Shown here one piece after another: positions 1 through 64,000 of a DNA stretch of 64,000 nt. The notes beneath the pieces are model-generated. The model saw only the letters and a list, made by a program, of their open reading frames with translations. It did no database searches and had not been told where the DNA came from. The stretch lies in the sequence record NC_054911.1; one strand, given 5' to 3'. Both the position numbers and the translations under genes were made by a program. Numbering within the stretch: the stretch's first letter is position 1; every line of letters begins with the position of its first letter. The stretch comes from Escherichia phage ECO4.

Positions 1-1134
1 TAAATCAGCAGCTGATTTACTTTTACTTTCTGGAGATTTAAATTTTTCAACCTTTGAGTTAATCAATTCATCAACTTCAGCTTCAACAATTTCATTACTA
101 TCAATAGCACCTAACTGATAAGCACGTTTAATAGCATCACGGAATGGTTGATGCTTAAATAAAGGACCCCAGAATGTAGTGCAGTTGGTATCTTTTGCGC
201 GCCAAGATTTTTCTTCGCGAATCATCTCACCAGTTTCTTCATCAAGAAATTCACGAGCATACCAACCATTTTTAGGTTTTACCACGAATCCTAATTCTAG
301 AGCCATATCTAACAATCCAGAATAAGGATCGATACCGCCGTCAAATTTAACATCAATAAAGAATTTACTTTTTTCTTTAACGGTACGAGATTTTTCTACA
401 TTTAGAACAAATTGATACCCTTGAAGATCAGAACCATCTTTAATCTGACGTTTACCGATAATAAATACGGTATCAGCCGAATACATTACGCCTGTACCAC
501 CTGTCATCACGGTTTTACTAAACATTTCAATTGTTTCAATTGTATGGTTAACCGCAACACATGGAATATTTTTAATGCTAAAGTAAGGAGTAACAATACG
601 GAATAATGACTTCAGTGATTTAGCACGAGTCATATCTGCCACAGATTTTTCATTCAAGGCATCTTCAGTTTCTTTCTTAGAAGCCATATTACCGATTGAG
701 TCGATGAATACAATAACTTTTTCACCGCGCTCAATAGCTTCAAGCTGATTCACCATATCAATTTTTAGCTGTTCAACTGACTGAATCGGCGTATGAATTA
801 CTCGTTCTGGGTCAACCCCCATGGATCGCAAATAAGCTGGAGTAATACCAAATTCGCTATCATAGAATAGACAAACCGCGTCAGGATATTTGTTCAAATA
901 TGCCGCAACCATAGTCAAAGACATATTTGATTTAAAGTGTTTAGAAGGCCCTGCGAAAATAGTTAAACCAGACTGCATACCGCCATCAATCGCACCAGAA
1001 ATAGCAATATTAAGCATTGGAATTTTTGTACGGATTACATCCTTTTCATTAAAGAATTTAGATGTAGTCAGTTCAGCAGTCATTTTAGAAGTGGAAGCTT
1101 TAATCAAACGGGATTTTAAATCTGCAATAGACAT
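1..1134 (-). CDS. uvsX: UvsX RecA-like recombinase (3' end cut by window edge)
   Basis: Reverse-strand translation starts MSIADLKSRLIKASTSK at 1134 and contains GAIDGGMQSGLTIFAG; matches recalled T4 UvsX; frame open to position 1. Confidence 0.95.
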   Translation of the reverse strand, partial: MSIADLKSRLIKASTSKMTAELTTSKFFNEKDVIRTKIPMLNIAISGAIDGGMQSGLTIFAGPSKHFKSNMSLTMVAAYLNKYPDAVCLFYDSEFGITPAYLRSMGVDPERVIHTPIQSVEQLKIDMVNQLEAIERGEKVIVFIDSIGNMASKKETEDALNEKSVADMTRAKSLKSLFRIVTPYFSIKNIPCVAVNHTIETIEMFSKTVMTGGTGVMYSADTVFIIGKRQIKDGSDLQGYQFVLNVEKSRTVKEKSKFFIDVKFDGGIDPYSGLLDMALELGFVVKPKNGWYAREFLDEETGEMIREEKSWRAKDTNCTTFWGPLFKHQPFRDAIKRAYQLGAIDSNEIVEAEVDELINSKVEKFKSPESKSKSAADL

Positions 1135-1211
1135 TCATTTTTTCCATAGGCATCATTATATTTTCCTCACTGGTTAAAGATAGGGTAATTATAACACAAT
1201 AAATTTAGGCA

Positions 1212-2054
1212 TTAATCAACTGCTATTGGATGAATAGCATTAAACTTATGAAATGCTTCTGATTTTTCTTTACGCGAAACACACATGCGAAGAACCTTTA
1301 ATGGTTCATCTTCTTCACCCAACGATTTTCGTTTTTCAATATTAGAAGTTTTCCAACGAGCTTGCTCTGGAAACTCTCTATTGATTTGCTCAAGCGCTCT
1401 ATTATGTTTAGAATTACTACGAATTGAACTGCACCCGCCAGGAGCTTGTGCTTTTCCGGATACAACCAGATATTTGAACAAGGCCAAATGTGGATAACCT
1501 TGATTAATTAAATTGAGAAATGCATACATATCTTCGCATAAATCAATTTTTCCATACCCAATTTGTTCTGTCGTAAGTTTTCCGAGGTCATACCATGTAT
1601 TCGTGAATCCATATGAATTTTCACGATAATTACCCCAAGATGAAGTAATTTTAAAAATAGGTAGACGAGCATGGCCATGATAATACCCACAATCCATGGC
1701 ATCCTCAACATATTGAATCAATTCATAGAACTGTTCACGAGTTAATTGATTGACTTTATCTACGCAGCGTCGATCATCTCTTTTTCGCATTGAACTCATA
1801 CGAATAGTAGTATCATCGTCAATCATCCAGATTCGTTGACCTGCATACATATCAGTAATTGCTTTACGAGTACCGGCAATTCCGTTTACATCATCAGGAA
1901 TAGTTATAATTTTAGCTTTAGACCCATAGGCATCATAATAAGCTTTTTCTTCATGTTCACGCACTACAATATGGGGTTCATAATCAGTCGGAAACATATC
2001 AAGGGCAGAAACTGCCCCGACACGCTGATAACTTGGAATTACGAATTGAATCAT
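1212..2054 (-). CDS. putative GT-A fold glycosyltransferase at the beta-gt locus (possible HMC-DNA beta-alpha-glucosyltransferase)
   Basis: ORF between uvsX and gene 42; DXD-like motif RIWMIDDDTTI; does not match recalled T4 beta-gt; ATG at 2054 overlaps gene 42 stop (ATGA); track start 2060 is a GTG artefact. Confidence 0.6.
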   Translation of the reverse strand: MIQFVIPSYQRVGAVSALDMFPTDYEPHIVVREHEEKAYYDAYGSKAKIITIPDDVNGIAGTRKAITDMYAGQRIWMIDDDTTIRMSSMRKRDDRRCVDKVNQLTREQFYELIQYVEDAMDCGYYHGHARLPIFKITSSWGNYRENSYGFTNTWYDLGKLTTEQIGYGKIDLCEDMYAFLNLINQGYPHLALFKYLVVSGKAQAPGGCSSIRSNSKHNRALEQINREFPEQARWKTSNIEKRKSLGEEDEPLKVLRMCVSRKEKSEAFHKFNAIHPIAVD

Positions 2055-2791
2055 TTCCACTCACCTTTATAGTCTTTTTTCACAATATGAGTTTCGCCAG
2101 TATTCCACCAATGATCAACCAAGTAAAAATGACGAGAATATACATGAAGACTTCCAACATTCCATATAATAGAACCTGCTTTATACTGACGAGTTGAATC
2201 GCCTGCATTCAAATCAGATACTAATTTATCTAATACGTATTTTTGCCATGCATAATCATTACGGAATCCGAAGACCACGTCATTTGAGCGCATGCTTACT
2301 ACTGCATTGACTTTCTTATCACGAATCAGGTACTGTACTGTATTAGTACACATGAAATCTGACATACCATCTTTATTGTAGTCAAATTGCATAGATGGAC
2401 GAGTATAAATCATGATACCACGTCGAGAATCAGGATTTTGACCAAGTTCAGCTAAACACATATCATACTGAGCATAGTTATCTTCTGACCAGATAGCCCA
2501 ACCATAATTCGAGTTAATTTCACCTTTAGAAGATGCTACTTGTTGCCAAATCTTCGGTGTTTCACCTGGAATATCTTTAACAAACAAGCTTTTAGATTTA
2601 TACCATTCAAGTTCACGCTGAATGTATTCATCATTAAGAGCGCCAAAAATAAACGGTTCATCTGCTACAAATGATGCGCCAATAATTTCAATAGTTTTAA
2701 CACCAGTTTTATCAACTACGAAATCTTTTTCTTTTAATGCAAGCCCCAAATGAAGACGGATTTCTTCAACTGTCATAGAGTCACTAATCAT
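2051..2791 (-). CDS. 42: dCMP hydroxymethylase
   Basis: 246 aa, MISDSMTVEEIRLHLGLALKEKDF..., matches recalled T4 gp42. Confidence 0.95.
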   Translation of the reverse strand: MISDSMTVEEIRLHLGLALKEKDFVVDKTGVKTIEIIGASFVADEPFIFGALNDEYIQRELEWYKSKSLFVKDIPGETPKIWQQVASSKGEINSNYGWAIWSEDNYAQYDMCLAELGQNPDSRRGIMIYTRPSMQFDYNKDGMSDFMCTNTVQYLIRDKKVNAVVSMRSNDVVFGFRNDYAWQKYVLDKLVSDLNAGDSTRQYKAGSIIWNVGSLHVYSRHFYLVDHWWNTGETHIVKKDYKGEWK

Positions 2792-2944
2792 TTAAACCTC
2801 AATTGATACATTCATATTTAACTTGTAACAGTAATAAACTCCAACCTAAAATAATAGTTGGAATCATAAGAGGAACCGTTACACTATAGTATATACTTAT
2901 TATAATCATCAAGATTAAAAGCAATGCTGCTATAATTTTGCTTT

Positions 2945-3196
2945 TCATTCCTTCTCTCTGATGATAATTACCTGATTTGGCTGCGCAGACTTTTTAGTTT
3001 CACCAGCAATTGACCAAATAAATGTAATAAACCAACCAATAATTGACCAGTTAAACAGTAAAGATGTGAAAAAGATTCCTACTGTCGATTTTGACCCACG
3101 CATCAAGGCGATAAACCATGGAAGCATGTATATAATAATAGCCAACACGCCTGAAACTAAAACCATAAAAATTGAACCTGCTACTAAAGTTTCCAT
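2945..3196 (-). CDS. imm: Imm superinfection immunity membrane protein
   Basis: 83 aa, two hydrophobic helices, position after gene 43 and before 42, RBS GAGGAAA. Confidence 0.85.
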   Translation of the reverse strand: METLVAGSIFMVLVSGVLAIIIYMLPWFIALMRGSKSTVGIFFTSLLFNWSIIGWFITFIWSIAGETKKSAQPNQVIIIREKE

Positions 3197-3203
3197 GTTT
3201 TCC

Positions 3204-3584
3204 TCACTTAGTCAAATTTTTTACACATGAATTATAAGAATTCACTACATACTCCATCGGAGCATTTTTACCAGTACGCCATTGGTAATTATTAGCCCAA
3301 TTTGCCCAAAGCATGGCGCAGTAGTTTTCAATTTTTTCTTCGCGTGTAATTACATCTGAATTACGATATGCTTGAGCAGATTCATCTGGACGAATAGCTT
3401 CGTCAAAATTCGCCTGCATTTGTTCTACTGTTTGCTTTGGAGCTTCTTTATAACACTTGATATTAGGATTATAAAATTTGCTTGAACAGTTTACAATTTT
3501 TCCTGCATCAGACTGATTTACTACCGGTCCTTGAGCTACACAACCAGTAAGACCTAATGCAATAACCAAAATAGCGATTTTCAT
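3204..3584 (-). CDS. predicted lipoprotein
   Basis: N-terminal signal peptide MKIAILVIALGLTGC with lipobox LTGC; RBS GAGGAAA. Confidence 0.6.
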   Translation of the reverse strand: MKIAILVIALGLTGCVAQGPVVNQSDAGKIVNCSSKFYNPNIKCYKEAPKQTVEQMQANFDEAIRPDESAQAYRNSDVITREEKIENYCAMLWANWANNYQWRTGKNAPMEYVVNSYNSCVKNLTK

Positions 3585-3594
3585 AATAATTTCC

Positions 3595-3831
3595 TCAAAT
3601 GCAAGTAGTAATTACTCCAGTAGTGCTTATGCAGGTATTACCCATTTGCACACCTAAAGATCCATTTGTATTCACATGAAGATTATCGTCAATTTTAACT
3701 GATATTTTACCATTAGTGTGAATAACGGTGCTAGATTCAATCACAGGTTGAGTATCATTTTCAACACTAACAAATGGAACTGCTGCTAATGCAACTAAAC
3801 AAACTGCTAAGCATCCCATAACAATTTTCAT
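3595..3831 (-). CDS. small exported protein with signal peptide
   Basis: MKIVMGCLAVCLVALAAVPFVSV signal-like N-terminus; ATG at 3831 with GGAG 7 nt upstream; track start 3843 is TTG artefact; directly downstream of early promoter. Confidence 0.5.
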   Translation of the reverse strand: MKIVMGCLAVCLVALAAVPFVSVENDTQPVIESSTVIHTNGKISVKIDDNLHVNTNGSLGVQMGNTCISTTGVITTCI

Positions 3832-3868
3832 TTCATTCTCCAAATCCGTATCAGTAGTTGATAGTTGT

Positions 3869-3898
3869 ATAGTACCATAGAAGAACAGGGATGTAAAC
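3869..3898 (-). promoter_or_regulatory. early (sigma70) promoter, GTTTAC-18nt-TACTAT
   Basis: Minus-strand GTTTAC (3898-3893) and TACTAT (3874-3869), A-rich upstream element. Confidence 0.7.
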
Positions 3899-3980
3899 AG
3901 TTTTGTGAAAAAATTTTTAGGGAATCCAAAGGGTCCAGAATCATCTCTTTTTCATAAGTATAGATTTATATTACTTGTAT

Positions 3981-4003
3981 GAAAAAGGGACCCGGAGGTC
4001 CCT
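3981..4003 (-). terminator. intrinsic terminator after gene 43
   Basis: Hairpin AGGGACC-UCCG-GGUCCCU followed by U-run on minus strand. Confidence 0.6.
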
Positions 4004-4015
4004 AGATTTATTCTA

Positions 4016-6712
4016 TCAGCCAAACAGGAAGTCTAACGAAGCTTTTTCTTCATAGTCCATGCCAGCCGATTCACACATACCCGCAAGCGGTTTAACAAAC
4101 GATTTTTGGAACAAAGTTGAGTAGTCAATCCAAGACAGTACGTCAGAACGAATTTCTTTTGGAAGTTCTGTACCCGACGGCCAAGCAATGCATTTGTCAC
4201 CAAATGGATTTCCTTCACGCAATGGAAGAACCATTACTTTATTTCCATCCAAAATTGGAGCTACACCTAAACCGCTAACAGCTCGACGATAAGTTAGCAC
4301 ACCGCGAATATGGAACGGGCATTTAAATCCTGGCCAACCTTTATCATCATATTTCGCTATATCGTTCGCAGTTTTTACTTCAGCAATAACTTTATAGTCA
4401 AGTTGACGATATTCTTTCTCGAAGTTCTTGTAGTATTCTTGGACAGACTCTTCACCTTCTTGAAGAATACGACGAATACTTTCTTCGAGAGCTTCTTGCA
4501 CTGCTTTTGGTGTTGAACTCTGCTGAGTTTCCATACCCATGATTTTTAGATGCGGTTCAGCAAATCGTTTATCTTCCATATCATAAACGTTCAGAGCATA
4601 ACGCTTTTTCGCTTTCCAAAATCCACCAACACCCTTTGAACCAAGTGGAGGGCAAGAAATAGCTTCACGGTCCATATGCATCAGATGCTCGCGGTTATTC
4701 ATATAATCACATAACTCACGATATGCAACATCAATCATAGGTTCCATCTTTTTCTTACCGAACTGATTCATGAATTCAACTAAATCGTTCTGCTCTTTGA
4801 ATCGGTCAAGACCAACTTTTTCAATAACTTTATCTACACAAACATATACCGAATCAGTATCACCTGCTGCGATGAAATCTTCACCATTAGTTCCGCATAC
4901 TTTATTCAGATATTCATTAATTTTACGAGCAATCCACTGAATACCAACTTGGCCGAAAATTGTGATAGCAGTAGCATTTCGCAAATCATAGTAACGAAAA
5001 TGAATATTACCAAGAGCACCGTAAAGACTGTTAATAAGAATTTTACGGTTCAGCTGATTTGTGTTAGCAAGTGTAGCTGCTTTTTCACATTCTTCAATCA
5101 AACTATTGAGAACAGATTCGGTGTAATTCGATAGTTCATTTAAGAAATCATCACTGAACTTAACATATCGTTCAACTTCAGGTTTAGTTGAACAAGACCC
5201 TGCGCCTTTCATAATAATCTTTTTAATAGCTTCGGCATTCATTTCTTCAGCGAACATTTTCTTTTTCCAATCTTTACGCTGGAAAAATACTTTAGCGATT
5301 TCCTTTGGAATGATACCTTCTTGATGCTTATCATACATCCATCCATTCGGAGAACAAGAATATTCATCACTCGGTTTAGGAGCTGTTCCTGCAATATATT
5401 CATGAATTGGATGAACTTTAAACTGCCCACGAATAGTCTCAGGACTAATGTTAACCTGACGAATAATGCTCGGATACAGAGACGTCAAGTCAAAACTCAT
5501 AATATATCGACGAGCAATTGGTTTAGGTTCAAACACAAATGCACCCGGAAAACTCTGTTTAACGTGCGAACCCTGTTGAGGAATAACCTTATGTTCACCT
5601 TTCAATGAGTTAAAAATAATGGCATCCCAGGTTTTAATAGGACTCATTACACCAGAAAAAGGCATTTTAGCGTAATAAGACATACTTAAAACTAGATCGA
5701 TAAACCCGCGAATTTTATCAATTGCTTGAACTGATTCTACGTCAATGATGTTATAACTAATGTATCGTTGATGATTAGTCTCACGAAGTTTATTAATAGG
5801 ACCGTCGTATGGTAATTTACCTTTTTTGGTTTCATGCTGAGCAACTGATTCCAAAGAGAATGACGGCAAATTAGTAAATGCGAATTTCTTATACAAATCT
5901 AAATAATCAAGAATAGATACGCCATCAATAGAATAAATTTCTTTGCTACCGTACATATTTTGGATAAGTTTAGATTTTACTCGACCGATTGGAGAGAAGC
6001 GTTTCATACTACGTTCACCGAGAACCATTTTAACGCGATTCATGATATACGGAACGTCAAATCCCTCAATATTCCAACCAGTAAAAATAGCAGGTCGTTT
6101 CTGTTCCCAAAGATTAATATATTCCATGAGCATATCACGCTCATTATCGAATGGCATATAAATTACTCGGTCAAGAATTTCTTGAGGAACTTCATCACCA
6201 CCTTCACAGTCAAGCTTAGCAGCTAACTTTGCATCCCATTTTGATACTGAACCATACATTGAATTCAAAAGGTCGAAAACATAAAAACGATCGTCAATTG
6301 AATCATAATGAGTGATAGCATCAATTTCATATTCTGCTTTCATTGGGTCAGGAAATTTATCACCAGTAACCTCAATGTCACAGTTAGCTACACGAACAAA
6401 TTTTCGGTCATAAACAATTTCTGAACCATATGTATCACTGATATAAGCGAGTTTAAAATCGTTCATACCGAGAGCTTCGAGACCGATGTCTTCCATTCTC
6501 TTCATCCAATCTCGAGCATCTTTCATTGATGGAAATTTTTGAGGAGCGCAGTTTTTACCATAGATGTCTTTGTACTTTGACTCTTCCTTACAATGCCTAA
6601 ACATAGTTGGAAGATATTCTACTTCACGAGTACGTTCCTTTCCGTTTTCATCAATATAACGTTCAACAATGTTATTTCCGACTGTTTCGATAGAGATATA
6701 AAATTCTTTCAT
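4016..6712 (-). CDS. 43: DNA polymerase
   Basis: 898 aa, MKEFYISIETVGNNIVERYIDENGKERT..., exonuclease and polymerase motifs (FDIE, YGDTDS); matches recalled T4 gp43. Confidence 0.97.
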   Translation of the reverse strand: MKEFYISIETVGNNIVERYIDENGKERTREVEYLPTMFRHCKEESKYKDIYGKNCAPQKFPSMKDARDWMKRMEDIGLEALGMNDFKLAYISDTYGSEIVYDRKFVRVANCDIEVTGDKFPDPMKAEYEIDAITHYDSIDDRFYVFDLLNSMYGSVSKWDAKLAAKLDCEGGDEVPQEILDRVIYMPFDNERDMLMEYINLWEQKRPAIFTGWNIEGFDVPYIMNRVKMVLGERSMKRFSPIGRVKSKLIQNMYGSKEIYSIDGVSILDYLDLYKKFAFTNLPSFSLESVAQHETKKGKLPYDGPINKLRETNHQRYISYNIIDVESVQAIDKIRGFIDLVLSMSYYAKMPFSGVMSPIKTWDAIIFNSLKGEHKVIPQQGSHVKQSFPGAFVFEPKPIARRYIMSFDLTSLYPSIIRQVNISPETIRGQFKVHPIHEYIAGTAPKPSDEYSCSPNGWMYDKHQEGIIPKEIAKVFFQRKDWKKKMFAEEMNAEAIKKIIMKGAGSCSTKPEVERYVKFSDDFLNELSNYTESVLNSLIEECEKAATLANTNQLNRKILINSLYGALGNIHFRYYDLRNATAITIFGQVGIQWIARKINEYLNKVCGTNGEDFIAAGDTDSVYVCVDKVIEKVGLDRFKEQNDLVEFMNQFGKKKMEPMIDVAYRELCDYMNNREHLMHMDREAISCPPLGSKGVGGFWKAKKRYALNVYDMEDKRFAEPHLKIMGMETQQSSTPKAVQEALEESIRRILQEGEESVQEYYKNFEKEYRQLDYKVIAEVKTANDIAKYDDKGWPGFKCPFHIRGVLTYRRAVSGLGVAPILDGNKVMVLPLREGNPFGDKCIAWPSGTELPKEIRSDVLSWIDYSTLFQKSFVKPLAGMCESAGMDYEEKASLDFLFG

Positions 6713-6750
6713 AGATATTCCTTAGTTTATAGCCCGAGTTATTAGGCTCT
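6713..6750 (-). promoter_or_regulatory. gp43 translational operator (hairpin with AAUAACUC loop plus Shine-Dalgarno)
   Basis: mRNA reads AGAGCCUAAUAACUCGGGCUAUAAACUAAGGAAUAUCUAUG; loop AAUAACUC matches the known gp43 autoregulatory hairpin. Confidence 0.8.
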
Positions 6751-6770
6751 TGATATATTATACTCCAAAT

Positions 6771-6788
6771 AAGGGGCCGAAGCCCCTT
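6771..6788 (-). other. UUCG-tetraloop RNA hairpin (regA-43 intergenic)
   Basis: mRNA AAGGGGC-UUCG-GCCCCUU. Confidence 0.6.
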
Positions 6789-6790
6789 GC

Positions 6791-7159
6791 TTAATTACCA
6801 ATCGTATATTTAGGAACGAGTTTCCATTCATGTTTTTGTTTAAAAGAAATAACTCGGAAGTTATTAGTTAAATCTTTCATAAAAGTTCTTTGACCAGGGA
6901 CGATTTCAATCAGTCCCCAATCTTCTAACAGCCATGCAATCGAATCACGACGAACTTCATCTTCTTCTGTCATTTCAACTTGACGGCCATCCATACGAAG
7001 CATTTCTTTAAAATGAACGATATAGTATAGTCCTTTTTTCTGAAGAATATGACAGGACTGATACAGAACTTTATCTTTATTATTAGCAATTCCCATACGA
7101 GTCAAAGTTTCTTTTACTTTCAGAAAATCTTCAGGTTTTTTAAGAGTAATTTCAATCAT
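6791..7159 (-). CDS. regA: RegA translational repressor
   Basis: 122 aa MIEITLKKPEDFLKVKETLTRMGIANN..., matches recalled T4 RegA. Confidence 0.95.
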   Translation of the reverse strand: MIEITLKKPEDFLKVKETLTRMGIANNKDKVLYQSCHILQKKGLYYIVHFKEMLRMDGRQVEMTEEDEVRRDSIAWLLEDWGLIEIVPGQRTFMKDLTNNFRVISFKQKHEWKLVPKYTIGN

Positions 7160-7160
7160 T

Positions 7161-7724
7161 TTACCATTCCAATGCTAGTTTTTTGAGTTGTTTCTGTTCT
7201 TTTACGTTCTTAGTCACTTCTTTCAAAAAATCATCCGTGACTAATCCTTTAAGTTCTTTTAATACTAAAGGTAGTTTTCCATTTTTAGTAAGAATTGATT
7301 TATAGTTAATTGCATCATTTGTATTAACTTGATAACGCTTAGCAAGTAACTTAATAATCAATACTTCGGTGGAATCTTCAACTAGTTTTGCCCATTTACC
7401 ATATCTTTTACCACGAGGAACTGCAGCCATTAGATAATTAAAATGGGCTTCATCACTTAAGCCTGATCCAATTAAATTCATAGCATATACAGCCGGCATG
7501 CACTCTGGAAATTGTGATAATGCATTTTCAACCATGAATTTTGAATAATCTTTTTGAGCAATAGAGCATTTAGTTTTATTATTAATAGCTCCAATTATTT
7601 CAAAAAACTCATTTTCAGCTTTTTCTTTAAAAGAATCAGCAGCGGATTGGACAGCTGTCCAATCTTTTGAATACCAAGCAACTTGATGCTCGTTTAATTG
7701 AATATCATCTTCAAATAAGCTCAT
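7161..7724 (-). CDS. 62: clamp-loader small subunit
   Basis: 187 aa from [22 protein letters not shown]; ATG 7724 adjacent to gene 44 stop; track start is GTG artefact. Confidence 0.93.
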
Positions 7725-7725
7725 A

Positions 7726-8685
7726 TCACTTCCACTGCATTTCACATGCTAACTGAATGAAAAGATAAGCTAAATGCAATTCAGTATTAGCTGCAATACC
7801 ATGATACTGATTATTTTCACCAACAATTTCATACATACGAATAATACTTTGCGGAGTTACGCGTGTATAGATTTCTTCGGCAAGTTTACCTACGAACCAC
7901 GAATAATCAGCTGCATATTTTGGTGCTAAAGCTCTGAGCTGTTTAACATCTTTATTTTTGAGAGACTCAAGAACATCATCAATAGCACCACGATCGTTAG
8001 TAACCAGTGATAAAATACCAGCATCCAAAACACCTTTAGATGAATAACTATCGAGCTCGCCAATAGTTTTACGAAAATCAGGAAAATTCTTTTTAACCAA
8101 AGCTGCTACAACTTTCATATCAGCTATAGCAATTCCTTCATGCTTGCAGATTTCAGTCAATCGACGAATCATCTGCTTCATCATTTCAATTTTATCTTCA
8201 TCGGTCGGTTGACCGAATGTAATAACTCGGCAGCGTGACTGAAGTGGTTTAATAATACCATCAATATTGTTAGCAGTAATAATAATACTACAGTTTGAAC
8301 TATAAGCTTCCATAAAGGAACGAAGATGTCGCTGAGACTCTGCTAACCCTGAGCGGTCAAATTCATCAATAACGATTACTTTTTGACGACCATCAAATGA
8401 AGCGGCGCTGGCAAAATTAGTCAAAGGACCGCGAACGAAATCAATTTTACAATCTGATCCATTCACAAACATCATATCAGCATTTACATCATGACACAAT
8501 GCTTTTGCTACAGTTGTTTTACCTGTTCCTGGAGAAGGAGAATGAAGAATAATATGTGGAATCTTACCTTTACTTGTAATAGATTTAAAGGTTTCTTTAT
8601 CAAAGGCGGGAAGAATACATTCATCGATAGTAGATGGACGATATTTCTGTTCAAGAATGTGTTCTTTTTCATTTACGGTAATCAT
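7726..8685 (-). CDS. 44: clamp-loader ATPase subunit
   Basis: 319 aa from [17 protein letters not shown]; Walker A GTGKTT, DEFD Walker B; RBS GAGGAAA; track start is TTG artefact. Confidence 0.95.
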
Positions 8686-8717
8686 AATTTCCTCATTCAA
8701 GTTTTAGTGTAAATTAT

Positions 8718-8735
8718 AAAGGGCCGAAGCCCTCT
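8718..8735 (-). other. UUCG-tetraloop RNA hairpin (after gene 45)
   Basis: mRNA AGAGGGC-UUCG-GCCCUUU. Confidence 0.6.
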
Positions 8736-8736
8736 A

Positions 8737-9423
8737 TTAAAAATCGTGGGTAGAATCAGCTTCAAGAGCTACTACATAATTCGCGTGTTCACCTTCAAAT
8801 TTAGCAGCACCTTGTTTACCTTTTGCCCAGAGCAGAAGTTTATAATTTCCTGGTTGCATTTTCATATTTGCCATATTGATAATAAAATTAAATGTATTTT
8901 CACCATCATAATCACCAAGAGTCAAAGAATATTTAACACGGGTCAGAGCAGAATCTTCTACTTTATTAAAACCGTTAATTACGATTTTACCTTCTTTTAC
9001 CGTGATAGCAATTGTATCAATTTGCAGACCACGAGATACACGCAACAGTTGTTGAAGGTCTTCAGCTTTAATTTCAGTAACAACAGATGCTACCGGGAAT
9101 GGAATTGGTTTATTAGGAGCAACTACTGTACTCGGATCGGCTGCTGGCCAAAAAATTGTTGAACGAGCATCAGCAATTTTAATATTACCATCTTCTGACT
9201 GGGAAATTTCTGCATCATCATTAACTAGAGACAGAATACCGAGAAAACCGTTCAAATCGTAAATTGCTACATCAAAATCAATAACGTCAGAAATATTCGC
9301 TTCTGCATAAGTTGTACCATTAACCGCACGAGTCATAATAAATTGACCGGATTTAAGCATAATACCAGAGTTAATAGTAGCGAAATTTTTCAGCAGAGCA
9401 GTAGTATCTTTAGACAGTTTCAT
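8737..9423 (-). CDS. 45: sliding clamp
   Basis: 228 aa MKLSKDTTALLKNFATINSGIML..., matches recalled T4 gp45. Confidence 0.95.
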   Translation of the reverse strand: MKLSKDTTALLKNFATINSGIMLKSGQFIMTRAVNGTTYAEANISDVIDFDVAIYDLNGFLGILSLVNDDAEISQSEDGNIKIADARSTIFWPAADPSTVVAPNKPIPFPVASVVTEIKAEDLQQLLRVSRGLQIDTIAITVKEGKIVINGFNKVEDSALTRVKYSLTLGDYDGENTFNFIINMANMKMQPGNYKLLLWAKGKQGAAKFEGEHANYVVALEADSTHDF

Positions 9424-9452
9424 GTAATTTCCTTCAATTCAAATGAGATTTA

Positions 9453-9477
9453 ATTTTATAACTAATTTAATAAAGCA
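9453..9477 (-). promoter_or_regulatory. MotA-dependent middle promoter for gene 45
   Basis: Minus-strand TGCTTTA MotA box, 12 nt spacer, TAAAAT -10 element. Confidence 0.6.
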
Positions 9478-9478
9478 A

Positions 9479-9868
9479 TTAACGATTAAAATCAGCCGCA
9501 ATTGTTTCCGCAACAATTTGTGCAGCAACAATTAGACGTTCATCTGCATTACCACAATAATCGTCTTCAAGGCGTTCACCACATGAAGTCATAATAAATT
9601 TAGCACCGGCGTTTAGGGATTCTGCAGTATGTTTGCGCATTAGTTCAATCCATTTATCACTCACTTCGCGATCGATGGCTTCATAATACGCATGGCGAGC
9701 AGGTGCAGATTTAATTTTGCTCTGAATAACTTCCATTGCGTTATCAGAAAGAGACAAAACCCATGCTCGACGAATTTTATTTTGGTTTTGTGGATTTGAT
9801 TCAGAACGCACGTGTTTTGGCTGAATATCTTTTACATCAACAGTATAATTCACAGTAATTTTAGTCAT
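9479..9868 (-). CDS. rpbA: RNA polymerase-binding protein RpbA
   Basis: 129 aa ORF immediately upstream of gene 45, as in T4. Confidence 0.8.
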
Positions 9869-9877
9869 AATACACCT

Positions 9878-10066
9878 TTAGTCATAATAATCAGTAACAG
9901 TCCAAGCTTCATTTCTATTGGACATTATTTTTGTATATTCTGCTTTAAATGCATTCCTAAGCATAGATTCAGTAACTATATGCTCTTCATTAGAAAAATT
10001 ATTTCTCAGAATATATCGTTTTATTTCAGGAAAAGTTAATAAATGCTGTCCAGTTGAATATTCCAT
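9878..10066 (-). CDS. 45.2: hypothetical protein (45.2 position)
   Basis: 62 aa ORF, RBS GGAGGAA, downstream of MotA-type middle promoter. Confidence 0.6.
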   Translation of the reverse strand: MEYSTGQHLLTFPEIKRYILRNNFSNEEHIVTESMLRNAFKAEYTKIMSNRNEAWTVTDYYD

Positions 10067-10083
10067 GTTTTTCCTCCATAGAG

Positions 10084-10109
10084 ATTATACTCTAATAAAT
10101 TAAAGCATA
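10084..10109 (-). promoter_or_regulatory. MotA-dependent middle promoter upstream of 45.2
   Basis: Minus-strand TATGCTTTA MotA box, about 12 nt spacer, TATAAT. Confidence 0.6.
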
Positions 10110-10121
10110 ATCTCTTATAAA

Positions 10122-11804
10122 TTAAACCATTACAGTAAATCGACCAACTTTCTTCATTTGAAGATGCTGACCATATTCTTGCGGGTCATGGTCTTTATGC
10201 GAAATTATAAAAACATTAGTGTTTTTCATTGAATTTATAATATTAGCTACACCTTTAATACCTTCGGCATCAAATGACCCATCAAACACTTCATCAAGAA
10301 TTAATGTATTAATACTAACACCAGATACGATAGAAGCAATATCACGCCAAGTAAATAAAAGAGCAATATCAATTCGTGCCTTTTCACCTTCACTAAATGA
10401 AGCATAACTAAAATCTTCACGACCACGGGATTTAATTGTCTCATTAAATTCTTCATCTAATGTAAACACATAATCCGCTTCCATTATTTTAAGATAATGG
10501 TTAATCTGCTTATTAAATAATGGAATGTACTTTTTAATAATAGCACCTTTAATACCAGAATCTTTGAGCATATCAGTCAAAATTCCTCGGTGGTATTTTT
10601 CCATTACTAAATTAGTTTTTGTCTTAACAATTTTATCAAGTTCTTCTTGAAGCAATGCTATTTCATCAGCATGGTCAATAAACTCGGATGATGCTTTTTC
10701 TATAGCTGCTTTAACTTTTTTAGCTTTATCTACTGTCGTGATTAGAGATTGCTTTTTATTGCGAATATCATTTGCCAACGACTGCTGGGTTTTAATATTA
10801 TCTCGGTATTCATCAACAAGAACTTTTAAATTATCACGGTGCGTTGAAAGCTGTTCAAACGAATGCGTACATTCAGAAACTTTATCTTTAATTTTAGAAA
10901 CAACTTTATCACCGGAACTTAATTGTGACAAACAGGTTGGACATAATCCACCTTCGTGATACATATTAATGACTTTATTATACGAGTCAATTTTTGATTT
11001 AATTAAAAATGCTTCTTGACCGATTTTATTAAATGCATCAGTCGGGTCTTCATCCAAAACAATATTAACTAATCTTTCATTAGCTTCTTCTATTTCCGAT
11101 TTTAACGTTCTAGCTTCTTTTGCCAAATCATCATACATATTTTGCAGACGAGTAAGGTTGTCACCCGTTAATTTTTTCTGGCGTTCAACGTTATCATTAT
11201 ATATTTTAATTTGTTGGATAATACTATCTTTTTTAACATCAAGCACTTGGTTTTGTGAATTTAATTCACGTATTAGTGCTTTATTAAGCTTATCCATTTC
11301 AGCTAATGTTCCTACCTCAAGCAGGTCTTCCACAAGCTTTCTTCGCGCAGGGGTCGACAAACCCATGAAAGGGGTATACCCTGCTGTACCAAGGACAACA
11401 ATCTGCTTGAAACTGGCATATGACATTCCGATAAGCTGTTCAAATTCTGCTTGGAAATCTTTACTGCTGGCAGATTCATTAAGACGTGTACCGTTAACGG
11501 TGATTTCGAAAACGTTTGGTTTTTGTCCTCTTTTGATATAGTACTTTTTCTCATCATATTCCATCCACAGTTCAACTAAAAGTTCTTTCTTATTTGTGCT
11601 GTTTATTAATTGACCTTTCTTTACATCACGGAATGGCTTGCCAAAAAGCCCAAATGTGATGGCTTCTAACATAGTAGACTTACCACCGCCATTTCGGCCA
11701 GTAATAAGAGTTTTTTGAACCTTATCTAATTGAATGTCAATAGGATTTCCACCTACTGACATTATATTTTGATACCTAACTCGGTTTAGTTTAAAATTCT
11801 TCAC
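10122..11804 (-). CDS. 46: recombination nuclease ATPase subunit (Rad50/SbcC-like)
   Basis: 560 aa; Walker A GRNGGGKST, coiled-coil middle, signature/Walker B LILDEVFDGSFD; GTG start overlapping upstream stop. Confidence 0.93.
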   Translation of the reverse strand: MKNFKLNRVRYQNIMSVGGNPIDIQLDKVQKTLITGRNGGGKSTMLEAITFGLFGKPFRDVKKGQLINSTNKKELLVELWMEYDEKKYYIKRGQKPNVFEITVNGTRLNESASSKDFQAEFEQLIGMSYASFKQIVVLGTAGYTPFMGLSTPARRKLVEDLLEVGTLAEMDKLNKALIRELNSQNQVLDVKKDSIIQQIKIYNDNVERQKKLTGDNLTRLQNMYDDLAKEARTLKSEIEEANERLVNIVLDEDPTDAFNKIGQEAFLIKSKIDSYNKVINMYHEGGLCPTCLSQLSSGDKVVSKIKDKVSECTHSFEQLSTHRDNLKVLVDEYRDNIKTQQSLANDIRNKKQSLITTVDKAKKVKAAIEKASSEFIDHADEIALLQEELDKIVKTKTNLVMEKYHRGILTDMLKDSGIKGAIIKKYIPLFNKQINHYLKIMEADYVFTLDEEFNETIKSRGREDFSYASFSEGEKARIDIALLFTWRDIASIVSGVSINTLILDEVFDGSFDAEGIKGVANIINSMKNTNVFIISHKDHDPQEYGQHLQMKKVGRFTVMV

Positions 11805-12064
11805 AAAAGATTCCTTTTAATGTATCTTTTAGACCATTCTATCATATCATCATAATCTAAAAAGTATTCATCAAATTCAGCCATGCAAACAACGCCTTGT
11901 GCTGTTTTTGATGTAATATAAATTATTCCAACATATCTAGAATCTTCTTCGGTATAATCAATGTTTGCTATGAATTCATCATTAATGTCAAATGTCGAAA
12001 ACTTCACAGTATGCATCCTTAATACAAGATACGGCCATATCTCGCAATGATTTAGGTGTGTCAT
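11801..12064 (-). CDS. hypothetical protein (46.1 position)
   Basis: ORF between 46.2 and 46; start uncertain (overlaps 46.2 if full length). Confidence 0.4.
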   Translation of the reverse strand: MTHLNHCEIWPYLVLRMHTVKFSTFDINDEFIANIDYTEEDSRYVGIIYITSKTAQGVVCMAEFDEYFLDYDDMIEWSKRYIKRNLL

Positions 12065-12251
12065 TATCTAAAATGTTGAAGTTAAAAGATACAGCCCAGT
12101 CAGTGCAGACCGTGACCTTTTTAATACAATTATCTTCAACCTCTAGCGGTTCAAACCAATATTCAATAATTTCTTTATGCCCAATATCATCTTTTACTTC
12201 GCATTCAAAATGCTGACTCATCATAACATTTTTAAATTCATCAAAAGTCAT
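11988..12251 (-). CDS. hypothetical protein (46.2 position)
   Basis: 87 aa ORF directly downstream of gene 47. Confidence 0.5.
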   Translation of the reverse strand: MTFDEFKNVMMSQHFECEVKDDIGHKEIIEYWFEPLEVEDNCIKKVTVCTDWAVSFNFNILDNDTPKSLRDMAVSCIKDAYCEVFDI

Positions 12252-13267
12252 TGTGTTGCCTCTACATATAACTGATTTGCATATTGAATAAGTGCTTCAC
12301 GGTCAGAATCAGTGATGTCTGGAATTGCATTAATGTATTCTTCCATCAACGTCTGAAGAGATTGAACTTCAACTTCTTCACTGTCATCTGACTCGACAGA
12401 GTTATCAATCTTTGACACAACTCGTAATGAATGCACAACTTTTTCTAGTTCAGATTCGAACTTCGTTAGATTTTTGTCTACTTCAGTTACTATAACACGT
12501 ACTGATAGATTTGTAAAATCTTTATAGTCAATTTTTCCTTTAAATGGATAATGAATTCTACGATGCCAGGTAGTGTTGTTTGGAATAAATTCCATTCGTT
12601 CTGTTTCTGTATCAAACATCCAGAACCCACGAGGGTCATTCTCGTCACCTGCAGTTAGTGTCCATGGTGTCCCAATATATCTGACGTTAGCAGCCTCAGA
12701 GATAGTATGGAAGTGACCAGACCACACCTCTTTATAAGTCTTAAGGAAATCAGGTTCAAGACCGTGAGATTTCATTCCTTTATAAAAATAAAATCCATTC
12801 AGTTCCCAGTGACCAACACAAAAAGAAGCAGATGAAGTTTTGATGTGCTCAAGAATTTCACCAGTATTTTCTTCGCACATCCAAGGAATTAAATCAATCA
12901 AACATCCGTCAAAATCTACTGTAGTAGGCTTATCATATACTTTAACATTAGGATATTTAGCCAAAAGCTCAGTAGAGGCATTTGGATGCATTACATTTTT
13001 GTAGTGGAGATCGTGATTTCCTACAATAGTATGTAATGTGATTCCAGCGTCATCAAGCATTTGAACTATTTCACGGGCAAACTCCATAGTTTTATGTGTG
13101 ATTGCTTTTCGCACATCAAAAATATCACCATATTGAATCCATACAGTAATTCCATTTTTCTTAGAATATTCTATCGCTTGCTTAATTCCATCAATTTGAA
13201 TACCGCGAATCCACTCATCATCAGCTTTAACGCCTAAATGCCAATCACCCAAGTTTAGTATTTTCAT
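12248..13267 (-). CDS. 47: recombination nuclease subunit (Mre11/SbcD-like phosphoesterase)
   Basis: 339 aa; phosphoesterase motifs GDWH, GDIFD, GNHD; matches recalled T4 gp47. Confidence 0.93.
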   Translation of the reverse strand: MKILNLGDWHLGVKADDEWIRGIQIDGIKQAIEYSKKNGITVWIQYGDIFDVRKAITHKTMEFAREIVQMLDDAGITLHTIVGNHDLHYKNVMHPNASTELLAKYPNVKVYDKPTTVDFDGCLIDLIPWMCEENTGEILEHIKTSSASFCVGHWELNGFYFYKGMKSHGLEPDFLKTYKEVWSGHFHTISEAANVRYIGTPWTLTAGDENDPRGFWMFDTETERMEFIPNNTTWHRRIHYPFKGKIDYKDFTNLSVRVIVTEVDKNLTKFESELEKVVHSLRVVSKIDNSVESDDSEEVEVQSLQTLMEEYINAIPDITDSDREALIQYANQLYVEATQ

Positions 13268-13868
13268 GGTGTCTTTTCCATCCTAATTTAGCTGCTTTTG
13301 AAACCAGTTCTTTAATTTTTCCTTTTGTCCATTCAGGACCAGGAGGTTCATGACATAACATTTGCTTAACTCCGTTATTATACCATTTTTTACCTTTATT
13401 ATGTGATGAAGCTTTAAATTTATTTGACCTTCCTTTTACATAACCTTCTGGAATATAAGGCAAAAAGGCAGATTTTCCTGTTAATGGATCATGTGAATGT
13501 ATATTTCCTTTACAATTATGAGAACCATATAATGGATGATTTTGTCCTTTATTATCTCTTCCAAATGAACCTTTTGGAGCAGCATATGACATATTAAAGA
13601 ATAATGGATTTTTAACTGCATCATGCAATCGTTGATAATATAACTCGCATTTAATAGCTTCTTCACGCGTATCAAATTCAGCTAAAATGCATGAATCAAA
13701 TAAGTGAGGATTATCTGAAAGCTCTTTATTATAAATTTTCTTATACTTTTTAGATAAAACTGAACCATGATATCCAGCTAAATGCCTATCTAAAGACGTA
13801 GATCCAATATAAAAAGGAGGAAGTTTATCTCCACTATATATTGTTAAATAAGTTATATATTTTTTCAT
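13245..13868 (-). CDS. putative GIY-YIG-like homing endonuclease
   Basis: N-terminus KKYITYLTIYSGDKLPPFYIGSTSLDRH resembles GIY-(10-12 aa)-YIG; basic C-terminal region with NHPLYG/HS repeats resembling Seg-type DNA-binding modules; overlaps gene 47 start. Confidence 0.5.
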   Translation of the reverse strand: MKKYITYLTIYSGDKLPPFYIGSTSLDRHLAGYHGSVLSKKYKKIYNKELSDNPHLFDSCILAEFDTREEAIKCELYYQRLHDAVKNPLFFNMSYAAPKGSFGRDNKGQNHPLYGSHNCKGNIHSHDPLTGKSAFLPYIPEGYVKGRSNKFKASSHNKGKKWYNNGVKQMLCHEPPGPEWTKGKIKELVSKAAKLGWKRHHENTKLG

Positions 13869-14028
13869 ATATCAAGAACCGTCATTGAAATGCAAAATAA
13901 AATTATTGAAATAAACCCATCTGGTGTGCTAAAGAAACCAATCCAGCATGCTCTAGTGAATAGATAAAATGCAAGAAAAAGTATCACATATCCAAGAAAT
14001 ATCATTATATCAAACTCCGTATAAAGCT

Positions 14029-14046
14029 AAAGGGCCGAAGCCCTTT
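14029..14046 (-). other. UUCG-tetraloop RNA hairpin at a-gt stop codon
   Basis: mRNA AAAGGGC-UUCG-GCCCUUU. Confidence 0.6.
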
Positions 14047-15247
14047 ATTTTGTAATAATGTCAAACTGTTCTTTAAAGCAGAAGCTTGAATCTTGATGCT
14101 GATACAAAAATTCATATGCTTTTTCTCGCTCACGGTCATAAAGAGCTCGGTCAGATGACAGTTCTTTAATACGTTCAAACGTTGATTCCATATCATTTTC
14201 ATCAAACCAAATGATACCGCTATCATGCGAGGTCAAAGGAGTATTATCAACACGGAATTTTAAATTTTCGCCAGTAGATTTCCAAAATACCGGAATTGTT
14301 CCACATGCACCAAGCTCGAGATGAGTATATTCTAAAGAACGTTGTAGATATTTTTTATCCAACTTACTCAGCTGATAACCAAATCCGGATTTACTCATGC
14401 GTTCAAGCATTTCGCTATTTACATAACGGTCAAGAATTTGCGTTGGCAAATTAGGAGCAATTTTAATTTGGTCTACTTGATGAAGACGATAATACTCGTA
14501 TGGAATTCCTTTTTCTTTAATAGGAATGAACGCTGGAGAACGTTCCAGACCTTCCATAATAGTACTTAGTCCTGCAGGTTTAAGATGTTTTTCATGAAAA
14601 TCAAACATCTGATAAAAACCTTTCCATGTAGTCGTACGACCAATCCAACGGTTGATATTCATGTTAATTTCAGAAACATCTTTCCAGTAGGTTGATCTAA
14701 CCTTCGCAATATCCATAGGAGGCTGAAAGTTATATACTGTCGGTGCTTCTTCAATATCATCAAACAGAGAAACTGTTTCAGGATACCATTCTTTCATCAG
14801 AACTTTATTAAAATCACCATTATCAGAATGGCTAAAAATAACATCAGCTCGACGAACAGTTTCTTCTAATCCCAAATTTCGACGCAAAGAAAGAGAAGAA
14901 TGGTCATGTTGATAAACTACAACACGAACAGAAGGTTTAATGTTATCAATAATTTTTTTATAGTTATTAATAGTGTCTTCTTCAACCGAAGTAGCAGGAA
15001 CTGAATTAATAATTAGAATATCACAATCATTTACCAGCTTAAGTGTTTTATCATATTCTTTTGCCAATAAAACCGGAATTGAAAATGATTTATAATCATG
15101 CGCGCAATTACGAGTAAATGATTTATCTTTAGCATAAACCAAAGTTACTTCATGACCATTTTTAATAAACCAATCACGCTGCTCAAGAGAAAATTTAGTT
15201 ACACCGCAACCTTCAAGACCCCGAGCCAGAAAAATGCATACTTTCAT
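14045..15247 (-). CDS. a-gt: alpha-glucosyltransferase (HMC-DNA)
   Basis: 400 aa MKVCIFLARGLEGCGVTKFSLEQRDWFIKNGHEV..., matches recalled T4 alpha-gt. Confidence 0.93.
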   Translation of the reverse strand: MKVCIFLARGLEGCGVTKFSLEQRDWFIKNGHEVTLVYAKDKSFTRNCAHDYKSFSIPVLLAKEYDKTLKLVNDCDILIINSVPATSVEEDTINNYKKIIDNIKPSVRVVVYQHDHSSLSLRRNLGLEETVRRADVIFSHSDNGDFNKVLMKEWYPETVSLFDDIEEAPTVYNFQPPMDIAKVRSTYWKDVSEINMNINRWIGRTTTWKGFYQMFDFHEKHLKPAGLSTIMEGLERSPAFIPIKEKGIPYEYYRLHQVDQIKIAPNLPTQILDRYVNSEMLERMSKSGFGYQLSKLDKKYLQRSLEYTHLELGACGTIPVFWKSTGENLKFRVDNTPLTSHDSGIIWFDENDMESTFERIKELSSDRALYDREREKAYEFLYQHQDSSFCFKEQFDIITK

Positions 15248-15297
15248 TTAATATCCTCATTGTTTTGGTTTATTTTACCAAAAATTTATAAAGCAAT

Positions 15298-15317
15298 ATA
15301 GGAGCCGAAGCTCCTAT
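15298..15317 (-). other. UUCG-tetraloop RNA hairpin
   Basis: mRNA AUAGGAGC-UUCG-GCUCCUAU. Confidence 0.55.
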
Positions 15318-15490
15318 CCACATAATACGCCATACAAAGGCTCATTAGAGCTTCTAAATTTTCTGCGCCTATATGTTATAGTTCCTTCTGCTTTAGCTTT
15401 ATCGTAAGACTCTTTAAAGCGTCTCATCATTTCTACTTTAGAGGAACGAATTTTATTATAATCTATTTCAGAAGTCTGGGTGTTCATCTT

Positions 15491-15697
15491 TCATAACTGC
15501 CACCATTTTTTGACTTGATAAGAATCAACCCACACTTTCATATTAGGGTCTGCTCTTACAATAGGAGGATTAACTTCTTTAATTGAACTATCATGGTATT
15601 CTTTTTCAGAAATTTTCACACAAAGATGACCATTCAAAGATTCAGTAAATCCTGCATTAATTTTAAGACGCTTGAATTTTACGTGTGTAAGCATCAA
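15491..15697 (-). CDS. hypothetical protein
   Basis: ORF on early strand between a-gt and 55; start approximate. Confidence 0.4.
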   Translation of the reverse strand: MMLTHVKFKRLKINAGFTESLNGHLCVKISEKEYHDSSIKEVNPPIVRADPNMKVWVDSYQVKKWWQL

Positions 15698-15980
15698 TCA
15701 TATCCTCAATCTGCGATCTAGTAGTCTTCCAAAGAATACTGATGAGTTCATCGTTATATGGCTGTTTCAGAATATCCCGACTTTTCTTGATAGCATATTC
15801 GTATTGAGCAAAATTATTGTTTTCAGCTGCGATCTGAGCGTGCTTATAAAGACGATTCAGTTCGCGTTTGTTTTTAGACAATAACTTATTTGCTTTTCTT
15901 TCTGCTTCAAGACGGTTCTTTTCTTCAATAGAAGAAATAAGCTTTTCCACTTCATCATTAATTTCGGGTTTATCAGTCAT
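15663..15980 (-). CDS. hypothetical protein
   Basis: 105 aa ORF, charged/helical composition. Confidence 0.5.
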   Translation of the reverse strand: MTDKPEINDEVEKLISSIEEKNRLEAERKANKLLSKNKRELNRLYKHAQIAAENNNFAQYEYAIKKSRDILKQPYNDELISILWKTTRSQIEDMIDAYTRKIQAS

Positions 15981-15981
15981 A

Positions 15982-16200
15982 TTATTTCTCTAATATAAAA
16001 TAAAAATCATCATCTGTTAAATGATACCTGTAATTTAATTCTACACCATTAGATTTAAAAGCGGTATCATACGGATTTTCTGGATCAATATCAATGTCAA
16101 GAGCTAAAACTTCCCTGAGATACATTTTAAGTAAATAGGGAATAGCTTCAACTTCAGGTATTTCTTCCAAGAATCCGGAGAGGTTAATCGTTAGCCTCAT
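15982..16200 (-). CDS. hypothetical protein
   Basis: 72 aa ORF immediately downstream of gene 55. Confidence 0.5.
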
Positions 16201-16741
16201 ATAAAAAATCCAAACTAGGAGAATCGTCTACAACACTTTTCTTTTCAGCCCCCGGTGTTCTATAGGTTGATTCTTCGTAATGCGTCATTTTATCGTAGAT
16301 GTCTTGAATAAAAGTTTCATCTACTAACGCAACCATATCGTCGTCACGACTGTCATAGACATTGTGAACGAAGTAACTGTATTTCTTTGCAACTTCCTTA
16401 CGTTCTTTTTTAATACGTTGGACGAATGCATTAAAACAAGCTTGAGTTATATATGCATGTGGGTTTTTATATTTCGTTTCATCAAAATTATGAAGCCCCT
16501 TAATAGAAGCTTCTATACCATCTGCAATCATTTCTTGTTTCCAGGACTGGGTGTATCCTGAAAAGTTGAAACGCTTAGATAAGCCTTCTGCAATAAGCAT
16601 AATGGCTAATCCGATAGTATCATTCTGACGAACTACTTTATTTGGGTCTTTATTATTTGCTAATTCTGTTTTCCAATCAATAATAGCTTGTAAAAGCTCT
16701 TTATTGTTTACGTAATTATATTTAGGCTTAGTTTCTGACAT
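16184..16741 (-). CDS. 55: late-transcription sigma factor
   Basis: 185 aa from [23 protein letters not shown]; RBS GAGGTGAAA; track start is GTG artefact. Confidence 0.93.
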
Positions 16742-16819
16742 TTTCACCTCTTAGCTCAATTCATAGATCTATTATATCATAATATTTGAAGATCTATCTT
16801 AAAGCATAGAGGATATCAG

Positions 16820-17089
16820 TTATCTAAGTAAGCAGTATGCTTGGAATACTTTCTCCATCATCTTTTTAAATTCATGAATATCTATATAATGACTAGTTAG
16901 ATCAGCATGATATAAAAAGTCTAAAAACTTTTCATGTGTGCTAACATATTCGCTTTCATTTAATTCAGAAACATGGCTTTCCCAATATCCAACACCAGTC
17001 TTATTTGGGAAAAATGAAATTTTCATGTATTGGTCAACATAGAAAATGCCATAATTTTCAATAGTAATAGAAATATTAATAAATTTCAT
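16820..17089 (-). CDS. hypothetical protein (55.x region)
   Basis: 89 aa ORF on early strand. Confidence 0.45.
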   Translation of the reverse strand: MKFINISITIENYGIFYVDQYMKISFFPNKTGVGYWESHVSELNESEYVSTHEKFLDFLYHADLTSHYIDIHEFKKMMEKVFQAYCLLR

Positions 17090-17301
17090 ACATTCATCAA
17101 CTTAGCCGCTTCAAGAGCTGCATCTAGTGAATCAAATTGGTCAACATATTCAATCAATTCGCCGTAATTGGCATATAACCACCATTGGCTAAATTCATAC
17201 TCAAGGATGAATCCGTTTCCTTCAATTTGAGTTAAACCAATGCCATTTATATTTACTTCATATCCAGCAAGACGCAAATCGTTAATAAGAGCTTCGTTCA
17301 T
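17086..17301 (-). CDS. hypothetical protein (55.x region)
   Basis: 71 aa acidic ORF, stop/start overlap with neighbours. Confidence 0.5.
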   Translation of the reverse strand: MNEALINDLRLAGYEVNINGIGLTQIEGNGFILEYEFSQWWLYANYGELIEYVDQFDSLDAALEAAKLMNV

Positions 17302-17303
17302 AA

Positions 17304-17630
17304 TTATACCTTAGTAATTTTCAGGTCTGCAAATTTTTTCTTGCGTTGATTTTTCATACGACGAATAGTTTTATCGGAAATTTCATGCTTTTGATAAGCT
17401 TTAGATTCTACACCAAAAGCTTTAACATCAAATTCTGACAAGATATATTGAACCAGCAATTCACGGACAGTATTGCGTCCAATCTTCTGATCATTCTGTT
17501 TCATCATCTGATGAAGCTCTTTTTCCCATTTATCCAAAATTTGAGGAGTTACAATATCGCCTTTTTCTAGCAAAGAAACTACTTTATCATATGCGTAAGA
17601 ATTAATGACGTTTTTAATTTGAATAGTCAT
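17304..17630 (-). CDS. hypothetical protein (55.x region)
   Basis: 108 aa ORF. Confidence 0.5.
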   Translation of the reverse strand: MTIQIKNVINSYAYDKVVSLLEKGDIVTPQILDKWEKELHQMMKQNDQKIGRNTVRELLVQYILSEFDVKAFGVESKAYQKHEISDKTIRRMKNQRKKKFADLKITKV

Positions 17631-17668
17631 ACATTATCCTCAATTACGTTAAAATTTTATTATCCAAA

Positions 17669-17684
17669 AAGGGCCGAAGCCCTT
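17669..17684 (-). other. UUCG-tetraloop RNA hairpin
   Basis: mRNA AAGGGC-UUCG-GCCCUU overlapping stop codon of ORF 17683-17883. Confidence 0.55.
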
Positions 17685-17883
17685 AGCTAAACTTTTTGGC
17701 ACCCTTCCAGCCTTCGTACATCATTGCGACTGACAATGACAAAGCTCCTTCACATGCTGCATACTTATTATTCCAGAACCAATTTAGAAAAACTTCATCC
17801 TCAATACCATTGTGTTTCATGTTCTGGAAAAAATTGGCGCGTTCTTCACGAAGCTTTTGCGATAATTTAGATTCAGGATTCAT
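17683..17883 (-). CDS. hypothetical protein
   Basis: 66 aa ORF; UUCG hairpin at its stop codon. Confidence 0.45.
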   Translation of the reverse strand: MNPESKLSQKLREERANFFQNMKHNGIEDEVFLNWFWNNKYAACEGALSLSVAMMYEGWKGAKKFS

Positions 17884-18099
17884 TTAAATTTCCCAATTAC
17901 CATTTTCATCAATAAATTTAATCCAGTCATTTACTGACCACTTGGTCGTATCGCCTTTTGGAGCAACATTTAAAGTGTATAATCCTTGTTTAAAAAGCAT
18001 TCGTTTGATATTCATATTTTCCTCAGCTGTAACGATAGCACTCGTTTGATTTGCGCTTAGCAACTCGTTGAGAAGTATTGTAATCAAAATCATCGTCAA
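17884..18099 (-). CDS. hypothetical protein
   Basis: 71 aa ORF. Confidence 0.45.
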   Translation of the reverse strand: MTMILITILLNELLSANQTSAIVTAEENMNIKRMLFKQGLYTLNVAPKGDTTKWSVNDWIKFIDENGNWEI

Positions 18100-18128
18100 T
18101 GTAAACTGATTTTTTCAACTTTCTTACT

Positions 18129-18356
18129 TCACCACGTAATTGGCGGATTTAGCTCATCTTTAACTTCTGAATCAATACCTTTCATTCTACGCCATTTATC
18201 AGAGCGAAAAATGTTTTCAACCATATCTTTATGACTTACACCATCAGGAGCTTTACGCTTTCCGAAATAGTCATAATCACGCACTTTTAAGTCTTTACGA
18301 CGATACGTTTTACCCATGGAGTTTAATTTCCTTAGCAACTGAACTAAATACAGCAC
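18129..18356 (-). CDS. hypothetical protein
   Basis: 75 aa basic ORF. Confidence 0.45.
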   Translation of the reverse strand: MLYLVQLLRKLNSMGKTYRRKDLKVRDYDYFGKRKAPDGVSHKDMVENIFRSDKWRRMKGIDSEVKDELNPPITW

Positions 18357-18492
18357 GATCGCAAATCATGCGTTTATGTAACTTGAGTATAATATAGCAA
18401 ACTTCAAAACTATTTACATGAGTAACACGAACAGCATTACCATTAATGAGATAATACTGTCCCTTTTTAATTTCTTTATCAACCATAACCAT
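18310..18492 (-). CDS. hypothetical protein
   Basis: 60 aa ORF directly downstream of an early promoter. Confidence 0.4.
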   Translation of the reverse strand: MVMVDKEIKKGQYYLINGNAVRVTHVNSFEVCYIILKLHKRMICDRAVFSSVAKEIKLHG

Positions 18493-18522
18493 ATCAATTC
18501 CTCAAAGGCAATTCATATGTTA

Positions 18523-18552
18523 ATAATACCACAGTTTGAGCTTGTTGTAAAC
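18523..18552 (-). promoter_or_regulatory. early promoter, GTTTAC-18nt-TATTAT
   Basis: Same architecture upstream of ORF 18310-18492. Confidence 0.65.
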
Positions 18553-18620
18553 AACTTTGTGAAAATTATTTTAGGGAATGATAAGAAGGGAACGATAGCT
18601 TAGAATGGTAATATACAGAA

Positions 18621-18647
18621 TGTGAGAAAGAAAGGCCCAGAGGGCCC
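18621..18647 (-). terminator. intrinsic terminator after nrdH
   Basis: GC-rich hairpin GGCCC-AGA-GGGCC followed by U-rich tract. Confidence 0.55.
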
Positions 18648-18650
18648 GTC

Positions 18651-18974
18651 TTAGTCTTCTATGATATCTCTATCATATCCAAGTGAAATGAGAGTTTCTT
18701 TGAAGTGTTTAATGTTCTTTTGTCTAGAATCATTAATGAAAATGACTGGATAACGAATGTTAAGAGATGTGAATCCAGCGCGTTTAGCAAGAGATACAAT
18801 CAGCGGACGATCATACTCAATCTTACCGTTATTTGTAAGAACTTTATAGAAAGTAAAAGGAGCATTAAGCTCCTTTAGAAGTTTTGTAACTGATTGACAT
18901 CCAGGACAACGACCTACTTCTTCGGGGATGCCATAGATTTCAATCTTATTCTTTAAATTCGAGTTTTGTTCCAC
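18651..18974 (-). CDS. nrdH: glutaredoxin-like protein
   Basis: CPGC redox motif, KIEIYGIPEEVGRCPGCQSV; no in-frame ATG, probable GTG start at 18974 (uncertain); terminator hairpin just downstream. Confidence 0.55.
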   Translation of the reverse strand: MEQNSNLKNKIEIYGIPEEVGRCPGCQSVTKLLKELNAPFTFYKVLTNNGKIEYDRPLIVSLAKRAGFTSLNIRYPVIFINDSRQKNIKHFKETLISLGYDRDIIED

Positions 18975-19257
18975 GAGAAATAATTCCTTGATAAGCCCAG
19001 TATGGCGGGTTAACAGAATCCTCACCAGAGTTTTCTTCAGGAAAATAAACCTGGATAACGAAGCCGGATTCATCAAAGGTGAAATAAGTAGTAGGCAGTT
19101 CACCTAACAAATCGGCACGAGCGTTGATTTCTTCGAGGTCTTGTTCACGTCCAGCCCAGAAGCTTGGGTTCAGACTACATTCATAGAAATAATAGTCATT
19201 ACCGAACATATCAAAACCATTCCAACTCTCTACTACATACCGCTCAAAACTAATCAT
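18946..19257 (-). CDS. hypothetical protein
   Basis: 103 aa ORF. Confidence 0.45.
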   Translation of the reverse strand: MISFERYVVESWNGFDMFGNDYYFYECSLNPSFWAGREQDLEEINARADLLGELPTTYFTFDESGFVIQVYFPEENSGEDSVNPPYWAYQGIISRGTKLEFKE

Positions 19258-19259
19258 AA

Positions 19260-19475
19260 TTAAGCCTTTTTATCAAGAACAGCATTCAGCTTGTTAGTAA
19301 TTTTATCCAGACGCTCATTGAACTCGCTAGAAGATAAGCCTTTTTCTGGAGAAATTAAGCTAATCACGAAAAATATAGCAATAAAAGGAATAAGAAAAAT
19401 AGCACCAACTGCCATAAACAGAAAGAATGTTACAGTTGTAAGAAAATCAGCTAAACCTTTACGAAATTTATACAT
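19260..19475 (-). CDS. small membrane protein
   Basis: 71 aa with one long hydrophobic segment. Confidence 0.5.
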   Translation of the reverse strand: MYKFRKGLADFLTTVTFFLFMAVGAIFLIPFIAIFFVISLISPEKGLSSSEFNERLDKITNKLNAVLDKKA

Positions 19476-19590
19476 ATTTTACCCTTAATTGATTAACCAA
19501 GCATTGATAAGCACTAAACTATATTGGGAATAAAATTCTGGACCAAAATGAAAAATCATATCATTTATAGTATCCATAATGTAATTCAAT

Positions 19591-20061
19591 TTAATCATGT
19601 TTCCACACCCCATCGGTATTTGACCAAAGTCGCTGATTATCTGATCCTCGCCACAGCTTTTTGGTCGGAAGATTTTTCTCATACTTCCCATCAATAATAA
19701 CATCAACATATTTAAGCATTTCTAGTTGTTTAATATCTTCAAACTTATATCCTGTCCACAACCAAATGCTTTTATTGGGATAAAGATTTTTAACTGTTTG
19801 AACGATGCAATGAATCACGTCTCTGTTATCAGGATAAAGAGGGTCACCTCCGGTTATAGTTAATCCTTCTATATAATCATTATTCAAACATTCAATTAAT
19901 TGTTCTAGTGTTTCACCAGTGAATGGAATACCATTTCTAGCATTCCATGTTGATTTATTATAACACCCTTCGCATTTATGCAAACAACCTGTAACGAAAA
20001 GAACGACCCTGCATCCAGGGCCATTAACAAAGCAGCACGGGTATATTCTGTCATAATTCAT
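19591..20061 (-). CDS. nrdG: anaerobic ribonucleotide reductase activase (radical SAM)
   Basis: MNYDRIYPCCFVNGPGCRVVLFVTGCLHKCEGC cysteine cluster; ATG 20061 overlaps upstream stop (ATGA); track start is TTG artefact. Confidence 0.9.
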   Translation of the reverse strand: MNYDRIYPCCFVNGPGCRVVLFVTGCLHKCEGCYNKSTWNARNGIPFTGETLEQLIECLNNDYIEGLTITGGDPLYPDNRDVIHCIVQTVKNLYPNKSIWLWTGYKFEDIKQLEMLKYVDVIIDGKYEKNLPTKKLWRGSDNQRLWSNTDGVWKHD

Positions 20062-20888
20062 AATAATATCCAATTTTTCCAAGCTTCATCAGTAGAATTA
20101 CAGCGTTTTAGTATAAGATGTCTAGAAACTTTTATGGCATTTGAGCACTTTTTAATTGAATCATATTTAATACCGTCAACTGAAACGGTTTTGCTAATTG
20201 GAGAAATTTTTCCATACATTGGATTTTTTGAACCAACTTGAAGTCCTTTTAAAGCTTTTGAAAGCTTTTGTCTAGATTCCAATGACATGGGAGAATTCTT
20301 TTTACCTTCAATAATTCGCTTGCGATGAAGTTCGCGTTCTTCTTCACTCAAAGAATTGTAATATTTTTTAACACCGTTTGATATAGATAATTTATCTTTC
20401 TCAGACCGCTCTCCAGCTAATTTACTTCTAACATCTTTTCGCTTCATAGCTATGCTTACGGCTTTATTTAAATTTGCTTGATGCTCTGGCGTACGTTTAT
20501 ATTTCTTTAAAGCACGTGAAATAGCTATTTTAGTTTCTTCTGTTCTCTTTTTACCTTTATTTGCTAAACTATTTTTGCGGCGATGTTCAAGTGTCTGTTC
20601 ATAGGCAGTTCCACCTTTTCCACCAGGTTTAATATTATATGTATTTTCTTTTAGACAATACTCTTCGGTTACAAGTTCAGCTTCTTTATCATACATCTGT
20701 TTTTCATTATCAAAAACATGTAAAATTTCTTTATTAAAATTTTTTCTACCATATTTTAATAAAGCGGCACGAATCAATGTTCCTGACCCCATATAACCGT
20801 CATTTATGTTATCGGTGCTATGCGCACCGATATATTCCTTTGAATTAATTATATTTGTTATTTTATAAATTATATAATACCTATGCAT
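20058..20888 (-). CDS. GIY-YIG family homing endonuclease (free-standing)
   Basis: N-terminus YYIIYKITNIINSKEYIGAHS = GIY-(10 aa)-YIG; lysine-rich C-terminal DNA-binding-like region; inserted between nrdD stop and nrdG start with overlaps at both ends. Confidence 0.75.
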   Translation of the reverse strand: MHRYYIIYKITNIINSKEYIGAHSTDNINDGYMGSGTLIRAALLKYGRKNFNKEILHVFDNEKQMYDKEAELVTEEYCLKENTYNIKPGGKGGTAYEQTLEHRRKNSLANKGKKRTEETKIAISRALKKYKRTPEHQANLNKAVSIAMKRKDVRSKLAGERSEKDKLSISNGVKKYYNSLSEEERELHRKRIIEGKKNSPMSLESRQKLSKALKGLQVGSKNPMYGKISPISKTVSVDGIKYDSIKKCSNAIKVSRHLILKRCNSTDEAWKNWILL

Positions 20889-22698
20889 GTTTTACTCGTT
20901 TTACCATTTCTTTCATTTTACCTAAATTCCATGGAACAACGCTAGGAGTTCCAAGATATCCGCATGTTCTTCTTATTGTATTCATCTTTTTAGGATCAGT
21001 TTCTCCACAAATAGAACAAATAAATCCGCTTTCAGTAGGAGTCATTTCATGGGTGCTTCCGCATGTAAAACATTTATCTACTGGCATATTAACACCAAAA
21101 TAATCTAAATGTTGTGCAGCATAATCCCATACGGCCTCAAGACCCTTTAAGTTATTTTTCATATCAGGAAGTTCAACATAAGAAATGTGACCACCTGTCG
21201 CAATGAAATGATATGGTGCTTCTCGAGAAATCTTTTCAAACGGAGTAATATTTTCTTCTACTGAAACATGGAAACTGTTAGTGTACCAGCCTTTATCAGT
21301 AACATCCTTTACACTTCCATATTTTTCTGTATCAAGTTTACAGAAGCGATAACAAAGGTTTTCAGCAGGAGTCGAATATAAACTAAAAGCAAATCCAGTT
21401 CTTTCAGTCCACTGTTTAAGATGAGCATTCATTTTAGTTAAAATTTCTTGCCCGATATCACGTCCAACAAGAATATTCAATTCATGAATACCAATGTATC
21501 CTAGGGACACTGAACTTCTACCGTTTTTAAATAACTCAATTATGTCGTCATCAGGTTTAAGACGAACCCCGAATGCACCTTCTTGGTAAAGAATAGGAGC
21601 AACAGTCGCTTTAACTCCTTTTAAGGAACTAATTCTACACATCAAAGCTTCAAAACACAAATCCATACGTTCATTGAATAATTCAACAAATTTCTGTTCG
21701 TTAAATTGTGTTCCAATATAAGAATCTAATGCAATGCGAGGAAGATTCAGTGTTACAACACCAAGATTATTACGTCCATCAAGAATTTCATTACCAGTCG
21801 AATCTTTCCATACGCTCAAGAAACTACGGCAACCCATTGGAGAAACAGGAATAGATGAACCGGTGATAGCTTTATTATTCTTAACTGAAATAATATCAGG
21901 ATACATCCTTTTGCTTGCACACTCTAGAGCAAGCTGCTTAATATCATAGTTCGGATCGTCTTTATAAAGATTAACGCCTTCTTCAACGAACATAACAAGT
22001 TTAGGAAAAATAGGAGTTATCCCATCACGACCAAGACCTTTAATACGATTTTTCAGAATTGCTTTCTGAATCATTCGTTCAGTCCAGTCAGTTCCCGTAC
22101 CAAATGTAATTGTTACAAAGGGAGTCTGTCCGTTTGAACTAAAGAGAGTATTTACTTCATATTCATAAGCTTGGAATGCATCGTATACGTCTTTTTCTGT
22201 TTTAGATTGGGCATAATTCAGTGCATCGGCGATTTGCCATTTTTCTGCGTCCTCGATATGTTTTGCATAGGTGCGTTTAACATAAGGAGAAAGTACTTTA
22301 TCTACATTAGCAAAAGTCGTTCCGCCATATTGATGGGAAGCAACTTGCGCAGTAATTTGTGCCATAATTGCAGTAGCAACGCCAATTGATTTAGGAGTTT
22401 CAATCTGTGCATTACCAAGCTTAAATCCGTTTTCAAGCATTCCTTTTAAATCTACTAAACAACAATTAGTAAATGGAAGAGCAGGGGAATAATCAATATC
22501 ATGGAAATGAATAATTCCGCTTTCATGCGCTTTCATAATAAAAGACGGGACCATATTTTTGGCAATGTGTTTAGACACAATACCAGCCATAAGGTCCCGT
22601 TGAGTTGGAAAAACACGAGAATCTTTATTAGCATTCTCGTTTAAAAGGTCTTTATTAGTTTTATGAATCAATCCTTCAATTTCTTTTTCAATTGTCAT
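20881..22698 (-). CDS. nrdD: anaerobic ribonucleoside-triphosphate reductase (uninterrupted, no intron)
   Basis: 605 aa continuous ORF; C-terminal zinc-ribbon CFTCGSTHEMTPTESGFICSICG and glycyl radical region. Confidence 0.93.
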   Translation of the reverse strand: MTIEKEIEGLIHKTNKDLLNENANKDSRVFPTQRDLMAGIVSKHIAKNMVPSFIMKAHESGIIHFHDIDYSPALPFTNCCLVDLKGMLENGFKLGNAQIETPKSIGVATAIMAQITAQVASHQYGGTTFANVDKVLSPYVKRTYAKHIEDAEKWQIADALNYAQSKTEKDVYDAFQAYEYEVNTLFSSNGQTPFVTITFGTGTDWTERMIQKAILKNRIKGLGRDGITPIFPKLVMFVEEGVNLYKDDPNYDIKQLALECASKRMYPDIISVKNNKAITGSSIPVSPMGCRSFLSVWKDSTGNEILDGRNNLGVVTLNLPRIALDSYIGTQFNEQKFVELFNERMDLCFEALMCRISSLKGVKATVAPILYQEGAFGVRLKPDDDIIELFKNGRSSVSLGYIGIHELNILVGRDIGQEILTKMNAHLKQWTERTGFAFSLYSTPAENLCYRFCKLDTEKYGSVKDVTDKGWYTNSFHVSVEENITPFEKISREAPYHFIATGGHISYVELPDMKNNLKGLEAVWDYAAQHLDYFGVNMPVDKCFTCGSTHEMTPTESGFICSICGETDPKKMNTIRRTCGYLGTPSVVPWNLGKMKEMVKRVKHA

Positions 22699-23168
22699 TT
22701 TAAACTCTTTCTAAGCTGCTTCTTAAATGAAGCTATTAATTGTGTTTTGGTGTCAAATTCATTATATTCAAATCCTCTTTGAAGCATCTCAGCCATCATT
22801 TCCTCTTTTCCTAAACGAGAAAATTCCTTTGATTTATCTCCAACGAAGTTAGGGTGAATATTATTTTGGGTGTAATCGGATTTTAAATAAGTAAGTAAAT
22901 TTTCTAACCATTCAAGATAATCAACACCCTGTCCCTTTAATCCAGAACGATTAAATTTATGCTTCATTTGACCTTCTGCAGCATTGCAGAGATTACAGAG
23001 CAATCCACGTACCTTTCCTGCTTTTGGTCCATTTAATTCATGGTCATGGTCAAGGTGATTAGCTTGAACATCAGGATTTAATTCTCGTTGGCAAATTAAG
23101 CATTTACCGTTTTGTGCATTATAAAATTTCTGTTTTTCTTCTTTATATAATTTGCCAGTCAATAACAT
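22695..23168 (-). CDS. 49: endonuclease VII (Holliday junction resolvase)
   Basis: 157 aa MLLTGKLYKEEKQKFYNAQNGKCLICQREL..., zinc-binding cysteines; matches recalled T4 gp49. Confidence 0.93.
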   Translation of the reverse strand: MLLTGKLYKEEKQKFYNAQNGKCLICQRELNPDVQANHLDHDHELNGPKAGKVRGLLCNLCNAAEGQMKHKFNRSGLKGQGVDYLEWLENLLTYLKSDYTQNNIHPNFVGDKSKEFSRLGKEEMMAEMLQRGFEYNEFDTKTQLIASFKKQLRKSLK

Positions 23169-23204
23169 AATAAAACCCTTACCTTAAATAGATAAGGGTA
23201 TTTA

Positions 23205-23480
23205 TTATTTTCAAGTATTGTAAAACATTCGATGCAATCGCTTATATTGTCGAATCATCTTTTTAGTAGGACGAGAATAGGTTCCTACGCAAGTGGTCAT
23301 ATGAGGGTCCGTAGAATGTCCTTTAATAAAAAGTTTCCAAACCTTACCGCCATTTAACTTTTCAGTATAAACCAATTCGGTTTTCATTAAAATGTCCTGT
23401 CAGAAAAAGAATTTTGAGTTTTTTCAAGTATTGTAAAACATTTGATTCAATCGCTTATATTGCCGAATCTTTTGGTCAGA
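23205..23480. repeat. direct repeat pair (about 50 bp, roughly 92 percent identical, 216 bp apart) duplicating the 3' end of pin
   Basis: ttttcaagtattgtaaaacatt(c/t)gat(g/t)caatcgcttatattg(t/c)cgaatc at 23207 and 23423; a second short repeat gtcagaaaaagaa(t/a)tttgagttt flanks copy B. Confidence 0.6.
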
Positions 23481-23909
23481 AAAAGAAATTTGAGTTTCAA
23501 GCCATTCAATGTACTCTGCGGCAGCTTGCATTAAATTTCCTTCATAACCATCGTTATTTTCTTGTGCAGCTAATTTAGCTAATGCGTATGAAATACGTTC
23601 ACCTTGAAAATCGGCTTTAGGCTTCTGAACAACTTGATTAGTTCGCTCTACAACTTCTTCAATTTCGCCATTTTCGACTGATTCAGTATTCCACAAGCAC
23701 CAATACGTAATTGGCTTATCATAGATGTTAATAATCTTTCCGTCGGAAAGTTCAATTTCAATAATTCCAGTATCAGGCTCTATATCATCTTCACATTCTT
23801 TTGCAAGTTCACGAACTTTAAAGACAGTACCTGCACTAAGTTCCGGCCAGTAATTACATAGCCCTGTATCAACACGATTAATTCTAAACCACTTATCTAC
23901 TGTAATCAT
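23424..23909 (-). CDS. pin: Pin-like protein (inhibitor of host Lon protease)
   Basis: 161 aa from MITVDKWFRINRVDTGLCNYW; position next to gene 49; track start is TTG artefact. Confidence 0.7.
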   Translation of the reverse strand: MITVDKWFRINRVDTGLCNYWPELSAGTVFKVRELAKECEDDIEPDTGIIEIELSDGKIINIYDKPITYWCLWNTESVENGEIEEVVERTNQVVQKPKADFQGERISYALAKLAAQENNDGYEGNLMQAAAEYIEWLETQISFSDQKIRQYKRLNQMFYNT

Positions 23910-23949
23910 GTCCCATCTCCATATCAATTAAGTCATTTATTGTAGGTTC

Positions 23950-23979
23950 ATTATATACTGTTTCTTCATCAGTGTAAAC
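23950..23979 (-). promoter_or_regulatory. early promoter, GTTTAC-18nt-TATAAT
   Basis: Upstream of pin. Confidence 0.6.
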
Positions 23980-24031
23980 CGGTTCTTCCGGCTCTGGCTC
24001 TACAGTTTCCCATCTAACCGCCCACCAAGGT

Positions 24032-24241
24032 TTAACCCCGAAGCTTATTAAGTTCTTCATAATCAATCCAGGATTCTAATCCTGATGGCAAATCAGATTC
24101 AATTTCCCAAAGAAGCTCTTCAATTTTCTGAAGACGATCTAGTTCTTCGGCTGGAATAGTAACCATTGACGGAGTTCTTGATACACTAATATCGTAAATC
24201 ATATTTACCCCAGTTTGACCATGCAATCGCCGTATTTCCAC
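24032..24241 (-). CDS. hypothetical protein
   Basis: 69 aa ORF. Confidence 0.45.
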   Translation of the reverse strand: MEIRRLHGQTGVNMIYDISVSRTPSMVTIPAEELDRLQKIEELLWEIESDLPSGLESWIDYEELNKLRG

Positions 24242-24420
24242 TTAGAAATAGACTTTTCGCCATTAGAATAATAAACTTCGAGTTTAGCACGATTATTTTT
24301 AATTTGAATAACCTTGGCTGTCATCAAAGTTCCATACCCATAATAAACTGCAACCTCATCACCTACATATACCGCGCTTCCGCGGTAGTCATGGATATAA
24401 TCAGTTCCTTCGAGCATCAT
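24205..24420 (-). CDS. hypothetical protein
   Basis: 71 aa ORF. Confidence 0.45.
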   Translation of the reverse strand: MMLEGTDYIHDYRGSAVYVGDEVAVYYGYGTLMTAKVIQIKNNRAKLEVYYSNGEKSISKWKYGDCMVKLG

Positions 24421-24680
24421 TTAAAGTATTCCCGCAATTGGTCAAATCCACCAATATGACTTCCATCAGGAGCAAATACCTGGGGCATTGTCAATCCAAT
24501 TTGAGTATCACGACCTAGTTTAGTCAGAAGCTCAGCGATTTTCTCATCATCAAAAACACCTTTTTCCGGCATAATGTTAATAAATTCAAACGGCTGTTTC
24601 TTCACGGTCAAAAGACGTTTTGCATTATCGCAATACACACATTTATGAATGTTGCTATCATAACCATATACTTTAAACAT
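24417..24680 (-). CDS. nrdC: thioredoxin/glutaredoxin
   Basis: 87 aa MFKVYGYDSNIHKCVYCDNAKRLL with CVYC active site; matches recalled T4 thioredoxin. Confidence 0.93.
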   Translation of the reverse strand: MFKVYGYDSNIHKCVYCDNAKRLLTVKKQPFEFINIMPEKGVFDDEKIAELLTKLGRDTQIGLTMPQVFAPDGSHIGGFDQLREYFK

Positions 24681-24681
24681 A

Positions 24682-24924
24682 TTATTCCTTAATTCCTAGT
24701 ACTTGTTTAAAAGTCTCGTCGTAATCAAGACTTTGGCCTGTTTGTTCTTTATGTTTGTATATAATATCACTTACTTCTGATAGCATATTTTTATATGAAC
24801 GAGTTAAAGCAGATTTAAGTACGCTGTACCTATCAGGAAATTTACCATGTTCATTATAATAAGCTATTGCTAATTCACGGACTGCCTTTTCAGCAGCCTC
24901 CATATATTCTTTACGCTTGGTCAT
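24682..24924 (-). CDS. hypothetical protein
   Basis: 80 aa ORF. Confidence 0.5.
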
Positions 24925-24926
24925 TT

Positions 24927-25316
24927 TTAATCCAAAATATTATTAGGCATTGGTTGAACACTCACAAGTTCTTTAAAGAACTCAGTAGAGTCAGGCAATT
25001 TAACCATTTCCGGAGCATGCTTACTGAATTTATGTTTACATTGACGGCATTTATATTCAAGCTCTGGTTTACGCCAGTTAATCAACTGAACTTGTTCAGT
25101 ACCGCATTCAGGGCAATTAGGAACGTTTTTAGAAGCTCTTTCACGTCGTTCAACCATAGCCATAATAGCATCCCATGCTGGAGGTTTAAAATCTAAATCA
25201 TCGCAGCCGTGAATCTTTCCACGCATTTCCATATCATCTTCCTCACCAGCCATAATAATTTTAATTAGACTAGAATTACTTGAAGCTGCAATGTCTTCTA
25301 ATAAACGCTTTTTCAT
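24927..25316 (-). CDS. hypothetical zinc-ribbon protein
   Basis: CPECG...CRQCKH paired Cys motifs. Confidence 0.5.
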
Positions 25317-26242
25317 TTCAATACCTCAATAGCATTACGTAAACCATTTGCTTTGGCGGTTAAAGCCTTAAGAACTTTAGTATGCTCTTCAATTTGTTTT
25401 TCAACTTCAGTCAAACGGGCATTGAGATATTCACGTTCTTCACCCAGATTATCAACCTTTTCTACTTTAGGCTCTTTTACAACTGTCTTATATGTATTAG
25501 GGTTCTTCAGTTTAATTAGAATGCGTGAACTGTATAACATTGAACCATTATCTTCGGTTTCGTCATACATTTCCACTACGTCCATAATTTTTAACATCAT
25601 GCGGAGTTTATAAGACAACGAACGAATAGTTTTGTTGTGCTTATTAATTTCTTTAGCTGTCATGGTGCCGAGATTACGTGAGTAATAATAAGGAACCTGG
25701 ATATTAATTAATACTGATGAACCACCTGGCTTGTGTGTTACTTCATCAGCAATAACCCAATCCTTAACATGAACTGTATTTGTACGGTCATCGCCCGCGG
25801 TAAATAGTTTGCGAGCATGCTTAAAAAGCATATTCACTTGGTCATTGAATTGACAAGCAAATTTATCAGCAAATTTAGTTTCAGGAATGGTAGATAACCA
25901 ATCAGCCAAATGGGTCTTTTTAACATCGTTAACAATAGTAAATTCAACCAAATCGGTTATAGATGTCGCAGATTTAATGAAGCTCGGCTTCATAAAGTTT
26001 TTAATGTTATCGCGAGCTACGGTAGAAGATAACATACGAGAACGTTTAAACCATTCAAGCAAATTGCCTAACGAATGAGAATAAGCGTTTTGAGTATCTT
26101 TACAGATATGATTTTCCTGGCCAACATATTGAAGGAAATCACGAAGAATATTATTGATTACTGCTCTGTGCCCGATCTGATAATTACGGTGTTTAGTAAT
26201 AAGACTGTCAAAATAATCAATATAATGTTTACGAGTTTTCAT
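25313..26242 (-). CDS. hypothetical protein with C-terminal coiled coil
   Basis: 309 aa; heptad-like C-terminus EEREYLNARLTEVEKQIEEHTKVLKAL. Confidence 0.55.
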   Translation of the reverse strand: MKTRKHYIDYFDSLITKHRNYQIGHRAVINNILRDFLQYVGQENHICKDTQNAYSHSLGNLLEWFKRSRMLSSTVARDNIKNFMKPSFIKSATSITDLVEFTIVNDVKKTHLADWLSTIPETKFADKFACQFNDQVNMLFKHARKLFTAGDDRTNTVHVKDWVIADEVTHKPGGSSVLINIQVPYYYSRNLGTMTAKEINKHNKTIRSLSYKLRMMLKIMDVVEMYDETEDNGSMLYSSRILIKLKNPNTYKTVVKEPKVEKVDNLGEEREYLNARLTEVEKQIEEHTKVLKALTAKANGLRNAIEVLK

Positions 26243-26294
26243 GTTCTTCTCACTTGGTTAATGATTTATACTCCGAGCCATCCTTGGCTTTAAA

Positions 26295-27296
26295 TTACTT
26301 AATTAACTGTAAAGCTTGTTCAAGACGATCCAAGCGATTAACAGATTCTTCCCAAATCTTTTTAGCCTTCTCATATTCTTTCTGCGCTTTATTAGAAATT
26401 TCTAGAACTTCTTTATAAGCTTTTTCTAGTGCAACAACTTCTGGACGAATTTCTACCGGTTCAGGTGAATCATCAAGATTATCCATTAGTTCCTCAAGGG
26501 TAGTTTCTTCTTTAGGAGTATTCACAATTTCATCACATTTTTGTTGATAAATTTCTTTATCAGTAGGTGAGTACGCGCACTTTACTTCACGAAGACTAAT
26601 TACAATTTTATATCCTTCCCAACCGCATATATTCTTAAAAGGATATGTATGAATATTTTCTACTGTTTCCATACAAAGTAATGCGGTCTCTAATTGACGA
26701 GTTATAGTGCTAGCAATTGAGAAAAATTTATTAATATTCTTTTGGTTAGTTTCTGGTGTAAAAAATCCATAATTCACAAAAATAGATACTTTATTTTTAT
26801 CAAGTTCATATTCTTTTATGATAATCATATCAGAAGCCAAAGGATGAATTTGACGATAATCGCCATAACATAATTTAGAAGCTGATTTTAGAATCTGTCC
26901 TTTGAAAAGTCTGAAATTACTAATCCAACGACGAGTAAAAATATTCTCAGGGTCTTCTTTATTATTAAGATGATAAGAATTAACATCACCGAACCAATTA
27001 TATCCTACTACATCTTTGGTTCGTTTAATTTCTTTCCCAAAATTACCAAGAATATCCCGATTAACCAAATATGAAAGAAGACGAGACTCTTTAAAGGTTT
27101 TCTTGATAACATCTTTATCTACACGGCTAGAAATTTTACGAATTTCATGAATAAATTTAGTAGAAGAAACAATACTTGCATCAACACTATTGAGCCATTG
27201 ATTGATAATAGAAAGAACGCTATTCTGACTAGACACAGGTTTAACTTTATCATCAATAACGCTATTGAATGATTTGATATATTCGTTACGAGTCAT
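26295..27296 (-). CDS. hypothetical protein with C-terminal coiled coil
   Basis: ATG 27296 (MTRNEY) with RBS GAGGAG, directly downstream of early promoter; track start extended. Confidence 0.55.
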   Translation of the reverse strand: MTRNEYIKSFNSVIDDKVKPVSSQNSVLSIINQWLNSVDASIVSSTKFIHEIRKISSRVDKDVIKKTFKESRLLSYLVNRDILGNFGKEIKRTKDVVGYNWFGDVNSYHLNNKEDPENIFTRRWISNFRLFKGQILKSASKLCYGDYRQIHPLASDMIIIKEYELDKNKVSIFVNYGFFTPETNQKNINKFFSIASTITRQLETALLCMETVENIHTYPFKNICGWEGYKIVISLREVKCAYSPTDKEIYQQKCDEIVNTPKEETTLEELMDNLDDSPEPVEIRPEVVALEKAYKEVLEISNKAQKEYEKAKKIWEESVNRLDRLEQALQLIK

Positions 27297-27324
27297 AATA
27301 ATCTCCTCAGTAGAAAGTAAGAAC

Positions 27325-27354
27325 ATTATACCACATCCTTGTGGCAAAGTAAAC
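27325..27354 (-). promoter_or_regulatory. early promoter, GTTTAC-18nt-TATAAT
   Basis: Upstream of ORF 26295-27296. Confidence 0.65.
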
Positions 27355-28376
27355 TAGTTCAGTGCATTTAGTGCATTGTTCAGTTTAGAACGTTGCTTCG
27401 TAAGATTTTTGACTTTTTCTTGAGCTTTTTCTAGCATCTTTTCAGCTTCTAGCACTTCATTGGTCACTTTAACGAGTTCATCATCTACTGCCTTAAGAGA
27501 CTTCTCAATCGCATCGGCGTGCCATTTTTCTACAGGTTTAAAATTTGAATTTTCAGTAGGAAGAAAACTCACTTTATTAAGTTTACATGCATCTATATTG
27601 CTTGAGCTATACATCCAAAATTTAGGATCGTTTGATGAGTAATTGGATAAATTTAAGATATCTTGCACTTCCTGCTTTTTCTCTTGCGGGACTTCGTCCT
27701 TTCTCAAAAAATCGTATTTAAATGAAACGATCATATCAAGTTCATATGTTGTTGTGTCTAATTTAAATCGCTCAAAACGAGGTAAAATCTTAGACTGAAC
27801 AGCGGCAACAACATCCATATACTTAAATGCTTCTGTCAACTGCGATTTAAGGCATTCGCAAATTGAAAGAGAATTTTTTGTATTAGGTTTAAAGCTAATT
27901 CGCGCAGTTCTGTTATTTTCTTTTAATGGTCTTACTTCCATCTGAAGAGTATAACCATCAAATTTCAGGTTCTTTAAGTTAATGTCAGAACCTTTTAATC
28001 GACTAGCAGTCGACAAAATTTGCTTTAATTGTCTACGGAACAGAGCAATAAATCTCCATTCAATACGATAATGATTTGGATTGAAAAATCCAGATGATAA
28101 ATCGACCTTACTTTGACCAACGCCTTGAACAAATAGAGGATTTTTATAATCAATAGTTTTACAGAAATCTGTGAGCTGCTCACGAGCAGTCATTTGTGTA
28201 ATATACCCCGCTTTACTAAAATTACTCACCCATTCACTGCTATTTAGATATTTAAAGTGATGAATAGCATGATTAACTTTATCAGGGTCTAAATTATTTT
28301 CACACAAAAATGTCATAACATTACGAGTATCGCTGGCAGTACGAACCATATCTTCAATTTGAGAACGAGTTTTCAT
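27354..28376 (-). CDS. hypothetical protein with C-terminal coiled coil
   Basis: 340 aa ORF, C-terminal heptad-rich segment. Confidence 0.55.
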   Translation of the reverse strand: MKTRSQIEDMVRTASDTRNVMTFLCENNLDPDKVNHAIHHFKYLNSSEWVSNFSKAGYITQMTAREQLTDFCKTIDYKNPLFVQGVGQSKVDLSSGFFNPNHYRIEWRFIALFRRQLKQILSTASRLKGSDINLKNLKFDGYTLQMEVRPLKENNRTARISFKPNTKNSLSICECLKSQLTEAFKYMDVVAAVQSKILPRFERFKLDTTTYELDMIVSFKYDFLRKDEVPQEKKQEVQDILNLSNYSSNDPKFWMYSSSNIDACKLNKVSFLPTENSNFKPVEKWHADAIEKSLKAVDDELVKVTNEVLEAEKMLEKAQEKVKNLTKQRSKLNNALNALN

Positions 28377-28384
28377 GGTATTCC

Positions 28385-29290
28385 TTAAGATTTAAGTAAA
28401 TCGACAATTTTAATTAACTTTTCACGCTCAGATTTAGCTTTACTACTCAATCCAGATAGTCTGAAAATTTCATCATCATATTGTTGAATAGAAACATTCA
28501 GCTCTTCAATCTGTTTATTAAAATAATCAATTTGTTCAAAATGTTTTTCGTTACTATGAACTGGTACAGGTTTTGTAGGCAATGTAGTTGAACTGGATTC
28601 ATCCGGGCGATAAATTAAAATACAACTTGAACCAATAGGGCATTTTGCACCAGATGAATATTCTAATGTTCCAGATTCTTTTAAAACTTCAAAAGCTAAA
28701 CAGAGATGATGCCCCATATTAACATAATCTGTAGAGTGAGCTCTGATGTAATAATCATCGCCACGAGTACTAAATTTAAAGCATTTAAGGTCTTCTGTAT
28801 TATTAGTCTTAAAAATCATTTGTTTATCTAGACCTTTAGCTAATCGAGCGCCTAATGCTAATAATCGTCTTTGATTTTCCCACAAATCCGCAATCATTTG
28901 ATCGAATGATAATTTTGGCATTAGTCGACCATAAAGGTCATATCCTTTATTATAATTACGAAGGATTTCACTCGCGTTAATACGAGACAATGCTCCAATT
29001 TTATTAAGGGCTTTCATAATGCGATTAGATAAACTCATTCCAGACCCATTTGTTCGCTGCAAATGTTTTTCTAATCCAAATCCAATATCAACTTTAAACT
29101 TATCTAAAATTTCTGCATGAACATCTCTGTCAATAACATTCAAATCCAAAGTTGGGTTAAATCTATGAAAAAATTTATCCGGCTCTCCACGGCGAAATAC
29201 AGTCCATTCATTCATCATTTTTTTATTAACTAAAGATTTAATTACTGCATTGACATTATTAATTACTACTGACATATTTTCCTCACTCAA
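28385..29290 (-). CDS. hypothetical protein with C-terminal coiled coil
   Basis: 301 aa ORF. Confidence 0.55.
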   Translation of the reverse strand: MSEENMSVVINNVNAVIKSLVNKKMMNEWTVFRRGEPDKFFHRFNPTLDLNVIDRDVHAEILDKFKVDIGFGLEKHLQRTNGSGMSLSNRIMKALNKIGALSRINASEILRNYNKGYDLYGRLMPKLSFDQMIADLWENQRRLLALGARLAKGLDKQMIFKTNNTEDLKCFKFSTRGDDYYIRAHSTDYVNMGHHLCLAFEVLKESGTLEYSSGAKCPIGSSCILIYRPDESSSTTLPTKPVPVHSNEKHFEQIDYFNKQIEELNVSIQQYDDEIFRLSGLSSKAKSEREKLIKIVDLLKS

Positions 29291-29684
29291 TTTTACTAAT
29301 TACGCGAAATAAGATTGAACAGACTATATAAGTACCGCATATAGACTGAACTAATGCCATTCCAAAGAACCAAATAATATTATCAAACCATGTCTGTTTT
29401 ACGTCGAAAGGACGTAAACTTACAGTAATATTATCACCTTTTTCTATTGAAGAATACATCTCTGGGGAAATATATTCACTAAATCTATAACCGTCTTTGA
29501 GTTCATATACGGCAATAAACGATAAACTAGACCCTTTTCCTTGTGTTCCTGTAATGGTATTAACTACAGTAACATCATAATCTTTATAATGCATATAATC
29601 ATTAATTGCGTAATAACCATATGCAATTACTACACATAAACAACATATCAATAAATTCAATCTTTTAATTATCAACTGTTTCAT
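29283..29684 (-). CDS. membrane protein
   Basis: 133 aa with N- and C-terminal hydrophobic helices. Confidence 0.5.
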   Translation of the reverse strand: MKQLIIKRLNLLICCLCVVIAYGYYAINDYMHYKDYDVTVVNTITGTQGKGSSLSFIAVYELKDGYRFSEYISPEMYSSIEKGDNITVSLRPFDVKQTWFDNIIWFFGMALVQSICGTYIVCSILFRVISKIE

Positions 29685-29739
29685 AATAATCTCAATTAAA
29701 AGGGCTTAGAACCATTATACCATCCTTGGTATAAAGCGG

Positions 29740-30267
29740 TTATGCGAGTACCGTCTTTAACCGTTCTTCAAACTTCCGAAGAGTATTTTGGCGTTCAGCT
29801 CTTTGCTTTTTGTAAGTTTCAATACGCTCTGAAATGAGAGTGTATCGTTCATTTACTGATTCTTTCATAAAATCAGGAATTTGACGAGAAGCTTTAATCT
29901 CGTCAAATTTATCAATAACAGCTTGCTCTTCAGCAATTAAGTTATCATACATTAAAATATCTTTCTTGATGAACTCAATATCTTCTTGAGTTACACGAGA
30001 TAATTTAGATGCTTTATCCTTTTTGTACTGTTCGTTAGTATCACGAGACCAGTGTAATGTACGATTTTTATTCGTATTCTTATAAATTTCTACAATACCA
30101 ATCTCATCAATAATAACGATCCAATTCCAACGGGATTTGTAAATTTGTCCTCCATCAACAGTGATTTCACCTCCGATTGAGATGTCATTAAAGAACTTGC
30201 TTTGTGCTTCAGATTTAAATTTACCATCGTTGTAATTTACCAAGTTGAAAATATCTTTAGCGTTCAT
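29740..30267 (-). CDS. hypothetical protein
   Basis: 175 aa, RBS GGAGGAA, directly downstream of early promoter. Confidence 0.55.
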   Translation of the reverse strand: MNAKDIFNLVNYNDGKFKSEAQSKFFNDISIGGEITVDGGQIYKSRWNWIVIIDEIGIVEIYKNTNKNRTLHWSRDTNEQYKKDKASKLSRVTQEDIEFIKKDILMYDNLIAEEQAVIDKFDEIKASRQIPDFMKESVNERYTLISERIETYKKQRAERQNTLRKFEERLKTVLA

Positions 30268-30295
30268 TTTCTGTTCCTCCGTAGTTGATAGTTGT

Positions 30296-30325
30296 ATAGT
30301 ACCACAGAGGAACAGTCTTGTAAAC
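30296..30325 (-). promoter_or_regulatory. early promoter, GTTTAC-18nt-TACTAT
   Basis: Upstream of ORF 29740-30267. Confidence 0.7.
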
Positions 30326-30327
30326 CA

Positions 30328-30642
30328 CTAAAAGAAACTTCTTTCACAATTTTTTCCACTGAACCAGGCGCTCACTGCTTTCTTGGTCTCAGGAGCAGTG
30401 TTATCCATAAACCATTCAAAGGCAGCCTTTTTATGATTCTGGAGGGCTTCTCGGGCTTTAATCTGCTCACGGTCTATTAACACTAACATATGAGCCTTTC
30501 TTGTCACCATGGGCTTCTTATGATTTTTTGAATACTCCCAGTCATTTGTCCATCGCATTGTTGTTGCGAACTGAAATACTGCTTCTTTAATTTTAGTTTC
30601 GTAAATTTCACGAGCCTTTGAGTATAACATCACTACCTCCAT
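30328..30642 (-). CDS. hypothetical protein
   Basis: 104 aa ORF. Confidence 0.5.
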   Translation of the reverse strand: MEVVMLYSKAREIYETKIKEAVFQFATTMRWTNDWEYSKNHKKPMVTRKAHMLVLIDREQIKAREALQNHKKAAFEWFMDNTAPETKKAVSAWFSGKNCERSFF

Positions 30643-30731
30643 TCATCAGTTTAATTCTAGTCATCTTTTTAATGGCAGTCCATATAATCTATTTCTGAAC
30701 TGCCTTTTTGTCATAGAAGTCCTCTTATGAA

Positions 30732-31700
30732 TTATTTCAAAAGAGTAACCTCAGCAATTTCTTCCCAACCGTTTTTGTCGGTCATAATAAAGTCAGCAAG
30801 ATAAAGAGCAGTACGCAGTGAAACATTGCGTAAACGATTAACATTAACTTTCATCCATGATAATGCTTTATAAGTTTCTTCATCAGAAAGACCGCGCTTT
30901 TGCATCATGTCAGTTGAAAGAATAACATCTTCAACCCTGACCATAATTTCTTCATTAGTGTGAACACCCAAATCTAAATAAACCGAGCGGGACACTAATG
31001 CTTGTAAATGTGGAGCAAGTTTAGTACCACGGTCTAATTCGCGGTCAATGTCAACGTTTGTGATAAAAACAATCGTTCCTTTAAATTCAAACTCACGCTC
31101 AATGCCTTTTTCTTCTAAGTAAGAAGACGCAGTGCTCCAGCAGACTTTACGGGTCTCTCCAGTGTCCAGAGCGGCTTTTAGAAGATTAAGAATGTCCATA
31201 TCAGAGAAAACATCTACATCATCAATCAAAAGGACAGAATTCTCTTCACGATTATTCCAAAGCTGCTCATAAAGACCAATACCAGAGATTTTACCATTAA
31301 TGCTTTTATATTCAATGTATCCAATATCATTTGCTTTATTTAAAGCTTTATCTAAAGAATACGTTTTACCAATACCTGCTGCGCCAGAGATAATTAATGA
31401 ACGAATATTTCCGTTAATAATACCATTCGTCATCATTCCCATAACATTAAATCTTTTATTAATGCGGGTTTTCATATCTTCATATGATTCTTTAACTTCT
31501 TCAACTTTTACACCATCATATGAAATATCTGATTTGTAAACCCAAACACCGCGACGTTTACCGTCAATTTCAACAAAAACTTTACCATCTCCTTGTGCAT
31601 CTACCGGAGCATTATCTGGGAACCATTCGCCTAAGAGCTCAAAAGTTCCAGAGATTTCTTTACCGAAGTAGATACCCTTATTGATAGTTACAGTTTTCAT
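30732..31700 (-). CDS. P-loop ATPase
   Basis: Walker A GAAGIGKT and Walker B LLIDDVDVF; ATG 31700 with GGAG RBS; downstream of early promoter; track start is TTG artefact. Confidence 0.6.
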   Translation of the reverse strand: MKTVTINKGIYFGKEISGTFELLGEWFPDNAPVDAQGDGKVFVEIDGKRRGVWVYKSDISYDGVKVEEVKESYEDMKTRINKRFNVMGMMTNGIINGNIRSLIISGAAGIGKTYSLDKALNKANDIGYIEYKSINGKISGIGLYEQLWNNREENSVLLIDDVDVFSDMDILNLLKAALDTGETRKVCWSTASSYLEEKGIEREFEFKGTIVFITNVDIDRELDRGTKLAPHLQALVSRSVYLDLGVHTNEEIMVRVEDVILSTDMMQKRGLSDEETYKALSWMKVNVNRLRNVSLRTALYLADFIMTDKNGWEEIAEVTLLK

Positions 31701-31734
31701 TTTATTCTCCAAATCCGTATCAGTTGATAGTTGT

Positions 31735-31764
31735 ATAGTACCATAAAGCTTTATGCTTGTAAAC
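31735..31764 (-). promoter_or_regulatory. early promoter, GTTTAC-18nt-TACTAT
   Basis: Upstream of ATPase gene 30732-31700. Confidence 0.7.
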
Positions 31765-31779
31765 CGTTTTGTGAAAAAA

Positions 31780-31812
31780 TTTTGAAATAAAAAAGGGAGC
31801 CCGAAGGCTCCC
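31780..31812 (-). terminator. intrinsic terminator (UUCG-loop hairpin plus U-tract)
   Basis: GGGAGCC-UUCG-GGCUCCC followed by UUUUUUAUUUC. Confidence 0.65.
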
Positions 31813-31814
31813 TA

Positions 31815-32828
31815 TCATTTATAATAACTTCGATGGTTTTCAAGATAAACCCTCTCAAGGAAGTCATCCCAGAAACCCATGTCTACTTTTTGCTGCATAC
31901 CGTTCTTAGAAGCTTCAATGGATGCTGCTTCTACTTGATCGACCACATCTTCCAAAAACTCTTGAACAGTTTTAAATGGATGTTTACCCAACTTCACGTC
32001 GAGAATAAATGGAGCGTCTTGAAGTGGATAGACTAAGTCACCAGTTTTGTAAATTTCCAATAGTTGGAGTCCACCACGGCAAGCATGACTCAGAGCTTTC
32101 CAGTCAATGCCCTCATTCGCTTCAGCCTTACGAGCACGTTCGCCGTATTCAGCATCAAGTTTATTCAAAGACTGCTTAAGCTCAATAAGAGAAAGCGTTG
32201 TTTGATATTTACGACCCAACACAGTGTAGAACGTTTGTGGACCTGTTTTCTCATGATTATGGAATACCCATTCACAGAATTCGTTCTCTGGAAGACGATG
32301 CTTAATATCTTCAACTTTAGTTCGACGCTGCTTAATGGAACCGTCTTCTTGGTAATCAACCCATTGCTCAGGGATTTGATTAACTACTTTCAACACATCA
32401 CGTAATGCGGCCAAACGAGAACCCTTAACACCGTATTTAGAAGCTTGCTTGCGAACATATCCTAAGTAGGATTTCATGTTGGTCGTATAAAAACGAGAAC
32501 GGTTGTCTTGAATAAACTTCCATACATCAGGCAAATCAGATTTAACTACTAGTTCCGGTGGAGTGTGGAGCATATCCAATGCTACAGTTTCACCATCTGC
32601 TGCTAATTTAAAGAAATACTTAAGACTGTATAGTTCATGGTCAATATCATCTTTAGTGTTTTTAGATGATGTGTTGTTAGTGTTTTTACTCATATGCTCT
32701 TTAACATTTCCAATAAGAATATCGCGAGCAGGAGGAACAAAGATTTCTTTAAAATCTACATCAGATTCTGGAGTAGAAGTTCCATAAAGATGACTACCAA
32801 AATAGCTTTTCATTACTGTTTTCATCAT
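31815..32828 (-). CDS. putative Pol-beta-superfamily nucleotidyltransferase-fold protein
   Basis: N-terminal GSHLYGTSTPESDVD (G-S-x10-D-x-D) followed by DIDHE acidic motif. Confidence 0.5.
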   Translation of the reverse strand: MMKTVMKSYFGSHLYGTSTPESDVDFKEIFVPPARDILIGNVKEHMSKNTNNTSSKNTKDDIDHELYSLKYFFKLAADGETVALDMLHTPPELVVKSDLPDVWKFIQDNRSRFYTTNMKSYLGYVRKQASKYGVKGSRLAALRDVLKVVNQIPEQWVDYQEDGSIKQRRTKVEDIKHRLPENEFCEWVFHNHEKTGPQTFYTVLGRKYQTTLSLIELKQSLNKLDAEYGERARKAEANEGIDWKALSHACRGGLQLLEIYKTGDLVYPLQDAPFILDVKLGKHPFKTVQEFLEDVVDQVEAASIEASKNGMQQKVDMGFWDDFLERVYLENHRSYYK

Positions 32829-33286
32829 TCAGCCTTATATTCAATAACAGGACATACTTTAGCTTTACGAGCTTTTAAAAATTCAACGATAATCGATTTC
32901 TTGGGTTGAATAGGAGGTAAACCTTTATACGCTCTATCAATATTTTCTACGTGTAAAGCATAATCCTTTTTCCATTTATAATCTTTATATTTTTCACGCA
33001 AATGTGCAGGAATAACAAATGAACAGATAATAAGTAAAACAACCAAAAGCGCAAGTATAAATGCCGATGGAAGAAGAGTCCATAAACTACCAAAAATAAG
33101 CCAACGTTGTAAACTTTCTGCACAGATAATTGTTAGCCCTACGAGTATAGCACATCCAAAAATAGAAACGAAAAATGTAGGAATGGCAATAGACCAAAAA
33201 TATGCGCATAGTGTCTTAGGTCGTTGCCATTCATCGTTAAACAATTTGAATAATTTATAGTGCCAAGAGTTTTCATTAATAATCAT
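32825..33286 (-). CDS. membrane protein
   Basis: 153 aa with multiple hydrophobic segments. Confidence 0.5.
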   Translation of the reverse strand: MIINENSWHYKLFKLFNDEWQRPKTLCAYFWSIAIPTFFVSIFGCAILVGLTIICAESLQRWLIFGSLWTLLPSAFILALLVVLLIICSFVIPAHLREKYKDYKWKKDYALHVENIDRAYKGLPPIQPKKSIIVEFLKARKAKVCPVIEYKAE

Positions 33287-33288
33287 AA

Positions 33289-33540
33289 TTATCCTTTCAT
33301 TGAAGGCGTAACGGTTGTTAAATACTTAATCATAGCTTCAGCTTCTGATTTTGACAATGAAATTTCTCCATTGTTTTGACGAATAGAAATAAAATCCGGA
33401 TGACGGTCACCACCAGCTTTTAAAACACACATATAAGTATCAGTTTCGCCTTCAATATTTGAAATGATTGAAGCAGTTCCACATGAATGCGGTTTTTGAT
33501 AAATCAATACAGCTTTTCTTCCGCCATTTGGACTGCTCAT
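33289..33540 (-). CDS. hypothetical protein
   Basis: 83 aa ORF; overlaps upstream ORF by 89 nt (possible frame break). Confidence 0.4.
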   Translation of the reverse strand: MSSPNGGRKAVLIYQKPHSCGTASIISNIEGETDTYMCVLKAGGDRHPDFISIRQNNGEISLSKSEAEAMIKYLTTVTPSMKG

Positions 33541-33811
33541 AGGCTTTTAATACATCAAACAAATCAGTTCTTTTATCAATAGCTAAAATGTTATTTTCAT
33601 CTTCAATGTTAAATCCTTCGGATACTTCATAAAGTGTCACCCATAAATCGCCAATATCAATAACAGCGTTCACTTTTCCATGACTTTCAAGAGCATGACA
33701 AATTTTCTTGATTTCGTCATAACTCATTTTAATAATATCATCTCCTTGAATAAGAAAGATGTCATTTTTAAATTCAACACGAATTAAACCACTTCCACTT
33801 GAAATAAACAT
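33452..33811 (-). CDS. hypothetical protein
   Basis: 119 aa, RBS GAGGAAA; C-terminal 25 aa look non-coding. Confidence 0.45.
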   Translation of the reverse strand: MFISSGSGLIRVEFKNDIFLIQGDDIIKMSYDEIKKICHALESHGKVNAVIDIGDLWVTLYEVSEGFNIEDENNILAIDKRTDLFDVLKAYEQSKWRKKSCIDLSKTAFMWNCFNHFKY

Positions 33812-34032
33812 ATTTCCTCACTTTGAAATCATAGTTGGAATGACAGAATCAAGATAAGTCTTTAGCGCAATAGCTTCGTCTTTGGTAAATGTGACAATAT
33901 GTGATCGAAAATCGTCAATTTGGCGAATAGTTAAGACATCTCCCTCTTCATAACATTTTGATACATTTAAAAGAGTTTCATCATTCTGATTGCAAGCGTT
34001 AGTAATAATAGCATTGCAATTTTTGAGCCATT

Positions 34033-34371
34033 TTAAACTATGTTTTCTTTCATTAGAATAATAAAATATTTAATCTTAGCTATAAAACTATCCCAATGGA
34101 TAACTGATAAACACATTGACTCGCTTTTAATATTAAATCCTGGGCATGAAGAATAAAAATGAATTTTATGCTCATCATTAATGCTTACAATTTTATCAGT
34201 GTAAGCATATTCAATTTGAGTTAAACGAACAATTTCACTAGGTGTAAAATACAGCATATCGTCTTCTTGCGTCAAACGATACATATTATTTACTTTTTCT
34301 ATAGCCAATTCACCAAAAAGTGGACTAACTTCTAATACTAATCGTTTCATATTAATCCTTTTTATTGGCAC
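34033..34371 (-). CDS. hypothetical protein (possible frame break near 3' end)
   Basis: 112 aa ORF; a start-less 83-codon open frame continues downstream to 33818. Confidence 0.45.
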   Translation of the reverse strand: MPIKRINMKRLVLEVSPLFGELAIEKVNNMYRLTQEDDMLYFTPSEIVRLTQIEYAYTDKIVSINDEHKIHFYSSCPGFNIKSESMCLSVIHWDSFIAKIKYFIILMKENIV

Positions 34372-34630
34372 GAATTTGTTCTAAAATTTTAGAGTATTCC
34401 TTTGTATCAGATTTACGTACAATCGATACACTATACGGCATACTATCGGTGTCTTTTATAAAGCGTTCCAAATGACATTCTAATAAAATTTCTGGATTAT
34501 AAATCGTGTACATCAAATTACCTGTTGCTCCACGATATTGACAGATTTCTACTGATTGAACACCATTCCATAATTTTGTTAAGACCAAATCACCTACTTC
34601 TAATTTAGGAAAGCCCATGTTATTCACCAA
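34352..34630 (-). CDS. hypothetical protein
   Basis: 92 aa ORF. Confidence 0.45.
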   Translation of the reverse strand: MVNNMGFPKLEVGDLVLTKLWNGVQSVEICQYRGATGNLMYTIYNPEILLECHLERFIKDTDSMPYSVSIVRKSDTKEYSKILEQIRANKKD

Positions 34631-34805
34631 TTAAAGTTTCAATATAAGAATCAAGATTTACTTTAGCTTCTTCCATAAGAGTTTTGTATTTAATCTTGTT
34701 GGCATGTCCGGAGAAAGCTGATTCATCAATAATTGTTGATGTATGAACAGCTTTACTATACGTCTCAATTAATTCTCTTAATTTAAAAGCCTGCTCACTT
34801 GTCAT
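34620..34805 (-). CDS. hypothetical protein
   Basis: 61 aa ORF. Confidence 0.4.
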   Translation of the reverse strand: MTSEQAFKLRELIETYSKAVHTSTIIDESAFSGHANKIKYKTLMEEAKVNLDSYIETLIGE

Positions 34806-34937
34806 TACATACTCCTCTGAATCATATCAATAATGTTGTTCACCAGATTATAAGTAAACATTGGGTAATTATATTGAATCATCACATACACAACAAACAA
34901 AACTTTCATTCTCTTCTCCTTGGCAGTTGACAAGATT

Positions 34938-34967
34938 ACTATACCATAACCTTGTCAACTTGTAAAC
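34938..34967 (-). promoter_or_regulatory. early promoter, GTTTAC-18nt-TATAGT
   Basis: Upstream of small ORFs near 34900. Confidence 0.6.
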
Positions 34968-34969
34968 CA

Positions 34970-35143
34970 TTAAATGACGTTTTCGATAAAATTCTGAAGC
35001 TTTGTATGAGCATCAACCATGATTTTCATTTCTTCTTTGGCAAAAGCTGTGCCTCTTTCACGAGAAGAACATTCATAGTCAGAAACTGCATTAGCATATT
35101 CTTCAATTAGCTTCATTAAAAACATCTGCTTTTCAGTTTTCAT
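34970..35143 (-). CDS. small hypothetical protein (57 aa)
   Basis: ATG with RBS GGTGGAA; below ORF-track size cutoff. Confidence 0.35.
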   Translation of the reverse strand: MKTEKQMFLMKLIEEYANAVSDYECSSRERGTAFAKEEMKIMVDAHTKLQNFIENVI

Positions 35144-35327
35144 TATTCCACCTAATCATTTCAAGATATTGAACTAACTTAGCTTTAGATTTATCCAAAT
35201 CCTTTTTAGCTGTTGCTATACCTTCGTATGAATATCCTTCGCAATGCTCAACTGCTAATTGATATGAATCTATTTCAACATCGCGTGCTAATTTAATGAT
35301 TTTTTCAAACTGTTCGTGTGTTAGCAT
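35133..35327 (-). CDS. hypothetical protein
   Basis: 64 aa ORF. Confidence 0.45.
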   Translation of the reverse strand: MLTHEQFEKIIKLARDVEIDSYQLAVEHCEGYSYEGIATAKKDLDKSKAKLVQYLEMIRWNNEN

Positions 35328-35329
35328 AC

Positions 35330-35569
35330 TTAAACTCTCGTATTATGATCGATAATTTCATCAAGAAACATATCTAACGCTTCTAAAGCATTATCAACTT
35401 TAGCTTCAAAGTCTTTAATGCCTTTATTTGCAATGCCTGACGAAAACCAAGCAAAGTCACTAAGTTCCTCATCTGCTTTACGAATTAAAGCTACCAATTC
35501 CTTAATTTTATCCGCTTGTTCGATACTAATCATTATTCCACCACATATGAAAGAGAGAATATTGCACAT
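35330..35569 (-). CDS. hypothetical protein
   Basis: 79 aa ORF. Confidence 0.45.
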
Positions 35570-35721
35570 GCCATGTGAGTTGCAACTTCATCACACATAT
35601 TATAACGTTTCTTAAGAAGTTCTACAAGTTCTTCACTGGTAACTTCATCCATGTCGACGAAAAAATCACCATTAATGATGACGTAGATATTTCCTTCTTG
35701 ATTAAGTGCTTCAATTTTCAT
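35533..35721 (-). CDS. hypothetical protein
   Basis: 62 aa from MKIEALNQ with RBS GAGGAGAA downstream of early promoter; track ORF over-extended through the promoter. Confidence 0.5.
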
Positions 35722-35749
35722 GATGTTCTCCTCTTTATCCGATGGTTGT

Positions 35750-35779
35750 ATAGTATCACAGCTCAAACGGAAAGTAAAC
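35750..35779 (-). promoter_or_regulatory. early promoter, GTTTAC-18nt-TACTAT
   Basis: Upstream of ORF 35533-35721. Confidence 0.7.
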
Positions 35780-35781
35780 CG

Positions 35782-35810
35782 GTAAAATGAAAAAGTCTCC
35801 CGAAGGAGAC
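35782..35810 (-). terminator. intrinsic terminator (UUCG-loop hairpin plus U-tract)
   Basis: GUCUCC-UUCG-GGAGAC followed by UUUUUCAUUUU. Confidence 0.65.
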
Positions 35811-35815
35811 TAATG

Positions 35816-36202
35816 TTATTCGAGGGAAAGAAGATACTTACTCTGGTAAAACATCCCAGTAATATCATCTATCGTGCTTTGAATGGCTGGAGGCATTTCT
35901 TTATAAATGCTGTTAGATTGGTCTAGTATGCGATCAATCATTTTAATTGTGTCGGTAGGAAGTTTACTGGCATCTGGAATTGAAGGCGTGTATTTTCTAC
36001 CAGAATACCCCAAATATTGCTCACCAAATTTATCAATCAAATCTGGCAATTCGGAGAAAATAAAATCGTATGCTTTGTGTCTAGCATAACTTTTAGTTTC
36101 AAAATGCGCAGAATGAAAATAAGCTTGTGCAGCCATTAATAAACCTAAGTATTCATCTGCCTTTGAAGGTTTTCCACTTTGTGAAAAGTCGCTGAATTTC
36201 AT
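35816..36202 (-). CDS. hypothetical protein (rI.-1 position)
   Basis: 128 aa ORF downstream of rI. Confidence 0.5.
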
Positions 36203-36492
36203 TCAGTCTCCAATTTAATGTTCATAATTCTAGCGTATGATTGTGCCATCTCCGCGCCTCGTTCTATACATTCAAAATCAGAAGAGCACGGGTCATTTTT
36301 ATAGGTCGTTCTCATAAAACTATAGAACTGTTCAGATGATTCTACGCTTTTATTTTCAAAAAGCATATAAACATGTCTAATACCAGATTCCATAAATTTA
36401 TCAAAATGAGGATCGACATTCGCTTCAATTGGTGGAGATAAAGCAAATGACAATCCTAGCATGGCAAATAGTGCCGTTGCTTTTAAGGCCAT
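36199..36492 (-). CDS. rI: lysis-inhibition regulator RI
   Basis: 97 aa MALKATALFAMLGLSFALSPPIEA signal-anchor; RBS AGGAGG; matches recalled T4 RI. Confidence 0.85.
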   Translation of the reverse strand: MALKATALFAMLGLSFALSPPIEANVDPHFDKFMESGIRHVYMLFENKSVESSEQFYSFMRTTYKNDPCSSDFECIERGAEMAQSYARIMNIKLETE

Positions 36493-36504
36493 AAAGGCCT
36501 CCTA

Positions 36505-36717
36505 TCATTTTTGTCCTGTATTTACTTTATGCCGATGCACGGCCTTAACTTTATCAAGGTATTTTTCAAAATTTCGCAATCTAGTATAGTCTGCCGGAGA
36601 TTGGTTGAGTGATACTTCTCGACGCAAAGCTGAAATGATATTTCCAACTTCCCTACGAATTTCATCTAATTGAAGCACAGTAAGATTGCGAAGTTGCTTT
36701 TCAGTTAATTGTAGCAT
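36505..36717 (-). CDS. hypothetical protein (rI.1 position)
   Basis: 70 aa ORF between tk and rI. Confidence 0.5.
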
Positions 36718-36759
36718 ATATACCCCTTTAGTTAGATAAACCTATTTATAACTTTTGCA

Positions 36760-37341
36760 CTAACCGAGCTTTTTAGTTAATTCATTCCAATGTTTTCTAC
36801 ACAAAGAAACATAAATTTCATCACCAATACAGATTTGATTACCTTCTTTAACTGGTGTTCCATCTTCCATTAATCGAGCTGTCATAATCGCTTTTTTGCC
36901 GCAATGACAAACTGCCTTTAGTTCAATAAGTTTATCTGCAATCGCTAAAAGTTCTTTAGAACCTTCAAACAATTTTCCAGCGAAATCAGTCCTTAATCCA
37001 TAAGCCATAACAGGAACATTATATGTATCAACAATTCGACTTAATTGATGCACCTGTTCAGTTTTTAAAAACTGAGCTTCATCTACAAATACGCAATGAA
37101 TATCTTTTTGTGCTTCAGCCCATTTATAGAACTCGAAAATATCCATATCATCTGTAATAATATTCGCTTCCTGTTTAATTCCAATGCGAGAAACAACTTC
37201 ACAGACAGAATCGCGAGTATCAATAGCAGGCTTAAGAACTAATACACTCATTCCACGTTCTTTATAATTATGTGCAGCAGTCAAAAGAGAAGCAGATTTT
37301 CCAGCATTCATTGCTGCATAAGTAAAAATTAAACTCGCCAT
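36760..37341 (-). CDS. tk: thymidine kinase
   Basis: 193 aa, P-loop AMNAGKS, C-terminal zinc cysteines; matches recalled T4 Tk. Confidence 0.93.
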   Translation of the reverse strand: MASLIFTYAAMNAGKSASLLTAAHNYKERGMSVLVLKPAIDTRDSVCEVVSRIGIKQEANIITDDMDIFEFYKWAEAQKDIHCVFVDEAQFLKTEQVHQLSRIVDTYNVPVMAYGLRTDFAGKLFEGSKELLAIADKLIELKAVCHCGKKAIMTARLMEDGTPVKEGNQICIGDEIYVSLCRKHWNELTKKLG

Positions 37342-37350
37342 ATCACCTTC

Positions 37351-37536
37351 TTAAAGCGTATTCACATAAGCTATTAATTCATTTTCTTTCTTATCAAACC
37401 GATCAGCAAATTCTTCCTGCTGTTCGGGAGATAGCGGGCCGTATTCATCATAAAAGGTGTTTGCTTCTGTATGCTCATCTAGAAGTTCATGGATAAGCTC
37501 AAACAATTTATCTTTTTGTTCTTTGCTTAGACTCAC
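37351..37536 (-). CDS. hypothetical protein
   Basis: 61 aa acidic ORF. Confidence 0.45.
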   Translation of the reverse strand: MSLSKEQKDKLFELIHELLDEHTEANTFYDEYGPLSPEQQEEFADRFDKKENELIAYVNTL

Positions 37537-37705
37537 AGTATGTCAATCCCCAAAAGTTTTAAAATGACTCGTTTCTGATTCATAACCGCTACGATTGAAT
37601 GACCGTTGTGGTCTTTTTGACCTGATCCAATTATAAATCCTTTTTGCGCAGAAAGTTCAATCAAAACATCAAGTTCACGTAATAATTGATATTTTAAATC
37701 ATCAT

Positions 37706-37933
37706 TCATTTTGGTTTACCTTCTTTAACGAAATCAGGATAAGGATAAAATCCCGAATAAAATCCTTCACCTTTATGATTGATGCATCCTTTATTAGAAC
37801 AATAGCACCAATAATCGAAATCACAAGCCATTTCATCGTTGCATAAAGCAAAAACAACCGGCCACTTACACTTTTCACAGTGGGCATTTTTAAGAATACT
37901 AGTTTGGCTCATAACCATGTAACCTTTAAGCAA
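37706..37933 (-). CDS. hypothetical Cys-rich protein
   Basis: 75 aa with CEKCKW...CYCSNKGC. Confidence 0.45.
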   Translation of the reverse strand: MLKGYMVMSQTSILKNAHCEKCKWPVVFALCNDEMACDFDYWCYCSNKGCINHKGEGFYSGFYPYPDFVKEGKPK

Positions 37934-38121
37934 TATTCTTCTACATGTTGTTTACGACCTTTCTTATCAATAAAGGTATATTCAACGAATGTTCCAATGT
38001 AGTCTTTATCTACATCATGTGGACTATTAATTGGACATTTAGTACGGCAAATGCGTTCCCATTGACGAATAATTTCCACTTTGTTTTTAGGATCAAACGG
38101 ATGTGGGTAATGTACTTTCAT
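37909..38121 (-). CDS. hypothetical protein
   Basis: 70 aa ORF. Confidence 0.45.
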   Translation of the reverse strand: MKVHYPHPFDPKNKVEIIRQWERICRTKCPINSPHDVDKDYIGTFVEYTFIDKKGRKQHVEEYCLKVTWL

Positions 38122-38572
38122 AATCCACCACTATTAAATCAATATCAGGAGTAAACATGTCGATTAATTTAGAAACCTTATCCCAATCGCCGCCAGCAAT
38201 ACCACAACCTATGCGTGGAATGTAAATTACTGGTTTAAACAAAAGGGTTTCTGCCTGTAGATTTAATTCTATCATGCAGTTTACTAAAGCACCATAATCA
38301 AGATTAGGACCTGGTTCGTATTGCGTGTACAAGTTATAACATATGCCAAAACCATTAGGTTTATGTTTAAAAACAATAGACATATCGCCTAATTTATCAC
38401 GAGAACCGTACTCAGTAGTGGTTTTATCTATTTCTAAAATTTTGGGATAGGCTCTTGCTAATTGACCCGCTACACCTGAACCCATAGTATGAAAACAATT
38501 GCACCCGTGCGCAATAATATTACCTTGAAGAAATAGGGCGACAATATCGCCCTTGATATATTTTACAATCAT
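38093..38572 (-). CDS. macro-domain protein (ADP-ribose binding/processing)
   Basis: GNIIAHGCNCFHTMGSGVAGQLA and IPRIGCGIAGGDW match macro-domain core motifs. Confidence 0.65.
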   Translation of the reverse strand: MIVKYIKGDIVALFLQGNIIAHGCNCFHTMGSGVAGQLARAYPKILEIDKTTTEYGSRDKLGDMSIVFKHKPNGFGICYNLYTQYEPGPNLDYGALVNCMIELNLQAETLLFKPVIYIPRIGCGIAGGDWDKVSKLIDMFTPDIDLIVVDYESTLPTSV

Positions 38573-38910
38573 CTAGTACTCAATCCTCGATTATAAGAAT
38601 CTACCAAACGGTCAACCATTGAATGACAAGCGGCTTTATCTTTCTCCTCCGCAACTGAACATTCTAAGGTATTCCACTTTTTAGCATATCGTTTTAACAA
38701 TGTATCGTTTTTGTATCTGCTTGATTTATCTCTTTCTCCGTCTTTATATGCATATATTAATTTCTGCGCAAATTCAGCTTGGCATGCTTTATTTTTCCCG
38801 CAATAATCCGCTGCAGTACGGTTTACATACTCTCTAATTTCAGTATATGATGTATCTGCTAACGCAGAAAATGAAATTAATCCTATACATAAAACCAAAA
38901 TTTTAGTCAT
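38569..38910 (-). CDS. hypothetical exported protein (vs position)
   Basis: 113 aa with N-terminal signal-like segment; positional equivalent of T4 vs, identity not verified. Confidence 0.45.
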   Translation of the reverse strand: MTKILVLCIGLISFSALADTSYTEIREYVNRTAADYCGKNKACQAEFAQKLIYAYKDGERDKSSRYKNDTLLKRYAKKWNTLECSVAEEKDKAACHSMVDRLVDSYNRGLSTR

Positions 38911-39448
38911 TTACTATTTCCAAAAGTTTATTATTTTTAAGGTAATTAGCCTTTTCTAGGACTTCAGAAGCATATTTAGAACCTGCTTTAACATTCCATC
39001 CCGAATTATAAGAGGATATTGCTTTTCTTATATCGCCCTTATGTATATTTAACCAATAAGAAAGTTCAATGTACGCCCAGGAAGCTGAATTGGACCGTTT
39101 ATTCAACATTCTTTTTATTTCAGCATCGGTCATATTATAACCAAGTTCCTTAACTCTTGCTCGCATAGTAGGCAAATAATTTTGGAACATTCCATAAGCG
39201 TGATGCTTTGGTTTAGATTTTAAATTAACTCCGCCAGAGCTTTCTTGCCATAAAATAGCAGCCATTATATGACCTAATCCGCTCTTGTGGATATTTTTGT
39301 GTGTTTTATATTTTCCATCCTTAGAAAATTGTTCCCCGAATTGATACGCGTAACGCATGTTATCGAGTTGGACATTACTGAAAGTATGCTCGGAGCTATG
39401 TGCCATCATTGAAATGGCCAATAGACCAGCGAGTAGTGCTTTTCTCAT
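38903..39448 (-). CDS. putative lytic transglycosylase-like exported protein
   Basis: Signal peptide MRKALLAGLLAISMMA; ILWQESSGG resembles SLT-domain catalytic motif. Confidence 0.5.
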   Translation of the reverse strand: MRKALLAGLLAISMMAHSSEHTFSNVQLDNMRYAYQFGEQFSKDGKYKTHKNIHKSGLGHIMAAILWQESSGGVNLKSKPKHHAYGMFQNYLPTMRARVKELGYNMTDAEIKRMLNKRSNSASWAYIELSYWLNIHKGDIRKAISSYNSGWNVKAGSKYASEVLEKANYLKNNKLLEIVND

Positions 39449-39455
39449 GCTTACC

Positions 39456-39917
39456 TCATTGAGTTTTAATTACTGCTTTAGAAGCCTTTCCTGGTAAACG
39501 ACGACTGTTGATAATTGCCATCCTACATTGAAGTGACGGGTCTTTGAACTTCGCATTAGGTTTACAAACTGTAAATCCAAGCCAAAGATTTCCATCTGTG
39601 ATTTCTAAACGTCCAGGACGATATTCAACCCCATCAATAAAATCCTCGTCAATGTCAGGACGCGGAGGCATACTCAGGAATTCATTAACTTCTAAAACAT
39701 GGTCTTTTATTTTATGGAATAATTCAAAAACATATGTCTCATCAATCTCCCGTTGAATTGCACGATCAAGAAGATGTTGAGAATATTTTAGATGAAACGA
39801 TGAGACTCCTGCTGCTTTTGATGCCTCACGAATCTCATTGTTAATTTGACGAAACTCCGACTCAAAGTGACGACGAAGCTTATTTCGACGGATAAAAACT
39901 TCTGTATTGATAGTCAT
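39456..39917 (-). CDS. regB: RegB site-specific endoribonuclease
   Basis: 153 aa MTINTEVFIRRNKLRRHFESEFRQ...; downstream of early promoter; matches recalled T4 RegB. Confidence 0.9.
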   Translation of the reverse strand: MTINTEVFIRRNKLRRHFESEFRQINNEIREASKAAGVSSFHLKYSQHLLDRAIQREIDETYVFELFHKIKDHVLEVNEFLSMPPRPDIDEDFIDGVEYRPGRLEITDGNLWLGFTVCKPNAKFKDPSLQCRMAIINSRRLPGKASKAVIKTQ

Positions 39918-39944
39918 GTTATTCTCCTCTTAACTGATAGAAAA

Positions 39945-39974
39945 ATTATACCACAGTCAAGAGGAAAAGTAAAC
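39945..39974 (-). promoter_or_regulatory. early promoter, GTTTAC-18nt-TATAAT
   Basis: Upstream of regB. Confidence 0.7.
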
Positions 39975-39976
39975 AG

Positions 39977-40297
39977 TTATTCTTTAAATCTAATCAATTT
40001 ATTCATAGACTTTGAAACCTCTGCACGAACCTCATGTAGATTTTTGAGCTGTTCAAGACGCTGCTCATAGTAAGCAATTTCATCTTCTTCGAGACAGTCC
40101 TGTGAATCTTCTTTAAGATAACGTGCATAGTCCTGGAAAGCGTTACGAACTACTTCCTGGAAGTCATCAAGACTTTGAATTTTCTTAGGAGCAGCAGATA
40201 CACGACGAGGGGCAGTATAATACTCATAACCAAACCCTGCGCTTAATTGAGCCATTAGTATTTTTCCTCTGGTTGGAACACTGCGCGACAAGCCCAC
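39977..40297 (-). CDS. hypothetical protein
   Basis: 106 aa ORF. Confidence 0.5.
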
Positions 40298-40557
40298 ATA
40301 CTGGCTTCTTTGAGTTTCGTTTTAGCAATAGTTAACTGATCGAGGCTTTCGGCGTAATTCTTCGCGAGTTCATCATCTTCACAGCTATCAAATGCTTCCC
40401 AAAATTCATCGTATAAAGCATCAAAGATAAGTCCTAAACGAACTTCAGCGTCTTTAATAGCATTTACTTTACCGATTTTTTCGTCGGTGTGTGGCTTATA
40501 ACCTTTAATATCTTCAATCATATTTGACTTCCTCACCAGTGCATAAATCATATTCAA
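40255..40557 (-). CDS. hypothetical protein
   Basis: 100 aa acidic ORF. Confidence 0.5.
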
Positions 40558-40735
40558 CTAAACGAATAGGTTCATGAATGCCATATCCCTGAACAGAAAT
40601 TTCTGTCGTAGGATAAATTCCATTAATATCACCCATGTTCCATGCTTCGTTAAATTGCTGTTCGCCTGAATTACTAAACCACTCGGCGAAAGCATTTAGC
40701 ACATCTTCAGAACCTTCAATAATTATCTTTGCCAT
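40514..40735 (-). CDS. hypothetical protein
   Basis: 73 aa ORF. Confidence 0.45.
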   Translation of the reverse strand: MAKIIIEGSEDVLNAFAEWFSNSGEQQFNEAWNMGDINGIYPTTEISVQGYGIHEPIRLVEYDLCTGEEVKYD

Positions 40736-41109
40736 TACAAACTCTCGGTGAAGGTACGAGCGATAACGTCGCGCTGCTGTTCCGGAGTCAGAGAGTTAAA
40801 GCGAACTGCATAACCGGATACACGGATGGTCAGCTGCGGATATTTTTCCGGATGCTTAACTGCATCTTCCAGAGTTTCACGACGCAGAACGTTAACGTTC
40901 AGGTGTTGACCACCTTCAATTTTAACTGTAGGTTGTGTTTCAATTTCAATTTCACGGGCATGCAAACCATAGAAAATTTCTGGGTCTACAAAAGAGTCCT
41001 CTTTAAAGGTTTTAGAAACAATAATTCGCGCTTGAATACCATCTTCAAAATAAATAGTACCTTTATGCGTGCCTTCAAGAATTTGATATGCTTTCATATA
41101 ACCTCTCAA
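40735..41109 (-). CDS. autonomous glycyl-radical cofactor (GrcA/YfiD-like)
   Basis: C-terminus [62 protein letters not shown] carries the glycyl-radical RVSGY motif. Confidence 0.8.
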
Positions 41110-41435
41110 TTAGAAAATAAATTTATCCAAGATTGTTCTTTAATTAAAAATGGCTCAGAATCGTATGCCATTAAACTTTGGGTGATTAGTCCTTTAAAAG
41201 GTCCATCAATAAATTCCATAGTAAAATATGGAATTTTATTCATTAATCTTGCATTAGGAGCAGTACACAAAACTCTGCATCCTTTGAATACGCCTTTTTG
41301 TAATTTGTATTGCTTGGGATAAAATTCGCTCAAAATGTTATTTTTTGCCAAAATTTCAAAATGATTCACCAATTTATTTTTAATAGTTTTTGGCGAAAAA
41401 TAAAGATATTCGAAAAGTTGCGTATCTGTCATCAT
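41106..41435 (-). CDS. hypothetical protein
   Basis: Start trimmed to MMTDTQL to remove overlap with upstream gene. Confidence 0.4.
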
Positions 41436-42019
41436 TGCATTCCGATTACGAAAAACTGTGGACGAGTAATACCACCAATGCAACATTTAATATTACAGCA
41501 GCAGTGTACAGTGTCAATATGGACACTATAAATCTTATCCATATCAGGAGATTTGACAGGCTCATCAATTATATACAAAATTCGCGAAAGCGATAAACCT
41601 CTGAACTTGCTTCCTTTATTACCAATAAAACTGCGCACAGAATCAGTAAATAAACGAAAACGTATATCATCATTAGAATAACGCGAAAATTCCTTTTTAA
41701 TATTATCTGCGGAAATTTTAGCGTAAGCTGAAGTATTAGAAAGAACAATAACTGTTCCGCCATCATACAGCCAATTAGCAGCAAAGTTAGTCACAGCAAT
41801 TGATTTGCCGGATTGACGTCCACCATCTATACGAAGTGTGCAGTACTGTTTAAGTAATTCTTCAAATGGCGGGATATAATCGTTTTTACAAATTTCTTCT
41901 ACTCTAGCATCAGAATGGTGTGTAAAAGCATTCATCAGGGATAGATAAGGACCAGTTAAAAATGTTCTCATTTTATTCTCTCTAGGTTTGGGCCATTCCG
42001 TGGCACATGAATTGTCCAT
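41432..42019 (-). CDS. P-loop NTPase
   Basis: Walker A GGRQSGKS and Walker B-like ILYIIDEP; start approximate. Confidence 0.5.
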   Translation of the reverse strand: MDNSCATEWPKPRENKMRTFLTGPYLSLMNAFTHHSDARVEEICKNDYIPPFEELLKQYCTLRIDGGRQSGKSIAVTNFAANWLYDGGTVIVLSNTSAYAKISADNIKKEFSRYSNDDIRFRLFTDSVRSFIGNKGSKFRGLSLSRILYIIDEPVKSPDMDKIYSVHIDTVHCCCNIKCCIGGITRPQFFVIGMQ

Positions 42020-42124
42020 TTCTGTATTTACCCATTACCGCACTTGGGCTCGACCTTATTACAGGTTGGCGGGAATCCCTCATAGAATCATGAGGTCCAG
42101 CTTGTTCCCATATTTCTTATTTGC

Positions 42125-42598
42125 TTATTTAAATGATTTGACGTACTGAACAGAACCTTTACTATTCACGAAAGCGATTTTACCATTTTTATTATACATG
42201 GTAGCAGTACGCTGATAGCCATAAGTTTGCTTACCAGATTGATAACCAACTAATGCAAAATTATCTTCACCCATTTTATTCTGTTTAGCGCGAATGCGTT
42301 CATGACCATGTGCCATAAGAACCTTAGCATCACCCGTTGCAATGGATCTACGAGTTTTTTCATCTTCAACTGTATTAACAAAATCATCAAATGAATCAAA
42401 TTTAGCATGAGATTTATTATACAGTTTTCCATCTACTGCATAATTATATCCTTGCACATCCATCTCAACTTCTGTACCATCATCCAATACAGCAGTGATT
42501 TTCTGTCCTTTTTTAAATTTCAAAAGATCAGTAAAAGATTCAGCAATAATTTGAGAATTAATAGCTGCTTCAGTGATAAATTCTTGATATGTTTTCAT
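42125..42598 (-). CDS. internal-protein-like head protein with capsid-targeting N-terminus
   Basis: N-terminus MKTYQEFITEA matches the capsid-targeting sequence of T4 internal proteins. Confidence 0.6.
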   Translation of the reverse strand: MKTYQEFITEAAINSQIIAESFTDLLKFKKGQKITAVLDDGTEVEMDVQGYNYAVDGKLYNKSHAKFDSFDDFVNTVEDEKTRRSIATGDAKVLMAHGHERIRAKQNKMGEDNFALVGYQSGKQTYGYQRTATMYNKNGKIAFVNSKGSVQYVKSFK

Positions 42599-42607
42599 AT
42601 GTTTCCT

Positions 42608-43024
42608 TTAAATGTAAATATTTTTGCCGTAATACTTGTACCAGTGTGGCTTCATTAAAATTTTTTCATCGAGTCGTTGTTGACTCAATTTAATAGCTGA
42701 TTTGCATGGATTATAATCATTTTTCCATTCTGCTGGAATATCGCTGATGTCAGGAACTTCAGTATCTTTTATACTAAACCCGCGTTTTAAGCATTCCGTT
42801 ATAATGTCTGATTGACGCTTTCGCAAAAATTCTAACTTATCGTAAAAGAACGTAACATGACCAGAACCTAAAATAAACTCGGAAGATATTTTAAAATCTT
42901 TAACCCGCTTACCATTTGCCACATGTTTACGAACTATACCAAAAACACGTGGCAATTCACGGTATTCTGCGATTAAATGCTGATCAGCAAGTTCAGATAC
43001 TAAAGTCAAATTAATACGAGTCAT
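42608..43024 (-). CDS. denV: endonuclease V (pyrimidine-dimer DNA glycosylase)
   Basis: 138 aa [29 protein letters not shown]...; downstream of early promoter. Confidence 0.93.
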
Positions 43025-43049
43025 TTTATCCCTCCAAGTAACTGTGAAT

Positions 43050-43079
43050 ATACTATCACAGTTCTAGGAGAAAGTAAAC
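43050..43079 (-). promoter_or_regulatory. early promoter, GTTTAC-18nt-TAGTAT
   Basis: Upstream of denV. Confidence 0.7.
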
Positions 43080-43083
43080 AACT

Positions 43084-43614
<531 letters not shown>

Positions 43615-44070
43615 TTAAAAGAGGTTGTTCATTATTCGGTAAAGTGAAGGACCCATCACATATTGCCACTGAGTACGAGGAATAAGAGCAAAAGCGTCCA
43701 TCTCTGGAATCATAACACCATCTTTATTTTCAAAATAAGACTCACAATGGCAATTTCTAAACATCTCATGCTCTACTGGAATCGTATAATAAAATAACTG
43801 TAAGTCTTTATTACTAGAATATTTAAATACACCTAGGTCTTCTAGAAGGTCTGGATTATAATTGCTAAAACCGGTCTCTTCTAAGCATTCTCTTTTTGCA
43901 GCTTCCAGTGCATTCAAATCAGAACTTTCTACACGACCTTTTGGAATATCCCAACGATGTGCCATCATTCCAGGCTTACGAGAACCAGTAACCCGACCCA
44001 TAAATAAATCTTTATCTTCTGTCATGAAGATAATACCAGCTGATAATGTTTTCATTTTAATTTCCTGCAT
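43615..44070 (-). CDS. nudE: Nudix hydrolase
   Basis: Nudix box GRVESSDLNALEAAKRECLEETG; alternative start at 44055. Confidence 0.85.
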   Translation of the reverse strand: MQEIKMKTLSAGIIFMTEDKDLFMGRVTGSRKPGMMAHRWDIPKGRVESSDLNALEAAKRECLEETGFSNYNPDLLEDLGVFKYSSNKDLQLFYYTIPVEHEMFRNCHCESYFENKDGVMIPEMDAFALIPRTQWQYVMGPSLYRIMNNLF

Positions 44071-44540
44071 TCAGTGATAAAGCTATTTAAATTTTGAGCA
44101 TATTTCTTTTCATCATAAATCTTTTGCTGTCTGCGTAAACGCCATGGCATTTCAATGAACGTGTACCATATCCCAGATAATATTGCTGCTGTAAAAATAT
44201 TAACAAGTATGGTTAAAATAATCCAATCTCCCGTTCTGTCTACTGGACTTTCTCCAAAGAAGCAAAATACAAATGATGTCACAGGAAAACTAATAATGTA
44301 CCACAGAATCATAATTTTATCTGTGAACCAATCAGCGTTCGTTAATTTAGCGCGACCATTATGAATACACACGAATTTATCATCTGTTACAGTAGATGGC
44401 TTAACTGCTTGATATCCCATTCTAAACTCCCTAATTAATCGTTTCTTTGTATCTTCAGAACAGCCGCTCCAGTCAACTCTATCGACTGAAATGCCATCGT
44501 CCCCATCATCTAAATCATACCAGCGAGTTTTTAAAATCAT
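44052..44540 (-). CDS. membrane protein
   Basis: 162 aa with hydrophobic helices. Confidence 0.5.
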   Translation of the reverse strand: MILKTRWYDLDDGDDGISVDRVDWSGCSEDTKKRLIREFRMGYQAVKPSTVTDDKFVCIHNGRAKLTNADWFTDKIMILWYIISFPVTSFVFCFFGESPVDRTGDWIILTILVNIFTAAILSGIWYTFIEMPWRLRRQQKIYDEKKYAQNLNSFITECRKLK

Positions 44541-44899
44541 TTGATTTTCCTACAATCATTCACGAATTCTTTCATTGATTCATTTTCAATATAAGACATG
44601 TAGTTATTATATTCTTTTAATTGTATTTTGTAATCCTTTTTTCTTTGCCAATTTATTTTAAAATTATCATAATGAAAATATAAAATGATACTAAAGAATG
44701 AAAATAATGAAATTGCTATAGTATAATGAAGTTCACTCCAAACTTCTATTATATTTACTGTGCCGTCAATGTTTAAAATAATACAGTCAATTAACAATCC
44801 AAAAAGACTACCCGCAAGAGCTGCAGCCAACGCCACAGCAAAAATTAAAAATGACTCAGGAAGAGAATATTTGACTTTATTTAGTTTTGGCTTTTGCAT
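44537..44899 (-). CDS. membrane protein
   Basis: 120 aa with two hydrophobic helices. Confidence 0.5.
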   Translation of the reverse strand: MQKPKLNKVKYSLPESFLIFAVALAAALAGSLFGLLIDCIILNIDGTVNIIEVWSELHYTIAISLFSFFSIILYFHYDNFKINWQRKKDYKIQLKEYNNYMSYIENESMKEFVNDCRKIK

Positions 44900-45273
44900 C
44901 GTGATTCCTTAACAAATTTCATAATTTCATCAAATTCATGTGCAGCAAGTTTAAGCTGATGTTCCTTTTTAATCTTTTTACACTGGGCTTTCCAATCACG
45001 TACACGTTTACGATAGTGTCTTCCTTGATACCAGTATCCCACCCAATTTACAGGTACTAATAAAAATGGAACTATCATTGGAAGAATTAGTGTTGACGCA
45101 AATATTATATTAGATTCAATATCAGTCATAACATCTATAACTATTCCAACCCCCAGTAGAATTACAAATGATACAGCTATTACAGGACCTATTAATACAT
45201 CAGTAGAAATTAGCTGGCGCTTTAATTCATACTTCAACGGTTTACTTGGAAGATACATTGATGGCTTTGACAT
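44881..45273 (-). CDS. membrane protein
   Basis: 130 aa with two hydrophobic helices. Confidence 0.5.
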   Translation of the reverse strand: MSKPSMYLPSKPLKYELKRQLISTDVLIGPVIAVSFVILLGVGIVIDVMTDIESNIIFASTLILPMIVPFLLVPVNWVGYWYQGRHYRKRVRDWKAQCKKIKKEHQLKLAAHEFDEIMKFVKESRCKSQN

Positions 45274-45844
45274 ATTCTCTACATTCCTTCACAAATTTTT
45301 CTAATAATAAATCGCTTTCAAAATTGGGATTTTCTACGAATTTATCAAAAAGATCATCAACAATAGTTAAGATATTCTTTTTACTAAGAATACGCTTATT
45401 TTCATGCTTCGTTTCAGAATCAACTATAAGAGTAAAGAAATATTTCTTGCCCTGAAATTTTACAGTAGTATCAATATAGAATAAATTTGACTTTTGTAAA
45501 TTACGTTTAAACCATGCATCACTTAAACTATAAACGCCAAGATAATCATAATCGTCGTTTAAATAACAGACCGTCCATTCAGGAGAAACAAAATCAGTAA
45601 ATTCAACGTCAAAATCGCATGTTAATGAATGAATTGATTCAATACTGTTAATAAGTATTCCAGGACGTATTAAAGACTTTTTACCTCTAGAAAATCTTCC
45701 AGAAAGATTTTCATCAGTTTCATATGAAGAACCCCAATAATAATTACGTCCTTCTGCCATACGTTTAAGAGCATTTAATAATTGGTCTGGAACATCAACT
45801 TGTCTTTGGAATTCTTCAAACATTGAATTGAAATCACTTTGCAT
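45242..45844 (-). CDS. hypothetical protein
   Basis: 200 aa ORF. Confidence 0.5.
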   Translation of the reverse strand: MQSDFNSMFEEFQRQVDVPDQLLNALKRMAEGRNYYWGSSYETDENLSGRFSRGKKSLIRPGILINSIESIHSLTCDFDVEFTDFVSPEWTVCYLNDDYDYLGVYSLSDAWFKRNLQKSNLFYIDTTVKFQGKKYFFTLIVDSETKHENKRILSKKNILTIVDDLFDKFVENPNFESDLLLEKFVKECREYVKAINVSSK

Positions 45845-45871
45845 TTTTCATTCCTATTTACTCCAAGTAAT

Positions 45872-45887
45872 AGGGGCCGAAGCCCCT
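45872..45887 (-). other. UUCG-tetraloop RNA hairpin
   Basis: mRNA AGGGGC-UUCG-GCCCCU just after stop of ORF 45893-46486. Confidence 0.55.
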
Positions 45888-45892
45888 TATCA

Positions 45893-46486
45893 TTATTTCA
45901 GAGAATTAATATATTCCTGAACATCGGCAGAGGTAGTTTCAACCCCAGAAATATTGCCATTAAAGGTTTCAACTCGGGCAAGAGTATCTTCAATATCAAC
46001 CTTAGTCAGCGCTGCAATTTCAACTACATCATCAGCAGTACTAATTCCGAGGGCATTCGCGGCGCGAGTTTCACGGATATATTCCAATTTAACTGCAAGT
46101 TCTTGGCGAGCATCATCTAACTCAACTACTTTCTTGGCGATTTCAATTCGCATTTCAGCATAACCATCAGCTTTAGTAGTCAGCTGCTCAGCTGTTCGAC
46201 GATATAGTAAACCGAGTTTAGCATGCATTGTTACATCTTGACCTTCAGAAAGGAGCTTGCGAATTTCGCGCTCTTTTGATTCGGCCTGCTTATTCTTTTC
46301 GACAATAAGTTCACGAATACGCTTTTCTTCGTTAATAGATTTAATGGAAGCAGTTTTTAGGTCTTTAATCTTATCAAGTAGTTTTGCTGCTGCAGCAGTA
46401 TACTGTTCTTCAACAGATAGATTTTTAGCCATAACAGAACCAAGTTTAGTGCGAATAAACTCAACAATTTTCTTCAGTGTGTTCAT
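45893..46486 (-). CDS. hypothetical coiled-coil protein
   Basis: 197 aa, long heptad-rich helices; UUCG hairpin after stop. Confidence 0.5.
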
Positions 46487-46528
46487 AGTATTTCCTTAGG
46501 TTGATTAAAATTAAAATCCACAGAAAAA

Positions 46529-47047
46529 TTATATCATGCTATTTAAGAGATGTAAACTATTTTTAATTTTACAAATTCGTTCAGCTTCTTCAACAGCGGC
46601 AGTGATAATGCTTTTAGCTATAGGAGTACTAATACTAGTAGCTTTTACACTTAACACGATTTCTTTATCTTTACCAGGCCAACCCCACGATTTTTCACCA
46701 TGAGTGCCTTTAATTACAGCAGACACCTCAAGTGAGCATCCATTATCACATGTTTTTACATTAACAACCCAAGTGTCACTTTTCTCAACCGGTTTATCCC
46801 AGTAAATATTGAGAATACGCGGGACATCAAATTTAGCAGGGCAAATCTTAACCGTAAGACCTTCGCTTTCTAGCCAATTAATAAGAGGACGTTCATACAT
46901 GCGGCGATGTGGGCTTTGAACTCGACAAGCCTTGTACCCATTGCTTGCGGCTTCACTAAGCTCTTCTAATACCTGCTTTTGCATTATTGATAAGATACCA
47001 TCAAAAGATTTTTCGGAAGTTTCATTCAGTTCGGTATAAAGAGACAT
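46529..47047 (-). CDS. hypothetical protein
   Basis: ATG 47047 (MSLYTE) with RBS GAGGAAA; track start is TTG artefact. Confidence 0.5.
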   Translation of the reverse strand: MSLYTELNETSEKSFDGILSIMQKQVLEELSEAASNGYKACRVQSPHRRMYERPLINWLESEGLTVKICPAKFDVPRILNIYWDKPVEKSDTWVVNVKTCDNGCSLEVSAVIKGTHGEKSWGWPGKDKEIVLSVKATSISTPIAKSIITAAVEEAERICKIKNSLHLLNSMI

Positions 47048-47103
47048 AACAGTTTTCCTCAAATTATAGGCTCATAATATCTCAATCATGAGCCTATGTA
47101 AAC

Positions 47104-47367
47104 TTATTTCATATTATTGAAATATTCTTCTGCAATTTCGTCGTTATCATGATAAACTTTAGAAGACAGTTTAACATAACCTTCAGCAGTGAACATGTTA
47201 ATCACAACCTTTACAGTATACCACTGACCATCTTCATTACCCATTACTGCGTAAGTTTCAAACATCGGATGATCAGGACCGATAACTTTAATATCATTCA
47301 CTGTACGACCAAAATCTTCTGAAACACATTTCATAAAGAAGTTGAACAGTTCGCCGTAATTATCCAT
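47104..47367 (-). CDS. hypothetical protein
   Basis: ATG 47367 with GGAG RBS downstream of early promoter; track start is TTG artefact. Confidence 0.5.
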   Translation of the reverse strand: MDNYGELFNFFMKCVSEDFGRTVNDIKVIGPDHPMFETYAVMGNEDGQWYTVKVVINMFTAEGYVKLSSKVYHDNDEIAEEYFNNMK

Positions 47368-47410
47368 TTCATTCTCCAAGTTGTTTTCTGTATCAGTAGT
47401 TGATAGTTGT

Positions 47411-47440
47411 ATAGTACCATGGAAGAACAGGGATGTAAAC
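47411..47440 (-). promoter_or_regulatory. early promoter, GTTTAC-18nt-TACTAT
   Basis: Upstream of ORF 47104-47367; about 70 bp near-identical to the 3841-3912 copy. Confidence 0.7.
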
Positions 47441-47573
47441 AGTTTTGTGAAAAATTTTTTAAAAAGTTTTGGGGAATTCTAGGGCAAGGAGGGGAAATCA
47501 AAGGATAGGATAATATATTATAAAGGGTAGAAACTAAATGATGCCTAGAGAGGCCTGGAAAGGCCTAGATACC

Positions 47574-47601
47574 AAAAAGCCCCAACCTTTTGGTCGGGGC
47601 T
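47574..47601 (-). terminator. intrinsic terminator (10-bp stem, GNRA loop, U5)
   Basis: AGCCCCGACC-AAAA-GGUUGGGGCU followed by UUUUU. Confidence 0.75.
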
Positions 47602-47608
47602 AAGAATG

Positions 47609-48084
47609 TTATTTGATTTGTTTAGCAGACCAAATGCGGTCTTTAATAATTTTTTGGATGTCTTCAACATACTCTAGGTCATGAGCATGTGGGTTATCTT
47701 TAAAGCTATGAGCACGAGCTAGCTTTTGGCCTTCAGTTTTGATTACTAAAAGCTCTTTAAGGATAGCTTCATATTTGGAGATAATTCCTTTAACGATATT
47801 TTTTTTTCTTGTGCGACTTTAGGATCTGCTTTAGGAGCAGGTTTACCCGAAGCCTTTGCAAAAGCAGCGCCAGTAGCAACTAAACTTTTCCAGGCCATAC
47901 TAACTGCATTTCCCGTAAATCCTTCCGCTTTCATGTCGCGTGCGAACTGAAATCGCGATTCATCAGAAGCATCTTTGTAAGAATATTTACCCGCTGCAAT
48001 GGCTGCTTTTGCGACAGCTTGAATTTCGGTGCTAGATGCTTCATTTAACACCGCTTCATTTAAAAATTGAGTATATGATTTCAT
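47609..48084 (-). CDS. internal-protein-like gene with capsid-targeting N-terminus, broken by a frameshift at an A9 tract
   Basis: N-terminus MKSYTQFLNEA; annotated frame stops at 47746 but a start-less protein-like frame continues to a stop at 47609 next to the terminator; frames meet at the T9/A9 run 47799-47807; late promoter TATAAATA upstream. Confidence 0.5.
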
Positions 48085-48120
48085 CTTATTTCCTGTTTTA
48101 ATTCGTGGATTTAATATACT

Positions 48121-48128
48121 TATTTATA
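48121..48128 (-). promoter_or_regulatory. late promoter TATAAATA for internal-protein-like gene
   Basis: Minus-strand TATAAATA immediately after terminator hairpin, 37 nt upstream of ATG 48084. Confidence 0.6.
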
Positions 48129-48130
48129 CT

Positions 48131-48158
48131 AAAAAGCCCCAACCTTTCGGTCGGGGCT
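48131..48158 (-). terminator. intrinsic terminator (10-bp stem, GAAA loop, U5); near-identical copy of the 47574 element
   Basis: AGCCCCGACC-GAAA-GGUUGGGGCU followed by UUUUU. Confidence 0.75.
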
Positions 48159-48465
48159 AAGCCTTGCGGCAACCTTGTCGGGGTTCCACCTGCTAAGGCA
48201 AGTGTTTGTACGAAACGCCGGGATTCGAACCCGGTTATCAAGCAGTTGACGCTACTCAATATTTTTAAAAGGCCATATCTCGACCATATCCGAACGTTCC
48301 GTCAAAAACGCTACTCGGTTTACGGCAAAGATATTTCCTCGAATCGATAATTCGGTGCGCCGTTTCTGCTGTGATAGTAAAGAGCCAGAACACAGTAAAA
48401 CTGTGGGAGGAAACTATACTCCAGGGAACATCAGTCCGACGACTTACCGGTAGCGACCCGGTTTC
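48159..48465 (-). ncRNA. candidate small stable RNA(s) downstream of tRNA cluster (T4 RNA C/D-like position)
   Basis: No ORF; contains tRNA-like T-arm GGGTTCGAATCCCGG and stem-forming segments; ends at a strong terminator hairpin. Confidence 0.35.
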
Positions 48466-48816
48466 TTAGTATTCTTTTAAAGCATCAACCTGTTCACGAC
48501 GTTTACGCCATAAATCAATTACTTCATACGCAGATTCAGCATTTCGAATTGGACGGCATTTATATAAAGACTTGTGATTTTGATATTGTGTAGATAACGG
48601 AATTTTATCTAAAAGGTCTTTACGTTCAAAATATTCGTAACCATCTAAACCAAATGAACGATTTTTGAGAAATTGCCAATGACCAAATTCGTTTTCGACA
48701 TAAACATAATCTGCGTGTTGATAAAGCAAATTAGTTTCACGAGATGAGATATGGTTTTCATATTCATTGAAGTAAAATGTTAAATCATGAACTACTAAGT
48801 AAACATTACCTTTCAT
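48466..48816 (-). CDS. hypothetical protein
   Basis: 116 aa, strong RBS GAGGAAAATATG, immediately downstream of tRNA-Arg. Confidence 0.55.
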   Translation of the reverse strand: MKGNVYLVVHDLTFYFNEYENHISSRETNLLYQHADYVYVENEFGHWQFLKNRSFGLDGYEYFERKDLLDKIPLSTQYQNHKSLYKCRPIRNAESAYEVIDLWRKRREQVDALKEY

Positions 48817-48834
48817 ATTTTCCTCACTTATAAT

Positions 48835-48910
48835 TGGTCGAGGCAGTAGGGATCGAACCTACGACCCAGGACTTAGAAGGTCCTTGCTCTTCCTTCTGAG
48901 CTATGCCTCG
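48835..48910 (-). tRNA. tRNA-Arg (anticodon UCU), CCA encoded
   Basis: Manual cloverleaf: acceptor CGAGGCA/TGCCTCG, anticodon loop CTTCTAA, T-loop TTCGATC. Confidence 0.8.
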
Positions 48911-48914
48911 TATT

Positions 48915-48989
48915 TGGCGGACGTGATAGGATTCGAACCTATAACCAATCACTTAACAGGCGATCGCTCTGCCATTGAGCTACACATCC
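48915..48989 (-). tRNA. tRNA-Asn (anticodon GUU), CCA encoded
   Basis: Manual cloverleaf: acceptor GGATGTG/CACGTCC, D-stem GCTC/GAGC, anticodon loop CTGTTAA, T-loop TTCGAAT. Confidence 0.75.
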
Positions 48990-48993
48990 AAAT

Positions 48994-49080
48994 TGGTGGG
49001 GAGTGATGGAGTCGAACCACCCGAGTCGCAATGACAATGGATTTACAGTCCACACCGCTACCTCTACGGGATAACTCCCC
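48994..49080 (-). tRNA. tRNA-Tyr (anticodon GUA), class II with long variable arm, CCA encoded
   Basis: Manual fold: acceptor GGGGAGT/ACTCCCC, anticodon loop CTGTAAA, long variable arm, T-loop TTCGACT. Confidence 0.7.
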
Positions 49081-49089
49081 AAATTAATT

Positions 49090-49164
49090 TGGTGGCCCTG
49101 GGTGGAATTGAACCACCATCTGGCGATTATGAGTCGCTTGCTTGAACCTTCCAGCTACAGGGCC
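49090..49164 (-). tRNA. tRNA with CAU anticodon (Ile2 or Met), CCA encoded
   Basis: Acceptor GGCCCTG/CAGGGCC, anticodon loop CTCATAA, T-loop TTCAATT; position of tRNA-Ile in T4. Confidence 0.75.
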
Positions 49165-49165
49165 T

Positions 49166-49241
49166 TGGTGCTGATTGACGGAATCGAACCGCCGACCTTC
49201 TCATTACAAGTGAGTTGCTCTACCTACTGAGCTAAATCAGC
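49166..49241 (-). tRNA. tRNA-Thr (anticodon UGU), CCA encoded
   Basis: Acceptor GCTGATT/AATCAGC, anticodon loop CTTGTAA, T-loop TTCGATT. Confidence 0.8.
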
Positions 49242-49246
49242 AAAAC

Positions 49247-49336
49247 TGGCGGAGGCGATAGGATTTGAACCTATGAGTCGCCGGAGCGACTGCCGGTTTT
49301 CAAGACCGGTGCATTAAACCACTCTGCCACGCCTCC
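49247..49336 (-). tRNA. tRNA-Ser (anticodon UGA), class II
   Basis: Acceptor GGAGGCG/CGCCTCC, anticodon stem CCGGT/ACCGG with loop CTTGAAA, long variable arm. Confidence 0.8.
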
Positions 49337-49338
49337 AG

Positions 49339-49412
49339 TCTCCGCGGCAGGATTTGAACCTACGACATTCTGCTCCCAAAGCAGACGCTCTACCAAACTG
49401 AGCTACACGGAG
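49339..49412 (-). tRNA. tRNA-Pro (anticodon UGG), CCA not encoded
   Basis: Acceptor CTCCGTG/CGCGGAG (C1-G72), anticodon loop TTTGGGA, T-loop TTCAAAT. Confidence 0.8.
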
Positions 49413-49422
49413 TAAATTAAAT

Positions 49423-49496
<74 letters not shown>

Positions 49497-49501
49497 AAAT
49501 T

Positions 49502-49588
49502 TGGTGCGAGAAGTGGGACTCGAACCCACAAGGAAATCATTCCGCAGCATTTTAAGTGCTGTGCCTTTACCAATTTGACCATTCTCGC
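49502..49588 (-). tRNA. tRNA-Leu (anticodon UAA), class II, CCA encoded
   Basis: Acceptor GCGAGAA/TTCTCGC, anticodon stem CAGCA/TGCTG loop CTTAAAA, long variable arm. Confidence 0.8.
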
Positions 49589-49589
49589 G

Positions 49590-49662
49590 CTGGGAATAAA
49601 GGACTCGAACCTTTGCATCCTGGAATCAAAATCCAGTGCCTTACCAACTTGGCTAATTCCCA
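49590..49662 (-). tRNA. tRNA-Gln (anticodon UUG), CCA not encoded
   Basis: Acceptor TGGGAAT/ATTCCCA, anticodon stem CTGGA/TCCAG loop TTTTGAT, T-loop TTCGAGT. Confidence 0.8.
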
Positions 49663-49759
49663 ATTATTAACAAAGGCTCTCTAACAAGAACCCTTGATGA
49701 TAGAGGGTATTAATCAGTGCGGTATGAGTTAATAATAACAAATAATTCTTAAAGCATAT

Positions 49760-50053
49760 TTACCATTTATGATAATACATATTTACGATGCATTCAAGAC
49801 CCAAAGGATTCTTGAAAATATCATATTCAAGAGGACCTTTTTCTGTTTCAATAAAGAAATCAAAATTTACTGTATTAAATTTACGGTCTTCCTTCACTAA
49901 TTTAACTTGTGAAGATGAACGGTCAATGTAAACCTTTTCAACTTCAAAATATGTTAAAATGCCATAATCATCAATCAAGGCTTTAGCCGCGTCTTGATCA
50001 TATTTATATCCATTTTCAATGGATGATACTTTCGCATAAAGAATCATTATCAA
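49760..50053 (-). CDS. hypothetical protein
   Basis: 97 aa ORF between tRNA array and ipI. Confidence 0.5.
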   Translation of the reverse strand: MIMILYAKVSSIENGYKYDQDAAKALIDDYGILTYFEVEKVYIDRSSSQVKLVKEDRKFNTVNFDFFIETEKGPLEYDIFKNPLGLECIVNMYYHKW

Positions 50054-50472
50054 CCTTCATCAACAATAGTGTGCGTATTGGCATTTACAATTTGCCACCA
50101 ATCAAAGCGATTAGAACCATAATCTAGTTTGTTTTCATTTTCTTTGATAATGTCACGGAGTTCATCTTCGGTAGCGGCTTTCGCTATTAAATCAGCATAT
50201 CCACCACGAGGATAATAATTATCACCTGCAAAAAGTAAAAAGTTTGGTTTAATGTTATTGAACTCTTCAAGAGTAATAACTTTTCCTAGTGGTAGTTGAA
50301 CAATCTCTACATATTTATATCCTAATTTTTGAGCAGCATCTACTGCTTCAAGCAAAGTATCATGAGCCCATCCAATTTGACAACCTGGCTTTTCCGATGG
50401 ATTAGCCTGATAATCCGCATACACTTTGTACATTCTATTCACCTTTAGAAATTTTATCCATAACGATAGCAA
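50050..50472 (-). CDS. hypothetical protein
   Basis: 140 aa ORF; start approximate (possible MYKVYADY start). Confidence 0.5.
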   Translation of the reverse strand: MLSLWIKFLKVNRMYKVYADYQANPSEKPGCQIGWAHDTLLEAVDAAQKLGYKYVEIVQLPLGKVITLEEFNNIKPNFLLFAGDNYYPRGGYADLIAKAATEDELRDIIKENENKLDYGSNRFDWWQIVNANTHTIVDEG

Positions 50473-50620
50473 TTAAACCAATTAAAAATGCTACTACAAG
50501 TGAAAACACATTTTCTGCTGTAGTCAATAATCCGCATATAAATCCAACAAACATTGAAAAACTAAAAGCGGAAGCAGAAATTGCAATAGCAACATTTCGA
50601 ATTAATTCACAACGTTTCAT
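50435..50620 (-). CDS. small membrane protein
   Basis: 61 aa, two hydrophobic helices, RBS GGAG, downstream of early promoter. Confidence 0.5.
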   Translation of the reverse strand: MKRCELIRNVAIAISASAFSFSMFVGFICGLLTTAENVFSLVVAFLIGLIAIVMDKISKGE

Positions 50621-50648
50621 TTTATTCTCCTCAGTAGTTGATAGGGTA

Positions 50649-50678
50649 ATAGTATCACAACTAAAACCCTATGTAAAC
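50649..50678 (-). promoter_or_regulatory. early promoter, GTTTAC-18nt-TACTAT
   Basis: Upstream of ORF 50435-50620. Confidence 0.7.
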
Positions 50679-50696
50679 AACTTTGTGAAAAATTTA

Positions 50697-50981
50697 TTAC
50701 AAAAGATTTTTAGCAATAATTTTAAGCTGAGCTACTGAAATATGCTTGGCTTTAAACAAAGCAGTTTCTTCAGCAGGTGAGATAACGATTGTAGCACCAT
50801 CTTTCTTAGCGGACCATCCATCACCCAGGTAAACAGTACCTTTGACTTCTTCGCCATCAACCAGGCTAATCATCGGTTTACCTTCACGTCCTTTGTTTGC
50901 TTTAATAACTTCAGAAGTAAGGGTCGCTTCAGTCAAAGTAGAAGCGTTAGTCGTTGAAGTGAATTCTTGATAAGTTTTCAT
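50697..50981 (-). CDS. ipI: internal protein I-like (capsid-targeted, DNA-co-injected protein)
   Basis: N-terminus MKTYQEF capsid-targeting sequence; position immediately before 57B as in T4; early promoter upstream. Confidence 0.7.
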   Translation of the reverse strand: MKTYQEFTSTTNASTLTEATLTSEVIKANKGREGKPMISLVDGEEVKGTVYLGDGWSAKKDGATIVISPAEETALFKAKHISVAQLKIIAKNLL

Positions 50982-51016
50982 TTTATTTTCCTAAATTAAT
51001 AAATGTGTTGATGGAG

Positions 51017-51046
51017 ATAATATCACTTCTCCATCATCGTGTAAAC
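51017..51046 (-). promoter_or_regulatory. early promoter, GTTTAC-18nt-TATTAT
   Basis: Upstream of ipI. Confidence 0.7.
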
Positions 51047-51063
51047 AACTTTGTGAAATTATT

Positions 51064-51742
<679 letters not shown>

Positions 51743-51743
<1 letters not shown>

Positions 51744-52468
51744 TATAGTACCTTTAGTGTATTTTTAATTTTAGAAAAAAGTTCTTCAAGAGAACCATCG
51801 TTTGTAATTACTAAATCACCATCACGAATTGGCAATCCAGCTTCTGTAATATGTGTATCATTGGATTTTTGACCAGGACGAACTACATGAATTACTGTAG
51901 CACCCATCGCCCTAGCCGCATCCATTTCATGATCTTGACGGGTATCAGGAACGATATAATAATCATAACCTGAGTTAAATTTATCAAGATAATCTAAAGC
52001 AAATAATTTTACCCAGTACATGCGGTCGAAGTTATTAACAATCAAATCCGTACCTAGGGCTTGCATCAGACGACGGACTGACCATTGATCTTCAATATTA
52101 TTTATAACGTCAATAATCTTGTTAAATGCTACGGAATTAACTGATTCTTGTCCTTCGTCATCAAAAACAAACACACCCTTAATTGGGCTTTTACCATTAA
52201 GATAGCAAAATGCTTGTTCCATAATCGTAATTACTTCTAATTTAGTCAGATTTAAATTAGTTTCACGATCATAGTCAATTCCTTCAAACTCTTTACGAGT
52301 TAAACAAGGATAGTCAGTGTTTGCTGCAAATACACCCCATGCATAAGCCAATGCATCCTTAATAGGACCAGCAAGTTGGTATTTAACTGCAGAATAATTG
52401 CTCATGATAAAATCAGCAGTAGTATCTTTTCCACTACGCTTTACACCGCTTAAAAAGATTAGTTTCAT
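51743..52468 (-). CDS. 1: deoxynucleoside monophosphate kinase
   Basis: 241 aa from MKLIFLSGVKRSGKDT (P-loop); RBS GAGGAGAAA; track start extended. Confidence 0.93.
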
Positions 52469-52517
52469 GTGTTTCTCCTCAAATTTAATTAAGATTATAA
52501 CACACAAAACTGAAGCA

Positions 52518-53048
52518 TTAAACTTCCGCTATAATTTTTCCATCTTTTTCTACTTGAAAATAGGTGTAAGGAATCGTTGCAGTACATACTAAAGCCGGGT
52601 CTGAATCTTCTGTGTAGCTAAATTCTACTTCAGATAGGTCAGAAACCCAAGGCTTATAAAAATTTATTGACATCACGATTTCAGTTTTGCTATTATCTAA
52701 GATGTAAAGCGTAATGTACTCAGGACCTGTTTTTTGGGCAGTATTTTCACCTGTAAGATAGTTGCTAGTTCCTAACATCCATTCATACATTCCTATCCAC
52801 GACTTAAGTTCTTCATCAACTATAAATCTCACAATGAGTGGATCATACTCAAATGTAACACCTGGACGTTGTGCTCGGCCCAGTCCAAACGGCCCAGTCA
52901 CGGTATCAGTAACAGGTATCCTAATTCCCGGAATAGGAACTGACTGAGCATTTAAAGTAAAAGCAGATGTAGTATTACTATGCGGTATTGATACTACAAA
53001 GTTAGTTGTATTTGCTTGGTTAAAAATTTGTTGTAGTGCTTGCGACAT
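52518..53048 (-). CDS. 3: tail completion/sheath stabiliser protein
   Basis: 176 aa from MSQALQQIFNQ; RBS GAGGAA. Confidence 0.85.
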   Translation of the reverse strand: MSQALQQIFNQANTTNFVVSIPHSNTTSAFTLNAQSVPIPGIRIPVTDTVTGPFGLGRAQRPGVTFEYDPLIVRFIVDEELKSWIGMYEWMLGTSNYLTGENTAQKTGPEYITLYILDNSKTEIVMSINFYKPWVSDLSEVEFSYTEDSDPALVCTATIPYTYFQVEKDGKIIAEV

Positions 53049-53154
53049 ATATTCCTCATAATGCTTCATAAATGTTGGTGGTATAATGGGTCTAAGTCCC
53101 TTCCATTCAATTCCAATTAGAACAAACAACAGAAAAGAATGGAAGATAATAGAA

Positions 53155-53979
53155 TTAGATATTTGACCAGACTTTGTTTGCAGAGAAACGTTTTCCTTTT
53201 GAAACGAACTGCTGAAGTGGCATCAACACAACGTTCGCCCAGTCTTTCGGGGCGATTTCAACGAGGCTACCCATAATATTACCGGGTATATATGCCTTAA
53301 TCATTTGATCTGCACCCCTAAATCCTTTCACTTGACTCCAATCAATTTTTAATTTCGTTTTATTAGTAATAGTAGGTGTATTTGAATATTGCTTTAAAAG
53401 CTCTTCTAGAAATTGCTGACGAGCTTTAGGTGGAATATAGTGCAAGTTCAATCCGTACATTAAATTATGCTTACCTAAACCAAGGTAAATTATCAAAGGA
53501 AATTTATCCCAGTAAGGAAGAGTTTCCTTGTGTTTAGCATCATAAGCAAAAGCATATATTCGTCCCGGCTGCGGGCGAACAACTTTATGTCCTTTTACTT
53601 GCTTAATAGTTTCAGCAAACCATTTTCTGGTTTTATTATTAATTGCTGCACCTTCATTACGAATTTTATCGCGCAATGTTTGTCTGAATGAATTTATCAT
53701 AAGCAGTTGTCTTTCTTGCTTATTGAGTTTATTCATTGGTTTTGATTCAAGCTTTTGAATCTTTTCAGCTGTTTTAATTCCTGAAGCATATTTTGACATT
53801 GCCGAAGTAAACGTAGAGTATTTGATTCCTCTTTCTTCAGCAAATTGCTTTCCTGTCATTCCTTTTGCTTTGGCCTTTTTGTATTCAAGACCTATCTGAA
53901 TCCATTTCTTTTCGTTTAATGATTGCTTAACCTTTGGAACTTGGGGAGTACTTTCATTAATTATTTGAAAAATAGCCAT
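53155..53979 (-). CDS. 2: DNA end-protector protein
   Basis: 274 aa [19 protein letters not shown]...; length and position as T4 gp2. Confidence 0.88.
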
Positions 53980-54431
53980 TATGCCCCCTTAAAGCCAAGA
54001 GCTCGTAATCCATCTTCTGTTAGAATTCTAAATTTTATTCCACGCTTTTCAGCTAAAGCTTGCGCTGCTTTCCATTTGTCAGTATTAACGGAATATGTAT
54101 AAATTTCATTCATAAATCTTTTCTTCGCTGCAGTTGTTAGATGTGCTGGTTTAACTGGTGGTTGTGTTTCTTTTTTAGGTTTTATTTCAATAAAAAATTC
54201 TTGCCCAGAAGAATCTTTCATCCAAATATCCATGAAGTATCTACGTTTTTTCCCTTCTGCATTACAAAAATAAGGAATTACTGCTGTTTCACTACCCCAT
54301 GCAATAATTTCTGGATTTTTATCTAACCATTCAAAAAAGAATTTTTCCCAATTTGATCTATACGTAATTTTTTTAGGGTCACCTCTATATTTTGATATAT
54401 TTTTAGGAACCCATTTTCCAGAATATGCCAT
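53979..54431 (-). CDS. 4: head completion protein
   Basis: 150 aa [32 protein letters not shown]; late promoter upstream. Confidence 0.9.
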
Positions 54432-54442
54432 TGGATTCTCCT

Positions 54443-54450
54443 TATAAATA
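54443..54450 (+). promoter_or_regulatory. late promoter TATAAATA for gene 53
   Basis: Plus-strand TATAAATA 29 nt upstream of gene 53 ATG. Confidence 0.7.
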
Positions 54451-54457
54451 GATAATA

Positions 54458-54465
54458 TATTTATA
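54458..54465 (-). promoter_or_regulatory. late promoter TATAAATA for gene 4 (divergent with gene 53 promoter)
   Basis: Minus-strand TATAAATA 27 nt upstream of gene 4 ATG. Confidence 0.7.
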
Positions 54466-54478
54466 AACAGGAGGGCCC

Positions 54479-55069
54479 ATGCTCTTTACATTTTTTGATC
54501 CGATTGAATATGCGGCCAAAACGGTGAATAAAAACGCGCCGACTATTCCTATGACAGATATTTTTAGAAACTATAAAGACTATTTCAAACGCGCTCTTGC
54601 GGGATATCGCTTACGCACTTACTATATCAAAGGTTCACCACGCCCGGAAGAATTAGCAAATGCTATATATGGAAATCCACAGCTGTATTGGGTTTTATTG
54701 ATGTGTAATGATAATTATGATCCATATTATGGATGGATTACTTCGCAAGAAGCTGCTTATCAAGCATCTATACAAAAATACAAAAACGTAGGTGGAGACC
54801 AAATAGTATATCATGTGAATGAGAACGGTGAAAAATTTTACAATTTAATATCATACGATGATAATCCATATGTTTGGTATGATAAAGGCGATAAAGCTAG
54901 AAAATATCCTCAATATGAAGGAGCGCTTGCTGCGGTCGATACGTATGAAGCGGCTGTTCTTGAAAATGAAAAACTTCGTCAAATAAAAATAATAGCAAAA
55001 TCAGACATCAATTCATTTATGAACGACCTTATACGTATAATGGAGAAATCTTATGGAAATGATAAGTAA
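54479..55069 (+). CDS. 53: baseplate wedge protein
   Basis: 196 aa; late promoter TATAAATA upstream. Confidence 0.9.
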   Translation: MLFTFFDPIEYAAKTVNKNAPTIPMTDIFRNYKDYFKRALAGYRLRTYYIKGSPRPEELANAIYGNPQLYWVLLMCNDNYDPYYGWITSQEAAYQASIQKYKNVGGDQIVYHVNENGEKFYNLISYDDNPYVWYDKGDKARKYPQYEGALAAVDTYEAAVLENEKLRQIKIIAKSDINSFMNDLIRIMEKSYGNDK

Positions 55070-56780
55070 TAACCTTAATTGGTTTGTTGGTGTTGTTGAA
55101 GATAGAATGGACCCATTAAAATTAGGTCGTGTTCGTGTTCGTGTGGTTGGTCTGCATCCACCTCAAAGAGCACAAGGCGATGTAATGGGTATTCCAACTG
55201 AAAAATTACCATGGATGTCAGTTATTCAACCTATAACTTCTGCAGCAATGTCTGGAATTGGAGGTTCTGTTACTGGACCGGTAGAAGGAACTAGAGTTTA
55301 TGGTCATTTTTTAGACAAATGGAAAACTAACGGAATTGTCCTTGGCACGTATGGTGGAATAGTTCGCGAAAAACCGAATAGACTTGAAGGATTTTCTGAC
55401 CCAACTGGGCAATATCCTAGACGTTTAGGAAATGATACTAATGTATTAAACCAAGGCGGAGAAGTAGGATATGATTCGTCTTCTAACATTATCCAAGATA
55501 GTAACTTAGACACTGCAATAAATCCCGATGATAGACCACTATCAGAGATTCCAACCGATGATAATCCAAATATGTCAATGGCTGACATGCTTCGCCGTGA
55601 TGAAGGATTAAGACTAAAAGTTTATTGGGATACTGAAGGATATCCGACAATTGGTATTGGTCATCTTATCATGAAGCAGCCAGTTCGTGATATGGCTCAA
55701 ATTAATAAAGTTTTATCAAAACAAGTTGGTCGTGAAATTACTGGAAACCCAGGTTCTATTACGATGGAAGAGGCGACGACTTTATTTGAACGTGATTTGG
55801 CTGATATGCAACGGGACATTAAATCACATTCTAAAGTAGGACCAGTCTGGCAAGCTGTCAACCGTTCTCGTCAAATGGCGTTAGAAAATATGGCATTTCA
55901 AATGGGTGTTGGCGGTGTAGCTAAATTTAACACAATGTTAACTGCTATGTTAGCCGGAGATTGGGAAAAAGCATATAAAGCCGGTCGTGATTCATTGTGG
56001 TATCAACAAACAAAAGGCCGTGCATCCCGTGTTACCATGATTATTCTTACGGGGAATTTGGAATCATATGGTGTTGAAGTGAAAACCCCAGCTAGGTCTC
56101 TATCAGCAATGGCTGCTACTGTAGCTAAATCTTCTGACCCGGCTGACCCTCCTATTCCAAATGACTCGAGAATTTTATTCAAAGAACCAGTTTCTTCATA
56201 TAAAGGTGAATATCCTTATGTGCATACAATGGAAACTGAAAGCGGACATATTCAGGAATTTGATGATACTCCTGGACAAGAACGATACAGATTAGTTCAT
56301 CCGACTGGAACTTATGAAGAAGTATCACCGTCAGGAAGAAGAACAAGAAAAACTGTCGATAATTTGTATGATATAACCAACGCTGATGGTAATTTTTTGG
56401 TAGCCGGTGATAAAAAGACTAACGTCGGTGGATCAGAAATTTATTACAACATGGATAATCGTCTTCACCAGATAGATGGAAGCAATACAATATTTGTACG
56501 TGGCGACGAAACGAAAACTGTTGAAGGAAATGGAACTATCCTAGTTAAAGGTAATGTTACTATTGTAGTTGAAGGTAATGCTGACATTACAGTTAAAGGA
56601 GATGCTACCACTTTAGTTGAAGGAAATCAAACTAACACAGTAAATGGAAATCTTTCTTGGAAAGTTGCTGGGACAGTTGATTGGGACGTTGGTGGTGATT
56701 GGACAGAAAAAATGGCATCTATGAGTTCTATTTCATCTGGTCAATACACAATTGATGGATCGAGGATTGACATTGGCTAA
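55053..56780 (+). CDS. 5: baseplate hub/cell-puncturing protein with lysozyme domain
   Basis: 575 aa; OB-fold N-term, lysozyme domain MLRRDEGLRLKVYWDTEGYPTIGIGHLI, C-terminal beta-helix VxGxxxxx repeats. Confidence 0.95.
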   Translation: MEMISNNLNWFVGVVEDRMDPLKLGRVRVRVVGLHPPQRAQGDVMGIPTEKLPWMSVIQPITSAAMSGIGGSVTGPVEGTRVYGHFLDKWKTNGIVLGTYGGIVREKPNRLEGFSDPTGQYPRRLGNDTNVLNQGGEVGYDSSSNIIQDSNLDTAINPDDRPLSEIPTDDNPNMSMADMLRRDEGLRLKVYWDTEGYPTIGIGHLIMKQPVRDMAQINKVLSKQVGREITGNPGSITMEEATTLFERDLADMQRDIKSHSKVGPVWQAVNRSRQMALENMAFQMGVGGVAKFNTMLTAMLAGDWEKAYKAGRDSLWYQQTKGRASRVTMIILTGNLESYGVEVKTPARSLSAMAATVAKSSDPADPPIPNDSRILFKEPVSSYKGEYPYVHTMETESGHIQEFDDTPGQERYRLVHPTGTYEEVSPSGRRTRKTVDNLYDITNADGNFLVAGDKKTNVGGSEIYYNMDNRLHQIDGSNTIFVRGDETKTVEGNGTILVKGNVTIVVEGNADITVKGDATTLVEGNQTNTVNGNLSWKVAGTVDWDVGGDWTEKMASMSSISSGQYTIDGSRIDIG

Positions 56781-57309
56781 TATACTTCCAATGAGCGCTG
56801 ATTTAGGAGAATCCATGGAAGGTTCTTCTATCGACGTCACCTTTACCGCTCAATTAGAAACAGGTGAAACGTTAGTATCTATAAATATAACTAGTTACGA
56901 AGAAACTCCTGGGGTTTTAGTAGAAGAAAATCGCTTATACGGAACATATGAATCTGTGTTTGGATTTGGAAATGACGCGTTGAAATATCGTTTAGGCGAT
57001 GAATTTAAAACTGCTGCTTCATGGGAAGAACTTCCTACTGATTCTGATACTCAGTTGTATTTATGGAAAGCTCCTCAAAACCTCCAGAAGACATTCACTT
57101 ACGAAGTAACATTAATATATGACTACCAAGAACAAAGTGAATCTGGAGGTTCTGGCAGTAATTCTAGGTCATCTTCTGATACTACTGAACCGACAGATCC
57201 TCCTGCTCCAGTAAGAAAAACTCTCGTTAAAAATTATACTAAAACTATAGTTGGAAATTGGAGTCGTTGGGCTAATAAATTAAGAAGCTATGTGTATGAG
57301 AGGTCATAG
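56752..57309 (+). CDS. 5.1: hypothetical protein 5.1
   Basis: 185 aa ORF between 5 and 5.4; start approximate. Confidence 0.6.
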   Translation: MMDRGLTLANILPMSADLGESMEGSSIDVTFTAQLETGETLVSINITSYEETPGVLVEENRLYGTYESVFGFGNDALKYRLGDEFKTAASWEELPTDSDTQLYLWKAPQNLQKTFTYEVTLIYDYQEQSESGGSGSNSRSSSDTTEPTDPPAPVRKTLVKNYTKTIVGNWSRWANKLRSYVYERS

Positions 57310-57603
57310 ATGTCAGGATTAAGTTATGATAAGTGTGTTACTGCCGGCCATGAAGCATGGCCTCCAACAGTTGTGAATGCTACACAAAGTAAAGTATTCA
57401 CTGGAGGAATTGCTGTTCTCGTAGCAGGTGATCCAATTACAGAACATACAGAAATTAAAAAGCCATATGAAACACATGGCGGAGTGACACAACCTAGAAC
57501 TTCTAAGGTATATGTCACTGGAAAGAAAGCGGTTCAAATGGCTGATCAAATATCATGCGGTGATACTGTGGCTCAGGCATCATCTAAAGTATTCATTAAA
57601 TAG
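57310..57603 (+). CDS. 5.4: PAAR-like spike-tip protein
   Basis: 97 aa ORF directly upstream of gene 6. Confidence 0.75.
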
Positions 57604-57611
57604 GATTTAAA

Positions 57612-59594
57612 ATGGCAAATACCCCTGTAAATTATCAATTAACAAGAACAGCAAATGCTATTCCCGAGATATTCGTCGGGGGTACGTTTGCTGAAATAAA
57701 ACAAAACCTCATTGAATGGCTTAATGGCCAAAATGAATTTTTGGATTATGATTTTGAAGGCTCAAGATTAAACGTTCTGTGTGACCTTTTAGCTTATAAT
57801 ACATTGTACATTCAACAGTTTGGTAATGCTGCTGTGTATGAAAGCTTTATGCGTACTGCTAACTTACGAAGTTCAGTTGTTCAAGCTGCACAAGATAACG
57901 GATATTTACCTACTTCAAAATCCGCTGCGCAGACCGAAATTATGTTAACATGCACCGACGCATTGAATAGGAATTACATTACTATTCCTCGCGGAACTCG
58001 CTTTTTAGCATATGCAAAAGATACTTCTGTTAATCCATATAACTTCGTTTCTACCGAAGACGTTATTGCTATTCGTGATAAAAATAACCAATATTTTCCG
58101 CGTTTAAAATTGGCCCAGGGACGTATAGTAAGAACTGAAATCATTTATGATAAATTAACACCTATTATCATTTATGATAAAAATATTGATAGAAACCAGG
58201 TTAAATTATACGTTGATGGAGCAGAATGGATTAACTGGACAAGAAAGTCAATGGTTCATGCTGGTTCTACATCAACAATTTACTACATGCGTGAAACTAT
58301 TGATGGAAATACTGAATTCTATTTTGGTGAAGGTGAAATTTCTGTTAATGCTTCTGAAGGAGCTTTGACCGCTAATTATATCGGAGGTCTTAAACCTACT
58401 CAGAACTCTACGATTGTTATTGAGTACATCAGTACTAATGGTGCTGACGCGAACGGAGCAGTCGGATTTTCATACGCAGATACATTAACAAATATAACTG
58501 TCATCAATATTAATGAAAATCCAAACGATGACCCAGATTTTGTTGGGGCAGATGGCGGCGGTGATCCAGAAGATATTGAGCGTATTCGCGAATTGGGTAC
58601 TATTAAACGCGAAACCCAGCAACGCTGCGTAACTGCAACCGACTATGATACATTCGTCTCAGAAAGATTCGGTTCTATTATTCAAGCGGTTCAGACTTTC
58701 ACTGATTCTACTAAACCTGGTTATGCATTTATTGCTGCTAAACCTAAATCAGGACTATATTTAACTACTGTACAACGTGAAGATATTAAAAATTATCTCA
58801 AAGATTATAATTTAGCTCCTATTACACCATCAATTATTTCTCCTAATTATCTTTTTGTTAAGACTAATTTAAAAGTCACATATGCTTTAAATAAGCTGCA
58901 AGAATCAGAACAGTGGCTAGAAGGTCAAATAATTGATAAAATTGATCGTTATTATACCGAAGACGTAGAAATTTTTAATTCATCTTTCGCTAAATCTAAG
59001 ATGTTGACATATGTAGATGATGCAGATCATTCTATTATTGGCTCATCGGCGACAATTCAGATGGTACGTGAAGTACAAAACTTCTATAAAACGCCTGAAG
59101 CGGGTATTAAATACAATAATCAAATAAAAGATCGTTCTATGGAATCTAATACGTTTTCATTTAATTCTGGACGAAAGGTTGTAAATCCTGATACTGGTTT
59201 AGAAGAAGATGTATTATATGACGTTCGTATAGTATCAACAGACCGAGATTCTAAAGGAATTGGTAAAGTTATTATTGGTCCATTTGCTTCTGGCGATGTT
59301 ACAGAAAATGAAAACATTCAGCCGTATACAGGCAACGATTTTAATAAATTAGCAAATTCTGATGGACGCGACAAATACTATGCTATCGGTGAAATAAATT
59401 ATCCAGCTGACATGATTTATTGGAATATCGCTAAAATTAATTTAACATCCGATAAATTTGAGGTTCAGACTATTGAGCTATATTCTGATCCAATAGACGA
59501 TGTTATCTTTACTCGCGATGGTTCACTGATTGTATTTGAAAATGATTTACGTCCACAATACTTAACTATCGATTTGGAGCCTATATCACAATGA
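57612..59594 (+). CDS. 6: baseplate wedge protein
   Basis: 660 aa; length and order as T4 gp6. Confidence 0.93.
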   Translation: MANTPVNYQLTRTANAIPEIFVGGTFAEIKQNLIEWLNGQNEFLDYDFEGSRLNVLCDLLAYNTLYIQQFGNAAVYESFMRTANLRSSVVQAAQDNGYLPTSKSAAQTEIMLTCTDALNRNYITIPRGTRFLAYAKDTSVNPYNFVSTEDVIAIRDKNNQYFPRLKLAQGRIVRTEIIYDKLTPIIIYDKNIDRNQVKLYVDGAEWINWTRKSMVHAGSTSTIYYMRETIDGNTEFYFGEGEISVNASEGALTANYIGGLKPTQNSTIVIEYISTNGADANGAVGFSYADTLTNITVININENPNDDPDFVGADGGGDPEDIERIRELGTIKRETQQRCVTATDYDTFVSERFGSIIQAVQTFTDSTKPGYAFIAAKPKSGLYLTTVQREDIKNYLKDYNLAPITPSIISPNYLFVKTNLKVTYALNKLQESEQWLEGQIIDKIDRYYTEDVEIFNSSFAKSKMLTYVDDADHSIIGSSATIQMVREVQNFYKTPEAGIKYNNQIKDRSMESNTFSFNSGRKVVNPDTGLEEDVLYDVRIVSTDRDSKGIGKVIIGPFASGDVTENENIQPYTGNDFNKLANSDGRDKYYAIGEINYPADMIYWNIAKINLTSDKFEVQTIELYSDPIDDVIFTRDGSLIVFENDLRPQYLTIDLEPISQ

Positions 59595-62500
59595 CAGTAA
59601 AAGCACCTTCAGTCACTAGTCTCAGAATTTCCAAGTTATCCGCAAATCAGGTGCAAGTACGCTGGGATGACGTTGGTGCTAATTTCTACTATTTTGTAGA
59701 AATCGCTGAGACAAAAACAAACTCGGGAGAAAATCTCCCGAGTAATCAATATCGTTGGATTAATTTAGGATATACAGCAAATAATAGTTTCTTTTTTGAT
59801 GATGCTGATCCACTGACATCATATGTTATTAGAGTAGCTACAGCTGCGCAAGATTTTGAGCAGTCTGATTGGATTTATACCGAAGAGTTTGAAACTTTTG
59901 CTACGAATGCTTACACATTTCAAAATATGATTGAAATGCAATTAGCTAATAAATTCATTCAGGAAAAGTTCACTCTTAATAATTCTAATTATGTCAATTT
60001 CAATAATGACACAATAATGGCTGCGTTGATGAATGAATCATTTCAGTTCAGCCCATCGTATGCTGATGTTTCATCAATAAGTAATTTTATTATTGGTGAA
60101 AATGAGTATCATGAAATACAAGGTTCTATTCAACAAGTATGTAAGGATATTAACCGAGTTTATTTGATGGAATCAGAAGGGATTCTATATCTTTTTGAGC
60201 GTTATCAACCTGTAGTTAAAGTATCTAATGATAAAGGACAAACCTGGAAAGCTGTGAAGCTCTTCAATGACCGTGTAGGATATCCTTTATCTAAGACAGT
60301 ATATTACCAATCTGCGAACACAACATACGTTCTAGGATACGACAAGATTTTCTACGGCCGTAAATCAACTGATGTTAGATGGTCAGCTGATGATGTCAGA
60401 TTTAGTTCACATGATATAACATTTGCTAAACTTGGCGACCAATTACATCTAGGATTTGATGTAGAAATTTTTGCCACTTACGCGACTTTACCAGCGAATG
60501 TATACCGCATTGCAGAAGCTATTACTTGCACCGATGATTACATTTACGTTGTCGCCAGAGACAAAGTTAGATACATAAAAACGAGTAATGCACCTATAGA
60601 TTCTGATCCATTATCTCCAACATATTCGGAAAGACTTTTTGAACCTGATACCATGACTATAACCGGAAATCCTAAAGCAGTATGCTATAAAATGGATTCT
60701 ATCGGTGATAAAGTTTTTGCTCTTATTATTGGTGAAGTTGAAACATTAAATGCTAATCCTAGAACATCAAAAATAATTGATTCCGCTGATAAAGGAATAT
60801 ATGTTTTAAATCATGGCACGAAAACATGGAAAAGAGTTTTTGGCAACACTGAAGAAGAAAGAAGACGTATTCAACCTGGATATGCGAATATGTCAACTGA
60901 TGGTAAATTAGTTTCTCTATCTTCGAGTAATTTTAAATTTTTAAGTGATAATATTGTTAATGACCCTGAAACTGTGGTGAAGTATCAGTTAATCGGTGCT
61001 GTTAAATATGAATTTCCTCGTGAATGGCTAGCTGATAAGCATTATCATATGATGGCATTTATAGCAGATGAAAAATCTGATTGGGAAACTTTTACACCTC
61101 AGCCAATGAAATACTACGCAGAGCCGTTCTTTAACTGGTCTAAAAAATCTAACACACGCTGTTGGATAAACAACTCTGATAGAGCTGTAGTAGTTTATGC
61201 TGATTTAAAATACACTAAAGTTATAGAAAATATTCCGGAAACATCACCAGATAGATTAGTTCATGAATACTGGGATGATGGTGATTGTACGATAGTAATG
61301 CCAAATGTTAAATTCACTGGATTTAAAAAATATGCGTCTGGGATGCTTTTCTATAAATCCTCCGGTGAAATAATTTCTTACTATGATTTTAACTATCGAG
61401 TGAGAGACACGGTTGAAATAATTTGGAAGCCAACTGGAATATTTTTAAAAGCATTTTTACAAAACCAAGAGCATGAGACTCCTTGGTCACCAGAAGAAGA
61501 GCATGGATTAGCTGATCCCGATTTAAGACCATTGATTGGCACAATGATGCCTGATTCTTATTTGCTACAGGATTCGAATTTTGAGGCATTTTGCGAAGCA
61601 TATATTCAGTATCTTTCTGATGGATATGGAACTCAGTATAATAATTTACGAAATTTAATTCGTAACCAATATCCGCGAGAAGAGCACGCGTGGGAATATT
61701 TGTGGTCAGAGATATATAAAAGAAACATTTATTTAAATGCTGATAAACGTGATGCTGTTGCAAGATTTTTTGAATCACGTAGCTATGATTTTTATTCTAC
61801 TAAAGGAATTGAAGCATCATACAAATTTCTTTTTAAAGTTCTTTATAATGAAGAAGTTGAAATTGAAATTGAATCTGGGGCTGGTACTGAATATGATATA
61901 ATCGTTCAATCTGATTCTTTGACTGAAGACTTAGTAGGACAAACGATTTATACAGCTACAGGAAGATGTAATGTTACTTATATAGAAAGAAGCTATTCTA
62001 ATGGTAAATTGCAATGGACCGTAACTATTCATAATCTTTTGGGAAGATTAATTGCCGGTCAAGAAGTTAAAGCAGAAAGACTCCCTAGTTTTGAAGGCGA
62101 AATTATTCGTGGGGTTAAAGGAAAGGATTTGCTTCAAAATAATATAGACTATATTAATAGAAGTCGATCATATTATGTAATGAAAATTAAATCCAACTTA
62201 CCTTCTTCCCGCTGGAAATCTGACGTTATTCGTTTTGTTCATCCAGTAGGATTTGGATTTATAGCAATTACTCTTTTAACTATGTTTATTAATGTTGGTT
62301 TAACTCTTAAACATACAGAGACCATAATTAATAAATACAAAAACTATAAATGGGATTCTGGATTGCCTACTGAATATGCTGATAGAGTAGCTAAATTAAC
62401 TCCGACTGGTGAAATTGAGCATGATTCGGTAACAGGCGAAGCAATTTATGAGCCTGGCCCAATGGCTGGTGTAGAATATCCTCTTCCTGATGACTATAAT

Positions 62501-62689
62501 GCTGAAAATAACAATTCAATATTTCAAGGTCAATTGCCGTCTGAACGACGTAAATTAATGAGTCCTCTATTTGACGCATCTGGAACAACATTTGCGCAAT
62601 TTAGAGATTTAGTTAATAAACGTCTAAAAGATAATATAGGAAATCCAAGAGACCCTGAAAATCCAACACAGGTTAAAATAGATGAATGA
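59591..62689 (+). CDS. 7: baseplate wedge protein
   Basis: 1032 aa; length and order as T4 gp7. Confidence 0.93.
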   Translation: MTVKAPSVTSLRISKLSANQVQVRWDDVGANFYYFVEIAETKTNSGENLPSNQYRWINLGYTANNSFFFDDADPLTSYVIRVATAAQDFEQSDWIYTEEFETFATNAYTFQNMIEMQLANKFIQEKFTLNNSNYVNFNNDTIMAALMNESFQFSPSYADVSSISNFIIGENEYHEIQGSIQQVCKDINRVYLMESEGILYLFERYQPVVKVSNDKGQTWKAVKLFNDRVGYPLSKTVYYQSANTTYVLGYDKIFYGRKSTDVRWSADDVRFSSHDITFAKLGDQLHLGFDVEIFATYATLPANVYRIAEAITCTDDYIYVVARDKVRYIKTSNAPIDSDPLSPTYSERLFEPDTMTITGNPKAVCYKMDSIGDKVFALIIGEVETLNANPRTSKIIDSADKGIYVLNHGTKTWKRVFGNTEEERRRIQPGYANMSTDGKLVSLSSSNFKFLSDNIVNDPETVVKYQLIGAVKYEFPREWLADKHYHMMAFIADEKSDWETFTPQPMKYYAEPFFNWSKKSNTRCWINNSDRAVVVYADLKYTKVIENIPETSPDRLVHEYWDDGDCTIVMPNVKFTGFKKYASGMLFYKSSGEIISYYDFNYRVRDTVEIIWKPTGIFLKAFLQNQEHETPWSPEEEHGLADPDLRPLIGTMMPDSYLLQDSNFEAFCEAYIQYLSDGYGTQYNNLRNLIRNQYPREEHAWEYLWSEIYKRNIYLNADKRDAVARFFESRSYDFYSTKGIEASYKFLFKVLYNEEVEIEIESGAGTEYDIIVQSDSLTEDLVGQTIYTATGRCNVTYIERSYSNGKLQWTVTIHNLLGRLIAGQEVKAERLPSFEGEIIRGVKGKDLLQNNIDYINRSRSYYVMKIKSNLPSSRWKSDVIRFVHPVGFGFIAITLLTMFINVGLTLKHTETIINKYKNYKWDSGLPTEYADRVAKLTPTGEIEHDSVTGEAIYEPGPMAGVEYPLPDDYNAENNNSIFQGQLPSERRKLMSPLFDASGTTFAQFRDLVNKRLKDNIGNPRDPENPTQVKIDE

Positions 62690-63686
62690 TTCAAGTGTTA
62701 TCTATCGTGCGATAGTTACTTCAAAATTTAGAACAGAAAAAATGTTGAATTTTTATAATTCAATTGGAAGTGGTCCGGATAAAAACACTATCTTTATCAC
62801 ATTTGGAAGATCAGAACCGTGGTCATCAAATGAAAATGAGGTGGGCTTTGCTCCACCTTATCCAACTGATTCTGTATTAGGCGTAACTGACATGTGGACG
62901 CATATGATGGGAACCGTAAAGGTTCTTCCATCTATGCTTGATGCAGTTATTCCTCGTAGAGATTGGGGAGATACTAGATATCCGGATCCATATACATTTA
63001 GAATTAACGATATTGTAGTATGTAACTCAGCTCCTTACAATGCTACCGAATCAGGCGCAGGCTGGTTAGTATATCGCTGTTTAGATGTTCCTGACACAGG
63101 AATGTGTTCAATTGAGTCTTTAACTAATAAGGATGAATGCCTTAAGTTAGGTGGAAAATGGACTCCTTCTGCTAGGTCAATGACTCCTCCTGAAGGTCGA
63201 GGAGACGCGGAAGGAACAATCGAACCTGGAGACGGGTATGTATGGGAATATCTTTTTGAGATTCCGCCTGATGTATCTATAAATAGATGTACGAATGAAT
63301 ATATCGTGGTTCCTTGGCCCGAGGAATTAAAAGAAGACCCGACTAGATGGGGGTATGAAGATAACCTCACTTGGCAGCAAGATGATTTTGGGTTAATTTA
63401 TCGTGTTAAAGCTAATACAATTCGTTTTAAAGCATATTTAGATTCAGTTTATTTTCCTGAAGCTGCATTGCCGGGAAATAAAGGATTTAGACAAATATCG
63501 ATAATTACAAATCCTCTTGAAGCTAAAGTTCATCCAAATGATCCAAACGTTAAAGCTGAAAAGGATTATTATGATCCTGAAGATTTAATGAGGCATTCGG
63601 GTGAAATGATTTATATGGAAAATAGGCCACCTATTATTATGGCAATGGATCAGACAGAAGAAATCAATATTCTGTTTACATTTTAA
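62682..63686 (+). CDS. 8: baseplate wedge protein
   Basis: 334 aa; length and order as T4 gp8. Confidence 0.93.
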   Translation: MNDSSVIYRAIVTSKFRTEKMLNFYNSIGSGPDKNTIFITFGRSEPWSSNENEVGFAPPYPTDSVLGVTDMWTHMMGTVKVLPSMLDAVIPRRDWGDTRYPDPYTFRINDIVVCNSAPYNATESGAGWLVYRCLDVPDTGMCSIESLTNKDECLKLGGKWTPSARSMTPPEGRGDAEGTIEPGDGYVWEYLFEIPPDVSINRCTNEYIVVPWPEELKEDPTRWGYEDNLTWQQDDFGLIYRVKANTIRFKAYLDSVYFPEAALPGNKGFRQISIITNPLEAKVHPNDPNVKAEKDYYDPEDLMRHSGEMIYMENRPPIIMAMDQTEEINILFTF

Positions 63687-63691
63687 ATTAA

Positions 63692-63716
63692 GGGAGCCCA
63701 TGGGCTCCCTTTTTCT
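63692..63716 (+). terminator. intrinsic terminator after gene 8
   Basis: GGGAGCCCAUGGGCUCCC palindrome followed by UUUUUCUUU. Confidence 0.7.
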
Positions 63717-63717
63717 T

Positions 63718-63725
63718 TATAAATA
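63718..63725 (+). promoter_or_regulatory. late promoter TATAAATA for gene 9
   Basis: TATAAATA 25 nt upstream of gene 9 ATG, just after gene 8 terminator. Confidence 0.7.
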
Positions 63726-63749
63726 CTATAAACTCATAAGGAAACCGCT

Positions 63750-64000
63750 ATGTTCATTCAAGAACCAAAGAAATTGATTGATACCGGCGAAATTGGTAAC
63801 GCTTCTACTGGTGATATCTTATTCGACGGTGGTAATAAAATTAATAGTGATTTTAACGCAATTTATAATGCGTTTGGCGATCAACGTAAAATGGCAGTAG
63901 CAAATGGCACTGGAGCTGATGGTCAAATTATCCATGCTACTGGATATTATCAAAAACACTCTATCGCGGAGTACGCAACTCCAGTAAAAGTTGGCACTAG
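63750..64000 (+). CDS. 9: baseplate wedge tail-fibre connector (5' part, continues beyond window)
   Basis: ATG 63750 with RBS AAGGAAA; MFIQEPKKLIDTGEIGNASTGDILFDGG; late promoter upstream. Confidence 0.85.
   Translation, partial: MFIQEPKKLIDTGEIGNASTGDILFDGGNKINSDFNAIYNAFGDQRKMAVANGTGADGQIIHATGYYQKHSIAEYATPVKVGT

Follow-up and report, generated by a model that had tools for sequence, protein, structure and literature searches.

A free-standing homing endonuclease gene, very probably segH, at the nrdD/nrdG junction of a T-even phage

The open reading frame lodged between nrdD and nrdG is, with little room for doubt, segH, a selfish gene of T-even phages that encodes a free-standing GIY-YIG homing endonuclease. 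The gene is already known and is not new, its product standing one residue from the deposited RB3 copy. The window (the whole 64-kb stretch of DNA that was analysed) is a mosaic of Tequatrovirus type: over 25 kb it is ~96-97% identical to several phages. An earlier note on this DNA had proposed a free-standing GIY-YIG gene that moves by intron-less homing, and this proposal is supported by the identity with SegH, by a patchy distribution among related phages and by a signature in the flanking gene ends.

Identity of the gene and its junction

The junction comprises the following features.

20058..20888, minus strand: segH coding sequence, 276 aa (ORF call, match to RB3 and T6 SegH, PHROG 314)
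20881..22698, minus strand: nrdD, large subunit of the anaerobic ribonucleotide reductase, uninterrupted (Pfam NRDD, Gly_radical)
19591..20061, minus strand: nrdG, activase of the anaerobic reductase (Pfam Fer4_12, E 2.4e-48; Radical_SAM)
20881..20888, minus strand: overlap of the segH start with the nrdD end, 8 nt (ATGCATAG; read from the sequence, the same in T6 and RB3)
20058..20061, minus strand: segH stop and nrdG start overlapping by ATGA (read from the sequence, matching the T6 annotation)

The frame has 276 codons and begins with the N-terminus MHRYYIIYKITNIINSKEYIGAHS. As the earlier note had read it, this frame overlaps both the nrdD stop and the nrdG start. The end of nrdD reads ...AAA CAT GCA TAG, with the segH ATG inside that string, while segH ends in ...TTA TTA TGA and shares ATGA with the nrdG start, ATG AAT TAT GAC, which is identical to the start in the T6 annotation. 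The neighbours were also named correctly: Pfam matches nrdD end to end with NRDD (E 2.4e-171) together with Gly_radical, and nrdG with Fer4_12 and Radical_SAM.

Comparison with deposited copies identifies the gene. SegH of RB3 (ABI48949.1) is identical to the protein here at 275 of 276 residues, and the DNA is 99.6% identical; for SegH of T6 (ABI48947.1) the corresponding values are 270 of 276 residues and 98.8%. Residue 231 is I here, T in the RB3 protein and S in the T6 protein. The GenBank entries AY262138.2 (RB3) and AY262137.2 (T6) are described as 'NrdD, partial; SegH, complete; NrdG, partial'. T6 and RB3 thus have the same 831-nt gene in the same place between nrdD and nrdG, where it overlaps its neighbours by 8 nt and 4 nt as it does here, and the T6 genome MH550421 likewise has a segH of 831 nt with both overlaps. 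The gene here differs from these copies by point differences only, whereas the phage genome around it is another mosaic. A megablast search with the 3.8-kb region found the same arrangement in many Tequatrovirus genomes at 96.5-97.9% identity, the middle gene being labelled 'segH: homing endonuclease' in T6 and PP01. The segH DNA itself is 99.6-99.9% identical to annotated segH or homing-endonuclease genes of many phages, and PHROG 314, 'homing endonuclease', matches the protein at E 2.5e-60. A large protein search returned 550 homologues at E <= 1e-5. With near-identical annotated genes and homologues in such numbers, the frame is evidently not a chance one.

Labels at this junction vary among database records. 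The same gene is mislabelled segD in the records of RB3, RB5, RB6, RB7, RB9 and RB10, and SegD in that of ACG-C40. The HNH gene at the junction of Yersinia phage PST is labelled mobC, and only a short stretch of it resembles T4 MobC. Annotation by the SegD and PST mobC labels is unreliable at the nrdD/nrdG junction.

Sandegren, Nord and Sjöberg named SegH in 2005 (Nucleic Acids Res 33:6203), describing it in T6 and RB3. They reportedly detected segH in 3 of 18 phages screened; SegH reportedly cut DNA near its own locus whether or not that DNA carried segH, and segH is reported to have homed in mixed infections. The seg and mob endonucleases aimed at nrdD/nrdG are treated in Table 1 and the text of PMC2988022, which credits Sandegren et al. 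2005.

The nrdD gene is a single 605-codon frame, as had been stated earlier, and an Rfam search of the window found no group I intron family. At 22161/22160 it carries the intron-less allele of the T4 nrdD intron site, as do T6 and RB51; T4, LH2 and PST have at the matching position an intron of 1033-1045 nt with I-TevII. The earlier note had placed in T4 nrdD an intron with I-TevIII. The intron is indeed there, but the enzyme is a different one: the T4 nrdD intron encodes I-TevII, and I-TevIII belongs to the nrdB intron (PMC2988022). Both segH and the nrdD intron are present together in LH2.

Protein architecture

Three parts can be delimited in the protein.

20607..20888, minus strand: GIY-YIG catalytic domain, residues 1-94 (model, PDB matches, invariant residues, homologues)
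20205..20291, minus strand: NUMOD3 DNA-binding motif, residues 200-228 (Pfam NUMOD3, E 5.3e-8; model helices)
20070..20216, minus strand: C-terminal I-TevI-type DNA-binding module, residues 225-273 (I-TevI_DNA-bd; Foldseek match to 1I3J)

A GIY-(10 aa)-YIG motif and a lysine-rich C-terminal half had both been noticed before, and both are borne out: the motif reads IIY (residues 6-8), ten residues, then YIG (residues 19-21), and the C-terminal 182 residues hold 45 Lys and Arg, of which 31 are Lys. A profile check against PF01541, which had been suggested for the GIY-YIG domain, gave no match in a Pfam search of SegH at E <= 0.01. A phmmer search of the single SegH sequence against PDB sequences likewise returned noise only, with no I-TevI. 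We do not accept the PF01541 miss as a refutation of the GIY-YIG assignment, since other profile, homologue and structural evidence agrees.

The NUMOD3 match is above its gathering score, and the motif sits within a helical Lys/Arg-rich linker region (residues ~100-213). Several other profiles match below their cut-offs: I-TevI_DNA-bd (PF20987; E 1.1e-4, 22.5 bits, cut-off 27), PF19835 SegE_GIY-YIG (E 2.4e-3, 18.6 bits, cut-off 25) and TIGR01453 'group I intron endonuclease' (E 2e-13 over residues 7-274, 50.9 bits, cut-off 56.05). Over the ~94 N-terminal residues many of the homologues are 60-65% identical to SegH, and PF01541, PF19835 or both are present in them, at E about 1e-30. In an alignment of 52 homologues, Y8, Y19, G21, E69 and N85 are invariant and R40 aligns with a conserved basic position. 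We take Y8, Y19, R40, E69 and N85 to be the equivalents of Y6, Y17, R27, E75 and N90 of I-TevI. By BLASTP, SegH and T4 I-TevII are 30% identical across 128 residues (E 4e-6).

An AlphaFold model built on the alignment of 52 homologues has a mean pLDDT of 88.6, with values of 95-98 over residues 1-90, and its N-terminal domain follows the order strand-strand-helix-strand-helix. When the model was compared with the PDB by Foldseek, the top four matches were all I-TevI: the catalytic domain (1MK0 and 1LN0) was matched with TM 0.59-0.64 and probability 1.00, and the DNA-binding domain (1I3J) with probability 1.00. The Foldseek E-values are modest (best 4.8e-3), since the query has three parts and each match covers one domain. 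We conclude, from sequence and model together, that SegH is in all likelihood a GIY-YIG endonuclease of the I-TevI kind. It is modular as I-TevI is, with an N-terminal nuclease linked to a small C-terminal DNA-binding module by a basic, helical tether that bears NUMOD3 motifs.

The closest known systems differ from SegH in setting. I-TevI, from the T4 td intron, and I-TevII share with it a GIY-YIG nuclease and a tethered DNA-binding domain, and I-TevII also targets nrdD, but both are intron-encoded, while SegH lies outside any intron and its helical linker, in which NUMOD3-like repeats recur several times, is longer. The site differs as well, as segH is found at the nrdD 3' end and not at 22161/22160. 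T4 SegA-G belong to the same class, to which the weak SegE_GIY-YIG match in SegH also points, and their mechanism, in which flanking markers are co-converted during intron-less homing (PMC2988022), is presumably the same; their locus and target are others.

Distribution, rival occupants and linked flanks

To survey the junction, a query of 800 nt in which both flanks were joined was searched against phage records. The flanks match about 842 records, and in 730 of these the match spans 80% or more of the query length. DNA of segH is found in 71 of these ~842 junction-bearing records (full length in 69), and 46 of the 71 copies are at least 99% identical in DNA. T4-type mobC, an HNH gene, occupies 32 records. 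In all other sampled records with full flank coverage, the nrdD and nrdG flanks are contiguous. Junctions that are empty, with nrdD and nrdG overlapping directly by ATGA, are found in RB51, Sf23, ECML-134 and SA35RD. The earlier note had called for the junction to be compared across T4-like phages, and the comparison bears out an insertion: segH is present in T6 and RB3, mobC takes its place in T4, the RB51 junction is empty, and the gene is thus far from universal in T4-like phages.

T4 MobC and the PST MobC-like gene are alternative free-standing endonucleases at the same junction. They belong to the HNH family, whereas SegH is a GIY-YIG enzyme. The PST occupant is an HNH gene of 279 aa, distantly like MobC. 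Both HNH genes lie a very short way into the 5' end of nrdG, which each of them repeats (the N-terminus is MNYDRIY in MobC and MNYDRFYPCDFVN in the PST gene), while segH is placed instead at the nrdD 3' end. A BLAST comparison of SegH with MobC detected no similarity, so the junction has been invaded independently at least twice. When the window was queried with SegH, T4 MobB, MobC, I-TevII and the PST MobC-like protein, the only match was segH itself.

The flanks of segH carry a signature of their own. We aligned the window with ten loci and calculated identity by segment, which delimits two further features.

20889..20962, minus strand: segH-linked diverged nrdD 3' end, 74 nt (segment identities)
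20026..20061, minus strand: segH-linked diverged nrdG 5' end, 36 nt, MNYDRIYPCCFVNG type (segment identities)

In segH-less phages, identity to the window is 93-98% over the nrdD body, 64-66% over 20889-20962, 69-75% over 20026-20061 and 96-98% over the rest of nrdG. The values for the segH-bearing phages T6, ACG-C40 and LH2, over the same four segments, are 94-97%, 97-100%, 97-100% and 95-97%. In every segH-bearing phage examined, segH is linked to this nrdD end of ~74 nt and this nrdG start of ~36 nt. Judged by the record counts, up to ~16 records could combine flanks of the segH type with a lack of segH. The diverged nrdD end begins within the codons of the glycyl-radical motif TCGYLG; together with the overlap at 20881-20888, it makes up the last 82 nt of nrdD, encoding the C-terminus ...TPSVVPWNLGKMKEMVKRVKHA. 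This is the segH type, as against the T4 type ...NPNERGFNLGKNKEIMHRVKHQ. The difference is thus not just synonymous recoding, as the NrdD C-terminus itself is altered. In the same multiple alignment, a stretch of low identity at 18900-19300 was rejected as a candidate: it is an alignment effect combined with a small-ORF indel, and BLAST gives 93.5-98% identity to RB51, Sf23, PST and LH2.

The flanks travel with segH over a greater distance in Salmonella phage KM16, a Moonvirus. Its nrdD and nrdG bodies are 72.6% and 72.0% identical to the window, but the last 74 nt of nrdD are 95.9%, segH 91.9% and the first 36 nt of nrdG 88.9% identical. The patch is ~1 kb long, with edges near 21000 and 19965. 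Judged by these identities, the comparison shows that the segH patch has crossed into another genus, Moonvirus. The pattern fits what would be expected from break repair that copies segH with ~100 nt of flank on each side, and the segment identities as a whole suggest, in the manner of a comparative signature, that the flanks were co-converted with segH. If SegH does cut segH-bearing DNA, the diverged flanks would not be simple immunity alleles.

The segH start codon may have been captured from nrdD. The string CATGCATAGG, which gives the segH start codon and the first three codons (MHR), is also present at empty sites, close to where nrdD ends, and there ATG CAT AGG encodes residues M-H-R of NrdD. 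Relatives of SegH start with M-(F/Y)-Y-T-I-Y, and the SegH N-terminus is two residues longer than theirs. In a MAFFT alignment, a 16-nt gap in the segH-less rows lines up the common ATGCATAGG. The nrdD ends can equally be aligned ungapped codon by codon (both genes have 605 codons, with ...RVKH conserved), so start-codon capture is no more than a possibility. Outside the group, the closest relatives of full length are P0003 and P0004, which are 47-48% identical to SegH, and their genes lie ~50 nt past the nrdD stop in distant T4-like contigs. Even among T4-like phages that are distant from one another, the SegH clade may have become a specialist of the nrdD 3' end.

We hold as tentative, and on balance rather unlikely, a broader reading in which the mobile unit is not segH alone but a cassette of ~940 nt, its start perhaps derived from nrdD and its clade perhaps specialised on the nrdD 3' end. 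Such a cassette may put a foreign allele in place of the NrdD C-terminus (~25 residues, starting just past the glycyl-radical motif) and of the ~12 N-terminal residues of NrdG. The recoded ends might change how SegH recognises the site, giving partial self-protection, or might mark its place of binding and cutting.

Homing, expression and alternative explanations

By analogy with the family and with the 2005 work, SegH here would cleave near the junction and home. During a mixed infection, the enzyme would cut a phage genome in the nrdD/nrdG region, close to the junction, and recombination-dependent repair of the break from a segH-bearing genome would then copy segH and short flanks into the recipient. 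The net process would be intron-less homing with co-conversion.

The coding strand from 19400 to 23300 contains neither a TATAAATA late promoter nor a MotA box, and sigma-70-like sites are fewer than in shuffled sequences, not enriched. An analysis of RNA structure at the segH start found none that was significant (z 0.45). Having no recognisable promoter of its own, segH is probably transcribed from upstream promoters, most likely on the nrdD transcript, and ribosomes that finish nrdD would re-initiate at a low level on the ATG overlapping its stop. The same arrangement of expression has been described for other T4 free-standing endonucleases (PMC2988022).

The copy here could alternatively be decaying or domesticated, that is, inactive, retained by its wedging between overlapping genes, or serving the phage through marker exclusion or as a DNA-binding regulator. 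We consider this very improbable. Decay does occur at the locus: the PD112 copy keeps its flanks and is internally deleted, an in-frame deletion joining SegH residues 1-46 to 243-276 at the short repeat AAATATG. Embedded or overlapping arrangements also favour the retention of endonuclease genes (PMC2988022), and a 2026 paper attributes a host-beneficial role to another Seg enzyme, SegB. In the window, however, segH has its full length, its product departs from RB3 SegH at a single residue and retains every family-invariant residue, at least 99% DNA identity is seen in 46 of the 71 records, and a Moonvirus genome has come to carry the patch. Full length, kept residues, near-identity and Moonvirus spread together argue for recent activity of segH.

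That segH was ancestral at the junction and then lost from most T4-like phages is barely credible: its start and stop overlaps do resemble those of ordinary T4 genes, but most junction-bearing records have the nrdD/nrdG ATGA overlap with nothing between, unrelated HNH genes occupy the same site in T4 and PST, and KM16 segH with its flanks is 89-96% identical to the window against a background of ~72%, for which vertical descent cannot account.

The preferred reading of segH as a selfish homing endonuclease gene adds little biology in itself, as it provides one more T-even phage with a gene characterised experimentally in 2005. The defined boundaries of the cassette, the possible capture of the start codon and the clade's association with the nrdD 3' end are modest additions and not discoveries. 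The PD112 deletion and the location of the P0003 and P0004 genes are compatible with the life cycle of a selfish element. What the locus offers is a clean worked example, as the nrdD/nrdG junction is found either empty or occupied by segH, by T4 mobC or by the PST mobC-like gene. In this natural record the stages can be followed from invasion with short, apparently co-converted flanks, through spread across genera (KM16) and coexistence with an intron (LH2), to decay (PD112).

The segH cassette in other phages

The cassette, segH together with its co-travelling diverged nrdD and nrdG flanks, was recognized by its identity to the window in Salmonella phage KM16, a Moonvirus:

L010 (KM16) 2897-3727 plus flanks, segH patch

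This patch, comprising segH and ~100 nt of each flank, is 89-96% identical to the window, whereas the surrounding KM16 genome is here only ~72% identical. This difference indicates that the cassette moved between genera.

Escherichia phage PD112 carries what is left of the gene:

L017 (PD112) ~2501-2731, segH remnant, unannotated

Residues 1-46 are fused to residues 243-276 through an in-frame deletion at the short repeat AAATATG; flanks of the segH type persist on either side. In PD112 another 'homing endonuclease' has been annotated immediately upstream of nrdD (L017:4540-5231).

More distant relatives were found near nrdD on two metagenome contigs that belong to distant T4-like phages:

L013 4001-4828, SegH-like gene
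L016 417-1268, SegH-like gene

Their products share 47-48% identity with SegH, with equal length and architecture. Both genes lie ~50 nt downstream of nrdD, and nrdG follows ~2 kb beyond them. On L013, a 359-aa SegE-type GIY-YIG gene is located upstream of nrdD, with one small ORF between the two.

GenBank annotation of segH is not reliable: the gene is misnamed segD in the RB3, RB5, RB6, RB7, RB9 and RB10 records and SegD in ACG-C40, and the annotated N-termini of both segH and nrdG are shortened in ACG-C40 and LH2.

Other features of the window

Window 48838-49662, minus strand, T-even type cluster of ten contiguous tRNA genes (Rfam)
Window ~18946-19275, minus strand, 103-aa ORF between nrdH and 55.8
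Window 20002-20025, minus strand, terminator-like hairpin GGCCCTGGATGCAGGGTC with a T-rich stretch after it, within the nrdG 5' coding region

Apart from segH itself, no SegH-like GIY-YIG gene was found in the tRNA cluster or elsewhere in the 64-kb window. The 103-aa ORF is found in RB51, Sf23, PST and LH2 and is missing from T4, T6, ACG-C40 and ECML-134; this is ordinary indel polymorphism, which accounts for the apparent divergence of the multiple alignment in this region. The hairpin directly adjoins the boundary of the segH-linked haplotype, on its nrdG-body side, and also occurs in segH-less phages, bar scattered substitutions.

A possible origin of the segH start

The 10-nt string CATGCATAGG (window 20881-20890) holds the segH start codon and first three codons (MHR). 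In segH-less phages (empty junctions L005-L008), the same string is found close to the 3' end of nrdD; there its ATG CAT AGG encodes NrdD residues M-H-R. SegH relatives begin M-(F/Y)-Y-T-I-Y, two residues shorter than SegH. The segH start may thus have been captured from nrdD, though a match of this kind may also be coincidence.

HNH genes at the same junction

In T4 and Yersinia phage PST, the nrdD/nrdG junction is occupied by an HNH gene:

L012 (PST) 2888-3727, HNH gene
L004 (T4) 5907-6539, HNH gene (mobC)

The N-terminus of nrdG is repeated at the start of both genes (MNYDRFYPCDFVN in PST, MNYDRIY in T4 MobC), and the 3' ends of both overlap a regenerated nrdG start. Taken together, these sequence features place the insertion site within the nrdG 5' end, with duplication of that end. 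The 279-aa PST protein matches T4 MobC over 60 residues only, at 38% identity; its gene nevertheless carries the label mobC in GenBank.

The nrdG 5' end of PST is identical to the segH-type allele. The T4 nrdG body (L004 5447-5917) is 78.6% identical to the window, compared with 95-98% in other Tequatrovirus phages; the mobC-linked nrdG allele has therefore diverged too, and possibly represents another co-conversion tract.

Follow-up and report, generated by a model that had tools for sequence, protein, structure and literature searches.

The window, the whole stretch of 64,000 nucleotides of Escherichia phage ECO4 that was analysed (NC_054911.1), belongs to a T-even phage of the genus Tequatrovirus, and its best matches in the phage collection are ~97-98% identical. 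The region considered here carries nrdD, gene 49, a 58-codon open reading frame, pin and then 49.1, all on the minus strand. Gene 49 (22695-23168, minus) is an ORF of 157 aa that is annotated as endonuclease VII in all related records; it is the downstream neighbour and forms the fixed right-hand boundary of the variable segment. The 58-aa ORF (23211-23387, minus) is an intact gene of the family DUF7279, with an AGGA Shine-Dalgarno sequence 7 nt ahead of its ATG. It is followed in window coordinates by pin (23424-23909, minus; ATG at 23909), which encodes a chimeric PinA of 161 aa, the inhibitor of the host Lon protease. Inside 49.1, upstream of pin, there is a near-consensus sigma-70-type promoter (23978-23950, minus; TTTACA, a 17-nt spacer and TATAAT; 11/12), and the NBG2 record has a promoter annotated at the equivalent place. 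On the far side of gene 49, nrdD (20881-22698, minus) is one uninterrupted ORF of 605 aa. The nrdD of T4 is split by a group I intron with I-TevII, so this phage has the intron-less allele.

A ten-pair hairpin (ACCCTTATC TATTT AAGGTAAGGGT, then a run of Ts) lies between gene 49 and the 58-aa ORF (23175-23199, minus) and has an RNA fold z-score of -3.2. It contains the Shine-Dalgarno sequence of gene 49, is invariant in the four haplotypes described below, and carries a terminator annotation in the records of NBG2, SP1 and D5505. In T4 the hairpin is described as regulating translation of gene 49 (Barth et al. 1988, as cited in PMC2988022).

The first-pass annotation of this DNA had reported a direct repeat of about 50 bp with three mismatches, a second, shorter repeat bracketing one of its copies, and an ORF of about 58 codons whose C-terminal peptide nearly equals that of pin. 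Each of these observations holds, and the ORF and both peptides read exactly as they had been given. The 49-nt string GATTCGACAATATAAGCGATTGCATCGAATGTTTTACAATACTTGAAAA at 23208-23256 recurs with 3 mismatches at 23421-23469, so that the locus carries direct repeats of 49-50 nt. None of 100 dinucleotide-preserving shuffles of the window matched the string (chance expectation 0), and the pair is the only one of its kind within the 64 kb. In a repeat search the pair lengthens to 63 nt (86% identity), its copies lying 213 nt apart. Copy A (23208-23256, minus), the native copy as argued below, covers DUF7279 codons 45-58 together with the stop codon and AAA, and encodes the end of the 58-aa protein (...KMIRQYKRLHRMFYNT, then stop). 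Its small hairpin (ATTCGA...TCGAAT) has no conserved counterpart in copy B, which encodes the pin C-terminus (...QKIRQYKRLNQMFYNT, then stop). The segment in copy B that is regarded below as a captured tail (23427-23471, minus) consists of pin codons 147-161 (KIRQYKRLNQMFYNT); its homologue in the DUF7279 gene is formed by codons 44-58 (23214-23258).

The shorter repeat, 23 nt long (GTCAGAAAAAGAA(T/A)TTTGAGTTT), occurs at 23399-23421 and 23475-23497 with 1 mismatch and a spacing of 76 nt, and thus flanks copy B. The copy at 23475-23497 (minus), the first in the direction of transcription, carries the pin codons for ETQISFSD, with its first base (23497) in the preceding Leu codon; these codons specify the last native pin residues ahead of the fusion point. 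The second copy is included in a non-coding remnant, 33 nt in length, of the 3' end of an SP1-type pin (23388-23420; minus strand AACTCAAAATTCTTTTTCTGACAGGACATTTTA).

The 58-aa ORF is an ordinary full-length member of DUF7279 and differs in no respect from that family. It matches Pfam PF23945 over residues 7-56 with 62.7 bits (E=3e-17), well above the curated cut-off of 24.5, and phrog_3272 over residues 1-58 of a 59-position profile (E=3.4e-34). The predicted protein is strongly basic (pI 10.2, net charge ~+9) and is at least 99% identical across 109 phage records. In the AlphaFold2 model (pLDDT 81.5) three beta-strands are followed by a single C-terminal helix at residues 42-56. A fold search of this model against the PDB gave no match better than E=0.27, and one against BFVD matched nothing but uncharacterised proteins from T4-like phages, with that of Salmonella phage S16 at the top (E=1e-4). 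No paper in the searched literature mentions DUF7279, and no further paralogue was found in a search of the window besides the 58-aa ORF and the pin tail.

Homologues of the DUF7279 gene adjoin gene 49 in Tequatrovirus, Mosigvirus, Dhakavirus and Gaprivervirus, with identities of 78% in Dhakavirus JS10, 81% in Gaprivervirus RZ, 55-58% in Mosigvirus SF and ATK47 and 41% in JM17 and F2. All homologues examined end in the motif RPTK..R..KR.HR.FY. Of the 17 invariant columns of the family, 11 fall in residues 39-56, and every one of these (R39, P40, T41, K42, R46, K49, R50, H52, R53, F55 and Y56) is present in the window ORF. The repeated segment is the most conserved part of DUF7279, its basic C-terminal helix, and the 58-aa ORF is an intact conserved gene, not a remnant. 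It should be annotated as such, and several deposited records omit it or merge it with pin. The ORF is present yet unannotated in OL631480, MT968995, OP137232 and KT184309, among others, and in APTC-EC-2A it is labelled 'host protease inhibitor'. At one locus (L020, 911-1677; also L028; IMG/VR UViG_3300030021_000012) two DUF7279 paralogues flank pin. The upstream one is of a 56-aa type; the downstream one, of a 59-aa type, is split in two by a frameshift and probably represents a pseudogene.

Pin itself divides into a family core and a tail. The protein matches Pfam Inhibitor_I24 (PF10465) over residues 4-141 with 162 bits (cut-off 27), which places it securely in that family, and phrog_2167 covers its residues 1-146 of 146. 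The last 15 residues lie outside both pin profiles. Residues 147-161 instead match positions 44-58 of phrog_3272, and a DUF7279 profile built in this study also matches the tail of the pin ORF (E=5e-4). An AlphaFold2 model of the 161-aa protein, computed from an alignment of 27 sequences, has a mean pLDDT of 62 and values of ~48 in the tail, which is given no confident packing. The window pin is 96% identical to T4 PinA and of the same length. T4 PinA is the reference Lon inhibitor in biochemical work, and its residues 147-161 are likewise outside the family; natural pins of 148 aa and of 136-144 aa do without them. As far as PMC8835725 reports the literature, T4 PinA is the only pin known to inhibit Lon (Hilliard et al. 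1998 and Skorupski et al. 1988, cited there). The papers mentioning PinA in the searched literature contain nothing on its C-terminus.

More distant pins define what the original C-terminus looked like. Those of Mosigvirus end in ...YLERRLS, and pins at 40-45% identity end in ...FSDRGF, ...FSSKSF or ...FNAKSF, in each case directly before the stop codon. In the alignment of 27 pins, those at 40-55% identity are all without the tail. Genes of 57-62 aa that correspond to the C-terminal module of pin, found in Dhakavirus and in another T4-like genus (locus L029), end in ...FSDEAF or ...FSDRQF. Because these outgroup pins and modules share the ending and do not have the tail, ...SDRxF before the stop is the ancient pin C-terminus, and the layout termed class B below, in which it is preserved, is ancestral. 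Diversity is also higher among the pins of 148 aa (13 clusters at 84-94% identity) than among those of 161 aa (6 clusters at 90% or more). In JS10-type Dhakavirus phages (L005, 729-1386; L011-L019) pin exists only as a C-terminal module of 57 aa (...WLEAQLRFSDEAF, then stop). A separate ORF of 89-100 aa follows it, then the DUF7279 gene, and in some phages that ORF resembles the N-terminal module of pin (WPEL..., WCFW). Pin is a two-module protein, and its modules occur as separate genes (phrog_10788 and phrog_9092).

The ownership of the tail can be read from these comparisons. The DUF7279 profiles include it and the pin profiles do not; homologues that do not adjoin a pin 3' end keep it, both in JM17, which has no pin at all, and in F2, where the homologue lies upstream of pin; and the outgroup pins do not have it. 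For these reasons the copy in DUF7279 is native, and the copy in pin is, on the sequences compared, derived and captured. The first-pass annotation had described a partial duplication of the 3' end of pin; the polarity is the reverse.

The substitutions in the two tails fit the same assignment. The 12 DUF7279 tails compared fall into four nucleotide haplotypes that encode one peptide, all 3 variable codon sites being synonymous. The 13 pin tails have 1 synonymous and 5 nonsynonymous variable sites, and 3 of these 5 fall at positions that are invariant in the family, R46, H52 and R53. R46Q is found in T4, H52N in RB14 and the window, and R53Q in nearly all pin tails; the window pin carries N for H52 and Q for R53. 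The difference between the tails in synonymous and nonsynonymous sites has a Fisher exact p=0.048 on 9 variable sites, and the pattern, small as the numbers are, fits a native, constrained copy in DUF7279 and a captured, relaxed copy in pin. The pin tails of T4 and RB14 have 4 nonsynonymous differences, and the intermediates in ES12 and D5505 bridge these one step at a time. Two fusion events rather than one behind the T4 and RB14 tails would, strictly, still be conceivable.

The region between pin and gene 49 occurs in public genomes in four layouts, which emerged when it was compared by BLAST with ~50,000 phage records and representatives were then aligned. The counts that follow reflect coverage thresholds rather than record-by-record inspection. 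Scans of IMG/VR gave 12 and 8 loci, and haplotype frequencies were for that reason taken from the BLAST coverage classes. In class A, the arrangement of the window, pin161 is followed by a 36-nt spacer, the 58-aa ORF and gene 49; it is represented by the window, ZN18, D5505, G9062 and ES12. A junction-specific query of 118 nt (23388-23505) is covered to at least 80% in 111 records, and the arrangement of the window is therefore common. In class B (NBG2, SP1, PP01, EcNP1, ESh16; ~74 records, obtained as 185 for A and B together minus 111) the stop codon of pin148 overlaps the start of the ORF (TAATG), and gene 49 follows. Its pin148 ends in ...SFSDRAF, or in SP1 in ...SDRTF, and the same layout is found in Dhakavirus and Gaprivervirus. 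Class C, with pin161 directly before gene 49, includes T4, T6, RB14 and RB59 and numbers ~250 records (436 for A, B and C minus 185). Class D, with pin148 and no ORF, is exemplified by HY03 and comprises ~70 records, as estimated from evenly spaced rows of the BLAST matches. HY03 has a class B genome of the PP01/ESh16 type from which the ORF was lost at a TTTTA(C)AAT microhomology. The searched literature contains no description of a 49-pin polymorphism.

At three further loci large ORFs resembling free-standing homing endonucleases are present (L017, 1716-2402; L024 and L027, 2198-2884). At the first of these the ORF directly follows the DUF7279 gene, where gene 49 would be expected, and at the other two it follows gene 49, where nrdD would be expected. 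One of the ORFs starts with ...HIGFVYVITFEDGKKYVGAKK, the other with ...PPYYYIGSKTN.

The origin of the window arrangement is recorded in its junction. The remnant at 23388-23420 corresponds letter for letter to the coding 3' end of the pin148 of SP1 (...ETQNSFSDRTF, then stop; MT682709, class B), and the Shine-Dalgarno sequence of the DUF7279 gene is likewise inherited from SP1-type sequence. On the other side, the tail and stop codon of the window pin (…CAAAAGATTCGG…AATCAAATG…ACTTGAAAA) are identical to those of RB14 (class C). The two meet in a run of As (23419-23424; minus strand CTTGAAAA/AACTCAAAA, between window positions 23420 and 23421), with sequence of RB14/T4 type to the left of the junction and of SP1 type to the right. 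The identical junction is present in five of the five class A genomes examined, namely the window, ZN18, D5505, G9062 and ES12. This shared junction, together with DUF7279 proteins at least 99% identical in 109 records, points to a single, fairly recent event at the origin of class A. The alignment of the 49-pin region with T4 and its relatives, which the first-pass annotation had called for, thus supports the scar of illegitimate recombination that it had suspected, a T4/RB14-type pin end joined at the A-run to SP1-type sequence. The remnant of a replaced gene that it had offered in the same breath does not agree with an ORF that is intact and conserved.

Taken together, the repeat is very probably the footprint of two successive rearrangements, in which pin first captured its tail from DUF7279 and the donor gene was later reacquired. 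The ancestral layout would be that of class B, a pin148 ending in ...SFSDRAF whose stop codon overlapped the start of the small basic DUF7279 gene (TAATG). An in-frame deletion of 138 bp would then have removed the last two codons of pin, its stop codon and codons 1-43 of DUF7279. Codon 146 of pin would thereby have been joined to DUF7279 codons 44-58, giving the 161-aa PinA of T4, T6 and RB14 and the layout of class C. Finally, one illegitimate join in the A-run, with the end of a class C pin (...ACTTGAAAA) on one side and interior sequence of an SP1-type class B pin (AACTCAAAATTC...) on the other, would have placed the DUF7279 gene behind the chimeric pin as in class A. A single join of this kind between class C and class B would account for both repeats, the 50-nt repeat as the captured plus the native tail and the 23-nt repeat as the ETQISFSD codons plus the SP1-type copy. 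Both tail copies are predicted to be translated, copy A as the C-terminal helix of DUF7279 and copy B as an extension appended to PinA.

Homologous recombination between the two tail copies would be expected to delete a 213-bp cassette with the DUF7279 gene and to restore a junction of the T4 type. A natural deletion product of this description exists. The class C phage fPS-65 has a hybrid pin tail: the 5' half agrees with a class A pin tail, and the 3' half (CATCGAATG…CTTAAAAATAAT), with the TAA stop codon and the following AAAAT, agrees with the DUF7279 tail of D5505, G9062 and ES12. By its sequence, fPS-65 is the expected product of recombination across the repeat with loss of the cassette.

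The order of capture and reacquisition is one that we infer, and the steps could be arranged differently. A tandem duplication of the stretch that begins at the 23-nt repeat and closes with the tail may have come first, in an SP1-type class B genome and at the same A-run junction, with an in-frame deletion in the upstream copy then giving class A and recombination between the tails giving class C later. The genome of fPS-65 proves that repeat recombination does turn class A into class C, and in the class A phages G9062 and ES12 the 23-nt repeat is of the SP1-type CTCAAAATTC variant in both its copies, as this order of events would have it. However, this order takes at least as many events, and it derives class C, the commonest and most diverse tailed form (~250 records), from class A, which the at least 99% identity of DUF7279 in 109 records suggests to be young. 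Furthermore, the pin and tail upstream of the junction in the window are RB14/T4-like and the sequence downstream is SP1-like, just as a cross between class C and class B predicts. A duplication at the outset is improbable, although it is the best of the alternatives.

A good deal less likely still, and very unlikely in absolute terms, is an origin of the tail within pin, with a foreign small ORF inserted at the 3' end of the gene so that ~50 bp were duplicated, or with the ORF as what is left of a replaced gene. Within the window alone this is the natural reading, since one copy is carried by the well-known, longer pin and the other by a short unannotated ORF, and T4 lacks the small ORF but has a tailed pin. 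However, the tail is the most conserved part of DUF7279, it is present in homologues such as those of JM17 and F2 that do not adjoin the 3' end of pin, and purifying selection acts on the ORF, which is intact. Moreover, all pins outside the close T4 clade are without the tail, which the pin profiles exclude. The ending ...SDRAF is common to pins at 40% identity and to the C-terminal-module genes of other T4-like genera, and an insertion could not have created by coincidence an ending that is shared with such distant pins and modules. An assembly or sequencing artefact, raised in the first-pass annotation as what could overturn its reading, would require the repeat to have been collapsed or mis-joined in one genome and is practically negligible, as 111 independently sequenced phage genomes cover the junction query with the same arrangement, those examined have the same junction, and the reading frames of both genes are intact.

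Capture from DUF7279 with subsequent reacquisition of the donor is not the only case of fusion between these two genes. In P0038 (L041, 1501-1926; a single Logan contig) a Mosigvirus-type pin is joined to the last nine codons of a downstream DUF7279 paralogue (…LERR/FHRDFYNVY, then stop). The join lies at a AGACGTTT/AAGCGTTT microhomology, and this capture is independent of the T4-type one. In P0037 (L042 and L043, 1501-2076), found in two independent metagenome assemblies, loss of the stop codon of an upstream paralogue has produced a read-through fusion of 191 aa that contains full-length DUF7279 and pin.

It is tempting to see DUF7279 and PinA as functional partners, with the C-terminal helix (R.HR.FY) as an interaction module and T4 PinA as a 'Rosetta-stone' fusion that has internalised it, but this is a speculative reading that we consider doubtful. 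The helix may, for example, bind the acidic body of pin, or bind Lon like a C-terminal degron. The start/stop overlap (TAATG) of the ancestral layout, the opposite charges (~-16.5 for pin residues 1-146, ~+8.7 for DUF7279), the three independent fusions (the T4-type capture, P0038 and P0037) and the open frame of the tail in all tailed pins seen would agree with such a partnership. However, each gene is found without the other (JM17, HY03, L029), the nonsynonymous changes in the pin tails fall at family-invariant positions, and AlphaFold2 gives the tail no confident packing (pLDDT ~48). Any function of the tail within PinA would be conjectural.

Several features of the locus resemble rearrangements that are familiar from T-even phages. 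Microhomology-mediated deletions and duplications in T4 are part of classical rII genetics, and turnover by insertion and deletion is known from the hyperplastic regions of T4-like genomes. As there, homology at the junctions is short or absent (the A-run of the window, TTTTA(C)AAT in HY03, AGACGTTT/AAGCGTTT in L041), small non-essential genes are gained and lost between core genes, and close relatives display many haplotypes. Unlike those cases, however, the in-frame deletion would have made a chimeric protein, which is now the form in the model phage T4, and the donor gene would later have been restored beside the chimera, so that donor and captured copies lie 213 bp apart.

A likeness also exists to the PeSL (promoter-early stem-loop) cassettes of T4-type phages, for which modular shuffling and the formation of mini-circles have been described (Arbiol et al. 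2010, PMC2839356; Comeau et al. 2014, PMC4122927). Here, too, a small dispensable ORF in a variable region lies between direct repeats of ~50 bp and is lost when these recombine, as in fPS-65, and in principle a circle of 213 bp could be released. In contrast to PeSL, the repeat is coding and unique to its locus, with two copies in the 64-kb window. There is no sigma-70-like promoter within 23208-23256 or 23421-23469, the nearest site on the minus strand being that at 23978-23950, and no stem-loop terminator within the repeat, the only hairpin being that at 23175-23199, outside it. Given its coding location, its two copies and the lack of both promoter and stem-loop, the repeat was rejected as a PeSL cassette. 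A mobile element or homing-endonuclease cassette finds no more support, as the 213-bp unit has DUF7279 for its sole ORF and gave no match to a nuclease or transposase family. Nor is the duplication of the target-site type, because it is explained by the homology between the tail and its own donor gene.

Turnover of this kind is ordinary in the variable regions of T-even phages, and it is here unusually completely documented. The locus provides a compact and traceable case in which a chimeric gene would have arisen by in-frame deletion, its donor would have been reacquired, and the donor may be lost repeatedly through a 50-bp repeat. For work on the inhibitor, it means that T4 PinA is a chimera in which another gene recently supplied the last 15 residues. 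The family core consists of residues 1-146, and the short pins found in nature are ready-made truncation variants for mapping the surface that binds Lon.

Follow-up and report, generated by a model that had tools for sequence, protein, structure and literature searches.

Two tandem mobD.1-like genes of phage ECO4 are each split between two reading frames

Escherichia phage ECO4 is a Tequatrovirus, of which we analysed a 64-kb stretch of sequence record NC_054911.1 (hereafter the window, whose coordinates are used throughout). Two genes on the minus strand, here called A and B, sit between a Phage_tudor gene and nrdC.11, as do the y05I loci of related phages. Gene A is the orthologue of T4 mobD.1, at whose position relatives carry a 534-nt CDS labelled 'similar to T4 MobD.1' (534-543 nt across relatives), and gene B is its tandem paralogue, present in T6 as a 522-nt CDS labelled 'similar to mobD.1; RB32ORF097c'. 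In ECO4, each of the two genes is divided between two frames (Table 1).

Table 1. Positions of the genes, fragments and single-base changes described in the text (window coordinates unless a contig is named)
Feature	Position	Strand	Description
Gene A, T4 mobD.1 orthologue, y05I family	33818..34350	minus	Split into two frames; 177 aa with one T restored
Break site A	34063..34066	minus	Coding-strand run of four T (four A on the plus strand); five T in 21 aligned relatives
Gene A N-fragment ORF	34033..34350	minus	105 aa: 96 native and 9 out-of-frame (IILMKENIV); ASZ77226 / YP_010068336
Gene A C-domain frame	33818..34069	minus	Open; without ATG, GTG or TTG ahead of the domain; stop at 33818-33820
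Gene B, tandem paralogue of gene A	33289..33811	minus	173 aa with one C removed
Break site B	33530..33531	minus	Coding-strand CC (GG on the plus strand); TCA to TCCA; single C in 18 aligned relatives
Gene B N-fragment ORF	33452..33811	minus	119 aa: 94 native and 25 out-of-frame; ASZ77225 / YP_010068335
Gene B C-fragment ORF	33289..33540	minus	83 aa; ATG start; no Shine-Dalgarno upstream (TTAAAAGCCTATG)
Break in 97-aa conserved gene (gp55.5 in PP01 annotation)	18145 (feature 18111-18317)		Private G to GG
Run in 157-aa gene next to tRNA cluster	47799-47807		Nine T on the plus strand; gene frameshifted
Deletion in 57B-like gene	51078 (feature 51064-51513)		Private, 1 nt; three C to two C on the plus strand; protein end ADDLK-stop becomes QMI-stop
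Split gene B in Logan contigs	L005 2703-3225; L006 1961-2483; L007 269-791		Three A to four A; one SRA accession series

The first-pass annotation of this DNA had described for gene A an ORF (34371..34033) followed by a start-less frame that stays open down to 33818 and overlaps the former at 34036-34069, and for gene B two ORFs (33811..33452 and 33540..33289) that overlap by 89 nt. We recovered both layouts at these same positions; the start-less frame opens at 34069 and closes with the stop at 33818-33820. The true start of gene A is likely the ATG at 34350, which has AAGGA 6 nt upstream, rather than the GTG at 34371. Alignment with relatives places a 1-nt deletion after Phe96 in gene A, shifting the downstream frame by -1, and a 1-nt insertion after Ser94 in gene B, shifting it by +1. 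Since the residues past each indel are out of frame, the odd tails of the two ORFs are explained; the W/C/F/H-rich end that had been remarked upon in gene B is real and corresponds to its 25 residues after Ser94. A resemblance between 'KWRKKSC' in the gene B tail and 'KWLKNC' in gene A was considered as possible homology and rejected, the alignment of the repaired proteins identifying it as an out-of-frame chance similarity.

Upstream of gene A, the minus strand from 34352 to 35600 holds the Phage_tudor gene (PF24144), 92 aa long as listed from a TTG at 34630 and 88 aa in its homologues, together with small ORFs of 57-79 aa. The corresponding genes in related contigs are four tandem DUF7438 paralogues (mobD.2a to mobD.5), so that this variable region includes a further tandem family.

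Both breaks fall in the linker between the same two domains

Each of the four unrepaired pieces matches exactly one complete Pfam domain. The N-fragments of genes A and B match PF24449 at residues 4-97 (E 5.4e-39, 133.3 bits) and 2-95 (E 1.8e-34, 118.8 bits), respectively, against a gathering cut-off of 24.9. The C-domain frame of gene A covers profile positions 1-69 of 69 of PF24448 (E 4.1e-21, 75.5 bits), and the C-fragment of gene B matches the same domain at residues 12-81 (E 8e-22, 77.8 bits), against a cut-off of 27. A one-base repair gives in both cases a full-length two-domain protein, with PF24449 and PF24448 detected at E 8.7e-40 and 9.4e-21 in A and at E 2.8e-34 and 2.6e-23 in B, phrog_1502 being also matched by both. 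The discontinuities are thus not chance arrangements of frames, since there is one domain per piece and the repair restores the whole protein; the two domains of each gene sit in different frames because of the 1-nt deletion in A and the 1-nt insertion in B.

The repaired proteins are paralogues, with 27% identity over 176 aa (E 3e-9). Both breaks lie in the linker between PF24449 and PF24448, only three aligned codons apart: at Phe96/Tyr97 in A and at Ser94 in B, the latter aligned with Ser99 of A. That A and B are paralogues broken at a nearly identical interdomain position had escaped the first-pass annotation.

The y05I family is small: at 50% identity, it accounts for 12 clusters in a set of 1.84 billion representative proteins, and the representative libraries already hold N-only and C-only fragments of it. 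Our searches found no published function or defence link for the family and no NCBIfam match; in the literature, there was nothing on y05I, and MobD.1 was named in one review only, as a flanking gene.

Structure models of the intact proteins (mean pLDDT 80 and 77) suggest a resemblance to nucleic-acid binders of the Pur-alpha/Whirly/PC4 type, in which two beta-beta-beta-beta-alpha repeats would form the N domain and a third repeat the C domain. In the model, the break position lies where helix 81-95 ends, ahead of a linker of low confidence, and a truncation there would take away the repeat responsible for pairing in Pur-alpha. The family has no sequence similarity to solved structures, and Foldseek searches with the models returned nothing significant.

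As they stand, the two ORFs code for no more than the N domain with a brief out-of-frame extension, 105 aa in total for A and 119 aa for B. The C-domain frame of gene A is probably not translatable on its own because no start codon precedes the domain, and the internal ATG of gene B at 33540 has no Shine-Dalgarno sequence, whereas AAGGA or GAGGA lies 5-6 nt ahead of the true starts nearby. On account of these two features, the C domains appear not to be made, or hardly made. A maintained domain fission with separate translation of the C domain, considered as a further possibility, was rejected on the same grounds of a missing start codon (A) and a missing ribosome-binding site (B). Note that the exact 83-aa C-fragment protein of gene B is absent from a collection of 15 billion proteins. 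Both genes display two features expected of a frameshift pseudogene, namely a frame-disrupting indel relative to intact orthologues and a downstream part without translation signals of its own.

The two indels are private to ECO4 and, if genuine, probably recent

A BLAST search with 1.5 kb of the locus matches 492 phage records at 90-97.7% identity, and almost all of them belong to Tequatrovirus. Two intact genes cover the interval in phages ACG-C40, EPIMRB01, JY01, ESh24, ESh28, BCPEco_001, vB_Eco_Some, T6 and PST. We aligned ECO4 with a panel of 23 relatives drawn from isolates, IMG/VR, JGI metagenomes and Logan contigs, representing 20 independent loci. In 20 of the 20 independent relatives, gene A is a single ORF of 177-180 aa and gene B one of 173 aa, over the whole gene or the portion of it covered by the locus. 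Separate short ORFs with conserved stops in relatives, the observation that the first-pass annotation had named as incompatible with its proposal, were looked for in this alignment and were absent from all 20. Gene B is also intact in all surveyed loci of IMG/VR (3) and of the JGI metagenomes (6).

Over 1,501 bp, the two indels, 536 bp apart, are the sole private differences of ECO4 with respect to the 23 relatives, with zero private substitutions. For the deletion at site A, a 70-nt query matches 325 phage records, and the best hits listed differ by the gap alone, none being identical. For the insertion at site B, a 70-nt query matches 141 records, none identical, with T6, PST and IME340 differing by that base alone. 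The segments coding for the C domains of A and B have undergone no further decay and retain full-length Pfam matches, so that the frameshift events, if genuine, are probably recent.

The best account of these data is a single-nucleotide frameshift in each of genes A and B, private to ECO4, with a run of five T losing one T in A and an extra C being gained in B. This is an ordinary phenomenon, either recent gene inactivation or sequencing error, and it involves no new mechanism. The first-pass annotation had offered this pair of alternatives, errors in homopolymer length or the recent inactivation of accessory genes, and as a pair it holds; its homopolymer component applies to site A and not to site B, where a single base became two. 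We favor genuine, very recent and effectively neutral mutations that inactivated dispensable genes at a locus with fast turnover, which is the most likely reading and one to which we give about an even chance.

The competing account is one of indel errors in sequencing or assembly: the genes of the phage itself would be intact, at 177 and 173 aa, and the split ORFs would be artefacts of annotation. It is possible but falls clearly short of even. The local data lend themselves to it in several respects: the closest relatives are identical to ECO4 over 70 nt save the indel, two private indels stand against zero private substitutions in 1.5 kb, the coding sequence downstream is undecayed, site A is a homopolymer length change, and the proximity of the two sites is what a locally poor assembly could yield. 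The exact ECO4 proteins were found only in NCBI-derived sources, with no independent ECO4 assembly among the collections searched, and the papers naming ECO4 report no sequencing platform or method.

Private indels across the window spare genes with assigned function, save the end of 57B

The first-pass annotation had connected the locus to a long run at 47.8 kb as part of a possible pattern, and a wider pattern exists: the window contains five private frame-changing indels, that run included (Table 1). Comparison of the window with 110 JY01 proteins (19,228 codons) revealed internal frame breaks in four genes only, at 18145, 33531 (gene B), 34067 (gene A) and 47799. The four genes are small and all annotated as hypothetical in JY01; no frame break was observed in the large genes, among them those for the polymerase, the clamp loader and the baseplate. 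The fifth indel, the deletion at 51078, alters only the last five residues of 57B. The insertion at 18145 is common to none of the 448 phage records matched by a 71-nt query, the change at 47799 is private among 169 matching records and the deletion at 51078 is common to none of 494, so that all five indels are private among the 141-494 records matching each of them. The nine T at 47799 form the sole homopolymer longer than 7 in the window, and closest relatives are two bases shorter over a 76-nt query.

Two minus-strand ORFs are absent from JY01, one of 207 aa between gene 47 and alpha-gt (13245-13868) and one of 276 aa between nrdG and nrdD (20058-20888). Their N termini look GIY-YIG-like, and they may be putative free-standing homing endonucleases.

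The distribution of the five indels bears on the error account in both directions. Their number in 64 kb greatly exceeds the frequency of broken gene B elsewhere, as an indel-prone platform would give, and two of them, at site A and at 47799, are homopolymer length changes. A rate of about one indel per 13 kb would be plausible for a consensus obtained with an older flow-based or long-read platform. Random errors, however, would be expected mostly in genes with assigned function, which make up 58% of the compared codons, and none of the five lies there once the final five codons of 57B are set aside; random placement would give this outcome with a probability of 0.028 when the four internal breaks are counted and of about 0.013 with the fifth indel included. 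In addition, three of the five occur at non-homopolymer or short-run positions (G1 to G2, C1 to C2 and C3 to C2), away from any run of four or more, which is atypical of consensus homopolymer errors. Long runs elsewhere are intact: of those comparable with JY01 (268 of length 5, 47 of length 6 and 2 of length 7), four in all are different, and the one of these four that was checked, at 35790, is common to another phage. There is thus no general homopolymer problem in the ECO4 window, which is moreover free of ambiguous bases.

The ratio of private substitutions to private indels over 25 kb was also considered, and dropped. The share of frameshifts in T4 is naturally high, and for this reason the ratio is uninformative, the small panel giving an upper bound only.

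Other phages carry broken or rearranged versions of the two genes

The genes of this family are demonstrably broken in other phages, which speaks for real mutation. The 119-aa fragment of ECO4 clusters with a 119-aa protein from three Logan runs (SRR22355887, SRR22355949 and SRR22355841), in which gene B is split by the insertion of an A into a run of three, adjacent to and different from the ECO4 insertion, at 1-3 nt from it. Gene A is intact in two of the corresponding contigs (L005 and L006), and the third (L007) covers its 3' part only. The same cluster includes an 87-aa form of gene B from phage JEP6, with an out-of-frame tail starting at about codon 85. In Logan contig SRR14695910, the single y05I gene is broken at codon 65, inside the N domain; this frameshifted single-gene locus occupies positions 2501-3039 of the contig (L025). 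We considered a single ancestral frameshift allele for ECO4 and the Logan trio, both of which have AAATGG at the site, and rejected it since the intact genes of T6, PST and IME340 also have AAATGG; as judged from the inserted bases, C in ECO4 and A in the Logan contigs, the two insertions are probably independent.

Rearranged versions are found as well. Six Logan contigs carry a hybrid y05I gene (P0058) made of the N part of A and the C part of B, an arrangement that fits unequal crossover between the tandem paralogues. Others are a y05I fusion in phage TadeuszReichstein (P0059) and a replacement of the C domain (P0062). In RB3 (L017), the mobD endonuclease stands in place of both gene B and a 153-aa membrane ORF, and in the T6 record (L016) that ORF is stated to replace mobD ('replaces mobD'). 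Since RB3 has mobD where ECO4 has gene B and the membrane ORF, the broken genes lie at an insertion point of a homing endonuclease. ECO4 itself is without a mobD HNH endonuclease in the region 32825-33811. From the independent broken and rearranged alleles in other phages, we conclude that the locus is dispensable and turns over.

The breakage of both paralogues at the same linker is a suggestive coincidence, and it raises a further possibility, that the truncation is genuine and selected. ECO4 would then keep the N domains alone since losing the C-terminal repeat is advantageous, for example as an escape from a host defence that senses this repeat, or because the lost partner of an A-B pair makes the repeat of the other harmful. 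We consider this explanation unlikely. The two hits lie between the Pfam domains and leave both N domains complete, and the rough post hoc chance for two of five random hits to fall in the A/B pair within 3 codons is <0.01; the three Logan runs with their independent insertion next to the ECO4 gene B site and the break of JEP6 point in the same direction, and the predicted C domain is similar to single half-domains of the PUR/PC4 type working as dimers. The coincidence was, however, spotted after the fact, and the other gene B alleles were found via clustering with the ECO4 fragment, which is an ascertainment bias. One further broken allele is cut inside the N domain, gene A is intact in the Logan phage, and the out-of-frame tails and absent start signals look accidental. 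Broken alleles are also rare, a handful against the intact 173-aa forms that make up ~600 of the distinct gene B sequences, and the family has no function or defence link found in our searches.

In its most specific form, ECO4 would have shed the third, pairing-type PUR-like repeat from both y05I/MobD.1 paralogues with the N domains kept, which we regard as quite improbable. We are just as doubtful that the C repeat would be a liability, as a defence trigger, or that pairing through it would make the loss of one favor the loss of the other. Were selection nevertheless at work, the independent insertion that an uncultured phage has 1-3 nt from this site would identify it as a cut point used repeatedly.

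Recoding is an improbable explanation of the split genes

A last explanation is programmed recoding, in which ribosomes would change frame to produce the full-length proteins, by -1 at U UUU in gene A and by +1 in gene B. If tRNA-Phe slipped back by one base on UAU UUU A in gene A, the ancestral KYFYYSNERK would be restored exactly, as read from the aligned frames. Against this, the two-frame layout occurs in no aligned relative, and no X XXY YYZ heptamer is present, gene A having U UUU A only. In gene B, the +1 shift would have to occur at UCC AAA, a sequence that is not among the known shifty sites, and the two genes require opposite shifts. The downstream RNA has an MFE of -16.4 kcal/mol with a z of -1.35 versus shuffles, i.e. 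no better than shuffled sequence. We therefore give programmed recoding next to no credence, and a -1 slip restoring the gene A protein would be adventitious leakage only. Transcriptional slippage was likewise rejected, the run of four T being too short.

Discussion

The main value of these observations lies in annotation: four short 'hypothetical proteins' or ORFs of ECO4 are fragments of two known two-domain genes. With at least five frame-changing indels in the 64-kb window of the ECO4 record, such fragments could spread in databases as separate families. If the mutations are real, as in the recent inactivation that we favor, both y05I paralogues are dispensable for the propagation of a T4-like phage, and ECO4 would offer a naturally occurring form with the N domain alone, of use in the study of a family with a predicted Pur-alpha/Whirly-like fold.

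Genes A and B have the domain order and length of the T4 MobD.1/y05I family (PF24449 T4_y05I_N followed by PF24448 T4_y05I_C; PHROG 1502). In this family, the two domains lie in one continuous ORF of about 173-185 aa, an arrangement found in neither ECO4 gene as it stands: unlike their y05I relatives, A and B are each cut by a 1-nt indel at the interdomain linker. The likeness to the Pur-alpha/Whirly/MRP/PC4 fold is one of the predicted model only.

The overlapping frames, and the U-rich overlap in gene A, recall programmed -1 frameshifting as in dnaX or the phage tail chaperone G/GT. Unlike these, ECO4 has no conserved heptamer, no stimulatory structure and no layout conserved in relatives. 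Homopolymer errors in deposited phage genomes offer a second parallel, site A being a private change from five T to four in an otherwise undecayed gene; they differ in that site B is not a homopolymer and that the five indels avoid genes with assigned function, save for the end of 57B.

The frameshift pseudogenes and gene turnover of T-even variable regions share with the ECO4 locus private single-base indels in small, variably present genes, and other genomes carry different broken, fused or replaced versions of A and B. An analogous natural inactivation is reported in a review of T4 mobile elements, in which I-TevIII is active in RB3 only (PMC2988022). Compared with the usual T-even frameshift pseudogenes, ECO4 is distinguished by having both tandem paralogues hit at a homologous position, with no secondary decay visible.

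Follow-up and report, generated by a model that had tools for sequence, protein, structure and literature searches.

Only two spare-part proteins for glycyl-radical enzymes have been validated so far, YfiD (also called GrcA) of Escherichia coli and Y06I, the product of gene vs.6 of bacteriophage T4 (PMC8683613). According to the account of Wagner 2001 that is given in PMC8683613, both proteins receive a glycyl radical from the activating enzyme of pyruvate formate-lyase (PFL) and both restore the activity of PFL that has been cleaved by oxygen at Gly734. The structured domain of YfiD, residues 61–127, duplicates residues 693–759 of PFL, while its residues 1–60 are disordered in solution and yet are needed for binding to the cleaved PFL and for efficient installation of the radical (PMC8683613). 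A second precedent comes from the cyanophages, where psbA and psbD are metabolic genes of T4-like phages that have a patchy G+C content, have exchanged segments with the host copy and form phage gene clusters that follow host range (Sullivan 2006, PMC1484495).

The gene and the biochemical role of vs.6 have been known for T4 since 2001, and the new detail that we report is a patch of 169 nt, identical to E. coli grcA, that lies within an older phage gene. Our literature search found no description of such a DNA mosaic of vs.6 and grcA; Wagner 2001 and Miller 2003 fell outside that search and priority is uncertain. The review of T4 genomes by Petrov 2010 mentions neither vs.6 nor glycyl-radical genes.

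The window analysed here is a stretch of 64,000 nucleotides from Escherichia phage ECO4 (NC_054911.1). It represents a segment of a T4-like (Tequatrovirus) genome, to which the record of phage IME339 is the closest, and tk, vs, regB, denV, e and nudE are all recognisable near vs.6. An initial annotation, made from the sequence, had placed a GrcA-like gene at 40735–41109, and the list of open reading frames for the window does contain one there, on the minus strand, though its start requires correction. The TTG at 41109 is simply the earliest candidate of the ORF-finder; the gene in fact begins with the ATG at 41097, before which the sequence GAGAGG lies at a distance of 4 nt, and the resulting CDS of 363 nt (120 amino acids and a stop) has the same length as those annotated in T4 (vs.6, NP_049730) and in IME339. 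The coordinates of the features discussed below are collected in Table 1.

Table 1. Coordinates, strand and basis of assignment for features of the vs.6 locus and for nrdD and nrdG in the window.
Feature	Position	Strand	Basis
vs.6 (Y06I) CDS; GrcA-like autonomous glycyl-radical cofactor, spare-part protein	40735..41097	-	ORF list; ATG and RBS in the sequence; T4 and IME339 annotation; Pfam; NCBIfam; PDB
Putative RBS (GAGAGG), 4 nt upstream of the vs.6 ATG, overlapping the TGA stop of upstream vs.7	41102..41107	-	Seen in the sequence
Phage-type 5' half	40920..41097	-	19/60 amino acids identical to GrcA; no E. coli DNA match; phage-only matches
Host-derived tract, 169 nt (gene nt 179–347 = E. 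coli grcA nt 200–368; residues 61–115; glycyl-radical domain)	40751..40919	-	Codon comparison; longest exact match; blastn
RVSGY glycyl-radical motif, residues 92–96	40810..40824	-	Translation; alignment to 6OWR and PFL 1H16
Radical glycine G95, codon GGT	40813..40815	-	Alignment to 6OWR and 1H16
Phage-type 3' tail: F-T-E-S-L codons and stop	40735..40750	-	Codon comparison with GrcA
nrdD	20881..22698	-	Pfam NRDD, 2.4e-171
nrdG	19591..20082	-	Fer4_12/Radical_SAM

The product of vs.6 matches the Pfam family Gly_radical (PF01228; E=2.2e-18), and its best match among solved structures is the NMR structure of GrcA/YfiD (6OWR; E=4.6e-42), followed by PFL. Among the NCBIfam families GrcA (TIGR04365) scores best, with 154.6 bits against a curated equivalog cut-off of 170; the shortfall is due to the diverged N-terminal half of the protein. 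The RVSGY motif named in the initial annotation is present, and its glycine, G95, is equivalent to G102 of GrcA and to G734 of PFL; the radical-bearing role of this residue is taken from the literature (PMC8683613). Comparison with T4 Y06I (NP_049730), a check that the initial annotation had proposed, gives 118 of 120 identical amino acids, and the gene order regB-vs.5-vs.6-vs.7-denV matches that of T4 and IME339. By this near-identity and by its place between vs.7 and vs.5, the gene of the window is the ortholog of T4 vs.6/Y06I, and its product, which differs from the T4 protein at 2 of 120 residues, is predicted by analogy to be a PFL spare part.

Like the members of the GrcA/YfiD class, the vs.6 product is a small stand-alone protein of ~14 kDa, encoded with an RBS, a start and a stop of its own, and it ends in a glycyl-radical domain that resembles PFL 693–759 and carries RVSGY. 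The RefSeq name for the T4 ortholog is GrcA. We have nonetheless placed the gene among the vs.6/Y06I orthologs and regard it as a functional analog of bacterial GrcA and a diverged homolog, but not as its equivalog, because the N-terminal half pulls the score under the NCBIfam cut-off. A full-length pyruvate formate-lyase, that is a ten-stranded barrel of ~760 amino acids with the catalytic residues Cys418/Cys419, was considered and rejected, since the last ~63 residues of PFL alone are represented; the label 'pyruvate formate-lyase' in some phage records is an over-annotation. A scan for promoters and terminators around vs.6 returned 15 candidates, where 12.2 are expected from shuffled sequence, and so gave no signal of expression.

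The protein consists of two halves with very different relationships to the host protein. The C-terminal 60 residues, whose closeness to GrcA the initial annotation had pointed out, are identical to E. coli GrcA 68–127 at 60 of 60 positions, and the 61st residue differs. Over the N-terminal 60 residues the identity falls to 19/60, with a deletion of 7 residues, and the HMM alignments of the vs.6 product to GrcA start at residue 20–22. Within this N-terminal half Q5, K29, R48 and P56 are conserved across the phage and bacterial proteins. The glycyl-radical domain, on which purifying selection is extreme in all of these lineages, has 42 invariant columns across the phage and bacterial homologs and aligns, over 63 residues, to PFL 697–759 (PDB 1H16). 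The host-derived block starts 7 residues inside the structured domain of GrcA, and in effect the phage pairs its own version of the recognition half with the radical domain of its host.

At the level of DNA the partition is sharper still. Codon by codon, every base of the 169-nt tract is that of E. coli grcA, all 55 third positions included, and upstream of the tract vs.6 and grcA are almost unrelated. Downstream of it, all five codons of the FTESL tail differ synonymously from those of grcA, so that the amino acids are unchanged. The stop codon of vs.6 overlaps the start of vs.5 (TAATG), and a GAGAG lies 6 nt upstream of the vs.5 ATG as its putative Shine-Dalgarno sequence. When vs.6 was searched by blastn in 5,426 complete genomes of E. 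coli, the 3' half alone was matched, with grcA always the best match, and the 5' half gave no E. coli DNA match; the 5' half matches phages alone (blastn; INPHARED) and has 72–76% nucleotide identity to its orthologs in Jiaodavirus and Karamvirus. The comparison of composition suggested in the initial annotation bears out this division: the G+C content of the block is 0.51 against 0.35 for the window, and GC3 rises from 0.18 in the 5' half to 0.44 in the block, the value in E. coli grcA being 0.42–0.44.

The exact match of 169 nt to grcA excludes a chance resemblance. Compared with the majority allele of E. coli grcA the block shows 0/165 nucleotide differences, and compared with any other sampled bacterium at least 11/165; on these counts the donor is E. 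coli grcA. As a possible donor of the block pflB was rejected, having 33/165 differences at its paralogous 3' end. Transfer was from host to phage, because the block has the composition of the host and because both halves of E. coli grcA have diverged vertically, in the ordinary way, from those of Citrobacter and Salmonella. The gene is therefore a mosaic, in which recent host DNA is limited to the 3' ~169 nt and the 5' half belongs to an old, diverged GrcA homolog of the phage lineage: one segment nests among host alleles, the remainder groups with phages, and the composition breaks between them. The recent acquisition from an enterobacterial host that the initial annotation proposed thus applies, with E. 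coli as the host, to this 3' tract and not to the whole gene.

It is the identity of the synonymous sites that shows the exchange to be recent. The identity of the protein would not prove it, because in the phage contigs L110–L112 (IMG/VR) 59 of the last 60 residues are those of E. coli GrcA although the DNA is only ~83% identical; the DNA identity is decisive. When the whole window was compared with E. coli by megablast, the vs.6 patch was the sole protein-coding match among those listed. It was the best place in every chromosome for the interval 25001–50000, and nothing was matched in 1–25000 or in 50001–64000. The other matches listed join phage tRNA genes to plasmids of ~100 kb.

Homologs of vs.6 were found, at the level of megablast, in 792 phage records, and GrcA-like genes occur in many enterobacterial phages, including several T4-like genera, T5-like phages and jumbo contigs of 345–357 kb. 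Most of the GrcA-like blocks of phages lie 19–39/165 nucleotides from any sampled bacterial allele. The E. coli-type block is limited to the Tevenvirinae that infect E. coli, namely Tequatrovirus, Mosigvirus and Carettavirus, whose blocks stand 0–6/165 from the majority E. coli allele and at least 11 from the next bacterial genus. For the assignment of donors we used a nearest-host bootstrap over the block alleles, and every block of these three genera had an E. coli-type allele as its nearest host in at least 99.6% of the replicates. Those phages of E. coli whose blocks are more diverged (RB49, the L110–L114 types and the T5-like phages) are unconverted.

The two parts of the gene have different histories in these phages. 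Genera whose 5' halves are 10–13% apart carry blocks that are 0–6 nt from the E. coli allele, and in INPHARED the block reaches 99% identity or more to that allele in 391 records (95% or more in 641), while the 5' half of the window is matched at 99% or more by just 2 records and at 80–90% by about 150. Between the window and the Carettavirus phiE142 the 5' half is 85–93% identical and vs.5 is 68–75% identical, while the block is 100% identical; the synonymous codon differences, 12/54 for the 5' half, drop to 0/55 for the block (p=1e-4). All E. coli Tevenvirinae have the same 5' junction, at the codons for EGG, and the 3' limit of host identity varies, lying at nt 347 in the window, at 350 in L100, at 353 in most phages and at 356 in T4. 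Variants of the block are private singletons that form a star around the exact E. coli allele, and the Mosigvirus blocks have 4–6 synonymous changes, with four derived changes in common.

The Jiaodavirus phages of Klebsiella (PhiKR8 and Boboto) furnish a replicate of this arrangement with another host. Their orthologous 5' half is of the phage type and 72% identical to that of the window, and from the same EGG junction onwards GC3 is 0.55–0.60, against 0.23–0.25 upstream. The block has the residues LLDAVEH typical of Klebsiella, Raoultella and Salmonella, where the E. coli type reads LEDAVKH, and it is closest to the Klebsiella-type grcA alleles L179–L183 (bootstrap 85–91%), from which it differs at 7–11/165 sites; these alleles come from metagenome contigs, for which the nearest named sequence is a Klebsiella sp. 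MAG at 91–92%. Against L183, PhiKR8 has 7/165 differences, of which 1 falls in nt 181–281. By these comparisons, orthologous phage genes have undergone at least two independent, host-matched replacements at the same place. Gene conversion from host to phage on at least two occasions is the best reading of the data, and it has probably been recurrent. Within the phages of E. coli we infer recurrence and do not regard it as proven, the common 5' junction being compatible also with one ancestral event.

That event might have been a single recent capture of the E. coli block, followed by spread from phage to phage among Tequatrovirus, Mosigvirus and Carettavirus, with no ongoing conversion by the host and with Jiaodavirus as one separate event. 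T4-like phages recombine freely with each other, which would provide the means for such spread, and there is one 5' junction in all E. coli Tevenvirinae. The four derived changes common to the Mosigvirus blocks are as would be expected for vertical descent after acquisition, and the sharing of polymorphisms with the host is not significant: the overlap of phage SNPs with host polymorphism is weak in the E. coli set (4/15 variable sites, p about 0.03–0.08), and in the Jiaodavirus pair, with 7/12 sites, p=0.32 at third codon positions. On the other hand, the stretch over which Tequatrovirus and Carettavirus are identical has the same extent as the homology to the host, with phage DNA that is 7–32% diverged on both sides; there is no reason for an exchange between phages to end at the limits of host homology, and an island so bounded is predicted by host conversion and not by phage-phage exchange. 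The variable 3' end of host identity among close relatives and the star of private singletons also speak against a single capture, which we consider possible but somewhat unlikely.

An ancient capture of grcA that was preserved by very strong purifying selection, with no recent exchange of DNA, would agree with the extreme conservation of the C-terminal domain as protein, which is visible in its invariant columns and in the L110–L112 contigs. Selection on protein does not preserve synonymous sites, however, as the ~17% nucleotide divergence of those same contigs illustrates and as the 4–6 synonymous changes tolerated in Mosigvirus confirm; set against this, the absence of any difference in 55 synonymous codons of the window, together with the host-type GC3, makes such a history very improbable. 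Still less credible is a transfer from phage to E. coli, or an assembly artefact produced by contaminating host reads. Odd duplications inside the block in two phage assemblies possibly reflect interference by host reads, yet a block with the same junction is found in about 640 independent phage records, the T4 reference among them, and both the host-like GC3 of the block and the normal divergence of grcA from Citrobacter and Salmonella contradict a transfer in the reverse direction.

Other alternatives concern the function of the protein. The initial annotation was correct in stating that the phage carries nrdD and nrdG, and it had offered PFL or NrdD as the target of repair. NrdD is a glycyl-radical enzyme too and is likewise cleaved by oxygen, and both genes lie in the same window as vs.6. 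Spare parts for other glycyl-radical enzymes have been speculated upon by the authors of PMC8683613. Nevertheless, there is no detectable similarity between vs.6 and the NrdD of the window (BLASTP E=3.8), and the vs.6 domain is identical to that of GrcA and duplicates the strand, loop and helix of PFL; that it serves the phage's own NrdD is accordingly a very unlikely proposition, and of the two targets it is PFL that is favoured by the biochemistry of T4 Y06I, as PMC8683613 relates it. The product might instead act as a decoy or inhibitor that competes with GrcA or titrates PflA and in this way redirects host metabolism, and the half that in YfiD governs recognition of the cleaved PFL and efficient activation is indeed just 19/60 identical. 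We think this improbable, given that phage and bacterial proteins agree in the landmark residues of their N-terminal halves and that T4 Y06I is reported, in the account of Wagner 2001 cited above, to restore cleaved PFL after activation by the PFL activating enzyme.

Taken as a whole, the best explanation, and one that we hold to be probable, is that vs.6 encodes a PFL spare part of the Y06I type and is an old gene whose radical domain has been overwritten from E. coli grcA. The identity of the gene, its mosaic structure, the donor species and the presence of at least two independent host-matched blocks are observations of the present analysis; the physiological benefit, and what the N-terminal half does in the phage protein, we infer. 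The protein would be expressed from the phage genome once host transcription is shut off, and its C-terminal domain (residues 61–120), identical as a polypeptide to the domain of GrcA that is structured, would insert into host PFL that has been cleaved at Gly734. The host activase PflA would then install a new glycyl radical on the inserted part, and the re-armed PFL would restore the production of acetyl-CoA and formate, so that the fermentative supply of acetyl-CoA and ATP could continue. The counterpart of the diverged N-terminal half would be the half of GrcA that is disordered and through which GrcA binds the cleaved PFL. The benefit to the phage may then lie in fermentative energy metabolism in the micro-aerobic gut, beside the anaerobic reduction of nucleotides by NrdD/NrdG.

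As for the origin of the mosaic, in the course of a lytic infection homologous recombination (gene conversion) presumably copied the chromosomal grcA of E. coli over the radical domain of the old phage grcA homolog. The recombination machinery of T4 would use pieces of the degraded host chromosome as donors at any site with sufficient homology, and the tracts would start at the EGG codons and end within the last few codons because the conserved radical domain alone offers homology. The translation-initiation region of vs.5 extends into the final codons of vs.6, which may favour retention of the phage version there. Conversion appears to have been very recent in the phage of the window, with 0 differences in 169 nt, independent in the phages of Klebsiella and probably repeated in different E. 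coli Tevenvirinae. Lineages that have drifted to about 83–86% identity in the block (RB49, L110–L114) appear to have escaped conversion, as is expected of a process that depends on homology. Whether this amounts to concerted evolution of the vs.6 radical domain with host grcA, in which strictly lytic T-even phages repeatedly copy ~170 nt of their current host, is a question on which we are evenly divided. Under such concerted evolution the block would track the host, as E. coli-type or Klebsiella-type, and the phage-specific N-terminal half would evolve separately.

T4 degrades the DNA of its host and replaces cytosine by a modified base, and that 169 nt identical to a host gene are found in spite of this makes the locus worthy of attention. 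The pattern across genera points to repeated, host-specific gene conversion that is confined to one protein domain, and vs.6 offers an unusually clean and testable signature of gene conversion from host to lytic phage in a known gene. Should concerted evolution prove true, vs.6 would be a natural and easily assayed reporter of the flow of DNA from hosts to virulent phages, and its block a molecular record of recent host use. On a practical level, the block can mislead annotation (as 'pyruvate formate-lyase'), contamination filters, host-prediction tools and assemblers.

Of the systems described to date, T4 vs.6/Y06I is the closest to the gene of the window, with the same length, the same place (between vs.7 and vs.5, in the regB–denV interval), the host-identical block and the same 5' junction. 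It differs by the two substitutions, T54P and R73H in T4, by a host-identical tract whose 3' end lies 9 nt farther on, at nt 356, and by one private non-synonymous change. E. coli GrcA/YfiD (P68066; 6OWR) shares RVSGY, the small stand-alone size and the two-part architecture; the N-terminal half of the phage protein is shorter by 7 residues, and the phage gene is rich in AT, is expressed by the phage and is coupled in translation to the phage genes beside it. The C-terminal domain of PflB (1H16, 697–759) has the homologous strand, radical loop and helix, and it is for this domain that the spare part substitutes; PflB itself is an enzyme of 760 amino acids. For the cyanophage genes psbA and psbD, intragenic recombination between host and phage was reportedly described by Zeidner in 2005. 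In contrast to those genes, vs.6 has a single, sharply bounded block of 100% identity whose donor species has been identified and whose junction falls at the boundary of a protein domain, and it resides in a classical coliphage, with a replicate in the phages of Klebsiella and with T4 and E. coli as an experimentally tractable pair.

A host-identical protein does not in itself show recent transfer, a caution that is provided by the GrcA-like genes of three IMG/VR contigs (L110, L111 and L112), in which 59 of the last 60 residues are those of E. coli GrcA, though the nucleotide identity of this C-terminal domain is only about 83%. Judged from these sequences, the three contigs represent a clear case of near-zero dN beside substantial dS. 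GrcA-like spare-part genes are found beyond the T4-like phages, also in T5-like phages and in jumbo phages of enterobacteria, and the corresponding blocks of L097, L098, L123, L125, L126 and L146 are 'old', lying at least 30 nt (165–180 compared) from every sampled host allele. The block of a further contig, L127, is 91% identical to grcA of Yersinia artesiana; this contig could be bacterial or prophage DNA within a viral collection or, alternatively, could carry one more phage copy matched to its host.

Features of the window and of the compared sequences
Feature	Sequence	Coordinates	Strand
276-aa ORF between nrdD and nrdG	window	20058-20888	-
Region with vs.6 stop/vs.5 start overlap (TAATG) and GAGAG	window	40728-40752	-
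10-gene tRNA cluster (Arg, Asn, Tyr, Met, Thr, Ser, Pro, Gly, Leu, Gln)	window	48835-49662	-
vs.6 locus with tandem duplication in host-identical block	L260 (phage vB_Eco_Some)	321-790	
vs.6 locus with tandem duplication in host-identical block	L261 (phage KMB39)	412-832	
GrcA-like gene	L110, L111, L112 (IMG/VR contigs, 144-179 kb)	601-960	
GrcA-like gene	L097, L098 (T5-like Demerecviridae)		
GrcA-like gene	L123, L125, L126 (345-357 kb contigs)		
GrcA-like gene	L146 (235 kb)		
GrcA-like gene	L127 (19-kb IMG/VR contig)	601-894 (match)	

The overlap of vs.6 with vs.5, together with a GAGAG motif that lies in the phage-type tail 6 nt 5' of the vs.5 ATG, may account for the resistance of the final vs.6 codons to conversion. 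At the position of this GAGAG, both E. coli grcA and, unlike the window, T4 vs.6 read GAAAG. The duplications in L260 and L261, both deposited phage genomes, are out-of-frame, about 79 nt and 55 nt in length, and leave vs.6 split or truncated. They could be genuine rearrangements at a site liable to recombination, or they could be assembly artefacts arising from host reads that contain the same block.

In many GenBank phage records the 120-aa vs.6 protein is named 'pyruvate formate-lyase', '2-ketobutyrate formate-lyase', 'glycerol dehydratase radical' or 'acetyltransferase-like'. Such labels are over-annotations, which stem from the 60-residue domain that is shared.

Elsewhere in the window, the ORF between nrdD and nrdG has a NUMOD3 motif and a DNA-binding domain of the I-TevI type and looks like a free-standing homing endonuclease of the mob/seg kind. 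The stretch of the tRNA cluster around 48929-49083 shares 82-90% identity with tRNA-Tyr/Thr genes of E. coli plasmids of approximately 100 kb, which may be phage-plasmids with related tRNA genes. A 157-aa ORF, annotated as 'internal virion protein' in IME339, the closest record to the window, is located between vs.8 and denV. The gene order at 42125-42598 (- strand) and 42608-43578 departs from that of T4 and, unlike in T4, denV adjoins e without ipII/ipIII between them.
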